64,000 nucleotides of DNA from Octopus bimaculoides. Lineage: Eukaryota. How positions within the stretch are numbered: the first letter of the stretch is position 1; every line of letters begins with the position of its first letter. Positions 1-64,000 of this stretch are shown here, one piece after another. The translations under genes were made by a program, and so were the position numbers. The notes below the pieces were generated by a model. It saw only the letters and a program-made list of their open reading frames with translations. It did not search any database and had not been told where the DNA came from. The stretch is from contig NC_068998.1 of NCBI RefSeq assembly GCF_001194135.2, positions 28,056,753-28,120,752 on the forward strand, read 5' to 3'.

Positions 1-59
1 TCAGGGTGGAACTGAAGATGATAAAATAGTTATTCTTGATGGAGATGACACTGATTTGC

Positions 60-300
60 ATCTCATTAGGTTGAAAAACTGTGATGCATCAACTAACAAG
101 AGTGGTGCATCAGGCTTCAGATGAACTAAGATGGTAGCATCAGCTAAGGCCTTCTTGATTTTATTTAAAGCCGCAGACTGTACCGTGACGAGTGATAGGC
201 TGGTGTTTTTTTATGCAATGTCGGAGAGCATCTGTAAGGGGTTACATAAGTTCCCCTGGAAGCCTATTGTTTACCTGAACACTTCATACAGCACTTTTGC
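60..300 (-). mobile_element. Ty3/Gypsy LTR retrotransposon pol relic (RT-RNase H connection)
   Basis: Minus frame reads QSAALNKIKKALADATILVHLKPDAPLLLVDAS, resembling the Gypsy AFxxIKxAL..LxHPxPDAPLxLxVDAS motif. An in-frame stop lies upstream. Confidence 0.6.
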
Positions 301-635
301 AGGAATATTTAGTACCCATATCAAATATTGTACATGATATGACTTGATGCACAGACCAAATAAATATCTACTAGACAGTATTTTCAAATGATTAATAAAT
401 AAAGCATATTTGAACTAAAAAATACAAGTACCTGTTCATGTTTGTGTAGGTCTGTGTGTGTGAGCAAATATGCATAGTAGAAATATGAACATGGTGAATT
501 TAACTATTTCTCTGTAGACTGAAAAATTGAACAGCCTTAATCGCTATTCAGATAGTATTGTGTTCTCATCAGAGGTGGCTACATTATTTGACCAATTATA
601 ATATTTTTATCTGCGTCCACTTTAGTAGGATTTTC

Positions 636-678
<43 letters not shown>

Positions 679-714
679 TGATGATGATGATGGAGGTACA
701 TATATATATATCAT

Positions 715-1620
715 CATCATCATTCAATGTCCGTTTTCTATACTGGCATAATGGTTTGACTGAAAACGGATAAGCTGGGGAGCTGCACCAGGTTTCAATC
801 TGATTTGGTAAGGTTTCTACAGCTGGGTGCCCTTCCTAACACCAACCACTCCAAGAGCGTAATGGATGCTTTTTACATGCCACCAGCTTGGGTGTCAGTT
901 AGAAAACACTGGCATCAGCCACGGCAACAATCTCATTTGATTTGGCAGGTCTTCACAAGCACGGTGTTCTGCCAAAGGTCTCAGTCACTTGTCGCTGTAG
1001 TTTAGTTAATTCAAAAGTCTAAATGGGAAATATTGTTTCTTGTTTTTCCTTTTTCCTTGTATTTTGTATTCATTGCCTTGATCTTTCTGTCCCAGTTAAA
1101 AAAGCAGTTTTTAGTTTTTAAAACCAAAAGAAAGGCAATCACAATAAAATGTTAACAATATATCAACATTATTATTTCTTTAATTTTGAAAATAGCATTG
1201 GCTTCTACATGCTTAGATTTACATTCTTTGTCAGTTTTCTAAAATTTGGTTTAAAGTAACTAACAATTTCCTATTGTCATAACTTTTTCTCATCATTTTC
1301 TACTATTATTGGTTGTTCGTAAAATGTCCACTGCTGCTTTGTTTCCCTTCATCATCATCATCATCATCGTTTAACGTCCGTTTTCCATGCTGGCATGGGT
1401 TGGACGGTTCAACCGGGGTCTGGGAAGCCAGGAGGCTGCACCAGGCTCCAGTCTGATCTGGCAGTGTTTCTACAGCTGGATGCCCTTCCTAACACCAACC
1501 ACTCCTACAGTGTAGTGGGTGCTTTTTACGTGCCACTGGCTCGGAAGCCAGTCAAGGTGGCACTGGCATCGGCCACATTCGGATGGAGCTTTTTACGTGT
1601 CACTACAATTTCCATTTGAT
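715..1620 (-). repeat. Two RTE-tail repeat copies (about 715-1000 and 1350-1620)
   Basis: (CAT)n followed by TTTAACGTCCG..CTACAGCTGGATGCCCTTCCTAAC, shared with many other copies. Confidence 0.75.
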
Positions 1621-1639
1621 TGTGATTTGATTTGATTTT

Positions 1640-2610
1640 GATTTTGATACCTGGAGGGGAGTGTGATGTGTTTGCCGTCCTACTTACTAGCACTTTGGTC
1701 TTTGCAACATTGACTCTAAAGGCCCTTTGATTCTAAACCTTGCCTCCACACCTGAAATTTCTTCTCTAGTTCTGGTAGTGATTCTGCTGAGGGCAAGGTC
1801 ATCAGCATAGAGGAGCTCCGAGGGGCATTCTGTCTTAAATTCCTCTGTTATTGCCTGGAGGACTATGATGAATAAGAGGGGGCTGATTCTTGATGGACCC
1901 CTACTTCTACCCGGAATTCTTCATTATACTCATTGCCAACCCTAACCTTACTAACGGCATCTCTGTATAGGGCCTGTACAGCCCTTATTAACCATTTGTC
2001 AATCCCCAGTTTCCGCATTGCCCACCAGATAAGGGATCTGGAGACCCTGTCAAAGGCTTACTCCAAGTCCACAAAAGCCAAGTATAGGGGTTTATCTTTG
2101 GTTAGGTATTTCTCCTGAAGTTACCGTACCAGGAATATAGCATCAGTGGTGCTTCTACCTGGCACAAAATCGAACTACATCTCATCTAAGCATACTCTCT
2201 CCCTAATTAGTTGGGCTATGACCCTCTCCATTATCTTCATCACCTGATCCAGCAGTTTGATACCCCTGTAGTTATTTCTATCTAAAGCATCACCTTTACC
2301 CTTGTAACACTTGACTATGTTGCTGCTATGCCAGTCATTGGATATGACTCCATCATGAACTACCTGGTTTACAGGTGACTAGGCCATAGCCCACACCACC
2401 AGATGTTTTAAGCATCTCAGCAGTGATTCCTGATGGGTCGGGGGCTTTTCCTGGCTTCATACCCCTAATTGCTTTATCTACCTGGGTGCTGTCTATTCGG
2501 ATAGCTGGTCCTTCAACTGGATCAACATTTGGCAGGCTCTCCTCCTCCCATTCATTCTCCACGTTCAGCAGTCTTTCATAATGGCTTCCCCAAGCCTCTT
2601 TCTTTCCAGC
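1640..2610 (-). mobile_element. RTE-clade LINE reverse transcriptase fragment, degenerate
   Basis: Closely similar to the RT at 55873-56493 ([32 protein letters not shown]), with stops and frameshifts. Confidence 0.85.
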
Positions 2611-2899
2611 TACCTTCTATGTCCGAGGTCTAGCTCCTCCTCCCTCTCATATATATAGACAGACAGACAGACATGATGATGGTGTGTGAAGAAAATTCCA
2701 TGAAAGTGGATGTAGATAAAGATATCATCATGATTGGTCAAATGACGTAGACACCTCTGATGAGAGCCCAATAAGGCCTGGAACTCAATGAAAGGTTGTC
2801 TATCATTTTTACAATACACAATAACATTGTTAAATTTACTGTTTCTATGTCAACTATATAGGTTTACATATATATTATATCATACCTTGATACTGTATG

Positions 2900-3545
2900 G
2901 ACTGAGATTCTCCCTAACTGTGGAAGGCACCTGTGGAAGAGGTAGACCCAGGAAGACATTGGATGAGGTGGTAAAGCATGACCTTCGAACGTTGGGCCTC
3001 ACAGAAGCAATGACAGGAGATCAAGACCTTTGGATATATACTGTGATTGAGAAGGCCTAGCAACTAAAGTGAGATAACAGCCATGGCTGATACCAATGCT
3101 GCATGTCCAGCCCATTTAATTGTACCTTTGATGCATCAGGCGATATGATATGCTTGAGAAGACCTGCTGAGTCAAGTAAAACCAAAATCGCCGCTGTGGC
3201 CAGTGCTCCCTGACTGGCTCCCGTGCCAGTGGCATGTAAAAAGCACCATCTGAATGTGGTCGATACCAGTGTCCTCTGACTGGCTCCCATGCAGGTGGCA
3301 TGTAAAAAGTACTATCCAAATGTGATTGATGCCAGAGCCACCTGACTGGCTCCTGTGCCAGTGGCATGTAAAAAGCACCCACTACACTGTAGGAGTGGTT
3401 GGTGTTAGGAAGAGCATCAAGCTGTAGAAACATTGCCAGATCAGATTGGAGCCTGGTGCAGCCGCTGGCTTTCCAGACCTCAGTCAAACCGTCCAACCCA
3501 TCCCAGCATGGAAAACATGTTAAACAATGATTATGATGGTGATGA
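2900..3545 (+). mobile_element. RTE LINE 3' end (ORF2 C-terminus, minisatellite 3'UTR, GAT-repeat tail)
   Basis: [30 protein letters not shown], then ~55-bp tandem units, the GAGTGGTTGGTGTTAGGAAG..GCTGTAGAAAC block and the tail. Confidence 0.8.
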
Positions 3546-3808
3546 AGTAACAATTGAAGGACAGGTGTCAATTCATTACAACCATTTCTAACATATTTTT
3601 TAATTGGTTAAAAAAAAACCATTGTCTTCAAATGAATACATGAATTTTACAATCAAGGACATTTAACATAATTTAAAATAATTCAAAATCCACAGCAACA
3701 TACATATTCAATGATTCTGTCACTAGTTCAGTTGCAGTCAACATATATATATTAATACTGCTTCTGTTACTAAGATATATTTTGTAAGAACCTGACTGAC
3801 TACTTGTA

Positions 3809-4155
3809 TAGGCACATGCATGACTGTGATAAAAAGTTTGCTTCTCAACCACGTTTCTGGGTTCAGTCTTACTGTGTGGCACCTCTCAGACCAACCAAAG
3901 CCTTGTGAATGGATTTAGTAGATGGAAATTAAAAGAAGCCATTGTATATATATGTGTGTGTGTGTGTCTTTGTGTTTGTGTTTGTTCCCCACCACTACTT
4001 GACCACTGGTATTGGTGTGTTTACATCCCTGCAACTTAGTGGTTCAGCAAAAGTGACCAATAAAATAAGTACTGGGACTGATAAGTTCGACTAAAAATTC
4101 CTCAAGGCAGTGCCCCAACATGGCCACAGTCTAATGACTGAAAGAAGTAAAGGAA
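3809..4155 (+). mobile_element. tRNA-headed SINE, family with internal TA/TG microsatellite
   Basis: Same head and GACTGAAA..AGTAAA tail as 12958-13412. Confidence 0.7.
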
Positions 4156-4253
4156 TATATATATACATGTGTGTATACTAGCTGCTGAACCCAGTGTTGC
4201 TCATGTTTTCTGTGTTGAAGTTAAGCCAACCTCTCAACTTGTATTGATGTGGG

Positions 4254-4600
4254 TTACAAAGCTTCCTGGATATAATTCCACCTACTTTCAGCAGAGGAGG
4301 ACGGGCAGCTACTGAGGACAGCCTTGATAGAAAAAGCAAAACATTTCTGCAGTGTAGGGTCTGAGATTCTGGCAGTGTTAATGTATGGTAGGCCCCTTTT
4401 CTTGGAGTGATGGACTTTTTTAGGCAGAATCCCCACCCTGCTACTTATTAGTGAATGATCTGTGTCACAATCCGCACTGTGGTAACTACGGGTCAGTTGG
4501 ATAGAATTCAGAAAGGATCTTCGTGTGATGACAAGATCCAACTGATGCTAGAGTTGAGATCTTGGATGTCTCCAAGATGCCTTGTTGGCAAAGAATGTGT
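4254..4600 (-). mobile_element. RTE/BovB-like LINE AP-endonuclease C-terminal fragment
   Basis: DLVITRR...TRSYHSADCDTDHSL is a typical APE end motif. Confidence 0.75.
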
Positions 4601-4634
4601 TGGTGATGCACAGATTATGGTATGTGCAAAATTT

Positions 4635-4677
<43 letters not shown>

Positions 4678-4738
4678 ATCATCTAGTTTCAGCTATGAGC
4701 TGTGGCCATGCCATTTGGTGTTGCTACATAATTTTACT

Positions 4739-5035
4739 TCATGAATGCTTTTTAGGAATTGACATTTGGTGCATGAGGGAGTTTGATGCCGCTGCCCTCA
4801 TCTGCACCTCCTGCCATGAAGTTGGCTCATCTGGGACACTTGAAAGTAAGAGGTCCAGCTTTATTTTGAAGACACCTACATCCACCCCATGTAGGTCTCT
4901 CAGGTTCTTCGGGAGGATATTGAAGAGCTGTGGACCTCTGAAGCCCAGGCTCTTGCAGTATCTTGTCCAACATCTTGATGGCAAATTTGGAGTCTTTGGC
5001 ATTATGCAGTGGCACCCAGTTCTAGTATTTGTGTA
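4739..5035 (-). mobile_element. CR1/L2-group LINE ORF2 C-terminal fragment
   Basis: SLGFRGPQLFNILPKNLRDL..FKIKLDLLLSSVPDEP. Confidence 0.7.
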
Positions 5036-5089
5036 ACTCTTGTGTAACATTTTAAGAGAATGTGATGACTACATATATGATGAAGGGAA

Positions 5090-5463
5090 CGTTAGAAACT
5101 CTATTTATCAATGTAAAATTACTTCCGGTTCTGATGTCTTTTTTTAATATGAGTAATTCTTCATCTTAGTTGTCCAAAAGAATTTCTAATCATTACTCTA
5201 CATTTAAACATATCAATAAATGTAACAATACTGGGTTTAGTAAATTAATTTGGTATCTAAAGGATCATAATAAACAATATGATTTGGAATGGTATATTCT
5301 ATCTAAATCATTTCCGTATGACAAAGGTAAATCTTTCTGTCCGCTTTGTAACGATGAAATGTATTTCATCTTGTTCTCAGAGAATCCTCTTGTAAACACA
5401 TTTAAAGAACACGTTTATTGTTGCAAACATTGGCAAAAACATACCTTTAGTTCCTATAAGTGA
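5090..5463 (+). mobile_element. Penelope-like element GIY-YIG endonuclease fragment
   Basis: KRISNH..F..FSKLIWYLK..W.I..Y..CPLC..E..CCKH resembles the PLE endonuclease C-terminus. A degenerate IYQ motif lies upstream. Confidence 0.65.
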
Positions 5464-8400
5464 TTTCTACCATTCTATAAACTTCTTACATTTCACTTCC
5501 ACTATATATATCTACTTCCAAGCCTTTAAGATTTATTCCTAATTTTTTACAAAAAAGGGTTCCTTATACACATTAAAATACGGTACTTATGACCTATTAC
5601 TTTCTTGGTGCTGGTAGATACCAGTATGCCATGCTGACAATGCTGAATCTCATCCAGTCAACCAAAGATAGGCAACACTGAGCCTAGTTAGTACATAAAT
5701 GCCTGCCCCTTTAAGTGCTCGAATCATCTTTCAGTTTGGGCAATGGATTGGCAAAGTCATTAGAGTGTTGGTGAAAATGTACTTAGTTACAGCACCTTAC
5801 GTTTTGAGTTCAAATGCCACAGAGACTAACTTTGTCTTTCATCCTTCTGAGATCAATTTAAGTTGATTAATTAAACTGAGGTTGGTTTAATTAGCTATGC
5901 CCTCCCCCAAATTGCAGCATTTAGTTAGAACTCATTTCTTTTTCAGCTCAAACACTACTAAGGTCAGCTTCACCTTTCATTCTTCCAAGGTTGATGAAAT
6001 AAATTGTCAAATAAGGAAGTTGGTTTACGCATTTTGTTGTTATTCCCCAAAATTTATGGCCTGATATCAACATTGGAAATTAATGTTTTGCAAAGCATAA
6101 CTATGCCACATATTAGAATGATGTATAAAACAATATTAAATTTACTAAAGTAACAAAAAGGAGCAATCACCTGGTAAGGAGTTCATGGGTGGATATTCAT
6201 TGTTTTGGGGTTTAAAGGTCGAAGAATAGTGTTAACAAAATAAATGAAATAAGCTACAGCTGGAATTGAAAAGGGGTCAGAGAACTGATTTGCTAGATTT
6301 ACGTGCTGGTGACAAGTAACAAGCAACACCCAAACGTGGTCAGTGCCAGTGCCGTCTGACTGGCTCGTGTGCCAGCGGCACATAAAAAGTACCATCTGAA
6401 CGTGGTTGATACCAGTGCTGCCTGACTGGTTCCCATGCTGGTGGCACATAAAAAGCACCCACTACACTCTCGGAGTGGTTAGCGTTAGGAAGGGCATCCA
6501 GCTGTAGAAACCTTGCCAGATCAGATTGGAGCCTAAGATAGATTTAAGACATTCCACCTGCAACCATTTAATCTTTTTACAGATATTTATGGCTACATTA
6601 TCTAATTTGTCCTTTATTTTTAAGTCAGTAAGTGTGATCTGAAGATTTGGTTGCTATCTCTAGCATTTCAAGTGATCATGTAGAAACTCTCTCATTGTGA
6701 TGAAGATGCTTACATTTTCCAATTTTGATATATTTGTATTTATTATCAATGTCACTTTATGATTAAATTTCATGCCTGATTTGTTCCATTTGATGTGTTT
6801 TGTTCTGGTTCTTGCTAATGCATCCATCAATAATATATTCAAGGTGAATTTAATTCATGTAATTGCAGTTATATGGAGTCTATTTATTTTTACTAAGTGT
6901 TCTGTATTCTGAAATTCTTCCCCTATTGTTCTGTTGCTTGCTCTACTAACTTGTTTGTTTTATTTATTAACAATTAGTGTTTGTTTTATTCTGTAGATTT
7001 CATTTTGTAGTGCATCGTTTTGTGAAGGAAAATCTAGATATTCTTCTGAATAGATATTTTAGAACAGACATGTAATTATGTGGACATTCACTGTCTTCGG
7101 CACTTACAGTCATTTGTTAGTGTCTTTCTTATGAAAGGACATAACATACCTACTGTTCTTTCTCTCTATATTAATGTTTAAACATTGAAGTGTAGTGTCA
7201 TTTGGATTTGTACTCATTCTCTGACATGGTTTCTTTGGCTGGTTGCCATAGAAACCACTTTATAGAGTGTATTGAGTGCTTTTTACATGACATCAGCAGC
7301 AAGCAGTGTGGCCACCAAATAACTAACAAGGCAAGGTCCCTCTACTGAGCAGGGAATACTGTTGAAGGTAGTGACTTCGTGCTAGGTTATAAGAGATTAG
7401 AGTATGATGGAGAGATAGAAGCAAGTGTCTTGCTGTAGAAGAGATACAAGGCCGCCTCAGTTGGTAAAGAGAGTGATGATGGTAAAAATGTGTCATGATG
7501 TACCCTTAATTTATAGGGAAGCGTGTATAAGTGAAATGATGCAGAGGACTGGAATGCAGTGAGTACTGAACACAGGTGGAGGGAGCTGGTGTTAAGAAGA
7601 TGAGTTGTGGGCAAGGGATTCATCAAGAACAGATTGTGTAGGGGCACAGACATAAATGGGATACCTTTAGGGCTCCGTTTTTGCTTAGATGGATGGGTCG
7701 ACTCAAGCACAGCAAATTGGCAGTCTTTCTTGGTTGTTTGTCATCTCTTGTAAGGCTCAACATCTGGAGGTTAAAATGTTGTTGTTTTGTCCTACATCTT
7801 CCCAAGTCTTCCTCTTCCAGTTTCCATCTACATTTAGTGATTGACACTTCTTTATGCAGCTTGGTGACAGGTTTACATACATATGAATAAGGCAGCTGTC
7901 CTTATCCTTATGTATCACATGGCCATACCAGCACACTCCACCTGATGATTCTTATGCAAACTAGGATAGCTGATTCTTCTGTTAAGTCCATGTTGGAAGA
8001 CCCCCCGTTTTCCCATGTATTCTCCACATTTAATAGCCTTTCATAGCAGCACTTCCATGCCTCTTTATTTTTTCAGAATCACTAAGCACAAGTGTACCAA
8101 TATCCATCTACACACACTTCTTACCCATATCTTAATTCTTTCTAATACATTGTCTTGCTACCTGGAACACCTCACACTGTAGAACATTAGCAAACCAATT
8201 TCCTGTTTCTTCTTTTACTATGTAAGCCTTAGACCTAGCTTATCTTCTAGCTATCTGATAAAATTCTCTCCTGCTTCTATTTTACCAGTCTTTCCAAGCC
8301 TGTGTCTTTACCTTTATGGTTCTGTCTACTTCACTGTTCCACCACAATGTTACCCTTGGTTTGGTTGGAACTTTGCATCAACCACAGATTTAGTCTGTTG

Positions 8401-9422
8401 CCCACAGTAGGTTGTCCCAAAGGAACTTCCTGTTCTTTTCTACATTACATGTCGCAATTAGTTATAGCTTTATTTTATAGCTCAGTAAGCCAATATTTTG
8501 GAAGACTTTGCATAATGTGAAAAAAACAAATGGCTAATAGAATTACAATCACAATGATAAAATGTTTGATTCTATTTATTTAATTTTTGAAAAGACAATG
8601 TCACTTTCTATTGTTGTTTGCTCTGTACTGACCCAGCAGGTTTATCATCAGAAGTATTTCATTAATGGCCATTCTATTTTTTGACTTTATTTTTAGATGC
8701 CATGTATCTAGGATTGCACTTTTCAATGTGACATTCCTTTTCAGACAACAGGATGAAAGCTCAGAGAAAACATGATTGCTATTTGTGGCCTGTCAAGTAA
8801 ATATGTAGAGTCTCATTTGTTTCTGTTATTGTTCATATTTGTAAATGAATGCTTCTTAATGTTCCTTTTGCTATTTTATTGCTGCTAGAATTCTTTCTAT
8901 GTTATTGCCATTCATGCAGTTGTCATTGCTTTTGTCACTCATCTCACTGGTAGACAGAACAGTGTCTCTTGTTAGCTGTGATAACACATCTCTCAGGTTG
9001 TCTCTTCATTCAGTGGACTAAAAAGAGACATGTATGTTATACTTAGCAACTTGATATAATCTATGGTGGCTGATATCACAACTGACAAATAATGCTTCTT
9101 TCGTCAATTCCAACTCAATTTTTAATGTTGTGTTTATGTTAAGATGGTGAGAAAACTGGAAAATTTAAAACAATCTAAGAAAAATGAATTACTGTGTTTT
9201 GTCTATAAACAAAACACAATGGCAATACAGTGATTTGAGTTCATTAACTTTGGGTCTGTTTCAAGAAAGAAAAATCCTGTTTCAATTTGCAGGTCTCTCC
9301 AACTCATTTTAACATATCTGTATTAACATTCATATATTCATATAAATATGCTACATAAAAAAAAAATGGAAAAAAAAAAGATTAAAAAAAAACAAAATAC
9401 CAAAATAAATGAAATATTAAAT

Positions 9423-9428
9423 TTTATT
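9423..9428 (-). terminator. Candidate polyadenylation signal AATAAA
   Basis: AATAAA on the minus strand about 370 nt after the stop, followed by a U-rich tract. The motif is common in AT-rich DNA. Confidence 0.3.
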
Positions 9429-9799
9429 AAAAAGTAGTCAGAGACCGGGATGTTGAATACTATCCATACATTGATCCTTCTGATAGCTAAAACATCAGCC
9501 TTAGACAGGATTTTTCTAGATGACCAATGTATTGATTACTGTATGTAGATATAATATTTTAAACAGTAGCATCAATAATGGCAACCTTCCTAACTGTAAA
9601 CCAGTGTTAGTGAGTCTACTTAAGCATAACAAACATATTACTAATGTTACCCCCTCAATAAAGGACAGGTGTGGATTAATTTATTTAAATCTCAGAAGGC
9701 ACTCGACTATCTATTACTGCTCACAAAGCAGTTTTTGAAGTAGTAATTGCTTCAATGAGATCCAGTAGAAATAAATGTCTCTATCCTTTCGAGTCAACA

Positions 9800-9910
9800 T
9801 CATAGCATACCACGTATCATGTAATTCAAGATGCCACCATTCGAAAAGTATGTCCACTCCACATCCGTATCAAATCGTAAAAGCACCTCAAATGTCTTTC
9901 CAGTACTCAG
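9800..9910 (-). CDS. ACO1: ACO1 last coding exon ([36 protein letters not shown])
   Basis: Acceptor tttgcAG; GGILNYMIR motif; TGA at 9800-9802. Confidence 0.97.
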
Positions 9911-10828
9911 CTGCAAATAAGAAAAAATAAAAGGATAACAATCGATGGAAATATGCAATCATATAAAGTGTATAGAAATGAAATACATCAAAAAACATTT
10001 TACATCAGAAAAAGCACAAATAATTCTTTAATCTTTTTGATATTAATCCACCTGAGACAGCTTCAAGTTTTATGACAAACTTACTACTGTTTTAAAGTGG
10101 TTTAAATTATGATCTTCCATCAAAATTTTATGCTAAATTATTCCAGCTTAATAATTAGAAAGTTATTTTCCTAAATACTTCATTATTTTAAAGATTAATT
10201 GAAACAAAGGCAGATTATGTTAACAGAAATATGGTAACAAAAGGAATAAATGTACATGAAAAACTAGGTGAAAAAACATGACGATACTTACTTCAACAGT
10301 TGTTGTTAATTGAGGTTTCATTCCTGGTGGTACAGTAATTGTATATTGTTCTTTTCCAGTCAGGCCAAGGGATTCAGCTGACTCACCTGGCAAATATTGC
10401 AGAGGAATGATACCCATCCCAATAAGATTACTGCGATGAATTCGTTCAAAGCTTTCAGCTAGCACAGCACGGACACCCTAGATGTAGAGATAAAAAGAGA
10501 ACATTGTATATTATTTAACACAAACTAACAATGTTAGTTAACATGGGAAAATGCTGCAGAAACAGACATTTATATCATTCCATATTTCAACAAATTAGAA
10601 GAATGTGTAGGTTCAGATTGAGCTTGTAATTCAATTACCTAACTAAAACAATGTACAGTTCAATATTTAAGAGATGAATTATGTACATTATTTACATTTG
10701 ACGGACATTTGTCCTCATCTTGTTTGTTGTTAACACAACGTTTCGGTTGAAATACCCTCCAGCCTTCATCAGGTGTCTTGTGGAAATTTCAAACCTGGGT
10801 TCTCATTCCTAAGGTATTTCTCGATGTA

Positions 10829-10859
<31 letters not shown>

Positions 10860-13123
10860 TAAAAACCTGGAATCGAACCCCAAAATTCCGAGTTCGATTC
10901 CAAGCAGTGACCTGAGTAGTAGTAGTAATAATAATAATAATAATAATAAGACTTGCTAATAGAAATTGAAAAAATGTGGCACCTCAAGGCAACTACCGTA
11001 CCAGTGATAGTAGGATCTCTAGGAATGATAAAAAAAGGTACTGAAACCTATTTGAAAATGATACCAGGCTTACCATCCCTACAGGAAGTGCAAAAAATCA
11101 TGTTAACTGGAACGACTCATGTACTGAGAAGAGCATTATCGCTGTGAAAACAACAACCATTCATGATTTTTTTTTTTTTAAATACATATTTTACCTGTGA
11201 ATTTGCGTGTGTAAACTGGGAATGCATACAACAAGTTTCTCTGCCCTAGGTGTACGAAAAACACTCGGCGAGAAATGGAAGAAAATTTGAAGAAAGAAGA
11301 AAAACAAAACACAATAATAATAATAATAACAACAACAACAACAACATTGAGAAATACGTTAGAAATAAGAACCCAGGTTCGAAATTTCCCCAAGACACCT
11401 GAAGAAAGCTGGAGGGTATATCAGCCGAAATGTTGTGTTAACAACAAATGAGATGACGACAAATAACCATCAAATGTAAATAATGTAAAACAATGCAATG
11501 TTTTAATGTTTGCATATGCCACTTCAACTTATATGTCGGAAAATAGGGTAGTAATCCTTCTAAGATTTATGACTTGTAGACATAACAACTAAAGAGGAAA
11601 GAATACATGAAGAAATAATCAGTTGCACCAGCAGTGGCTCAAGGAACTCAAATACAGCCAATTCTCAAAGCAGATCTTTGTAATTACAAGAGTTCTTTTA
11701 AATACTGATCATGGAACAGGACTTTACTTAGGTTTTCACTTGGTACATGCAGACAAAAAGTGTGAAATATCTCACTTTAGAGTGTAACAAAATAGTTATG
11801 GAAGGATTTCAACCAACCAACTAAATGTCAGGAATTCAAAATCTACAACTGCATTGCTTAATAAATGGCATAGCTAATATCTATACACAAATATATTGAG
11901 ATGAAGTCACTGGAAAATTTGTTAGAATCATTTTAACTCTAATTTAAAGGTTAGGCTTTACATAAACTGATCAAAACTGGAAAATATATCCCTGCATTTG
12001 AAAACACAAATGAAAAAAATGCAATCAACATAGAGGGAATTAGCACAATACAGTTGCCTTTATTGAAATAAATATTGACACTTCAACCATAAGGCATTAT
12101 ATCCTGAAAATTCTCAAAAGAACTATAAAATATTGCAATTTAAATAACTTAAATTCAATTCTGTTGTCTATAATTTGAAAACAAAAGAACAAAAAAACAA
12201 CCTTTTCTTATGTTCCTTAGGTGCCACATTTTACAACAAAGAGGTCCGATGCCCTGAATCATCACTGCTGCTATCCATGTTTTTTTTCCATGCTGGTATG
12301 GTTTGGATGGTTCAACAGGTCAAATGACCATGTTTTGCACCAATGTCCCAATTTTGGCATAGTTTCTTCTTTGGTCGGATGCTCTTCATAACACCAAATA
12401 CTTTACAGTGTACTGGATGCTTTTTACATGGCAACAATATTATAGAGGTTACTTGGCTCTGAAGCTCCTAAATTATTACTGCTAGATCCAATTTACCAAC
12501 TATCTAGAGTGTACTAAATACTTGTTTTTGTGGCACCAGTGAAAGGGAATTCTCATGGCAGATGAAACAGATTTTAGACTTGAAACAAATGGATAAATTG
12601 GGTATTGCTACAGGGATTTCAGTAGCAAATTTATTGTTAAAACACTGTGCCATACAATTCAGTATGCAATAACATGTGAAATTATATAAGATTTTGTAAT
12701 GAAGATGTTTACATAACAATGCTTCATCTGGCAATACTCCATGAGAGGTTTATTGGGTGTTACGCACCAATGGGATTATAGTAGCATAAGAAATTTTCAG
12801 ATGAAAGATAATTAAATATCCAATTTGATTCATTTAGGGATGGTAGGGTTAGTATGAGTTAGTAATCTATCAAAATCATTGATCTCACATGCTAAACAGG
12901 CTCATTACTTTCAAATGAAAGGATAAATTAAAAGTGGGAGTGTACATTAAGCTAACAGGAGTGGCTGTGTGGTAAATAGTTTGCTTATGAACCACATGGT
13001 TCCAGGTTCAGTCCCACTGCATGGCACCTTGGGCAAGTGTCTTCTACTATAGCCTCGGGCCGACCAAAGCTTTGTGAGTGGATTTGGTAGACAGAAACTG
13101 AAAGAAGCCTGTCATATATATGC

Positions 13124-13179
<56 letters not shown>

Positions 13180-14579
13180 GTGCATGTATGTATGTGTGTA
13201 TATATGTTTGTGTGTCTGTGTTTGTCCCCCCCCCCCAACATCGCTTGACAACCGATGCTGGTGTGTTTACGTCCCCATAACTTAGTGGTTTGACAAAAGA
13301 GACCAATAGAATGAGTACTAGGCTTATAAAGAATAAGTCCTAGGTTTGATTTACTCGAATAAAAGCGGTGCTCCAGCATGGCCACAGTCAAATGACTGAA
13401 ACAAGTAAAAGAGCCAATCAAATCATCAACTACAAAAGGTAGACAGTCACCATATTCAATCTCTAACAGAGAATGTTTATACATCTATTAAATTCAAAGT
13501 GGATGAGGAGAGAATTATTGATTACAATAGATAAGTTAACATTAAGCAATTCTTATCAACAATAATAGTGACCTATGCCTTGCCATTCTCTTATAAGCTG
13601 GCATTGTAAAATAATGTCACTGACTAAACACTGTCAATGGTTATGTCTGCTGTGCAATTCATTGTATAAAAGACCAGAGGAATAAGTATCATACTTGGAA
13701 ATAAGCAAGGGTTGGAGACATGAGGGGCATCCAGCTATGGAATATTGCCTCAATTTAGTCTCATCCAACTCATGCCAGCATGGAAAAAACAGCTGTAAAA
13801 ATGATGATCATGAAGAAGATGATGATGAGGACACTGATTGAATGCTTTTGTTATACTTTCAAAAAAACCAGATTAACAGGTGGATTCATAATAAACATGG
13901 CAATTCAAACAAAACTTGTCAACTTACCAGCATTGAAGGCCCTTTAGCTGCCCAGTCTCTGGAAGAACCAGAACCATATTCTTTTCCTGCTAATATGATA
14001 ACACTATTATTGCTTTGCTTATATTTTTCAGCTGCATCAAATACATCCATCTGAAGAAGATAAAAAAAAAAAGCATTTTATATATGAGGTCTCATTAAAA
14101 TTACAGCTAGGATTAGAAAATATTTTTTCCCTAAAAACTTATAGGGCAATCCAACTCTAGAGATGACTCTCATTTCAGTTTGAAAAGACATGTTTAAAGT
14201 GCACCAGGGTTGCTTATATAATTCCTGAAAATGATATCATAGTGGATTTAAGGATAAAAAAAAAATACTGACATAATATACATCTTACAAATTACATTGA
14301 ATTGCACAATGTAATTTCTGATTCAAAAATCCATAGTAGCTTGAAGACCAGCAAAGGTTTTGAATTTGGAATCAAACATAAATTAAAAGAATAAATTCTT
14401 TTTTTAAATCTAGGACTCAAAATTTATCAAAAACCAACCACAATATTTACATTCGATGGGTATTTGTCGTCATCTTGTTTGTTGTTAACACAACGTTTTG
14501 GCTGATATACCCTCCAGCCTTCATCAGGTGTCTTGGGGAAATTTCGAACCTGGGTTCTCATTCCTAAGGTATTTTTCGA

Positions 14580-14616
<37 letters not shown>

Positions 14617-17600
14617 GTTATTGTTATTGTTCAGGTCACCGCTTGGAATCGAACTTGGAATCTTGGGGTTGGTAGCCCACGCTCTTAACCACAACACCAT
14701 ATGCCCGTGGGTGTAGTGGTTAAGAGCGCGGGCTACTCACCCCAAAATTCCGAGTTCGATTCCAAGCAGTGACCTGAACAATAACAATAATAATAATAAC
14801 ATCAAAAAATACCTTAGGAATGAGAACCCAGGTTCGAAATTTCCCCAAGACACCTGAAGAAGACAGGAGGGTATATCAGCTGAAACGTTGTATTAACAAA
14901 CAAGATGAGGACAAATATCTGTCGAATGTAAATAATGTACATAATTCCTCATCTCTTAAATATAGAATTGAACCAACCACAATGCCTATATTAAATGGAA
15001 TTCAATGCAAAGTAACCATTTAATAAGATAAATTTCATTGCTAATACAATAAAAACATTTGCATATTGGGAAATCTAGAATAAAACAGATTTTTAAGTAA
15101 ACTGTAAAACTTTGGTATATTTCTTCAGTAGTTCTTTAATAGCAATAACCACACTTACATGTGTAACATTTACAAAAATGTACAAGTATTGTATATTTTA
15201 CTGTAGCTAAAGGAATCTTAAGTCACCTCCTACTAGAGGGAGTCTTTTTTGCCTCTCATTATTTTGCAAGTTATTTGACAACATTCACCCGTGCCAGTGT
15301 CACGAAACAAGCCCCAAGTACACTCTGTAAAGTGGTTGGCATTAAGAAGGACAGCCAGCTGTAGAAACCATGCCAAAGCAGACATTGGAGCTCAATTGCA
15401 ATGCCCTGGTTCATTGGATCCTGTCAAATAGTCCAACCAATACCAGCATGGAAAATGGACATTAAATGATTATGAAACTGGCATTCTAAAACTCTGTTTA
15501 AGGCAAATGCTTAAAACATTTTAAACCTACCTCACTTGCATCACTCAGAAAGGTAGAGAAAGACAAAGAACTTGTGTTGGCACTTAGGAGAAATATACAT
15601 TAAAGATATAAAAAATAACCATTTAGGGGTGTTAGCTCTAAGATTAATACACAGGGTTACAGAAACTGCTTGTCTTGAAGATGGGATATGCAGTTATATA
15701 TACTACAATATCTAATGCTAAGTACTCAGAGAACAAAAGTTAAAGAATTTGCCATTATAAACATATAATTTCAAACAACATTACCGTGAGCTAACAAAGG
15801 TTGATATTCTTAGTTATCAAAAAAAAAAAAAAAAGCTGTCTACACATACATATATAGCTTTAATCACTAAACCTTATTCCAAGTAAAAAGAACTAAGCAT
15901 AAGACAAAAGAAGAGACACTGAGATTTCAAAATACATGTTTAACTACATTCATCCTTAAAAATTCTTAAATTGTATTTTGTTTTATTTTCAACTGATTTC
16001 AAGTGTCACAACATCCTTTTGTTGCCTTAAAGATTCATAAAATAATGCTGTAAAATGATGACAAGTCCAGCACTAATAACACTAACTGAACTAAAGAGAA
16101 ACAAAAGATGCATTCATCTTGCTTATAATCGTTTCTGAGGAACTTTTGCAGAAAAGAGGTATACATGAGTGAATCAACCTGATTATATTACTGGTATTTA
16201 TTTTACTGACACAGAAGGGGTGAAAGGTAATGTCAACTCTGGCAAGATTTGTGTATATAATACGTTTATCTTCTCCTTTCGTCAGTGTCAATGTACGAGG
16301 TGGTATCGAAAATCTCCTGGACTAGTTGTGTTTTAATAAAAAATAACTTATTTACCTAAGTTTTAATATCATCTCCTTCAAAATAGTCACCTTGCACCGG
16401 TTCCTGCATTCCTGCCACTTTTGGAATCTGGCCTGGAAATTGTTTTTTGTAAGTGAGTGCGATTTGCTCTTGGTCTCGACAAGTGTTAAAATGGCAACCT
16501 TTGAGCTCGGTTATAGGGTGCAATGATGTCGTGAAGAATCCAATTCTTTGTGGTCCACAGATACAGTCGCTTTCGCTGAATGTCCTCCCTCAAATGCTTC
16601 AAAACGTTGATTGTCCTCCAATGATCCTTTTGATGACTTTTCCACATTTCTGGGGTGTGACGCTCATGGCAAGACTTCCAGATTGCTCATTGTCTTCCAG
16701 GGATGTTCTTCCACTTTTGAAGTGCCTGTGTCACTTGAAACATTGCGTTCGATCCATTGCCTTGTCACCATAAGCTTGTCAAAGCATGCTCAATGTTCCT
16801 GTAGCAGACTTCCCAAGCTTAATGCAAAATTTCACACTGGCTCTTTATTCCAACTTTCTGTCCATGACAAAAATTGCAAACTACAGCATACATGTGATCA
16901 CAAAAACACAAATTTCACTGAAGTAAACACAGTGATGCCACTCAGCACGCTGCCTCATGAAGGTCACTGCACATGCAACCATGTACTGCCACCTGTTGGT
17001 GCATTACAGAACTAGTCTGGTAACATTTTGATACCACCTCATATATTCTTATTTCCATTTCATGAACACACAACTCAGAGAGCCTTTCTGTTTGACATTA
17101 ATAGATAATCATGCTCTATTTCAAATAATCAGACTTCTAATTTTAATATCATACCACACAAATATTAAATCTATATAGAAAAACAGTCACTTACTGTGGC
17201 TCCAGTTGGTATGTGTAGAGTTTTAGGTCCTGGTTTAGACATAAATTTATTGACAAGTCTTATATTTGCAAAAGTGCCACGAACCATGACAGCATCATTA
17301 CCTCTGCGAGAACCATAAGAGTTAAATTCTCGAGGTTTCAGGCTAGGAAAGAAAACACGTGAATCTTTATTAGCACAAGCATTTTTCTTTATTTAAAACA
17401 CAAAAAGATAAATGTAAGAAAAAAATTAATTAAAAAAGTACTTAACAACAAACAGGCAATCAGGCAAACTGACTTACATGAAAGTAGAATAGGAGCAACA
17501 AAACTCAATAATACGGCTGCATTAAGAATTATATAACATCTAGTTATATGCCAACATAACAAATATTTTTTTACTACCACCTACGCATCAAAAAATTAAT

Positions 17601-19315
17601 CATTGCAAACCATACAAAAAAATTAACCAAACTGACACACCAAACTGAAATTTACTGCTTTTCCAAATTTAGTAATTGTCGTGATTTTTATCAATTCTAT
17701 GTACATAGGTACAGACAACAAATATACTTCCCACCTGACTTCACTGAAAAAGTCATCTATATATATAAAACGAAGGATATGTGTGTGTAGTATGTATGCA
17801 TTTCTACAGTTTTCAACTGATTTTCACCAAACTTTACACACATATTACTTTTCATGTACTATAACATTTTGCCCAGAGCTTCCATGTAAAGCGAGAAACC
17901 AAGGGAAAAGGTGCTTTACATAGGTTTTTCTCTAAAAACTACAGTTTTTAACCAATTCTCTCCCTTTGACTTCTGCAGTTTTCAACTGATTCTCTTGCTT
18001 ACATATATTCTCTCTCACCCTCTCTAAGTCTATGTCTGTTTCATTCACTCACACTATTTGTATGTTCTCCCTACAACATTACCTCACTTATTAAAAATTT
18101 TTTGCACTCTATCTATTTACATTTCTCCCTCTATCAAAAACCATTGTGATACAGCCGATAAGCCTTCATTACTAACCAATGAGAATTCAACCACGTCACT
18201 GAGCATGCGTTAGAAAAAGATATTCTAAAGTGGCTCAAGGTTTTTCCACTCAACCTATTTTCTTCTAGAGTTTTATCTGCTGAAATGGATTTGTAATTTC
18301 TGTTTACAAATTTTCTTTCTTGTGTGATATAATATCATTTCACTTTTATTCTTCTACTTTTGTATATGTGTTTGCATGTTTGATATGTCAAAGGATATTT
18401 TATACCATGGCGACAACATCACATATATGAGTGTGTATGTGTGCATGTCTCTCTTACTATATGTATGTGAGAGTATATGTGTGCATATCGTCACATTTTG
18501 TATATGAACGTGTATGTGCCTGCGAGTGTGTGTGTTTGCGTGCCCATTATGTACATTATTAAGCACACACATACATATACATGTGTGACAAGGACAGCTG
18601 GAGATGAAACTCGACAAAAAACAATTACGTGAACGGTCCAAGTCATATAAAAATACACATCTACCGTTCAATTAACAGTTCATAATTATCACGGCAGTTG
18701 CAAGGTATTTAGTTTGCTTATATTTGGTTAATTCACACTGCTTACAAAAATATAGACATACTACATACATAGAACTGCTTACAAAAATAGAGATTAATGT
18801 ATATTTTTTTCTATGTTCATAATTCTTTGCTTAAAATACTGAAAAAAAATATGCCACCAAAGAAAAGACATAATCTCTCCAGAAACACCTATAAAGTAAG
18901 GAGGTGTGCAGAAAACCAAAGGCAAGAGTCTCAAGAGATAAGGGACATGAGACTTTCTCGACATCAGTAAAGGCATGCTGCAGCATGTCAGATGGAGTCC
19001 CAAGAGAGAAGGGAGATGAGTCTTTCTCAAGATCAGCAAAGACATGCTGCACCACTTGATGCTGAATCATTAAAACAATGTTTAGCATGCCAGATTACAC
19101 AGAGGTCCAATAGAATAGCTCTCAGAAACAGACCACATACAAATTATTTCTCACAACACCTGGAGCTGCTTTCAGAAATTATCCAACACACTCTTATAAA
19201 AATGATAATTATGTCAAAATTGGTGAGCTAAACTATGCAAAGCTTTAAAATTTACTCCACAAATGTTTTGCTGTCAATGTTGCACTTTCCTGTATCACTT
19301 GTTTCAACGTAACTG

Positions 19316-19366
<51 letters not shown>

Positions 19367-22300
19367 AGCTATGCCATTTTAATACTGAGCAATGCTGGGT
19401 ATCTCTGCTAGTCTAAAATACAAAAATGAAAAAAAAGAAAATAATAGACATAATCATCCTTGATACATCTGCCTATATTCTGAATTGTTCCAAGTGCCAA
19501 AAGCACAATACTCTTGTTTTGAAAATCTGAAAATTATCCCCCCATTGACACTGGGAGACAAAATGACCTCAAAGAGGATTATAGGAAGACCGAACATATT
19601 CAACTGAAACACAATCTCACCCACTTCAAAATAACTTCTACACTAAATTCTGAATGAAAATATTCTGGTCTAAAAGGTAAATCAAGTTTCCATTATATAC
19701 ATTTTTTCACCCAATCCAAATGATTTCAACTAAGTTTACAATACTAACAAAAATAATCTCAAATCTGTTCTCATTTCTTCTAATCAACTATTATTTCACA
19801 TTTCTTTACATTTTCTGTTTTTTTAATGTTATTAAATTATACCTCACTTGTTTACTATTGTCAAATTCACAGGCCCAAATGATGTGCAAACTACCACTAG
19901 CAACAATTTGGCTGAAGATTAGCTCTAATTCTAATGAAATACCGGGGAGGAGAATAATAGAAGTTCACAGTGGTAAGCTCTGTCACAGTGAAAAGGGAAA
20001 CCAATTACAACAGCATTTTCATTCAAAACTGTTGAACTGAAACCATATTGAACCTGTCTGATATCAATCAGTAGGATTCACTAGACTGTCAGTCATGTGT
20101 ATATCAGATTTGTAAAACAAGAAAACTGAGTTCTGACGTTTTGTGCAGGCTCTTATCTTGTTTTACATACTGAAGAGTAAATTGTTTATATATCAAATGT
20201 TTAGCTCAAAGTTATCTATAAAGTTGACATACAATGTAAATCTAAGCCACATGACATCATAGCACTTGATAGATTTATTACTAACTAGTGATACAAATCA
20301 ACTATTTCACAATAACCAAGTCATAAATGCTATGTTATTTAGTATTGAGGTTGCTAACTACTCGACTACCAAACCAAATAGTAATCAAATTACATGGAGA
20401 TCTATATAGAGAGGAATAAGCTTTGATAAAGTTATAAAATATTAGAACTACAAAGGCAGAGAAGTGAACAAGACAGGAAGCATGTTTTCTTCAAAATTAG
20501 ACAAAAACAAAATATACCTACTTTAAAGAAGCTAAGTAACGAGCAGCAGGTGAATTTCTAGCAATGCTACCAGCTGGAGATATATGGTCTGTAGTAACAG
20601 AGTCTCCAAAATTCATAAGGACATAGGCATTTTTAATGGATTCAATAACAGGTAGTTCCTTAGTCTGGAAAAAAAAGTTGTTAAAATATAATCCTGAAAT
20701 TCTGTAAAGTTTAAAATTAATAATTTTCAAAAAACAATCAAAATCGAACGAAATTCGACGACTGGCACCCATGCCAACCTTTCCTTCATTGGACACTAAA
20801 CCCTGCTTGTGAAGACATGTTGGGCAAGTGAAATCGAAATTGTAATTGAACCAAATTCGATGACTGGCACCTGTACCAGTGGAGTGCTAACAGCACCGTC
20901 CGATCGTGATCATTGCCAGAGCAGCTGTCTGGCTTCTGTGCCGGTGGCATGTAAATAGTACCATTTGAGTGTGTTTGTTACCAGTGTCGCCTTACTGGAA
21001 CTTGTGCCGGTGATATGTGAAAAAACATTCGAGCGAGGTTGTTGCCAGTGCCGCTGGACTGGCTTCTGTGCAGGTGGCATGTAAAAAACACCATTTGAGC
21101 GTGGCCATTGCCAGTACTGCCTGACTGGCCCTCGTGCCGGTGGCACATAAAAGCACCCACTACACTCTTGGAGTAGTTGGCATTAGGAAGGGCATCCAAC
21201 TGTAGAAACTCTGCCAGATCAAATTGGAGCCTGGTGCAGCCATCTGGTTCATCAGTCCTCAGTCAAATCGTCCAACCCATGCTAGCATAGAAAGCGGATG
21301 TTAAACGATGATGATGATGAATCGAAACATTTTCATTGACAGAATCCAATCCAAATTATCTACATCATAACATGGTCTGTAAGCAACATTCAGTATTCAA
21401 AATAATCAAAGTCAGTCTCTTAATTTCTTCTTCTTGCAATATCGCTAATAGTATGGCTATTACTATTATAAAGGAAAGGGTGATTTAAAAGAATACCCAA
21501 GCTGTTTAATATTAAAGGAACAGTTGATTTATAGAAAGTTATGCTGTATGCATAATGTGAAGCTGGAATACAATGAGATTAATTCTTTTCTGTTTAAAAG
21601 CACAGTTAATAGAGATCTGAATTTAAGAAACTTTCCTTCGATCCATTTAAGTTTGTAAGGCTAATCACCTATTGAAAAATATATCTGATTATGAGGAATC
21701 TAAAACTGATTTTCACACACACATAACTCAAAATATATATAAGTTTTGAGAAGATAATTGTGAACACATCTATCATAGGGTAATTTTATAATTTCAATGC
21801 ATATAGATAAAAATTATAACGTACCATGTTATCAAAAAATGGAGGGGATTTAATGTATGATGACCTTGGATCCCAAGGGTACAATAAATCATCAGGTGTA
21901 GCAAGTTTATTCCAACGTTCATTACCAGTCTAAAATTGAAACAAAATGTAAGATTGGTTTTAATATAACAAACTTAACAGGTTAAAAAACATTATCTAGT
22001 TTTTAGAAAACATGGGTATATGCAAACAAAGGAACAAAGAGTAATAAACATTATTTGAAAAAAAAAAAAAAAGGAAACAAAAACTTTACAAATTATGTAT
22101 ATATAAATAATTTATTGTGTTTTGTTGCTATTTTTTAAATGTCTCTATTATAAATATTTGAAGTTTGCCTATCAAAGTTTACTTATATGGAAGTACACAA
22201 CAAAAGTTTTTTGAGTACTGACTTGTATCAACAAAATAATCTATAAGTAAGCAAAAGATTAGTAGTGATTCCACTGCAAGTAGGCAGTGCACCCAAACAC

Positions 22301-25300
22301 TGCCATTATGTGATTAAAGCATGTTTTGAATTATCCAGGCTCAAAACATGCTTCAGTAAAAAACTTGGCTTTTTATAAATATTCTTTTTAATATAAACTT
22401 ACAGTAAGACTTCCAGATTTGTAAAAACAAAATTACCAAACTAAATAATGTAAATTATTAGATTATACAAAAAAAAAAAACCCTAACAATTTTGCATTTT
22501 TGGCAAATGTTAGAAAACTACAGCATCTCTGAATATGGCTTTATCCAATGTTTCTAAAAATATACAATCACATCATCAAAATTTCAAATCTACAAGATAA
22601 TGCATAATTATTTCAATAAATAAGTATTACATTTATTGGTGTAATCTCAATTCTGTGTTAATCAGATTACATAGCACGATTTTCTTAAATCTCAGCTGAT
22701 TAATAATAAAGAGGGGGAAATTACAGCTAATAACTTAGGTGAGTTGCAAAGACTAAAAAGAAATCGGACAAGCATGCTCCAATGGATGTATAATGTTAAT
22801 GTGCATGAATCCAAATCCAAAAGTGCACTAGAAAAAATGCTGCACTGGTAGGATCATGTGATGCATATGGAGGTGGACTCCTACATAAAGAAGTGGCAAG
22901 CACTTCAAGTTAGTTGAAGCTGTGGAAGGAGACTAAAGAAAACATATGAAGTGGTAAAGGCTGACCTGAAGAGGCAGCATCTGACAGAAGTGACTAGGGG
23001 CTGTACTGATGGTGATATGTGTGTGGTAGTGCAGCAAACCTACCCACTCATGGCTAAATGTACCGACATGACTGTAGTGTTTAGAGGCTGAGATATTTTG
23101 CACCATGCCAAGCCTATATTTACTACCCCTACCTCACCTTATCCTCCACCATCTACTATTGTTTATCCACCCTTCATCTTCCTCTTTATCATTCATAACC
23201 CTGTATCATTAATTTTCCCTATCACCTGTTTTAACTGTATCATCCCCACCCCTCTGACTCCCTTGCACCACCCTAAGCCTATGTGTAAGAGACTGCAATG
23301 AATCACACTCATCTTCTAGCTAGTACACTCAAACTTTGCCTTTCCGTACTGTCAACCATCACTCCCTTTACTCTGAGCCATTTCTATTGCCACCCATCAC
23401 CTACTCACAACTTTATTTCATCACTCAAACTTATCTTTGTCCACCTCTGCAGTTGCCAACCACATCACCCCCAAATAAGTCTGATTTTCTCATTATACTC
23501 TTGCATCTTTTACCCATCCATTCTGGTTTTTCTGATATTATTACTCTGTCTTTCCTATTCCCCTCTTTGGTCACCTGAACAAATGTACATACCTTGGGAT
23601 ATTGAGTACTCTCTATCCTTACTATGTACAAGGTGCTCTCTCCCTCCTATGCTGGTCACTCAAGATCCCTCCCTTCCATAGGGACTGGTGAACTAAACAT
23701 CCTCCCTTCAACTGGTGCCATGAAAAATGTATCCAGTTTGCACTACACAGTAATTGGTAAATGAGAACAGTCATAAGGTCCCTTTAATCTTGTCTCACTG
23801 GAGACTTTTTAACATCTCTAGCATTGAAAATGCACCCAGTACACTCTGTAAACTGTTCCACAATAGTAAGATCATCCAACCATACAAACCAGATCAAATG
23901 ACACGTATTAATATTAGTGTGTGGGAGCAACAGCTTCTAATAAGAAATGACTTGTGCCCTGATGATCCAACCAACCCATGCCAGTATGGAAAACAGACAT
24001 GTAAAAAAATGATGATTAGATCAAGTAATAAAAACTGTAAAAGTGTCCTTGTTAAGTTTAAGCAGAGAGTTGAGTTGGATTAGAGGCTGTATGGTGGGTT
24101 GTTACTTTCTGAGTAGATAAGATAATTTCAAAGGAGCTTTGCAATAAACAAAATCTCTCTCTCTCATCCCCCCCCCCCTTTTTTTTGACGGGTTTCCATT
24201 TGTTGTTGTTTTGTCCTAGGCCAGTGCTGATTAAACAGTAATGGGATCAAAAACATTCCAATGCACCTTCTACTTATTAGATCTAGGGCTAGTGTCCTCC
24301 CTTCTTACGACAGGACATATGAGCTGTTTTATTTTTAGCAAGTTCAGGAGAATAACATTAAAATATATCAACAGAAACAAATATCTGTGTTGGCAGACTA
24401 ACTACAAGTCAGAATTGAAGGTGCATTAGATGCACCACAATAAATGATAGCATGAGCAGCCATGGACTAACTGCATAACATTGACATCAAGATCAAGATG
24501 ATCTGCTGAATAGAGATGGTGATAGTATTTGAGATAGATAGTGGAAATTTAAGAAACTAGTACCCACATTAACTCTTTCACATTTAAACCATCCACATTC
24601 AATCCAAATATTCTAGCTGTTTTATGTTCAAACCAGCCAGATCCAGTCTCTCACACCTACACTACAATATCATTCTAAAAATAAACGATCACATCATCAA
24701 AATCTTGACGTTATGAGACAAAGCATGATTAATTCAAAACAATGAGAATAAATAAGCATTATATTTAACAGAATAATTTGGATGCTAAAGAATTAACCAA
24801 ACAGAGTTTTTTTTCCATTATAAAGACAGTCTATAAAAGGCATGTAGTGAAAGTATCTGGTTATCAGAGGCAAAGAAGAAGGATGACTGATCTGGTATAA
24901 GACATGCAATTTGAAAAGATGATATAGACAAATATGTGACAAAAGTTGAAGATATGGAAGATGTTAGATCTGAGATATCTGTGCTTTGCAAATGTAATGA
25001 GACAAGATATAAGACAGTAAATTGCTGACTAACAGATACCTGCAATTATGTTGATAAACAAAAAACTTCTCCTGTTGGTGGTGGTGGTAGGGATGATGAG
25101 AGCAGTGACAGCAATGTGGGAACTATGGAAATTCTTAACATAAAAATTGAAGTAGATTAAAAAAAAAAAATCACAGCTATACTTACTGTTATTTTTGAAT
25201 AGACTTCTTTGAACATAGCTGGAATTACATTCTTCTTTTCAACAACCTAAAAGTTTAAAATATTTCAAGATTAAAATTCTTAGAACAAAGGTAAAATGTT

Positions 25301-28300
25301 TTGAATTCAAAGATGTAAAAATTTCATTAGAGTCTCACTGAGTTGCAAAGTCTCGTTTATCCTTAGCAACCAGTTTCTGACATCATAACTACAAACTTGC
25401 ATTATCTATTTATATCAATTTCAACTGAAATTTCTAAAATTTTACAATTTTTTTTTTATAACTGAAGCAATCCATACATACCCTAAATTTCAAATAATGA
25501 GATGTGAAATAAAAACAGTTGGGCATATATCTTGATAAAACTGGCAGAAATAGAACACCAAAAAATAATGAAAGTTTACCTAAAGTAAATTGAAACGCCT
25601 ATAAAAAGAAAGCGACTTTTATAGATTACCCTGATATTGATTTAAAAGTGAAGAAAGAAATTAAAAAAAGTGCAGGGATCATTAATACAATCTGTGCCAG
25701 AGTGATTTTTCCATGTGTATTAAACCGAGATGCTTAATTATTACACCTTATCTATCAATTAAATAATATTCAAATTCCAAATATCTTAATGACTTTGATA
25801 AAATGAACCAATTCACAACTGCCATTAGAGAAATGGCACTATCGTTGTTTTTTACATCTGCCGTTTCTATGCTGGTATGGGTCGAAGAAGACTTCTTGAA
25901 GCATCATTCTACAGCCAGATGCTCTTCTGGCAATCAATCCTTTCCAGGGAAAATGCTTAGCAGCATTTTGTCCATCCTTATATCCCGAGTTCAAATTTCA
26001 CCAAAGTTGGCCTTGTCTTTCATCCTTCTGAGGTCAATAAAGTTAAGTACCAGTTGAACACTGGGTTGATGTAATCGACTTAGCCCCTTCCTCAAAATTG
26101 CTGGACTTGTACCAAAATTTGAAGCCATAATTACATAAACCATTAGCAGGACAGTAACAGTAGAGCATTTTTAGAATCTAATGAAGTCTATAAAATATTT
26201 TCGGATTAGATATGTACTTTGCAGCATAGTATATCAATGCGTGTTGCATTAAACAATGTAAAAGCAAACTATTTGTTATTACTTTATAAAAACAACTATG
26301 TTGGGTACTATTACATCATTAAAATAACGAAAAAGTTTTAATCACCTGGATTTCATTTCTGGTAGGCCATATGTCTTTGAGGTATATTGGTTTTCCATCA
26401 GCACTATAACCTATGAATTATTTTACAGAAGGTAAACTTCATTTAGAAATATAGTTTAATTCTTTAGTATGTAAAGTAGCTATGAAAATACTTGAAATAC
26501 TGAGTCCAAAAATGAATTAGTATTCCATTATAAAACTGATTCACAAACATTGTGAAATAAGTTCACAATACAAATGAAACATCATAATTCTACATAATCA
26601 CAAATCAACTTAGCATTTCAACCCTCCAAATACAATATGCATGACAATAAATATAAAAATTTTCAACAGTATCAATATGCTGAGTCTATAAGTTACTTTA
26701 TAAATTTTATTAGTTAACTATGTCTTAGTAAAACACCAGTTCAATAAAGTTATTGCAACCACTAATTCCATCCACCAAAATCAATAATTTCTAGAATATT
26801 CATGCTGAATTCACCTTTTAAGTAAGTTTATCAATAAACTAAATGAATAAAATAGCAGCCTAGGCTTAAATGAAGCAAGTATATGAAGTGAAAACTTCAA
26901 TTACCTAATGGTTCTGTTTCGAAGTCTATGCAGATAGTTCCAGCTAAAGCATAGGCAATGACTAAGAGAGGCGAAGCTAAAAAGTTGGCTCGTGTAAGTG
27001 GGTGAACACGTCCCTCATAGTTTCTATTTCCAGATAGTACACCAACAGCCACCAAATCACCCTGTGAAATAAGACAATACATTTTGAACACTGAAATAAT
27101 TTTACATTTACAAGACATATTTTTACTTATGTTTTCTTTCATTTTTATGACATTTAAGAATAAAACAACAATTTCTTAACTGACACTGGACAAATTTTTA
27201 AGAAAGGAGAAAGGTAAAAGCTTAGAAACATCAGTTATAAGCAAGCTTACAAGTAAGTGGAAAAGAGGACAAACCTTTTCAATAGCTGTAGATACTTCTT
27301 CAGACAATGGGCCACTGTTTCCAATACAAGTCATACAACCATAGCCAACAATATTAAATCTGAAAATAAAATACAAAGACAATATCTTAAACATAATAAT
27401 ACTCCCACTGTTACTATTTTTATGTCTGGATGAATTTTTATTTGAGGAAAATTAATGTAGATTGGAAATAGTCTTTTTATGTTCATAAAGCTTACCCTAA
27501 TTCTTCTAGATAAGGTATAACACCACTTTCTTTGAGGTAATAGGTAACTACACCACTGCCAGGGGATAAACTAGTTTTGATGTAAGAAGGTACTTTTAAA
27601 CCAGCATCCACTGCCTTTTTAGCCAATAAACCTTTAAAAAAAAAAAAAAAAAGAGTAGATAAAGAAAAAAGTTTCATTCAGTAAATTTTGTATAAAAATA
27701 ATAATATTAATATTAATTTAAAATGCAGAGAAGAAACAAAATTTACCAAATAATGAGTTGTAAAGTAACCATTAATTTTAACATCATGAAAGGCTAAAAA
27801 TGAAATTATTTCTTAAAACACAAATATAATTAAAATTTCAAAACTAACCTGCTCCTAGCATAACAGAAGGGTTGCTGGTATTAGTACAACTAGTTATGGC
27901 TGCCATAACAACAGAACCATGACTTAAAATTTCTTCTTTACTTTTAAACTCAAATGGAATGGTTATATTTAATTTATCAGGAGGAATCTGGAAACCCTGC
28001 AAAACAGAAATGAAAGAACTCATTAACTAATGGTTCCTTATCAAATTATATTTTGGATTGGAATTCTTTTATGTACAAATGACAATGAATTTGTTCAAAA
28101 CTTTGGTAGCATCTTGCTGTACCTCAATATTTATGTTTTATATCATGAGATTCAACACTGTAAACATGTAAAATTTAAGATTCTAAGCATTTATTTATTA
28201 ATTTGGATTCTTTCTTCACCAAGGAAAGGCATACACATAGGCATATAGATACATAGATACAAAATGTGTGTATAGGTGTATCTCTTTCTCATATATGGAG

Positions 28301-31300
28301 AGAGAGAGAGGAGAAAGAGGGAGAGCAATGAATATCTACAAGAAAATTCTTATGTGGTTTACAAATAGGCTAACAACATTTTAATGCAGACAAATTTCAA
28401 AAGACATTTTGCAACTATGAAAATATTTATAAACAATATACTGAATCTTATAAGACCCATATTTCAGAAAGGCCAAAGAATATCATTAAGAGTGATGCAT
28501 TACAAAGCTGGAGCAACTTGGGGGTATATGAAGTGATGGTTCCTGCAAGCATTGACAAGAAGAGCCAGAATTGTAACAGTTTTAATCTTCAATAGACCTT
28601 TGTATTTACATTATAGTAATAGAGATTTCAAAGAGCAATTTGGTGCCTAGATGATATAGTGTGTATATGTTGTGGAAGGATTCCAACCACTCAACAAGTG
28701 ACTAAAAGTGGACTCTGACACATTACTATAAAATAAAGAACTGTGAGCAATTGGGGGTAAGCAGTTCACTGTTAGCCGTTGGCAGAGAATGTTTAACCTC
28801 ATGTGACAGTAATGTACTGTGTCATGTAAATACTCCTTTCCCCCTTTTTCGTTAAATTATTTATCCAACACCAGGATATAAAAGTATATATATGTACATT
28901 GCAATAATAGGCAAGCACAACAAGTTAGTCAATAAAACTCTGGGGAAATTTACTACATGACAAAGAAGAGATGCAGTCCAACCAACAGAATTGCAATATA
29001 CAATCAACTGTTTGTTTCAATGACTCACAGACAACCAGTTCACACACCTATAAGTATTTTTATTTTGTAAAATGTTCACACAACCAACAAATCTGTCAAT
29101 GATATCCAAAGATAGGAAGCAAGAAGTTATAATCTCTTCAAACTTCAAAATAAAGTAACTAGACAAGAGAAATAATAAGCACAATAGGTCTGTATCATTA
29201 ATCTCCTTTTTATATACAGCAATATAATAAACTTGCACAGTAACACTTCTTGCTAAGATAGCCAACACTGTTTTGCACCAATTTCTCATTAGTAACCCAG
29301 GTATATCTACTGAAAAAAAATGGAACAAACTACATTCTTTGATCACCAAAGCAGATAGAATCAGGAGCTCTTTCAGTAAAAGATGATCATTAACAGTAAA
29401 CAGCTAAAGCTTACATATGAAAAAATAATGAAAGGTTAAAATAAAAACAGTCTTATGTATGAAGTAATTTTGTATAAAATTTACCTTGAAACCAACTGGT
29501 GATATCAAACAGTTCTTGAAATCTTCTTTCATATTTGTCACTAATACCTTGTCATGAGGACGTTTGGGTCCTGAACAGCATGAACTTACTGTGCTCAAAT
29601 CCAATTCATAATACTGTTTAAGTAAAATAATAAAAACCAAAAGAAAAAAAATCATTAACATACATTTTCCCCATACACATATGTGAAATTAAGTTTGTAA
29701 CAACAAATGTTTATCAAACTATAATTTTGAACTCAATATTATATAAGCACCATAATATAATCTAGACAAGATAATCATTCTAAGATCTTGCAGTTATGGT
29801 TAGACTATGCTTTGCTGTTAATGACTAATAAAAATATCACAAAAACCATTTACTGTACCACAAAAAATCATGTGCACTCTCCACTGCATTCTATATTTAA
29901 CTGAATTTAATTAAAATTTCGGAGTGGTTTCCCCTATCTTTTTGTTAAAGTAAGACGATCGTTATAAAGATGTACTATACTTTTAGTTAACCTCGAGGCT
30001 TACTGTATGAAATATGCTTGCATGCACTTTACTACATGAGAATGTTGTACTTCAAGTACTAGCCATTTGCCTTTACAATTCACTTAGATAATATGTAAGT
30101 TCTTTTCTTGGAGTCAAATATCTTTGAAACATTTCTCAAAATGGAGAAAAATATAGATAATGTGTTCTAAAAGTAATGAGTAATAAGATTATAAAAAAGG
30201 GAACTGGCTGTTAAGTAAAGTAATAAATAAAAAAAAAGCTGAAGATTGTACAGGATGGTACAAGTCAAATCTTAAGTCAGCATAATAAACTTTCAATAAC
30301 CAAATTTCTGTTACTGATATTAACAAAGGAAATCTTAAGAGACAAATCCTTATGGCAAAGAAATTATGCTTTCAAGCAAGCCTTATCAAAATTATTTGCT
30401 GTAATCCAGCTGGGGAAATCAGTACCTATCTTGTTGAACAACTAATGTTAAACAAGGTGTCTTGAGATTAAACATTTTTTTCAATAATCCAGGTTGATAT
30501 CTAAATCCTAAACTGAATATAAAATTGCTCTGTCTGAAGACTGAACATCAGAAAATCAATCAAATCAATATACAATTGTAATAAGAGATAGTCTTACATT
30601 ATAAGGAACAGACTACCTTTGAAACACAATCTGATTGTACAGATACAAGGGGCAGTCAAAAGTTAACTGTACTTTTGCCAAAACTTTCTTTAGGTTGGTT
30701 GCACTGCCTTCAGCACTTGCATATTAAAAGGTGGCACTCTTGTGGATATGTAACCAAGGTTTGGCCTTTATTGTTACAATTTTCTTTTTTTGTGTTATGG
30801 AATAAACATGGCCACTCCACTGCCAGTGTGCACCAAGGAAGAACAGAGATTAGTGATCTGATTTCTCTGGCCTGGAGGTGTGTCAAGGTTTGAAATTTAT
30901 TGCAGGCAATATAGGGACAGTGCTATACTGCATAATAGTGTGTATGAGTGGAATGACAAGTTTAAAAATGGCCAGAGAAATGTGAAGCATGAAATGGGAG
31001 TAGGACACCCATCAACCTCCACCACTAATGTGAAGATTCAATAAGTTCAAGGGGCAGTCCTGGCAAACCAATGAATGACCATCAATGAGGTGGCATGTTC
31101 TCTGCAAATTAGTCATGTTTCTGAATACGAAATCATCTTTGATGAGCTTTACTTCTGTAAAGTCTGTGTGAGATAGGAGGCAAGAGAGCTTATCAAAGTG
31201 CATAACCACAACCAGTACTACGATGAAGGTGAAGCTGTTTTGGAAAGAATAGTCACACCAGATGAGACTAGGACCCATCACTTTGAGCTAGAATTCAAAA

Positions 31301-34300
31301 GGTAAAGTATGGAGTGGAAACACCTAGAATCGTCACCCAAAAAGAAATTCAAGACTCAACTTTCCATAGAAAAAGTGATGTTTTGGGGATGCAAAAAGGC
31401 CTATACGGACACATCAACTAGAAAAGGGGTCTACAGTTACCAGTATAGATTACAGTGAAACCAACAATCCACATCAAATGCTGAGGTCTATTGTCAAAGC
31501 AAGTATTATTGTTGCATGACAATGCATTCCCACATATGGCTGCCCCTGCCCCAGTTGAAACCATTGCAAAATCGGGTTTCAAGCAGCTAGAACATCCTGC
31601 ATAAAGTCCAGATCTCACCCCTTCTGACCATCACCACTTTGGACCATTCAACCATACTTTACAAGGTCATCAATTTCCTAAGAATGACAAAACACATGAA
31701 GTGATACATAAATGGCTGTGCAACTAGCCAAAAACCTTCTTCTCTGATGGAATAAGCAAACTAGTAGACAACTGGAAAAAGTACATCAGAAAGCAAGGAG
31801 ACCGTGGAAAAAATTATGCATTGTTCAACCCCTGCTTTTGATTAATAAATTACAGAAATAAGAGTGCATACAATTTTTGACTTACCATATATTTATATTC
31901 TAACTAGAGAAGACTATAATCAATCAGAATTTACCAATAATCAAAAACACTTTTTCCTTTAGATGTTAAATAAATTTCTAGATAAGAGAAATTCTACAAC
32001 TTACATCACTATATATAGGATCCTCCTCAGATTTGGTATAATCTCTAAACATTTTGTTTGCTTTAAGGAATGTTTCTATATATAAAAGTTTTTCTTCACT
32101 GCGATCTAAAAAGAAAGAAAAGTTTGCAGAAAAAGTGAAATGTAGCAATTACATACCACATCATAAAATATATATATATAATTAACTGTAAGAACATAAC
32201 AAACTGAATCTCATTTAGATTCAAAGTAAATTGTTTTCATGTCTAATAATGACTGACAACAACCATTTTCCTATTTTTGTATAAGTCTAGAATCCCAAGT
32301 AACAACACTCGTATTCCGATATCTAAACCTCAATTATCGAAACTGTGTTATTTTTAGACATAACTGAAATTTACTTAACTGAATGTCATCAAAATGCTTG
32401 TTTCAGAAAAATGTATGATGTATATGAATCAGACGTGAGCAAAAACTGATCCTCAAAACCTTGATTTTATCCAAACCCCCATTCACTTATAGATGGTAAA
32501 TATTTCTCATTACGATAAGAAATGCTTTGTGAAAATTATTCAACCTTGACTGCTTTAAGTTTAGACATAAAACAGCAAATCTTAGATTTATGTAAAGTAT
32601 CACAATACTGCAAGAGATAAGTTTTATAAAGTGACATATCCTTCAGTAATTATCAAAAAGAAAATAGTCATCAGAATTTTTACTTTAATAAATGTCTAAT
32701 ACACACAAGCACAAAGAAAAGATGTTAATGCAAAAACAAGATGAAATAAACCAAAGTAAATACAAAAATTAGCAATGGACAGATGAAAGAAAGTAAACTT
32801 ACGCGCGCGCGCGCACACACATCTGATTAAAAGTAATGTCAAAAATCTTACTGGTTTGTTGAAGATAATCCATACTCATTTGATCAATTGGAAAATAACC
32901 AACAGTAGCTCCATATTCAGGACACATATTGGATATGGTTGATCGATCAGCAATAGAAAGTTGGGCAACTCCTGGGCCATAGAACTCAACAAATTTACCA
33001 ACAACACCAACACTTCGTAGATGCTAGACAGAATAAAAAGAGAACATCTTAATATATAAATATAGAAAACTTTAAATCACACACTTGGTTTTTTTGTTGT
33101 TGTTGTTGTTGTTAGTTTTGTTCTATGATGTTGCTGAGAGAGGTGGGAAAGAAAGTATCCATATGGTAGAGAGAGAAAATTAAAGAAATGAAGCATATGA
33201 CTAGGTCAGTGAGAATAAAGAAAGAAAGTGAATGAAAGAAAAAATAAGTGAAAAAAGATAAAATGAAATACAAGAAGAAAATGACAAAGACAAGGAAGAA
33301 ATAAACTTCATTTTTGACAGGCATCACAATAATTTTCAAATAAAGATAAAGCCAAGACTCTAGTTACAGCATCACTGAAAATGATTGCCATAAAAAAACA
33401 TACAGAAGAAACCTTGAGCTTTTCTTTATCCCGAACTACAGCTAAAACTTTTAGTCCCTTGCCCCCCCAAAAAATTTCATCAACTTGATAAAATTCTCTT
33501 TCCTGCCATCCCTCAACAATGACAGTTCTGTGGGCAGACAAGGCCATTAGCTCTAATACTGTCATTACCCTCAAATACTGCACTTCAGAGTTTGACCTTA
33601 AACTCACCCAATTCCTATCTCTCAATAGAGATATTTCCTGATCTTAATGGTAACAGAGACAGCCATTAACAACAACCATGAATCGTTCACCTTAACCAGC
33701 AGCAGAGCTTTTGTAAAACCTTCTCCTTAGAGAAATTTAGTGAAAGTAATGTTGTTACCTTCAACATCAAAGTTCCTCTACATACTGATGTATCTCATCA
33801 TCTGCACCCCCATCTTAGTCCATCATTCTCTAAGCATCCAGGCTCATCACCTCCCATGACACACTGTCTGTGACCTCTCTTATGCTCACTTTCTTGTTCC
33901 TTAAGTGTTTGCTCTAGCACCCCATCACTACCTTCCCTTTATCACCTTTAGCCATGAATCTTCTCTATAGCAAGACGCCTGTGCATGTTTCTCTATTATA
34001 CTTTCCTACACAAATACTTCCTCTTAGTAGTGGGAATTTTCTCCCTCTTCTCTTCCCCCCCCCTGTTCCTTTCTGTCTTATAAGTTACACAGCAACCTCA
34101 CTAATGCTTGTGGCACAAAAAGTGCACCCACTCCACTCTGCAAAGTGGCTGGCATTAGGAAGGGCATCAAACCAGAGAAACCAAGTCAATGATGACACTG
34201 GAGTATGATGCAGCCCTGCAGCTTCTGGTTCCCTGTCAAATCATCCAACCTGTGTCAGTATGAAGAGTGGCTGTTAAATGATGACAATGATAATGAGTAA

Positions 34301-35870
34301 CCTTTTAGTATACAAACCATCAAAATAAACTATCAAAAGTTATTTGTGTTTATTCAGGCCAGCCAGACTCAACACACAGCATGAATAGCAGGATACTTTT
34401 CTCCTATCATGTCACTTCCTAAATTTCATCATGTTTATATGCATTTTTGCAACATATCCAGCATACTGCTGCCGACACTGCCACCACATCTCATCATTTT
34501 ATTTCTGTTTTTTCATACAGGCATGAGCTGATTAGGCTTTCTGAAATACTGCTTTATAACTAAGCACTCTGTCGCCAACCCTTTTAGTTGCCTCTGACAA
34601 TATGCAAAGACAGTATACCAATTCTAAATGTTTGGTGCACAGAGTATATATCCAATACCATTAATCTTATGAATGCTAAATAGCTAAAGTCATACATGGA
34701 GCCTCTATGGAAATTAAGGCAAATTCCTCTTCAGAATCCATATTATTAATGTAATCAGTTATTCTCTTCCCAGTCTGGTCAACTGGTTCCCACTATGATT
34801 ATTAACAATGATAATGTTGGTGTTAGGAAGGATATCCAGCTGTAGAAACCATGCCAAATCAGATTGGAGTCTGATGTAGCCCCTCAGCTTACCAGCTCTG
34901 GTCAAACCATCCAACCCATGCCAGCATAGACAATGGACGTTAAATGATGATGATGATGATGATGATGATGAATAAATGCTACTGTTGCTACTATCACCTC
35001 TACTACTATTTTCAGCCAATATCACAAAATGTTTTTCTAATAAAAACAAGTAATAAAAATATATAGAAATAGAAATGTATGAATTACCTTAGTAATTGTA
35101 AGGACCACATCAGTGGATGTTGTGTATTGATCAAGTTCACCAATCAATTTGTAACCAACAACTTTAGGAAGCACCATACTAATTGATTGACCAAGCATGA
35201 CAGCCTCTGCTTCAATGCCACCGACACCTAAAATAAATTATATTTGATTTTAGAGAAAATAAGACAACTTAATTGCTTTTATAAATAGTGACAACTATTC
35301 TTTAATATTAATATTAAAAATTTTTTCAAGTGTTAGTCAGCTGAGTTCATAAGACTCTAACCTTGCCTATTATAAGGTTGAAGCTTCCATCATTGGCAGC
35401 ACTATACCCTGTAACCCCTTGTAAAAATTCTTATCTATCAATGAACTAATCCTCCCACTTTTATTATGTGGAATTACAGTTCACTACTTGCTATACTAAA
35501 CTCAAATACTTCAGTAAGTCTGGAGAAGGCAACAGGAAACTCTTTTATTGTGTCCTCTTCTAATAATGACATAAGAGTCAACATTCGCCAATTTTCCATG
35601 AGTCAGTTGAATTACTCGTTAAATATTATTTACTATGTACTAACTCATTTTAATACTTTCTAAAAGATATTATCATTGCTATTTGCACCTGCAACAATAA
35701 ATCAAACTTTCTATTCTAAAGTGTGGCTGTGTGGTAAGAAGCTTGCTTCCCAACCACATTGTTCCAGGTTCAGTGCCACTGCATGGCACCTTGGGTAAAT
35801 GTCTTTTACTATAGCTGAGGACCAACCGAAGCATTGTGAATGGGTTTGGTAGACAGAAAATGAAAGAAGC

Positions 35871-35957
<87 letters not shown>

Positions 35958-38900
35958 GTATGTGTCATTTTACCCACTCCATCTCTTGACAACTGATGTT
36001 GGTGTGTTTATGTCTCTGTAACTTAGCAGTTTAGCAAAAGAGACCGATAGAATAAATACTAAGCTTACAAACAATAAGTCCTGAGGTCAGTTTCTTCGAC
36101 TAAGGCAGTGCTCCAGCATGGCTGCAGTCAAATGACTAAAACAAGTAAAAGAATGACTATGAAATTCACAGAAATGGTCTTTAGTGTTACCAGTGCTACA
36201 ATAGGAAAGAAGACTAACTGATGCAACTGAAAGAAGACTAACTGATGCAACTGAAAGCAAAGAAAAAAAAAAGGAACTAAAATGGAATCATAAAGTTATC
36301 ATAAAGCAAGAATCTTGATTTTAAGATGTAGAACAAGTGATTTTTATTTTAAGATAAGAAACTAATTCCTTATAGGGTATCTACAGGAGTTAAACATATT
36401 TAGCATTTAAGTTACAATACAAAGGTTGATCTAGACTGTCTTGAATTTCAAACACTAATCAATAAGACGAAGCCTCAACATAATCACTTCAGCTGTTAGA
36501 AATAGCAGCCAAATCCCTTTCATAGCATAACTCATCATACTAAAAAACTAAAACGGAAAAAAACCCCACTGGATAATGGGTTTCTAGTAAGAATATGTTA
36601 ATAAAAAGATGGGAGAATTATGGTTGGAATGCCTTGGATGAAAACTTATGAATGGTGAAACAAGAAAATACATATTGGAAAAATATGTACAAAAAAACTT
36701 GACTGTTTATACTATGCTCTAGTTTCAGTTGATGTCAAACAGCAGGATATACATATATATATATACACACACTCTATAATTTTGTAAATACAAATTTATT
36801 ATTTATATACAAGAATGTTGTCGACAGTGACTTCAAAGTTTCAGCCAGCTAAGCCATTGTCAGATTGCAGCCCAATGATGGTTTACCTGGCCAAAAGTTT
36901 GAAGCCACTGTCAACTACATTCTTGTTTATTGTGTGTGTGTGTGTGTGTGTGTGTGCTGATAAACACTACATATGTGAAGTATAAATTCTACACTACTTA
37001 AAACAATACACCAGTAGTCTTAACAAGCTAATTGTGCTCTGACACTTTAAGTGTTTACATTCCACAAGCACTACAGGCTGAAATCTCAATGAACTGAAGT
37101 TGTAAATTCCAGGAAATTGCTTAGTAAACTTAGTGAGTGCAACCATTTATAGCACAATAGCTGGATGTATGAACAAGTATGAACCAATAAACAGTTCTTT
37201 TAGTACTTGAGATAAACTGATATACCATTAAAAGCTGAATAATAGGAATTGGAGAGTTTCTACATCTGTAAAGAAATCAGATAAAACAAATAGGATCTAT
37301 TCTAAGTAGAATGTGATACAGAAGAATATATTAAATTTAAGAGGATTTAAAGCAGTTTTAAAGACGTTGTAAAAGAGAATAACAAGGTTATGGTTATTTA
37401 ATGACTGATAAAGTAGAGAGGATTATGAAAAGTGATGCTATTATATTTCAGTTTATGATGAAATTATATTTTGGCAGAATTAATTTATATTTTACTCTAT
37501 TTTTGTTAGATAAAAATTAAAACACTAATATTTCGAAATGCAATTATTATGGATTGGTAGAATTATTAGAATGTTAAACAAAATGTCTTGCAGTATTTAT
37601 TATGGCTCTTTAAGTTTTGTGTTTAAATCCCACCAAGCTTAACTGTGCTCTACATACCACCTGGAGTCAATAAAATAAAGTACCAGTCAAGTATCAGGTT
37701 GATTCCACCAAGATCAACTTTATTTTCCACCCCTCCGGGTTAAACAAAGTTTCTACCAGTCAAGTAATGGAGTTAATTTCATCACTTAACCCCTCATCTG
37801 CACACACACACAAAATAAAAATAATTATTTCAGCTATGATGTACACTTAAGCTTAGGTCTTTGGCATTGAGAGACACAATCTGCTGCACCAAATGTCACC
37901 TGTCAGGTACAACTGCTGCAGCACCACAATATTTTGCAATTACTGAAATTTACTTTGCAGAAAAATTCCTAATATGTAAGAATTTCTTCACTAAATAACT
38001 CTAAACATTTTCTCCATCCAGCATCCTGGCCACCTTAACTGACATATAGAACTGTTGGAAGAAACTCCTGCAGTATGTTATTGAATTTTCATGACAGTAG
38101 TGATGCTTATTGTTGTCCAAATGCATACAGTGGAGTACAATTCCTGCTTTACCCAGTTTACTGCTCACGTCACTTTCTAACCTTCATTAACAACTGATCA
38201 CACTACCCAGATAAGGAGAAATTATCTGAAGATGAATAGCTGGGTTGAGGCATTAACCTGCATCATCTTGGTCTTTTCAGTTAATTCTAAGCACAATATT
38301 TTATGCTTGTTCTTTGAGCTTAACAGTTCTCGCAGACCAACACACGTTTCTGTCAGCAGAACAATGTCATAGGCAAAGGTCAGGTCATAACGTATTTCCA
38401 CTTTCTTGGTGACATTTCTGTGTGACCCATCAGTTGCTTTTGTTATGTAAGACTTTCAGAAAAACTTTAAAGTGATTCATTAAAGCAAATTAAATAGGTT
38501 TCAAAAACAATCGGATTTGCCTTATAGTTTATAGACAATTCTGTGCTAGTTTATAAGAAACGCCTTCTTTCATGGCTGCCTACCAGCTCTCTGTCTCCCT
38601 CTGGATCTCCGCATGTAACTATGAAACTTACCCAGTAGTTTGATATTCATTAGTTAACACTGATTAAAACATAGCTCAAATTTAATAAGTGGTACAACAT
38701 TAAATGATGATTAATAAAGAATGATTTAAGATACAAATTGGTAACTTAATGCAATTATCACAACTTTCATCATCACAAATTCAACTGCTAGTAGGAAGAG
38801 TAGGAGTGAGAAGATGCAGCCAGTAACAACACCAAAATTTTTAGTATGGCTATTATCCCAACACTGTGGCTATAGTCCATGTTCAAATTCTTGAAAATGT

Positions 38901-41900
38901 TGAAGTACTGTTGGGGGATACTCAAGTGGAAACTACGAGTTTACTCCTTTCTCATAGCCAATATCTAAATCACGACACTGCACGGCTTAGCTAAGTTTCA
39001 TGTAAAATATTGGTTTCAAATTTTAGTACAAAACTAGCTATTTCAGAGAGGGGTAAGTCAGTTGCACTGACCTCAGTGTTCAACTGATACTTATTTTATC
39101 AACCCCAAAAGGATGAAAGACAAAGCCGATCTTGATGGAATTTGAACTCAGAACATTAAGATAGATGAAATGCTGCTAAGCATTTTGCCTGGTGTGTTAA
39201 TGATTCTGCCAGTTTGCCACCTTAGTCCCACATAAAATATTGGCAACACATTTGTGTCAATTCTACTACTTTATTTGAGCAGCATTTGACTAATCCAACA
39301 AGATTAAAAGAGAACAAATGAAGGGAAGATGGAGTAATTAGCTCAATGTATGAAACTGTGAGAGATAAACACAGCAATTCATACAAATTAGCATATTCAA
39401 AATAAATAATTCCCAAAATGCACAATATCACAGAAACCTAAATCTTTTTTTTATTTATTTCAGTTTAACCACTGGGAAGTCGGCTGAAGCGCATGACACT
39501 TGTAACTGCTTAGACTAGTGCAGTCAATGAAGGTTATGTATGTTGCTGTGTAGCCCCAGTTAGTTACAAGATCTTACTACAAAAGTCATATTGATGTGGT
39601 TAAGTATATAACCAGTGTAGATACACAGTGTAGATAAGCAATTCAGGTGTAAACATTACACTTCTGAAATTTAGTGAGGATTTAATTGTTATTGATACAT
39701 TTTGTAATTCTTTGATTAGAGCATTGACCAGAAGTTATAGAACATGTAGGAAGTAAGCTAAATGACAAGTTGCAAAAAACAGATCTCTTCAGGTTTAATG
39801 TTTGTGGAAAAAGTGTAGGCAAAGTTGTTTAATTGGAATTGGGTGGATAGGGATGAGACAAAGAATGGCAAATTAAGAAGAAGCAAGAAAACATCATTAC
39901 AGTAGTGGCAGAAGATAGAGAAAGAGAGAAGCTTGGCACCTGGATGGGTAATTGGTTGTAATGTACTGGCGAGTGAATCTTTTCAGTCAACCAAATAATT
40001 GAAGATATTTGCTTTTATAGTAACGGCATTTTCTCAGATATGCCAGCAATACTCAATGTGGACTGCACTTGTGTTTTACAGAAGGTTTTAAGTATTTTAT
40101 AGCCTTGAAGAGGAAATTCAGATGCAGTTTTCGCAATGTTAAAGATGTAAAGTCATCATGGAAGATCAGAGATTGTGAAATCTAGCCAGGTGGAGGGTTT
40201 TAGTTATAAGTTATTCATGAATAGATATGGAGCGGCATGTTCCCACTGAAGGATATTTCTGAGGTGTCCGTTCATGGAATCATTGCAAATTATATAGAGA
40301 GTGGAAAACTTAACCAAATCCTAAGACACATTAGATTTGATAAAGTGTAGACAGCAGGAACTCTGTTGATACAAATGTTACAATAGTCTGACAGCAAACT
40401 TTTGATTCAAGAGATGAGGAATAACTTAGCTAGGAGGTTTTCATACAAGACATGCTGATATCAAGAGCAATAACAATGCTTTTAGCTTAGTTCTTAAAAA
40501 AGAAAAGACTTGAGCATGATGTAGGAAAGAACTTTTCTAAATATGGTTGTGTGGAAACTGTAGTGACAGTCAGCGACAAAAGAGAAAAAAAAAATGATGA
40601 TATAATAGTTTATGATTCTACCACCATTCAAATGTTGAAAGCAAAGTAACATATACTGTTGTATGTTTAGAGTTTAGCATAAATGTTTGTAGAGAGGGAA
40701 ATGCCAAGTTTGGTGAGAATAACAGCTAGCTAAAGGGTACACTTATGAGGGTAATATAGTCAGAACTAGTTGCCTTGTTGACCAGTAAAGCTTCCTAACA
40801 TGAAGTGAGCATGATAAAACCGCTGGGTTTGGTGAAAGGATTTCAAGAGAGATTTTATGTGTAAGCAATGTAGAATTGGAAGCAAAATAGACAGCAAATA
40901 TAGTGGCTTTATCTACAGAAATGATGCTTTTAAAGATTTATTCCTCAGAAAGTTTTGAAGGCCATGTGATTTAAGAGCAATTTTTACTTTCCTTTATGGT
41001 TATTTTGTAAGCATCAAAATGTGTAGAATTCTTAGTTAGTGGATGGTTTATAACTTTTTCCCAGTGTTGGAGGCAGTGTTGTTGTTCTGTAGAACTGAGA
41101 GTGAATAATTTGGGGGTTGGGGATATAAAACAACATATCTATAAGGGTTGTATCATTCACCGACTTTTCTGTTACAGACATAGTCAAGAGAATTTCTGCT
41201 AACTGAAGTAAAAGCTAGCACAAGTAATGAATACACTAAGAATTTCATGACATCCTTTGCAGTTGTGGGAAATCATTCACGAGTGAACTCAGATACTTCT
41301 GCTCTTCAATCCACCAGTAGATGTAACTGAATATATGTTTGACTATCCGAAATATCCCAAGGCTGTCTGTATGACCTGCATGAAACACCTCCAGCAGTTG
41401 ATGTAATACTAACTAGTACTGGATACAGCTTTGGAGAGAAGAGATAATAGTCAGTCAACCTTTTCCCAATAAACCAACTGAGATTGTTACAAATATTATG
41501 GCAAGGGATCCAAAAGAAAGTAAAAAATAAACATTTGAACAAAAGATTAAAAATCAAACATCATCCAAAGAATAAGAACAACAAAAATGATATAATATAT
41601 TGCCTAACAATTATAAAATTTTAGTTATAAACTTACCCCAGCCTACTACACCAAGGCCGTTCACCATAGTAGTATGAGAATCAGTCCCAACTACTGAATC
41701 AGGATACAGCATACCATTACTGCTAAAAACAACCCTTGCAAGATATTCCAAATTCACTTGATGTACAATTCCAGAACCTGGAGGTATAATCTGCATGTTC
41801 TTCAAAGCAATTGAGCCCCACTGAAAATAAAAAGTTTCAAAAGTTGGGTAGAAAAAGGCTTAAATATTTAAAACAAACAAAAATTAGATATAGACAAATT

Positions 41901-44900
41901 GTATTTGTTTGAGACTTTAAAACTATATCAAGGGTGGTCTTCTGTAGTTAGCAATTAAAATAATGGAAGTCCTCAACCAATATCATATTTTACTGCCTAC
42001 AACTAAGAAAATAAAATATTTTGTAACTAGAGCAGAGTACTAACAGATCATTTTTGGACCTTAAAAACATTTGACAGATATGAATATCATGGTACACTGA
42101 TTGGGAGTGGACACAGTTTAGATCACATACCAATTCCATCTGTATCCAGAAGCAAACCTGAAAAAGACACAACCTAAACATTCTAACATCTCTCTTCTGA
42201 AGGAACACAAATGCTAGTGAGGTACAAAGTTCCCTACTTTGTTCCCTCAGGTGGCTGCCAGATATCACAGGCTCATGTTGACTTTAAACAGTCATCTTTT
42301 AATGGTAATAAAGATGTCACTACGCATGCTAGATTGGTTACACAGCTGTAGAAAAATAGAGTATTGACAGAACAATCTAAAAGGCTGAAAAAGAAAGAAC
42401 AATTATATTAGCCACAACATCCAACGTTACAAGCTAAGAAGACAAACCATACATCCAATAAGTGAAGACTATAATGATTAGATATGATAGTGGCTGATGA
42501 AGAATGTATCTGATACTAGTTAAGTTGTAGACTTCAAAATCTTCTCCATTAAACCACTAGAAACAATGCCAATGAGATTTAGCTAATATGTCAGGAAGAT
42601 AAAATAGTCATTTTAAGAACCGTTACTAAAAAAACATTTAACTACAATCGTGATATGAACATATTACACGACATATTGGTCCAATTTAAAACATCAGTAT
42701 GATATCAATTGTTGCCTAACTGTATCCAGTTAGCCACCATGGTGGAACCAAGATATTGACTTGTGTGTAATGTTAACTTCCAAGAAAGACTGGGTAGAAC
42801 TGAGAGAGTGGTTGAGTATATAAGGCAAGTCATCATCATCATTTAACATCTGTTGTCCATGCTGGCATGGGTCAGACGGTTTGACCAGGGCTAGTAAGCT
42901 GAGGGGCTGCACCAGACTCCAGTCTGATTTGGCATGGTTTCTACAGCTGGATGCCCTTCTTAATGCCAACAACTACGAGAGTGTAATGGGTGCTTTTACA
43001 TGCCACCAGCGCAGGTGCCAGTTGCATGACACCAGTATCTGCCATGACTATGATTTCACTTGGCCTGATGGGTCTTCTTCTCAAGCATGGCACATCGCCA
43101 AGGATCTCAATCACTTGTCACTGCTCTGTGAGGCCCAATGTTCAAAAGGTGCTTTTTATGTGCCACCAATATGGGTGTTAGTTATGCGATGCTGGCATCA
43201 GCAAAAATTGCCTCCATGAGGCCCAATGCTTGAATGGCGCTTTTTACATACCACCAGCACAGATGCCAGTAACGTGACACCAGCATTGGCCACAACTATG
43301 ATTTCACTTGGCTTGACAGGTCCTCTCAAGTACGATATATTACCAAAAATCTCAATCACTAGGCATTGCCTCCACGAGGCCCAAAGTTTGAAAATCATGC
43401 TCCACCACCTCGTCTCATGTCTTCCTAGGTCTACCTCTACCACAGGTTCCCTCCACAGTTAGAGACTGGCACTTCTATACACAACTGTCCTCGTCCATAT
43501 GCATCACGACCATACCAGTGCAGTCGTCTCTTTTGCACACCACATCTAATGCCTCTTATGCCCAATTATTCTCTCAAGATGCTTACACTGTCATACATGC
43601 ACAGTGATATTGCACATCCAGCAAAGCATACTGGCTTCATTTTCTTCAAGCCTATGCATGTCCTTGGCGGTCACTGCTATGTAGCACAGCTGTTCACATA
43701 CACACACATCATACAGTTTGCCTTTCACTCTGAAGGAGAGGCCTTTTGTTGCCAACAGAAGGAGGAGCTCTCTGAACTTTTCTCAGTCAATTTTTATTCT
43801 TGCAGCTATGCTCTCAGAGCATCCACCTCCGCTACTGACCTGGTCACCTAAATAATGGAAGCTATCAACTACTCTAGCTTACCTGACTGGCAGTCGATGG
43901 AATCTATTTTCTGTACATTTTTAGTGTTTATTGTACCTGTGCATCTTCCAACTTGAATAAGATTATGATGGTTGGTATAGGGATATAACATAAATGGATA
44001 ATGTACAGTTGGTGAAGTTAGTGGTGGAAACTACATGCAGTAAAAGAGATTAAAGAAGACTTAGAAAGAGACGGTTATGAGAGATTTTAGAATATTGGGA
44101 CTCACAGAGGAAATGATGCAGAATGAAGACGTTTGGAGAAAGGCCAGTGATGAAAAGTTGTCATTATGATGATGATGGTTATCTATTTGTATGCGTGCAT
44201 ATGTACAGTATGTGTGTATTTTATTATTTTTTTTTTTTAAGTATAGCATATGTGCTTGCATGTACATGCAGCATGTCAAGAAATACTTCCTATTCTTCAA
44301 TTATGGAATGTTTAAAAAATATGTTACTAAATTGACCTTACCTTGTGAAAACGGTATATAAAGTATAAAAACATTTTTTAAAATTGGAATAATTTTTTTT
44401 CTCCCAACAAAAGAGTTATCCGTAATTATTGATGTGAATTCCTTTTAGAAATGTGATTGTCTATCTGAGTCAACCATTCAAAAGTTTAACAAAATATTGT
44501 GCACTGAATGACAGCAAGTGATATTTAGTACAGGTACCAGCATNNNNNNNNNNNNNNNNNNNNNNNNNNNNNNNNNNNNNNNNNNNNNNNNNNNNNNNNN
44601 NNNNNNNNNNNNNNNNNNNNNNNNNNNNNNNNNNNNNNNNNNNNNNNNNNNNNNNNNNNNNNNNNNNNNNNNNNNNNNNNNNNNNNNNNNNNNNNNNNNN
44701 NNNNNNNNNNNNNNNNNNNNNAAAATATTGTGCACTGAATGACAGCAAGTGATATTTAGTACAGGTACCAGCATCCAGTCAACATCATGGTATTTAGTAC
44801 AGGTACCAACATCCAGTCAACATCATGGTATTTGGAGTGATAACTAGTGATGGCGACATTATGCCTCCCTTCATCTTCCCATACAGCCTCACACTCAACA

Positions 44901-45875
44901 CTGAGGCCTACACCAAGTGCATGAAGGGGGTAGTGCTGCCCTGGTTCAAGAGGGTGGCTGCTGGAAGACCCTATGTCTAACAACACGACTCTGCATCATG
45001 CCACATCACCCCTAACAACTGGCCACCTGACTCCCCAGACTGCAACCCCCTTGAATTATCATGTGTGGGGCACAGTTGAGTGAGAGACCAACAAAACTTG
45101 AAACACCAAAGATGAACTGAAGGCAAGGATTATGGCAACATTTACCAATTTAAAGAGACTGTACAGAAGAGTTGCAGGAGATTCTGAAGTCGTCTGGAGG
45201 CTGTGGTTGAAGCCAATGGCGATTTTATTGAATAAATTTACTCTTTAGTATTTCAAGATATTCTTATGTAATTTTGGTATATATATCTGTTAAAATGAGA
45301 TGTCTGTGTTATTTTCATTTTTGCGTAGTTTAGACAATATATCCACCACACCCTGTATATTGGTACTATCAAACACATGGAAGATATGAGAAAAGATAAA
45401 CACAAGAATTTTGAGAAAAGATAAACACAAGAATTTTGAGAAAAGATAAACACAAGAATTTTGTCTATGAATCTCATGAAAAAAATGTAATCTGTATAAG
45501 ACTACTTTATATTCTGATTAATGAAATGATCTAAAATATAGTGTATAAAAATATAAAACTTTCTAGTATGGTGTTTGTATATCTATATATAGATTTATCA
45601 TCTATGTATATTAATTATCTATATAACAATAAATGATCCCTAACATATACTGCATATATTTATTCTTTTATTTTTTTCAGTCATTTGATTGCAGTCATGC
45701 TAGAGCACCACCTTTAGTCGAGCAAATTGACCCCAGGACTAATATTTGTAAGCCTAGTACTTATTCTATCATTCTCTTTGCTGAACCTCTAAGTTACGGG
45801 GATGTAAACACACCAGCATCGCTTGTCAAACAATGTTGCGGGGACAAACACAGACACACAAACATATACACACAT

Positions 45876-45925
<50 letters not shown>

Positions 45926-48900
45926 CAGGCTTCTTTCAGTTTCTGTCTACTAAATCCACTCACAAAGCTTTGGTTGGCCCGAGGCTATAGTAGAAGACAC
46001 TTGCCCAAGATGCCACGCAGTGGGACTGAACCTGGAATCACGTGGTTGGTAAGCAAGCTACTTACCACACAGCCACTCTTGTAGAGTACATACTTTTTTT
46101 TTTTCAAAATATTCCCAGCTTTAGATGCATGACCAGAAATTATATCTATTGCAGAAGTCAACCGATGTGTAATAATGTTGCGTTTTACTATTATATTGAT
46201 AATATGTTGGTTTTATATTTTGGTACAAACCCAGTAATTTCATGGGGACAGGGAAGTCGATTACATCAACCCCAGCGCCTAACTGGTACTTATTTGTCCC
46301 CAAAAGGATGAAAGGCAAAGAAGACCTTGACGGAATTTGAACTCAGAACATAAAAATGGACGAAATGCCTCTAAGCATTTTGCCTGGTGTGTTAACAATT
46401 CCACCATCTTGCTGCCTTATTGTATTGATAATATATTATATTAAATGTTCATTATATTTAGAGTCAACATAATTTATGTCTCATGAAATTAATATACAGA
46501 ACACTGGATGGAGTTTTTAAGAAGTTTTTTTACTTCATGAAAATTTAAAATGCTGTGCTTCAGCTAATTAAGATTCTGATTTTGAAATAAATATTTTCAA
46601 ATTGGAAAAAAATTGTTGGCAGATCTTGTGCTTAACAGTAAAAAATGAAATTTTAAAAAAAGTAGAGTGTTTTTAAAAAAATGCCTACTTAAATGATACT
46701 TTTTCGTTCTTGGACACGCCATGCATGCATTACTCAACACACTGAATAGCAACATTGAGTAAAACCTTATGCGCCCCCACCACCATCATTGTTTTAATGG
46801 TTACTTTTCTATATTTACAAGGGACAGACAAAACTTGTCAAATCAGATTCTTCTACAGTTGGATGTTCTTCTTGTTACAAACCTGCATCTCTTTCAGTAT
46901 AAGGTAATATTTCCCCCAGTCCTCCGAACATACTTTCACAGAAGATTGTAAACAAAAGGCACTGTTTATGAAGTGGTGACTTTTGTTTACAACTAGCATG
47001 CATGTATCAAGACAAAGAGAACATAAAAACACATATGTTGGGCTTCTTACAGTTTCCTTTCACCAAACCCCACTCACAAGGCAATGATCACCCCATGGCT
47101 ACCACACAAAGGATATGAATCCTAAACCTAAACCATGTGGTTCTGAAGTGAATTTTTTAAAAACACAGCCATGCCTACATTATCTATATAAATAAAATTG
47201 ATTTTCTTGACAGATCAAGTGTTTTTTGCAATGTTAACTTTTATAGCTGATTCACTTTTACAGCCTTTTACAGTTCAAAGGTCACTTCTGAATTTATTTT
47301 GTTTTGTTTAGAGATGTAAACATTTTCAATGTATTTTAGGTATTTTAGGCAGCAATTATATATATCTGACTGTTTTTCCTTAAATTATAAAACTGAAGAA
47401 AAATTTGTGCATAATTTACATGAGAGCTATTGTTTACTAATAATTACTGTGCACATAATATCTCTATATTTGCTTGTTCGTTTGCACATTATACATTAGT
47501 TAGTTAGAGAGGTGGAGGTGGAGTGAGAGAGAGAGATGAGTGAAGAAAGAAGAGGAAGAAGTGAAGAAAGGTGATTAATATTAATACACTTAGGCCAAAT
47601 GGCCATATGGTCAGCTGAAGGTAGAGGCGAAGAAAGAGAGAAAAAGAGGGAGAGAGAAGTGTTAACAATGTACAGTGGGGTGGGGAAGGAATACTTATTA
47701 TGTGGTTAAAAAGTTAGAAGGGAAAGGTAGATAGAGAGAGATGGATAGGGGAGGCAGTTATATTGAGAGAGAGAAAGATAGATAGTGATGGTGGTGGTGT
47801 GTAGATAGTGAAAAGTATCTTTTTATTGAACTAATTTTTTTTTATAGTGACCATCGCAATTATTTATTGCCTGCTCACTTAAAAAATTGATATTTGTTTA
47901 TAAGGGTTAATTTAGCCTAAACTCTGGATTCACATGAAACACGGTTGCAGGCAGCCTGAGAAAAGATGCACAGATATAGAGCATGGAACAGAGTGGAACA
48001 GCAAGAAAATATAATAAAAAAAAAAGGAAAAGGACAACACCGACGGAGACGTAAGGGAATGATGTAGACAAACAGCAAGAATATATAAAGAAAGCTAAAC
48101 TACGAATGCTATAAAAATGCAAATTATCCTTTCTTTCTTAAATAGGTCCTCTAAAGTTTTTCCATTCCAAGGAATTTCCAGGAGTCCCACTAATATGAAT
48201 AAATATAAGTATATCTGCCAGAATGAAAGCAAATAAGAGGAATGTATACCTTCAAAAATCGAAATCTTTCTTCGTTCCTTTCAAATTCACGAATTTCATT
48301 TTGTTGGAGAGCATCTGAACTAAAACACAAATAAAATAAAATTGTAAGTTAAATACTTATCTATTAGATAAAATTAATAAAGGAATTTTATCATCAATGA
48401 AAAATCTGTCTCTGGGACTAAATTCTAAAAAAATACAATAAAAATATCAAAATAGATAAATAAATATATAAATAAACAGAAGTATCTAGGGTGAAAAACA
48501 AACTACATAAGATAAGCAGAGTTAGATCTGGATGTTTTCTCTTGGAGATACATTTTCTTTTGAAAACTATTTTAATGTCCATGTTTCAGTGTTATGGCTT
48601 GCTGGGTCTGCAAAATCAAAAAAGGTGCTTTTTACAGCTAAAAATTCTTGATAATGCCAACCTCTCATTGAAATGGGTCTGCTTTGTATTCTCCAGCTCT
48701 GTATATTGAAATAAATATTAGTGCTATATAAAACTGAATAAATTATAAGCATAACATTATAACTTGCCCAGTTTAAGAACATCCTATATCTTGATGTTGG
48801 ACATGGGAAATAATTTTAACCTAATTATAACTACTTTGCTACTAAGTGATGGTAAGCCCAATCTAGATGCCAAGCAACAACAATTCCCCCCCACTTTACT

Positions 48901-51900
48901 AATGGCTCTTAGCTTCTATTTTAAAAGCAATGATTCAACAGATGAGATTCCTGTTAAATATAGGGAATTCAGAGAAGAACACATCACTGACAGATACAAT
49001 CAAAGGCCTATGGTTATAAGTAAAAGGATCTCTAAGGCTAAACATTATTAAAAGGGCTACACCAATTAATTAGCAGATGATCAATATTGTTATGTTGGTG
49101 TGTTTATGTCCTCATAACTCAGTGGTTCAGCAAAAGAGGGCAATAAAATAAGTACTAGGTTTACAAAGAATAAGTCCTGGAGTTGATTTCTTCAACTAAA
49201 ACCCAGCATGGCCACAGTCAAATGGCTGAAACGTGTAAAAGAAAAAAAAAATATATATATATATATTTATCAAGAACGACATTCTCAGAATAGTATTTTT
49301 GGTTTGGGATATTGTAGCTGGAAGTAATCTTTATAAGTAAGTTTGAAAATTCCAACTCAAACACAACAGGATATGACTGCATGTCAACAGTGATCAGTTT
49401 TTGAATCAAATAATATGTATCATTGATGATCATTGATGTCCTATATCTTTTTTTCCTTTCTTGTATTTCAGTTAAAGTAGTTTGTGTTTTGGCAAGAGGC
49501 ATATCTGTTACTGATGAATATCCAGCATCTGTGGTTTTCCTCTTCATTTTACCAATTTCTTTTGACAATTCATCAGTATGGAACATTTTTAAGATGATTA
49601 GATGTTGTGAAAGTTTTAGCTTTTTATCCTCCTGTATAATATTGCAGAAAGTGAACTTTCGTGGAAAATTTTTTGAAGTATACAGAAGTAAACGATACTT
49701 TCTGCAATGTTTCCATATCGAGAGAGAAAAACATAATATACAGAAGTTTGACCGTGCAAGGTGGCAAATTCAACACACACACACATCTTCACTCAACAAG
49801 TTATTCTGCACTACTACTTTGTTAGCTGCCAGGATCCCAAATTTGTCTATTTTGTGTAACAGGTGAGCTATGTAGAAAAATATATTTCCTGTGCTTACAT
49901 AAGTATGTTGAGTGATGGAAGTTGAAACTACCTGCCCACCTCCATTCAAAAGAGGAACAACCAATCAATGACTTCCTTTCTAACCAAGCTAGGAATTCCA
50001 CCTCTCTCAGGGATCCACTACTATACCATCCAGCTTTGGTTTGAGTCACAAATCCATAACTTGTGAGCACAAGAGGACGAAAAGACTAAATTTACAGAGC
50101 TAATAACTAATATGTTTATAACCACACTATGTGTTGCTTTTTGTGCTTTTCCTTTCCTCTTTTATTTTAGGCTTTATGCTAATATAACTTCTAAGACTAT
50201 ATATGTTGATTTTATGGTCACATAATGATTAAACAAATATGAGTCCTACATGCAGGTATAGAATGTAGAATGTATTACATACTGAGGGTTGCATCAGTGA
50301 ACTACATGGTTCAATGGCAATAAAATATAGAAACCTTGGTAAGATCAACCTAATTCTTTCATATACTCTTATACAGTAACTCTGCAATAGTGATTAATTA
50401 TGAAATATTATAACATACGACATGCAATTAATTACACTATGAATTTTCATGTGACAATACTTAGTTACGTTATAAATGATTAGCCTCTAATTTACTGGTA
50501 TTGGCTAATAAAGCGAAGCCAATTAATTAATAATCAGCTATTTTGCTTATCAGTGGTACATCCCATTCTTTTATCATTAAAAATGTAACTTAACTTCTTA
50601 AAATATATTACAATTAAAAACTTCTTTAATTAAGAGTTGAGAAGAACAATGAATAGATTATGAAACTTATAATTACAGACTAGAACAGTTGTAGCAGAAA
50701 TAGCAATCCCATGCTGGTGGCACGTAAAAAGCACCATTCAAGCATGGTTGATGCCAGTACTGCCTAACTGGCCCTCGTGCTGGTGGCACGTAAAAAGCAC
50801 CCACTACACTCTCGGAGTGGTTGGCGTTAGGAAGGGCATCCAGCTGTAGAAACTTTGCCAGATCAGATTGGAGTCTGGTGAAGCCTTCTGGCTTGCCATC
50901 CCTCAGTCAAACCGTCCAACCCATACCAGCATGGAAAGCGGACGTTAAATGATGACGACAATGATGATGAAATTATGCAATAATCATATCAATAATATTT
51001 GGCTAACTGAAAAGAAATTATTGTAAAAAATAAAAACAAAAAAATTCCCATTAACTTCATTTTTACAGGTATATAAAATATGCAAAGTGTTATAAAAGTG
51101 GTTTACATTACAAACCAAGTTAAATGCCATAATTAGAATAGAACTATTGAGATGACTGGGCATGGCTGTTTGGACATTCAGTTTGTTTTAGTAAGGGAGG
51201 TAAACACATACACAATGAATGTGCATAGAAATACGCACATACAGATATAGACATTACACATTCATAACTAGATGCTCACAAACATATTAAAATGACACGT
51301 CAGATAAGTCACCATCGAATCAGCAACATCAAATAGGCAGCACCAAAATCGTCATACCAAAACATCTCATGTCCACATCATGTATATATCTTATTGCATA
51401 CAGACATTGAAATATTGTGTTAAGCTGCTTGTTTATATTTTGATGTCTGTGTGTAAATCTGTAAATTCAGTCTGCTGCAAGAAGAACATAAGATGCAAAA
51501 ATTAAATTTAAATAGAATCTATTCTCTCATGTTCTTTGATATTTTCCCAATCAGTTTAACTCCCATCCAAAATTAGAACTTCAACATCTAAAAGACTTGA
51601 AATTAAAATCAAACCCAGTAGAATGTAAGCTAAATTAGTCATTTGCTTTGGCAGCATAAGTAATAGAAACATAACTTCAATGAAAATGAGGCTCTAAAAA
51701 TAAGCAGGAATAGCGAATATAGAATTGACAAAAGATAAATACCACCAGAAATTATAACAAAAATATTCTGTGATAATATCTGTATAACATCTTTGATATT
51801 ATGATAAAATGACTAAATAATTTGATTTAAAACACTGGACATGCATTCAAAAAGGAAAAGAAACGAATAGGCATACAATTAACACTTTAGAAATATGGAA

Positions 51901-54900
51901 AGAAAAATGAGTATAACAATCCTTCAGATTAAATATTATTTTCTTTATACCAGCTCTATTGTATAGAATCACTTCCATAATTATGGTCATATGGCATCAT
52001 ATGAACTACTTTATTAGACACTTAGAAAACTACCAACCATTATTTTTTTTCATCAGCTTATATATATATATTTTCAGTGGGTTTGTTAGCAATACTAAAT
52101 AACCATGACATTCAATCACCACTGACTACCTTACACTCAACATATTCAAGGTAAGTGCTCATTATTTCAATACCCACCAAAAAAAAAAAAAGAAAAGAAA
52201 AAAAGAAAACCTATGTCACTACTCAATTTGCTCCAGCAAATAAAAGCAACCACATAGGTTAAATAATAACCAGATCTCTCTCAAATAGTACACACTCATC
52301 TTAAAAAAAGGAAGAATACAACAGACAGTATAATTCTAAATACATCTTGAAAATCAGATGGGATGGTCATGGCTGAAATGCTCTGATCACAGGTCTGCTC
52401 AATAAGGGCAAATCTGGTGTTAAATAACATCAGCCATTTTATGCTATATTGATATATTTTTTTTATTGCCTGTAGATAAGAAAATAATCTACCTCCAAAA
52501 TACAAAACAACAACCTAAAACCTCACTAGACAATCTTGATTTCACTAAAACTCACTACTACTGTAATATAACTATTCAACTCAGGTCAGTGTCCTTAGAA
52601 ACACAATAAAAATAGAAATGATGACAAAGTGAACAGATAGTGATAACTAAACTTGTATATTCAAAAACAAAAACAAAACACACTTCCCCTTTCTTCAGTT
52701 GATTAGGCCTATCAGATGACTGACTAAATTACTCTACTTCTAGCTTGAATGACTTCAAGATAAGATCCACTGTCTTCTGGCTTCACCAATAAAAACAGCT
52801 GAACTCAACACTACAAACTAATGAGTAACTTGTCGATTTTAGTGCTGCCACTTCTAACAATAGTGAGTTCTTTTTACTCTAAAGTATCTACTTTCAGCTG
52901 AATGGATAGCATCATTTGAGAACCATATGTTTTCACCAAAGAAAATATACAGTGCTGGTAATAAGAGATGAAGTGCCAACCCTCAGAAGATAGTTATCCC
53001 ACCAACTCAGTTAGCCAGGATTTCTTATAGAAAAAAAAAAAAAGAACAGAACTCTAGCTGAAATGTTCACATTTACAGATGTTACACTATAAGTGTATAT
53101 AATATACATACAGAAAAGCCTTAGGAGTCTAAATAGAAAAAATACTCAGTTAATGTAAAATCTAACAAATTTAAATAAATATAATAAAATAAACTTGAAG
53201 CTAAATTATGATGCTCAGCTCAATCCATAATTTAAACATTCAATCTTTGCTACAAGCAATGTAATGTTTCAGCTAAGCAGCTTATATGAAAATACAGTAT
53301 CATATATGAAAATTTTATGTGAGGGAGAGAGGTTTGGCACAAAAATCTTGCAGCAACAATATAAGCAAATAGTAGAAGAGAAAGACATATTAAAGACAGT
53401 TTTGAAGGCTACTAATTAAAAACATATTAAGTTAGTGTATAACAAAACATTAGGTCAACTTTGATTGAGCAGACCTACGATTAATGGCATTCCAGCTGTG
53501 ACCATCCTGTCTATTAAGGGTTACTGAGGACTACATTGTTCAATGTGCCCTTCCCTTTTAAGATAATAGGTGTGATTTGAGGGAAAATTTGGCTGCTATT
53601 TCTAGCAAGTAAACCAGCTGTAAAGAGGTTCCCTCATAGGCTCAACAATAGCAAAATATTACTGCAAAGGTTATTTTTTAACCTTCTAATAAATGTAATT
53701 AAACAATATCAATAATTTATAACTTTATTATTGTTATAATGTACAAATTAAAACAAAAATACCCAATGTTTCTATGATACTATTTTATCAAGAATTTCAG
53801 ACTTGAATCTAATCCAAGATTTCAGTATTCAACAGTCAAAGTGCTTCTTCACTGATCTCAGAGGTACATGCATTCTTGCCATAGATAATGAACAGTGAAC
53901 AGTTACAGTTTCATTGTTTGTGGTTTATTCCAAGAACACTTTTACATCTAGATTAACTCTCTGCTTAACTTGTAGTCATTTGCAACAAAATAACATAATA
54001 GTTTTAAATGTTTTGAATATGTGACAACATAACTCTAAAATCCATATTGAAAACCCTACAAAAGTCTAGATTTAACATGTTACTAACACAATAGCACAAA
54101 CTATTACTCGCAGCAAGACTGTAAGATGTTTATGTTGGACAGGTACTATTATGGAACCAACTGTCTTACCCATTAGAATAGTGGTAGACAGTCTCCTGAC
54201 TTGAGCCACTGCTGCCACAGCTGGTTTTGCCACCGCCTGGGTTGGGGGAATACCATGTAATGCTGCAATGAAATAACATGCAACAGGAATAGGATGGTGA
54301 AGCCCATCAATGGAAAATAAATAAAATAAAGATAAAGGATGCATAAGTCTGAAATAAAACAATATTCTTTTGACAGAACTGTAAAAAAAATAACTGACAA
54401 CCTAAGAAGAAAAAAGCAGAAAAAGTCAACAGAAGAAAAAAATACTTGGTTTCATATAAGTTTTACATGTATTGAAGTATATAGAAATTCAGATACAGTA
54501 ATCCCTCGTCCATCGCTAGTGTTACGTTACAAAATAGGTGAAAATCCACAAAGTACTGTACATTTTTTAAAACTAATTTTTATAATTTGTATATATTTAT
54601 TGTATTATAAATGCAAAACACCACCACAGAGGAATCAATGATAGGTGAACCACGACATAGTGAGGGATTACTGTATACAAGAATTGTGCAGCATCTGAAA
54701 GACATAATTGGTATCTATTACCCATCCTCTAATTATAGCTGAAACATTAAATATTTCATTCACAAATAATTTACAAGTTCAACAAGTCTCATGTTCTCTC
54801 AATGGCAGTTGAAAATTTATATATTTAAATAGAGATTGATGTCCATGTGACTCCTACCCAGATATTCAAGTTGTCATTAAACATGATTTCATTACGGCTC

Positions 54901-56768
54901 ACATTGTCCAAGAAAGGATTTTAATCAAACTTCAAAAATGTTCTCACACCCATGAACATCTCTTTTACACTTAGAATTCTCTTTCATTCACTTTCCAATT
55001 AGAACTTAAAACATACAATACTCTAAACCAAAACCTAGTTGCATTATCAGTATGATCTTTAAATAGTTTCTAGGAATATGAAGGCCATTCTAAATATTGT
55101 ACCAATGTACATGATGCCAAATAGTGAGCATCTTTAATATACTTAGCTTCAATGAGTTTGGTTGCATGATTTTTTTAGTTTCCACATTTTGAAGATCTTT
55201 ATACTGTAACCACAGATACACAAAGGAGAGCAACCATTCAGTATTGACAAATAATATCCTTTGGAAGGTTATATTAATTAAATGAATGACAAACAACAGG
55301 TGATCACATGTGTGTGNNNNNNNNNNNNNNNNNNNNNNNNNNNNNNNNNNNNNNNNNNNNNNNNNNNNNNNNNNNNNNNNNNNNNNNNNNNNNNNNNNNN
55401 NNNNNNNNNNNNNNNNCACACCACAACTGATGCTTCTTAGGTTCAACTTTTCTCTCAAGTTACTTAAAGTCTGTCGAGTATGCACACTGACATTACACAT
55501 CCAGCAGAGCATACTGGCTTCATTCCTTGCAAGCTCACACATGTCCTCAGCAGTCACGGCCCATGTTTCACTGCCATGGCTGTTCATACACATGCGTCAT
55601 ACAGTCTGCCTTTTACTTTGAGTGAGAAGCCCTTTGTTACCAGCAGAGGTAAGAGCTCTCTGAACTTTGCTCAGGCTATTCTTATTCTAGCAGCTACACT
55701 TTCAGTGCACCTTCCCCCACTACTAACTTGGTCACCTAGATAGCGGAAGCTATCAACTACATCTAGTTTTTCTTCCTGGAATGTGGCAGAAGTTGTTTTT
55801 TCCACATTTTCAGTGTTTATTGCTCCTGAACATCTGCCACATACAAAGACTAACTTCCTAGTTAACCTTCCTTTAATATTGCTGCACCTCTTTATGTGTC
55901 CATAGCTTACACTGGGTACATCTTATAGAGTTTCTACCTATGCCTTTTCTACAGATCGAGCAGGGCCATCTACCTGAAGGGGTTTGTGTTTTGTCTACCT
56001 TTCTAATTATTAGGACTTTGGTTTTAGCTAGGTTGACTCTAAGGCCCTTCGATTCTAGTCCTTGCTTCCACACCTGAAACTTCTCCTCTAGTTCTGATAG
56101 TGACTCAGTAATTAGTGCAAGATCATCAGCATAGAGGAGCTCCCAGGGGCATCCTGTCTTGAATTCCTCTGTTATTGCCTGGAGGACTATGATAAATAGG
56201 AGGGGGCTGAGGACCGAACCTTGGTGGACCCCTACCTTTACCTGGAATTCTTCACTGTACTCGTTGCCAACCCTCACCTTACTGACAGCGTCCCTGTACA
56301 TGGCTCGCACAGCTCTCACTAACCATTCTTCTATCCCAAGTTTCCTCATTGACCACCAGATAAGGGATCGGGGCACCCTGTCAACAAAAGCCAGGTACAG
56401 AGGTTTATCTTTGGCTAGGTATTTTTCCTGCAGCTGTCTTACCAGAAATATAGCATCAGTGGTGCTTTTCCCTGGCACGAACCCAAACTGCATCTAATCT
56501 AAACTGACTCTCTCTCTAGGGCCTCTCACTCAGAGTAAAAGGCAGACTGTATGATGCATGTGTACGAACAACCATGCTACATGGCAGATCGAGCAGGGCC
56601 ATCTACCTGAAGGGGTTTTAGCTAGGTTGACTCTAAGGCCCTTTGATTCTATTCCTTGCTTCCACAGCTGAAACTTCTCCTCTAGTTCTGATAGTGACTC
56701 AGCAATTAGAGCAAGGTCATCAGCATAGAGGAGTTCCCAGGGGCAAATATATGATATATATATATATG

Positions 56769-56822
<54 letters not shown>

Positions 56823-57310
56823 CATTGAAGAGTTTCCTATATTTATGATTATTTGGAAAGTGCTTATCTATAAGAGACAAGAAATATTTACCAATATAAA
56901 AAGTGACTTTGGGGGAGAAAGGGAGTGTAAACCAGATAATTTTCCTGTGTCTATGTTTTCTTTTCTTTATTTTCTGATCAATAACAGGGGTATAAGCTAT
57001 TTTATTTTTTTCACAGCATCTATCATCAAAAATAGCCTATTAAAATGCCCCGAAGCTTCTAGCTCCACCATTTGAAACTGAGTCCTCTTATGACAACTTA
57101 CTGATTATCTTATTCTATATATAAATATATATATAAATTCCTCTAGTTTCATAATATCGAGGTTTCATTTTTTTTTTGTCATTTTATTGTTATACATATA
57201 TGTGTATATATATAAAGAAGAATTTATATATATATATATATGAGAGCACATATATATGTATATACTCACACACACACATATATACATACATACATATATA
57301 TTCATGTATA

Positions 57311-57396
<86 letters not shown>

Positions 57397-60300
57397 GTAC
57401 TTGCAAACAGGTAGAGAGGATGGAGGTCGGCTGCAGAGTTAAAGGTCATCATACAAAATACAGGAAAGAACAAAATGGAAAAAAAAATAGATGACAGAAG
57501 GAGAAATAGCCTGAAGGACTATAGAGATTTTCATGAACAGTAGAGACAATAGAAAAACAGAGAAAAGAAGAAGCTTCAGTAAGAGAAAGAGTCATAACAA
57601 GAGTAAAGAATACAAAGAGCATACACAGACACACAATTAAGTAATGCACACAAAAATGTGACAAAAAGAAAGAAGGGATTGGTAGAGAAAGGAAGGGAGA
57701 GCAATATGCACACACACACACACACATGCTCTTAAATGCACAAACAGTGAAGGTCAAACACTGGAACATGCTCATACATAGGAGGCGAGGAAGGAAATTC
57801 TAGATGCAAAAGCAGAAATCTGAGGGAAACAGGAGATAAAGAGCAGTATTAAAATATCCTTTATTTTAAGCCAGGGTAAGAGAGGAGATCCCAGGTCAAA
57901 TAAAAGAGCATTGATTGTGTCTACTGAGAGTGAACAAGATACAGTACCGGATCAATCTATAGATAGCAATAGTAATGGAATGAATGATTCGATTGATGTC
58001 TGTCTATTAGTTTTAAGACATTCCAGCTGTTGTCTCATAAATCAAAACTGTCTCCATAAGTTTGTTCAATAAAGAAGTAGACAATAGATAATAAATAATA
58101 CAGTTAATATGACAATGCAAAAAAGTATCATTAATTATTGATTAATATTTTTTCCTTTTATCATCTCCTATACAAATATATGTTCTGACCATTAAATATG
58201 CCATTCACAAAACTATTCTAATTATCCAGTGAATAATATTAATGTGTGATTCATTTGAAACTCTGAGTACTCTTATGACAACTTACTGATTGTCTTATAC
58301 TATATATATATACATATATATATATATATAAATTCCTCTATTTTCATAATATCGAGGTTTCATTCTTTTGTTGTCATTTTATTGTTATTAATTAATATAT
58401 TCCATATGGTGCAGTAATGATGGACTTGTTCTATCATTTACTATGATCCACTAATATAATTCTATGTTGCAATGGTTCTACTTCTAAAAGATCAACCATA
58501 TTTTAACTTTTAGTTAAAATATTAGGTCATTTCCTGTCCAAATCAGTAAGGTTATTTCTTACCTTAACCCTTTAGTGTTCAGATTACTCAGTTAAATGTA
58601 ATACTTTTTCACTTAAATTGTTTTGAATTAACTATGCATTATCTTATAGCTTTGAAGTTTCAGTGAGGTAATTGTTTATTTTTAGAATGTCAGTGTAGGT
58701 TAGGTGTGAGAGGCTAGATATCGCCAGTTTGAATATAAAACATGTAGAATATATTGGGGCGGATATGGCTGGTTTAAACACTAAAGGGTTAAATACACTA
58801 TGGATCTGCATCACAAATCTACCTCTCTTACAAAACAATGTCACACACTATTCTCTACATCAAATCACATTCCTAAAGAATATCTTATTATGTAACTACT
58901 GCAGTTTATTATACATTAACACTTCAGTATATTCAATAGAGTAGTAGCTGACATATATCATCATCATCATCATCATCGTTTAACGTCCGCTTTCCATGCT
59001 AGCATGGATTGGACGATTTGACTGAGGACTGGTGAACCAGATGGCTGCACCAGGCTCCAATCTGATCTGGCAGAGTTTCTACAGCTGGATGCCCTTCNNN
59101 NNNNNNNTCTGATCTGGCAGAGTTTCTACAGCTGGATGCCCTTCCTAACGCCAACCACTCCGAGAGTGTAGTGGGTGCTTTTACGTGCCACCAGCATGAA
59201 GGCCAGTCATGCGGTACTGGCAACGGCCACGCTCAAAATGGTGCATTTTATGTCCCACCTACAGAGGAGCCAGTCCAGCAGCACTGGCAACGATCTCACT
59301 CGAATGTCTTTACACGTGCCACCGGCACAAGTGCCAGGAAGGCGACGCTGCGCACAGGTGCCATCACAATTTCGCTTTCACTTGCCCCAACNNNNNNNNN
59401 NNNNNNNNNNNNNNNNNNNNNNNNNNNNNNNNNNNNNNNNNNNNNNNNNNNNNNNNNNNNNNNNNNNNNNNNNNNNNNNNNNNNNNNNNNNNNNNNNNNN
59501 NNNNNNNNNNNNNNNNNNNNNNNNNNNNNNNNNNNNNNNNNNNNNNNNNNNNNNNNNNNNNNNNNNNNNNNNNNNNNNNNNNNNNNNNNNNNNNNTCGAT
59601 TTCGAATTCACTTGCCTCAACAGGACTTCGCAAGTGGAGTTTAGTGTCCAATGAAGGAAAGTACACATAAGTGGGCTGGCTACCCCCCTGGCAGAGGCCT
59701 TGGATTTAGGTCTCACTTAGCTTGCTGGGTCTTCTCACGCACAGCATATTTCCAAAGGTCTCAGTCAGAAGTCATCGCCTCGGTGAGGCCCAATGTTCGA
59801 AGGTCTTGCCTCACCACCTCATCCCAGGTCTTCCTGGGCCTGCCTCTTCTACAGGTTCCCGCAACTGCTAGGGTGTGGCACTTTTTCACACAGCTATCCT
59901 CATCCATTCTCGCCACATGACCATACCAGCACAATCGTCTCTCTTGCACACCACAACTGATGCTTCTTAGGTTCAATTTTTCTCTGAAGGTACTTACACT
60001 CTGTCTAGTATGCACGCTGACATTACACATCCTGCAATCGTATTGTTCAAACTAAGTAATTTTGAATTTTGTATCAACTGACAAAATCAGTTGTGACACC
60101 AAAATGTCACTGGCTCCAGTCTGTGTCAAAATAGAAACCTAATATCCACCTTATTGCTCTTCTTAGATCTTTGGCTTTCATCATCTTCATTTCCACATTA
60201 TATAAAACAGTAATTAAGATTTAACACAACAAATTAATCTATACTCATTATCAGTTTTATTCATGCTTAGCTACTACAAACTTTGGCAATCTGATTAAAT

Positions 60301-62988
60301 AAAGAGAATATTTCTATTGCATCAGCTAAACCCATCCTTGCAGAACCGACATTCCTTGTAATTAAAAAACATAATTAGTCCCAACACAAATACAGAAGAG
60401 GGTTTTCAATGACACTGATCAAACTTAAACCCACTTCTATATAACCACTCCTTACTAACTCATTTATATTTAGCTGTGTGTGTGTGTGTGTTGATGTGTG
60501 TGCCTGTGCCTGTGTGCATGCAAGTGTAAAAAACCCTGTAAAAATACTTTCTCACAAAGCCTGGCTGTAACCAAGCTTAATTTGTCAGTTTTCCATTCAT
60601 AAAACTTGATGGCAATGTTACCATATGAGAAAGCCATATTTTTTATCATTGTTTTTTTTAATGTCTTCTTTGGTCACTCCTGTCACACATCACTACTTGG
60701 ACAAAATATATTCCCAATACATTAATTTACAATACTGTCACTACTTTGAATAATTTACTGTAGAAATTCAAGAACAGTCTGCAATCCCAGCCCCTTTTTC
60801 TATTGGTTTGTAAAAGTGATTCTAACAAAAAAGAAACAGAAAACCTTCAACTTAAGAATGTTCTTTTAATACATAAACAAAGAATGTCTATAAATCTTTG
60901 AGCAGTTTCAGTTTAACGTTTTGTTTTAAATCATAAACATATATTAACTAATACAACACATAATGTTCATCACAAGTGTACATTACTTGAAATAATTTCT
61001 GTTAAATTTTACTGATAAATATTCTTCACAAATCAAAACTGGTGAAATAAAATTAATTTACATCTATACCTTTAGATAAACTTTGTAGATTAGCTGTGAA
61101 GGTGAATAATTTTAAATAATGAAACAAAGCAAATCTGAATAGGTAGACTATTTCAAGTGGTTACTTTTACAATTGTGAAAGGTTGGCCAGTTAAACCAAT
61201 TATGAAAGTAGTTAGATTAACAAAGTACAGCAGAATGGATTCAAGTCAAATTTGAACATGCACCCATTTGATCAGAAGCATAGCATCTTAACTTCGACCA
61301 TTGTGTTTCACATGATTTTCAGACATTTGCTCAGTTTATATATAAGTGAATACCTATTTAATACTAACAACTGTAAAATTATAGTGGAACCTATTTGTCA
61401 GCCAATCTGACAGAAGAAACAGAGTTGTGTCTTAAGATCCGCAACACAATTCAACTTAGAGGTTTGTGGTCTTTAAATCCTAAACTACTGCACTTCTTAC
61501 GTAAAAAGAATTCTTTTAAAAATTATTCAACCTATATTCTGCTTAGCTGGTGAGTAAATGATAAAAAGTTGCACCAAGCTAAAGCACATTTAATTATAAA
61601 CTACTCAAGTTTCTAAATATTAACAGTTAGACTAATTAGAAAATCGACTTTAAAATTTATAGAATTTTGGATGTTGCTCAAATGAAAGGGATTGTGTAGT
61701 ATTCTTTTCTTTGAGATAATTGAAAATTATCATTAAATTTTAACAAGAAATCAGAAAATGTTTTGTGCCCACTTAAAAATAGAGGATAGATCCAATGAAC
61801 ATTTTACAAAATATGAGAGAGAGAGAGTGAGAGAGAGAGAGAGANNNNNNNNNNGAGAGTGAGAGAGAGAGAGAGTGAGAGAGAGAGAGAGTGAGAGAGA
61901 GAGACAGACAGACAGAAAGAGAGAGATTTGAAGGAATAATTGGTTAATGAAATTTAACAGAGGGATGAAGTTTCTGAATATATTCTAAGATATAAGGTGT
62001 CAAGTTCTTGTTAAATCTAGAAAATTAAAACAAAACATTTTTTCTTTTTTCATTTTATCTGTATTAGAACACAGGGTATCTCACAACGTACATCTAACCA
62101 CAAACACAAAGTCTTTACAAACCAACAAGGGAGCCTCTTCATGATCACTCAACCTCCTAGCAATCGTCCTTAAATCACACTTGACTGTCTTAATAAATGA
62201 CATGGTGGATAAAGAGAGCCTTGAGAGCCTTGCACACAGGACACAGACAGGATAGTCACAGTTGGAAAGCTTCTGGTCATAGGGCTGCTCAATCCAAGCT
62301 GACCTGTGGCCAATAAACAACCAAGTCTTTAACACTTTAGCATTTATCATTCCAACCATACAATGTCACTCTAAAAATAAACAATCACTTCATCGAAATC
62401 TCCAAAGCTACAAGATAATACATGATTCATTCGAAACAATGTGGATAAATAAGCATTGCATTTAACAGAGTAATCTGAATCCTCAAGGGTTAAAACAGTT
62501 CTATGACAATTACTAACAATAAATTTCACCATTTAGGAGTCAGGAGACAAAGTTTATAAAATGAGAAACATTCAGACCTAATTATTTAGGCATTGTTGAT
62601 GCTCTCAATCTAAAATGCTTAATGAGATTTTTCATACATACACACATACACACAGCAATACTTAGAATAGAGAAATTTTTTTTAAATATATTGGTGCAAC
62701 AGAATGGCTTAAATAAAATATTTAGAAATTAAAAATTTTAGCAACCTGAGTTCATGTAAAAGAATCTATAAAAAGATTTAAAGAGTGTAAGCAATGTGAC
62801 CAATAATTTATTTGTAATTCTACTGGAAGAAAGTGCTAGGATATATTTACCTTCTGGAAACATCCACTTGTACTGAGTGATCAATGACAAGATCAGCAGG
62901 ACACACAGGGTTTATTTTAGCTGGATCACCACCCAACCGCTTGACCACATCTCGCATGGCTGCGAAGTCAACAACAGCAGGGACACCA
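9800..62988 (-). CDS. ACO1: Cytosolic aconitate hydratase / iron regulatory protein 1 family gene, 5'-partial, 19 constitutive coding exons in window
   Basis: Spliced translation gives [73 protein letters not shown] and ends [12 protein letters not shown]. All introns are GT-AG and phases match; exon lengths sum to 2401 nt. Confidence 0.98.
10292..10477 (-). CDS. ACO1: ACO1 coding exon, 186 nt ([28 protein letters not shown]...KPQLTTTVE)
   Basis: Acceptor acatctAG, donor GAA/gtaagt. Confidence 0.97.
10732..10777 (-). ncRNA. Putative minimal type I hammerhead ribozyme motif
   Basis: GACAC-CTGATGA-A-GGCTG..CAACC-GAAA-CG-TT-GTGTT: intact core boxes, stem I GACAC/GTGTT, stem II with one mismatch, palindromic AACGTT in place of stem III. 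Confidence 0.55.
10950..11312 (+). mobile_element. 5'-truncated R4/Dong-like (restriction-like endonuclease) non-LTR element 3' end
   Basis: [42 protein letters not shown] plus a 3'UTR, flanked on both sides by (TAA)n. Confidence 0.7.
12958..13412 (+). mobile_element. tRNA-headed SINE with internal (TA)n
   Basis: A-box-like TGGCTGTGTGG and B-box-like GGTTCAGTCCC; multiple copies in the window. Confidence 0.85.
13928..14050 (-). CDS. ACO1: ACO1 coding exon, 123 nt ([41 protein letters not shown])
   Basis: Acceptor cttcttcAG, donor CTG/gtaagt; [10 protein letters not shown] motif. Confidence 0.97.
14445..14940. repeat. ~500-bp near-perfect palindrome of two back-to-back tRNA-derived heads with (TAA)n spacers and Penelope-like terminal arms
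   Basis: The left and right arms are reverse complements around the centre at about 14700-14710. GTGTAGTGG (A box) and GAGTTCGATTC (B box) are present. Confidence 0.9.
16296..17041 (-). mobile_element. Internally deleted mariner transposon
   Basis: TIRs CGAGGTGGTATCGAAAAT / ATTTTGATACCACCTCA with TA flanks. Relic N-terminus [26 protein letters not shown] and C-terminus GDYFEGD. Confidence 0.9.
17195..17342 (-). CDS. ACO1: ACO1 coding exon, 148 nt ([50 protein letters not shown])
   Basis: Acceptor tttcctAG, donor ACA/gtaagt. Confidence 0.97.
17756..19411 (+). mobile_element. Non-autonomous Helitron
   Basis: A/TCTATATATATAAAA 5' end; GCAATGCTGGGT..GCTAG/T 3' end; internal 69-bp tandem encoding ESQExRxMxL..RHA repeats. 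Confidence 0.65.
20522..20664 (-). CDS. ACO1: ACO1 coding exon, 143 nt ([47 protein letters not shown])
   Basis: Acceptor tttccAG, donor AA/gtaggt; TTDHISPAG motif. Confidence 0.97.
20790..21320 (+). repeat. RTE 3'UTR/tail repeat with ~55-60-bp minisatellite
   Basis: Several GGTGGCATGTAAAAA..ACCATTTGAGCGTGG units followed by the conserved block and (GAT)n. Confidence 0.8.
21825..21929 (-). CDS. ACO1: ACO1 coding exon, 105 nt ([35 protein letters not shown])
   Basis: Acceptor aattttAG, donor ATG/gtacgt. Confidence 0.96.
24573..24792. mobile_element. TTAA-flanked MITE (piggyBac-like), same family as 58568-58788
   Basis: TTAA at both ends; the interior is the reverse complement of the 58568 copy. 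Confidence 0.65.
25187..25246 (-). CDS. ACO1: ACO1 coding exon, 60 nt ([20 protein letters not shown])
   Basis: Acceptor cttttAG, donor ACA/gtaagt; VIPxMFKEVY motif. Confidence 0.95.
26346..26410 (-). CDS. ACO1: ACO1 coding exon, 65 nt ([22 protein letters not shown])
   Basis: Acceptor ttcatAG, donor CAG/gtgatt; LKDIWP motif. Confidence 0.95.
26905..27061 (-). CDS. ACO1: ACO1 coding exon, 157 nt ([52 protein letters not shown])
   Basis: Acceptor ttcacAG, donor G/gtaatt. Confidence 0.97.
27275..27359 (-). CDS. ACO1: ACO1 coding exon, 85 nt ([28 protein letters not shown]); second and third 4Fe-4S Cys ligands
   Basis: Acceptor ttttcAG, donor AAG/gtttgt; GCxTCIG motif. Confidence 0.97.
27496..27631 (-). 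CDS. ACO1: ACO1 coding exon, 136 nt ([46 protein letters not shown])
   Basis: Poly-T acceptor ...taaAG, donor GG/gtaagc. Confidence 0.97.
27849..27996 (-). CDS. ACO1: ACO1 coding exon, 148 nt (GFQIPP...[25 protein letters not shown]); first 4Fe-4S Cys ligand
   Basis: Acceptor ttttgcAG, donor G/gttagt; TSCTN motif. Confidence 0.97.
29485..29613 (-). CDS. ACO1: ACO1 coding exon, 129 nt ([43 protein letters not shown])
   Basis: Acceptor taaacAG, donor AAG/gtaaa; CCSGPKRP motif. Confidence 0.95.
30646..31887 (+). mobile_element. Near full-length mariner (DD34D-type) with pseudogenised transposase
   Basis: TA plus TIR CAAGGGGCAGTCAAAAG and a degenerate right TIR. Relic motifs VTPDET, LHDNA, [12 protein letters not shown]; many stops. 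Confidence 0.88.
32005..32105 (-). CDS. ACO1: ACO1 coding exon, 101 nt ([34 protein letters not shown])
   Basis: Acceptor pyrimidine tract ending tttAG, donor GAT/gtaagt; phases 1 and 0 fit the neighbours. Confidence 0.93.
32852..33023 (-). CDS. ACO1: ACO1 coding exon, 172 nt ([57 protein letters not shown])
   Basis: Acceptor tctgtctAG, donor A/gtaaga. Confidence 0.97.
35088..35227 (-). CDS. ACO1: ACO1 coding exon, 140 nt ([47 protein letters not shown])
   Basis: Acceptor ttattttAG, donor AAG/gtaatt. Confidence 0.97.
35721..36152 (+). mobile_element. tRNA-headed SINE with long internal (TA)n
   Basis: Same family as 12958-13412. Confidence 0.85.
39010..39225 (-). mobile_element. Second tRNA-SINE family (other copies about 5735-6080, 25950-26130, 37540-37800, 46215-46420)
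   Basis: GAGTTCAAATTCC B box and a TTGTCTTTCATCCTTTTGGGGTTGATAAAATAAGTA core resembling the Deu/Nin conserved SINE domain (recalled). Confidence 0.7.
39700..40700 (-). mobile_element. Old CR1/L2-like RT relic
   Basis: Degenerate LDIS..LL.K and VQSTL.YC-type segments on the minus strand. Confidence 0.45.
41637..41820 (-). CDS. ACO1: ACO1 coding exon, 184 nt ([26 protein letters not shown]...[17 protein letters not shown])
   Basis: Acceptor ttttcAG, donor G/gtaagt; conserved motifs. Confidence 0.97.
42833..43890 (-). mobile_element. RTE LINE 3' portion with UTR minisatellite and tail
   Basis: ORF2 C-terminal relic homologous to 55420-55870 and 59650-60035, then the shared tail. Confidence 0.8.
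44495..44830. repeat. Tandem repeat of ~38 bp (AACATCATGGTATTTAGTACAGGTACCAGCATCCAGTC) around the N-gap 44544-44721
   Basis: Units are visible after the gap; both gap flanks repeat the same ~49 bp. Confidence 0.7.
44835..45355 (+). mobile_element. Tc1/mariner-superfamily (maT/DD37D-like) transposase 3' fragment with right TIR
   Basis: [41 protein letters not shown]; ends CACCCTG plus TA. Confidence 0.75.
45664..46078 (-). mobile_element. tRNA-headed SINE with internal (TA)n
   Basis: Reverse complement of the 12958-13412 family. Confidence 0.85.
48250..48319 (-). CDS. ACO1: ACO1 coding exon, 70 nt ([23 protein letters not shown])
   Basis: Acceptor tgttttAG, donor AAG/gtatac. Matches IRP1 ADSLQKNQDLEFERNRERFEFLK. 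Confidence 0.95.
50705..50970 (+). repeat. RTE-tail repeat copy
   Basis: GGTGGCACGTAAAAAGCAC units, the conserved block and GGACGTTAAATGATG tail. Confidence 0.8.
54170..54262 (-). CDS. ACO1: Putative cassette exon, 93 nt, IRP2-insertion-like ([32 protein letters not shown])
   Basis: Acceptor ttatttcattgcAG, donor GG/gtaaga, phase 2-2, no stops. PNPGGG matches the start of the vertebrate IRP2 insertion in the same register. Confidence 0.85.
54496..54673. mobile_element. Tigger/pogo-like MITE, 178 bp
   Basis: TIRs CAGTAATCCCTC / GAGGGATTACTG with TA duplication. Confidence 0.85.
55417..56530 (-). mobile_element. RTE-clade LINE RT fragment (206-aa open frame at 55873-56493)
   Basis: [35 protein letters not shown]; lacks LEKAFD relative to the 1640-2610 copy. 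Confidence 0.92.
58568..58788. mobile_element. piggyBac-like MITE, 221 bp
   Basis: TTAA-CCCTTTAGTGTT ... AACACTAAAGGG-TTAA. Confidence 0.85.
58958..60035 (-). mobile_element. RTE LINE 3' end (ORF2 C-terminus, UTR, tail) interrupted by N-gaps 59098-59107 and 59392-59595
   Basis: [25 protein letters not shown], then UTR units and the (GAT)n tail. Confidence 0.85.
62851..62988 (-). CDS. ACO1: ACO1 coding exon, 138 nt ([45 protein letters not shown])
   Basis: Acceptor ttttctAG, donor AG/gtaaat, phase 2-2. Confidence 0.97.
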
Positions 62989-63656
62989 CTAGAAAAATTA
63001 TACATATAAATGTATGTATATTTCATGCTAAAATTATAAATACATATACATACATACATATGGTTCAAATGTACAGAAAATAAAAGACAGAGAAAGGTGA
63101 GGGAACAATAGGCAGTTGTATTAGTTTGATGCTTGGGAAAAATGGAAAAGTCTTTGCCATTTAAAGCCTATGCTCTTCAACAGAAAGGGACAAGGAAAAA
63201 AAATGGAGAGAGAGAAAAAAATGTATTGGGATTGGTGTGTGTGTGTGTGTCTGTGCACACGTGCAAAAATTTGCAACTTCTTACTTGTAAATAAAAGTTT
63301 CTGATATCTTCAACAACTTTATTGTAATACATATGTTTCAAATAACATTGTATATATTTTTGTGTGGTGTATTAAAATCAAAGTATCAACTATATGTTGT
63401 TTTGATTTGTAGAACAGCCCTTATTCCATACTTGTATTAGTATTTTGTTGCTTTTTTAAAACTGTTTTATTGTATTTGTTTTATTTAACAGGTGGAAGTC
63501 CTTTTCTTTTTTCACCTAACAAATCAATAATGAAAAAGAAGTGCCTGCTGCGCTGCCCGATACAGAACTGAGGCCAGGTGAGTTATGTGCTTTACCCAAG
63601 AAAACATCATTATGATTGTAATATAATCAGTTTTGAATTTCTTGTGCATCTTGAAA

Positions 63657-64000
63657 TCTATATATATAAAAATGAGAATGTGTGTCTGTCTGTCTGTCTG
63701 TGTGAATCCCTAAAACTCGAGAACTACGCAACCAATTTCATTCAAATTTTACAGATGCTTTACTTAGGGTTCCAGTTGTGTTTTAGTCAAAAAAAATTTT
63801 TAACTTCTTGCAGAGTTTGAGCACACGGCAACATAATATCTCCTCCACTATTTAAGTATTACGTGTCAAAAGTGAAACAAAAACACTCATGTCAAATACT
63901 TTCACTTTAAAAATGAAACTATTCCACTAACTGAAACAATCACATTTCGATACTGTAATGACAGATACTTTCAGAGAGAGAGAGAGAGAGAGAGAGATGT
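63657..64000 (+). mobile_element. Probable Helitron 5' end
   Basis: A/TCTATATATATAAAA followed by (TGTC)n; similar to the start at 17756. Confidence 0.5.

What the first reader, a model, noticed from the sequence alone, without database searches (positions are those of the whole stretch)
54170..54262. Hidden IRP2-like cassette exon inside an invertebrate IRP1/aconitase gene
A 93-nt segment 8.6 kb into the 14.5-kb intron has canonical splice sites (ttcattgcAG / GG-gtaaga). It is phase 2-2 like its flanking exons and has no stops, so it can be included or skipped without a frameshift. Inclusion gives [49 protein letters not shown] (+31 aa). Human IRP2, as recalled, reads DHSLQIDFSK-C-AIQNA-PNPGGG at the start of its 73-aa insertion, which is encoded by its own exon at this junction and is absent from IRP1. 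Position and the five-residue spacing to PNPGGG agree. Inference: the supposedly IRP2-specific domain predates the vertebrate IRP1/IRP2 duplication as an alternative exon, so one mollusc gene may yield IRP1-like and IRP2-like isoforms. The supplied ORF track shows only the wrong frames here. Whether this is already annotated is unknown to me.
Basis: partly seen in the sequence, partly recalled or inferred. Interest (0 to 1): 0.92.

Follow-up and report, generated by a model that had tools for sequence, protein, structure and literature searches.

The report
Ancient IRP2-type alternative exon in octopus
The octopus iron-regulatory protein/aconitase gene has a real, variably used 93-base optional exon that is a shortened relative of the insertion thought to be unique to vertebrate IRP2; many other invertebrates carry a fuller optional version, so the "IRP2-specific" domain is far older than IRP2.

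Summary
Window 54170-54262 (- strand) is a 93-nt, AG/GT-bounded, phase 2-2 cassette exon encoding [35 protein letters not shown]-seq reads and contigs join it exactly to both flanking exons. Approximate inclusion ranges from undetected to about 0.67 between samples.

It is not hidden. RefSeq already models isoforms with and without it in Octopus bimaculoides and O. sinensis.

Annotated IRP1-like proteins of molluscs, an annelid, echinoderms, a hemichordate, amphioxus, arthropods and cnidarians carry a longer insertion at the same junction (x5-PNPGGG ... CxxC ... LPxLDxxCPFH). Five of these species also have an insertion-free isoform among the hits.

In oyster, amphioxus and Nematostella the insertion is a single phase 2-2 exon in the homologous intron. 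The amphioxus version aligns contiguously with the human IRP2 73-aa insertion, including its heme-binding CPFH motif.

The octopus exon is a truncated derivative. It keeps PNPGGG and one Cys but lacks the CxxC and CPFH motifs, and it is predicted to be disordered. The rest of the protein keeps all aconitase and Fe-S residues, so the long isoform is IRP2-like only in carrying this insertion.

I found no paper describing this. Its function is untested.

The parts
54170..54262 (-). Alternative cassette exon: 93 nt, phase 2-2, encoding (S)[30 protein letters not shown](G)
   Evidence: Sequence. RNA-seq reads and contigs cover exactly this block and carry both junctions. It is identical to residues 144-174 of XP_052830568.1.
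54263..54301 (-). 3' splice site (AG at 54263-54264) with its pyrimidine-rich upstream intron flank, conserved between octopus species
   Evidence: for the sequence. In one search the most divergent species (run X20) has no listed substitutions at 54263-54301.
54128..54169 (-). 5' splice site (GTAAGA, GT at 54168-54169) with a conserved downstream intron flank
   Evidence: for the sequence. In one search, run X20 has no listed substitutions at 54128-54169 but 20 at 54010-54127.
62851..62988 (-). Upstream constitutive exon (...[13 protein letters not shown]...[10 protein letters not shown], ends in phase 2)
   Evidence: for the sequence. RNA depth and contigs are bounded at 62851-62988.
48250..48319 (-). 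Downstream constitutive exon ([23 protein letters not shown])
   Evidence: for the sequence. Its first bases are the loose end of cassette-spanning and skip contigs.
48320..62850 (-). 14,531-nt intron that holds the cassette. No second cassette coding for CPFH is present in it.
9803..62988 (-). Part of the cytoplasmic aconitase/IRP1-like gene that lies in the window (residues ~99-928 of XP_052830568.1). The exons for residues 1-98 are outside the window.
   Evidence: tblastn with E. coli AcnA and with P0121. N-terminal search.

Best explanation
Window 54170-54262 (- strand) is a genuine, regulated, frame-preserving alternative exon of the single-copy octopus IRP1-like/cytosolic aconitase gene.

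It is the cephalopod descendant of an ancient metazoan cassette exon. That exon sits in the same intron, in phase 2-2, in cnidarians, molluscs and amphioxus. In vertebrates it became the constitutive 73-aa exon of IRP2 and was lost from IRP1.

The ancestral exon encodes x5-PNPGGG, a variable Cys-containing linker (CxxC) and LPxLDxxCPFH. The CPFH motif corresponds to the heme-binding motif of IRP2. The octopus version has shrunk to 31 residues that keep PNPGGG and one Cys but lack CxxC and CPFH.

Inclusion inserts a disordered Gly/Ser/Pro-rich loop into domain 1, between the DHSxQxD strand and the following helix. The aconitase and Fe-S residues are unchanged.

Shown here: the exon, its junctions, variable inclusion, conservation between octopus species, and homology of position, phase and motifs across phyla and with IRP2.

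Inferred: that vertebrate IRP1 and IRP2 divided the two splice forms between them after duplication.

Not tested: what the octopus loop does. My guess is that it modulates stability or partner binding of the RNA-binding/aconitase switch, without heme sensing through CPFH.
For: Exon and junctions:
- Reads of three raw RNA-seq runs and contigs of five coded organisms (A, B, C, D, E) cover only 54170-54264. They continue into the upstream exon end and the downstream exon start.
- Skip and inclusion unitigs coexist.

Regulation:
- Inclusion estimated from unitig depth is 0.23, 0.60, 0.34 and 0.67 in four samples, and only the skip form was assembled in a fifth.
- Estimated from raw-read depth it is about 0.6, 0.3 and 0.3.

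Constraint within octopus species:
- In the most divergent species laid (run X20) the exon plus about 40 nt on each side has 2 listed substitutions. Positions 54010-54127 have 20.
- The frame and PNPGGG are kept.

Annotation: RefSeq isoforms with and without exactly these 31 residues exist in O. bimaculoides and O. sinensis.

Deep homology:
- More than 25 invertebrate proteins from six phyla carry PNPGGG...CPFH at this junction. Five of these species also have an insertion-free isoform among the hits.
- The insertion is a single phase 2-2 exon in the homologous intron in amphioxus, oyster and Nematostella.
- The amphioxus insertion with its flanks aligns to human IRP2 in one stretch, 121-233, at 48.7 bits and E = 4.7e-12. 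IRP1 matches only the flank at 27 bits.
- The IRP2 peptide TPILCPFHL binds heme with KD about 0.8 uM (PMC10377097).
- The IRP2 insertion is encoded by a separate exon (PMC3048577).

Structure: in the AlphaFold2 model, residues 136-175 have pLDDT below 50 and no secondary structure.
Against: - A profile built from the invertebrate insertions alone hits IRP2 at the correct residues (140-207) but is not significant on its own (E = 3.3). The homology case rests on position, phase and two short motifs, not on a long alignment.
- The phase of the human IREB2 exon could not be checked here.
- The octopus exon has lost the most conserved functional-looking parts (CxxC, CPFH), so it could be a decaying remnant.
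- Most non-octopus isoforms are automated gene models whose RNA support I did not check.
- Saccoglossus has no PNPGG-like coding stretch anywhere in its 10.5-kb homologous intron, so the exon is not universal.
Confidence: 0.88

Rival explanations
1. Chance or convergent resemblance: the octopus exon is a lineage-specific exonisation of intron sequence that happens to encode PNPGGG at the IRP2 offset.
For: The direct octopus-human match is short, 24.9 bits at E = 2e-4 against PDB alone, and most of that comes from the flank. The intron has 448 frame-preserving open pseudo-exons. The insertion-only profile is not significant.
Against: PNPGGG is expected 1e-5 times per intron. The same motif at the same offset, in the same intron and phase, occurs in oyster and amphioxus, and as DPGG in Nematostella. 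It also occurs in more than 25 species from six phyla, most of which additionally share CPFH with IRP2.
Confidence: 0.03
2. The exon is real and homologous, but in octopus the peptide is a functionless relic. It would be tolerated because it is a disordered surface loop, with inclusion levels reflecting splicing noise or drift.
For: It has lost CxxC and CPFH. It is predicted disordered. The two exon substitutions seen in the most divergent species are both non-synonymous, G>D and S>T. The octopus sister sequence P0122 has an even shorter 25-residue version.
Against: Inclusion reaches 0.6-0.67 in some samples and is undetected in another, which is not a noise-like pattern. The exon and about 40 nt of each flanking intron are far better conserved than the surrounding intron, as is typical of regulated alternative exons. 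The reading frame, PNPGGG and the S/G-rich stretch with its Cys are shared with P0122.
Confidence: 0.12
3. The inclusion isoform works like vertebrate IRP2: an RNA-binding-only protein whose stability is controlled by iron, heme or oxygen through the insertion.
For: The insertion is homologous to that of IRP2. In other invertebrates it carries the heme-binding CPFH motif.
Against: The octopus exon lacks CPFH and CxxC. The isoform keeps all Fe-S ligands and aconitase active-site residues. [quoted passage not shown]
Confidence: 0.07

Closest known systems
Vertebrate IRP2 (IREB2) 73-amino-acid insertion, encoded by its own exon
   Same: Same insertion point in domain 1, after DHSxQxDxx[RK] and before xDxLxxNQ. 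Same five-residue spacing to PNPGGG. Encoded by a separate exon (PMC3048577). Predicted to be disordered.
   Different: 31 residues instead of 73. One Cys instead of a Cys-rich centre. No CPFH heme-binding motif. Optional rather than constitutive. It sits in a protein that retains aconitase residues.
Long isoforms of invertebrate IRP1-like genes (e.g. Magallana gigas X1, Branchiostoma lanceolatum X1, Strongylocentrotus purpuratus X1, Nematostella vectensis X1)
   Same: Same intron and same phase 2-2 as in the three genes checked (oyster, amphioxus, Nematostella). Five of the species have both isoforms annotated. Same start, x5-PNPGGG.
   Different: These versions are 27-63 residues long, or up to about 280 in crustaceans. 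They keep CxxC and LPxLDxxCPFH, which octopus and its sister sequence P0122 have lost.
RefSeq models XP_052830567.1 / XP_052830568.1 / XP_052830569.1 (O. bimaculoides) and XP_029645810-812 (O. sinensis)
   Same: They contain (X1, X2) or lack (X3) exactly this 31-residue segment.
   Different: They are automated models named 'cytoplasmic aconitate hydratase isoform X1-3'. Nothing in the names links the segment to IRP2.
Division of alternative splice forms between paralogues after gene duplication (general model; from my own knowledge, e.g. teleost mitf-a/mitf-b)
   Same: One ancestral gene with an optional exon corresponds to two vertebrate genes, one always with the exon (IRP2) and one never (IRP1).
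   Different: The inference here comes from comparative sequence only. IRP2 also changed in other ways, losing aconitase residues and gaining FBXL5 control.

Membership tests
IRP2-type insertion domain (73-aa domain) | Inserted in domain 1 at the junction DHSxQxDxx[RK] | xDxLxxNQ | tested here: met
   Ungapped alignment with 6vcd_A residues 121-150. Same junction as in the amphioxus-IRP2 alignment.
IRP2-type insertion domain (73-aa domain) | Encoded by a separate exon in the homologous intron | tested here: met
   Octopus exon 54170-54262 with RNA-supported junctions. For IRP2 this comes from the literature only (PMC3048577). The phase of the human exon was not testable here.
IRP2-type insertion domain (73-aa domain) | N-terminal motif x5-PNPGGG | tested here: met
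   [12 protein letters not shown] against CAIQNAPNPGGG. PGG is invariant and PNPGGG nearly so in 21 invertebrate insertions.
IRP2-type insertion domain (73-aa domain) | Cys-rich central part (CxxC in invertebrates, several Cys in IRP2) | tested here: not met
   There is a single Cys in the octopus cassette. CxxC is present in most other phyla.
IRP2-type insertion domain (73-aa domain) | C-terminal heme-binding motif CPFH | tested here: not met
   There is no CP[FY]H-coding stretch in any sense frame of the 14.5-kb intron. C, P and H are invariant in the other 21 insertions. The IRP2 peptide TPILCPFHL binds heme.
IRP2-type insertion domain (73-aa domain) | Constitutive inclusion | tested here: not met
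   Skip and inclusion forms coexist, with inclusion from undetected to about 0.67.
IRP1 / cytosolic aconitase (ACO1-like) | Aconitase and Aconitase_C domains, three Fe-S cluster cysteines and the active-site residues | tested here: met
   PF00330 and PF00694 are found on P0121. [10 protein letters not shown] and [11 protein letters not shown] are found by tblastn. Octopus positions C477, C543, C546, D134/H135, D245-H247, N575/R576, R581 and S818-R820 are invariant across 31 animal IRP1-like sequences. The mapping to human residue numbers is from memory.
IRP2 protein (vertebrate paralogue) | Loss of aconitase active-site residues and FBXL5-dependent iron/oxygen-regulated degradation | tested here: not met
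   The active-site and cluster residues are retained. FBXL5 dependence is not testable with these tools. The gene is a pre-duplication orthologue of both IRP1 and IRP2.

The most novel reading that the evidence does not exclude
The 'IRP2-specific' domain arose before the cnidarian-bilaterian split as a regulated optional exon carrying a heme/redox-sensing module (CxxC + CPFH). Most invertebrates would then switch a single IRP gene between an IRP1-type and an IRP2-type regulator by splicing. Vertebrates hard-wired the two forms into two genes, and cephalopods secondarily lost the sensing half. If so, the long-disputed function of the 73-aa domain could be studied in single-gene animals such as oyster, sea urchin, amphioxus or Nematostella.
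Probability: 0.3. Interest if true: 0.85.

Novelty: new variant of a known kind. Interest (0 to 1): 0.65.

Why it matters
Reviews describe the 73-aa insertion as the feature that distinguishes IRP2 from IRP1, and treat IRP2 as a product of a late duplication 'in higher eukaryotes' (PMC3048577). They say its function is 'not clear yet' (PMC4056636). Work on invertebrates reports only IRP1 homologues (PMC7034838).

The data here change that picture in three ways.
- The insertion is an old alternative exon of the single invertebrate IRP gene.
- Its two best-conserved pieces are PNPGGG and the heme-binding CPFH motif.
- Octopus uses a truncated form at very different levels in different samples.

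This gives an evolutionary argument that the domain, and in particular its disputed heme motif, is functional. It offers a clean example of splice forms being divided between paralogues. It also makes the question testable in animals where only one gene has to be manipulated.

The exon itself is already in RefSeq, so what is new is the interpretation, not the sequence.

Tried and rejected
I worked exon by exon instead.
- A protein search with the 101-aa three-exon peptide returned only short fragments without the cassette. A search with the cassette alone found no candidate. Both failures came from the word index and the 90% clustering. A full-length query recovered the cassette-containing isoforms.
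- I fetched the downstream intron for two unidentified metagenome-derived animals, Elysia and Saccoglossus, and scanned for PNPGG-like motifs. None was found. The full intron was covered in Saccoglossus and in L001/L002. In Elysia the downstream exon was not reached.
- A profile of the insertions alone against PDB placed IRP2 at the correct residues but at E = 3.3, outranked by the PGGG repeats of tau. I rejected it as stand-alone evidence.
- A 75-nt reference meant to expose junction loose ends gave only depth.
- I looked for a second cassette carrying CPFH in the octopus intron and found none.
- I looked for the neighbouring pyruvate kinase gene and the N-terminal IRP exons in the window and found neither.
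- A crude filter for 'strong site' pseudo-exons also rejected the real exon, so it was uninformative.
- I searched the literature for a prior description (PNPGGG; IRP2 with invertebrate, evolution, alternative splicing, Nematostella). Nothing relevant turned up in the open-access library. Subscription journals were not covered.
Full report
**1. What is at the coordinates**

On the - strand the window reads ...ttatttcattgcAG|CATTACATGGTATTCCCCCAACCCAGGCGGTGGC...CACTATTCTAATGG|gtaagacag. The segment 54170-54262 is 93 nt long.

The upstream exon ends ...GTG GAT GTT TCC AGA AG|gtaaat at 62851. The downstream exon begins ag|T TCA GAT GCT at 48319. All three junctions are in phase 2.

Translation with the cassette gives [50 protein letters not shown]. 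Without it the result is [19 protein letters not shown]. The intron is 14,531 nt and the cassette starts 8.6 kb into it.

**2. Is it more than chance?**

Splice dinucleotides plus an open frame are not enough. The intron contains 448 frame-preserving, stop-free AG..GT segments of 45-300 nt. PNPGGG, by contrast, is expected 1.1e-5 times in this intron. It occurs once in the three sense frames, inside this segment.

The remembered IRP2 sequence is correct. The PDB chain 6vcd_A (human IRP2) aligns without a gap, PTDLTVDHSLQIDFSKCAIQNAPNPGGGDL against [30 protein letters not shown].

**3. RNA evidence**

Three raw RNA-seq runs of coded organism D cover only 54170-54264. The unaligned parts of these reads are the reverse complements of GATCACTCAGTACAAGTGGATGTTTCCAGA (end of the upstream exon) and TTCAGATGCTCTCCAACAAAATGAAATTC (start of the downstream exon). 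Contigs of RNA runs from four other coded organisms (A, B, C, E) show the same block and the same two junctions.

The skipped form coexists with the included form. At 62851 the assembly graph splits into a 59-nt skip unitig and a 152-nt inclusion unitig.

Approximate inclusion, calculated as inclusion depth / (inclusion depth + skip depth):

| Run | Inclusion depth | Skip depth | Approx. inclusion |
|---|---|---|---|
| X5 | 43.8 | 147.6 | 0.23 |
| X6 | 201.2 | 134.8 | 0.60 |
| X7 | 60.5 | 116.7 | 0.34 |
| X8 | 150.3 | 75.5 | 0.67 |
| X25 | none assembled | one unbranched 3,080-nt contig (depth 40.7) running straight into the downstream exon | not detected |

Raw-read depth gives about 16/27, 16/53 and 12.5/43 for runs X21-X23. 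These numbers are rough, but the spread between samples of one study argues for regulated use rather than noise.

**4. Conservation among close relatives**

DNA contigs of four further coded species were laid on 53950-54500. In the most divergent one (run X20; 39 substitutions and 52 gap letters over 546 nt) the listed changes are:
- 20 in 54010-54127;
- none in 54128-54169;
- two in the exon;
- none in 54263-54301;
- many again beyond 54302.

The two exon changes give G>D and S>T and leave the frame and PNPGGG intact. A third species has one synonymous change. A conserved exon with about 40 nt of conserved intron on each side is the usual signature of a regulated alternative exon.

**5. It is already annotated**

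The full-length search returned XP_052830568.1, 'cytoplasmic aconitate hydratase isoform X2 [Octopus bimaculoides]', 928 aa, which contains the cassette.

Its 90% cluster holds:
- X1 (931 aa, a different first exon, with the cassette);
- X3 (900 aa, differing from X1 by exactly this 31-residue deletion);
- the same trio for O. sinensis, XP_029645810, XP_029645811 and XP_029645812, with an identical cassette.

The window's exons match this protein. The window is therefore O. bimaculoides or something nearly identical, and the exon is not 'hidden'.

**6. The wider picture**

Among the best 120 hits, many invertebrate IRP1-like proteins are 30-70 residues longer than the usual ~893 aa because of an insertion at exactly this junction.

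| Group | Species with the insertion |
|---|---|
| Bivalves | Mytilus, Pinctada, Mactra, Magallana, Potamilus, Solemya |
| Chiton | Liolophura |
| Gastropods | Haliotis, Nucella, Babylonia, Batillaria, Lymnaea, Biomphalaria |
| Annelid | Paralvinella |
| Echinoderms | Asterias, Acanthaster, Diadema, Strongylocentrotus, Amphiura |
| Hemichordate | Glandiceps |
| Cephalochordate | Branchiostoma lanceolatum |
| Chelicerates | Ornithodoros, Centruroides |
| Crustaceans | Oratosquilla, Armadillidium, Portunus (insertion expanded to 230-310 residues) |
| Cnidarians | Nematostella, Porites (shorter form, DPGG...CPFH) |

The alignment of 21 insertions has the consensus SxxxxxPNPGGG...CxxCxxSGxPxLDxxCPFHxxxTx. 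P, G, G, C, P and H are invariant.

Five of the species also have an annotated isoform without the insertion: B. lanceolatum X2, S. purpuratus X2, Amphiura X4, Ornithodoros X3 and Nematostella X2.

I mapped the insertion on genomic DNA for amphioxus, oyster and Nematostella. In each it is one exon in the homologous intron, entered and left in phase 2:
- amphioxus: AG|gtaaga ... ttacAG|C ... GAT TG|gtactt ... accag|C;
- oyster: AG|gtaaag ... tttcAG|T ... CAG GG|gttggt ... ccag|T;
- Nematostella: AA|gtgagt ... tctag|T ... AAA TG|gtgggc ... tcag|C.

**7. Link to IRP2**

The amphioxus junction region with its insertion aligns to human IRP2 as one continuous stretch, residues 121-233 (48.7 bits, E = 4.7e-12). 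IRP1 matches only the downstream flank (27 bits).

With the whole amphioxus protein as query, IRP1 splits into two stretches around the insertion and IRP2 does not.

The alignment pairs IVRNTPNPGGG with AIQNAPNPGGG, and ICPFHQQP with LCPFHLQP.

The IRP2 peptide TPILCPFHL is an experimentally characterised heme-binding motif with KD about 0.8 uM (PMC10377097, Table 1). The IRP2 insertion is stated to be encoded by a separate exon (PMC3048577).

A profile of the insertions alone hits IRP2 at residues 140-207, the right place, but at E = 3.3. The argument therefore rests on four agreeing features: same junction, same exon status and phase among invertebrates, and two shared motifs at the two ends.

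I regard homology as well supported. I regard the division of the two splice forms between IRP1 and IRP2 after the vertebrate duplication as the natural inference, but it remains an inference.

**8. What is special about octopus**

The octopus exon keeps the first third ([12 protein letters not shown] and one Cys in a Ser/Gly-rich run) and ends ...ETVYHYSNG. There is no CxxC, and no CP[FY]H-coding stretch anywhere in the intron.

'TVYH' may be the decayed remnant of 'CPFH'. That is my reading of the spacing to the exon end, and I did not test it.

A Logan transcript of unknown species (P0122) groups with octopus in a quick neighbour-joining tree. It has an even shorter cassette, [25 protein letters not shown], with clearly related residues after PNPGGG. 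I take it to be another cephalopod, but I could not verify that.

**9. What inclusion does to the protein**

- The gene keeps both aconitase Pfam domains.
- It keeps the cluster-binding motifs [10 protein letters not shown] and [11 protein letters not shown].
- It keeps every column that is invariant across 31 animal IRP1-like proteins, including the catalytic Asp/His/Ser/Arg positions.
- In an AlphaFold2 model built on that alignment (mean pLDDT 76), residues 136-175 have pLDDT below 50, with the 10-residue blocks spanning 141-170 averaging 24-30, and no secondary structure. They lie between strand 129-132 and helix 175-189.

Inclusion therefore adds a flexible surface loop to an otherwise IRP1-type protein. 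Whether that loop changes aconitase activity, RNA binding, stability or partner binding is untested. Because the heme motif is missing, heme sensing through CPFH is excluded for octopus, though not for most other invertebrates.

**10. Literature**

I found no paper in the searchable library that describes an IRP2-type insertion or alternative exon in invertebrates.
- Reviews call the insertion the distinguishing feature of IRP2 and date IRP2 to a duplication in 'higher eukaryotes'.
- Mutants lacking the 73-aa stretch remain sensitive to iron-dependent degradation (abstract of PMC2267205).
- A sponge study reports only IRP1 homologues and no IRP2 paralogue; an earthworm IRP study says two IRPs have so far been described only in vertebrates.

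Subscription journals were not covered, so prior description cannot be excluded.

**11. Verdict**

- the exon is already in RefSeq;
- the octopus version is a truncated derivative;
- the long isoform is 'IRP2-like' only in carrying the insertion.

The exon sequence is known. The new element is its identification as the counterpart of the IRP2 insertion, and the recognition that this insertion is an ancient, widely retained alternative exon.

Noticed in passing
outside the window (upstream of 64000 on the - strand gene); proteins P0244 vs P0121: The octopus gene also has alternative first coding exons (MSSPCLQFEHISNQNPYA... in X1, MASSNDEHVDQNPYA... in X2). Residues 1-98 are not encoded in the window.
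   Followed up: partly
protein cluster of P0121: An O. vulgaris model, CAI9736291.1 (1482 aa), fuses the aconitase/IRP gene with pyruvate kinase. This pulls PKM proteins into the same 90% cluster and suggests the two genes are neighbours. PKM is not in this window.
   Followed up: partly
Some element in the intron resembles sequence common in such runs. I did not locate it.
   Followed up: no
L004 (Saccoglossus kowalevskii GL014267.1) 11380-21860: The complete 10.5-kb homologous intron has no PNPGG/NPGGG/PGGG-coding stretch on the sense strand, although another hemichordate (Glandiceps) has the full insertion. This is probably a lineage-specific loss or strong divergence.
   Followed up: partly
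proteins P0185, P0218, P0222 (Armadillidium, Portunus, Oratosquilla): In crustacean models the insertion is expanded to about 230-310 residues of Pro/Ser/Tyr-rich sequence. In Oratosquilla this lies between PNPGGG and CPFH; Armadillidium keeps only the CPFH end and Portunus only a DPGGG-like start. Heterobranch gastropods (Lymnaea, Biomphalaria, Aplysia) also have long versions.
   Followed up: no
proteins P0172, P0176, P0183, P0191, P0197, P0220 (carp, Erpetoichthys, salmonids): Some fish IRP1 models have unrelated 19-26-residue insertions at the same junction, with no PNPGGG or CPFH. They look like intron-derived or mis-modelled sequence rather than relics of the cassette.
   Followed up: no
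proteins P0236 vs P0164 (Batillaria): Two Batillaria models differ: one stops the insertion after ...GAKVESEV, the other continues to CPFH. This hints at an internal alternative donor or a two-part cassette in some gastropods.
   Followed up: no
protein P0187 (Anneissia japonica X1): A crinoid isoform has only a 5-residue insertion (SSTFS) at this junction, probably an alternative splice-site choice rather than the cassette.
   Followed up: no
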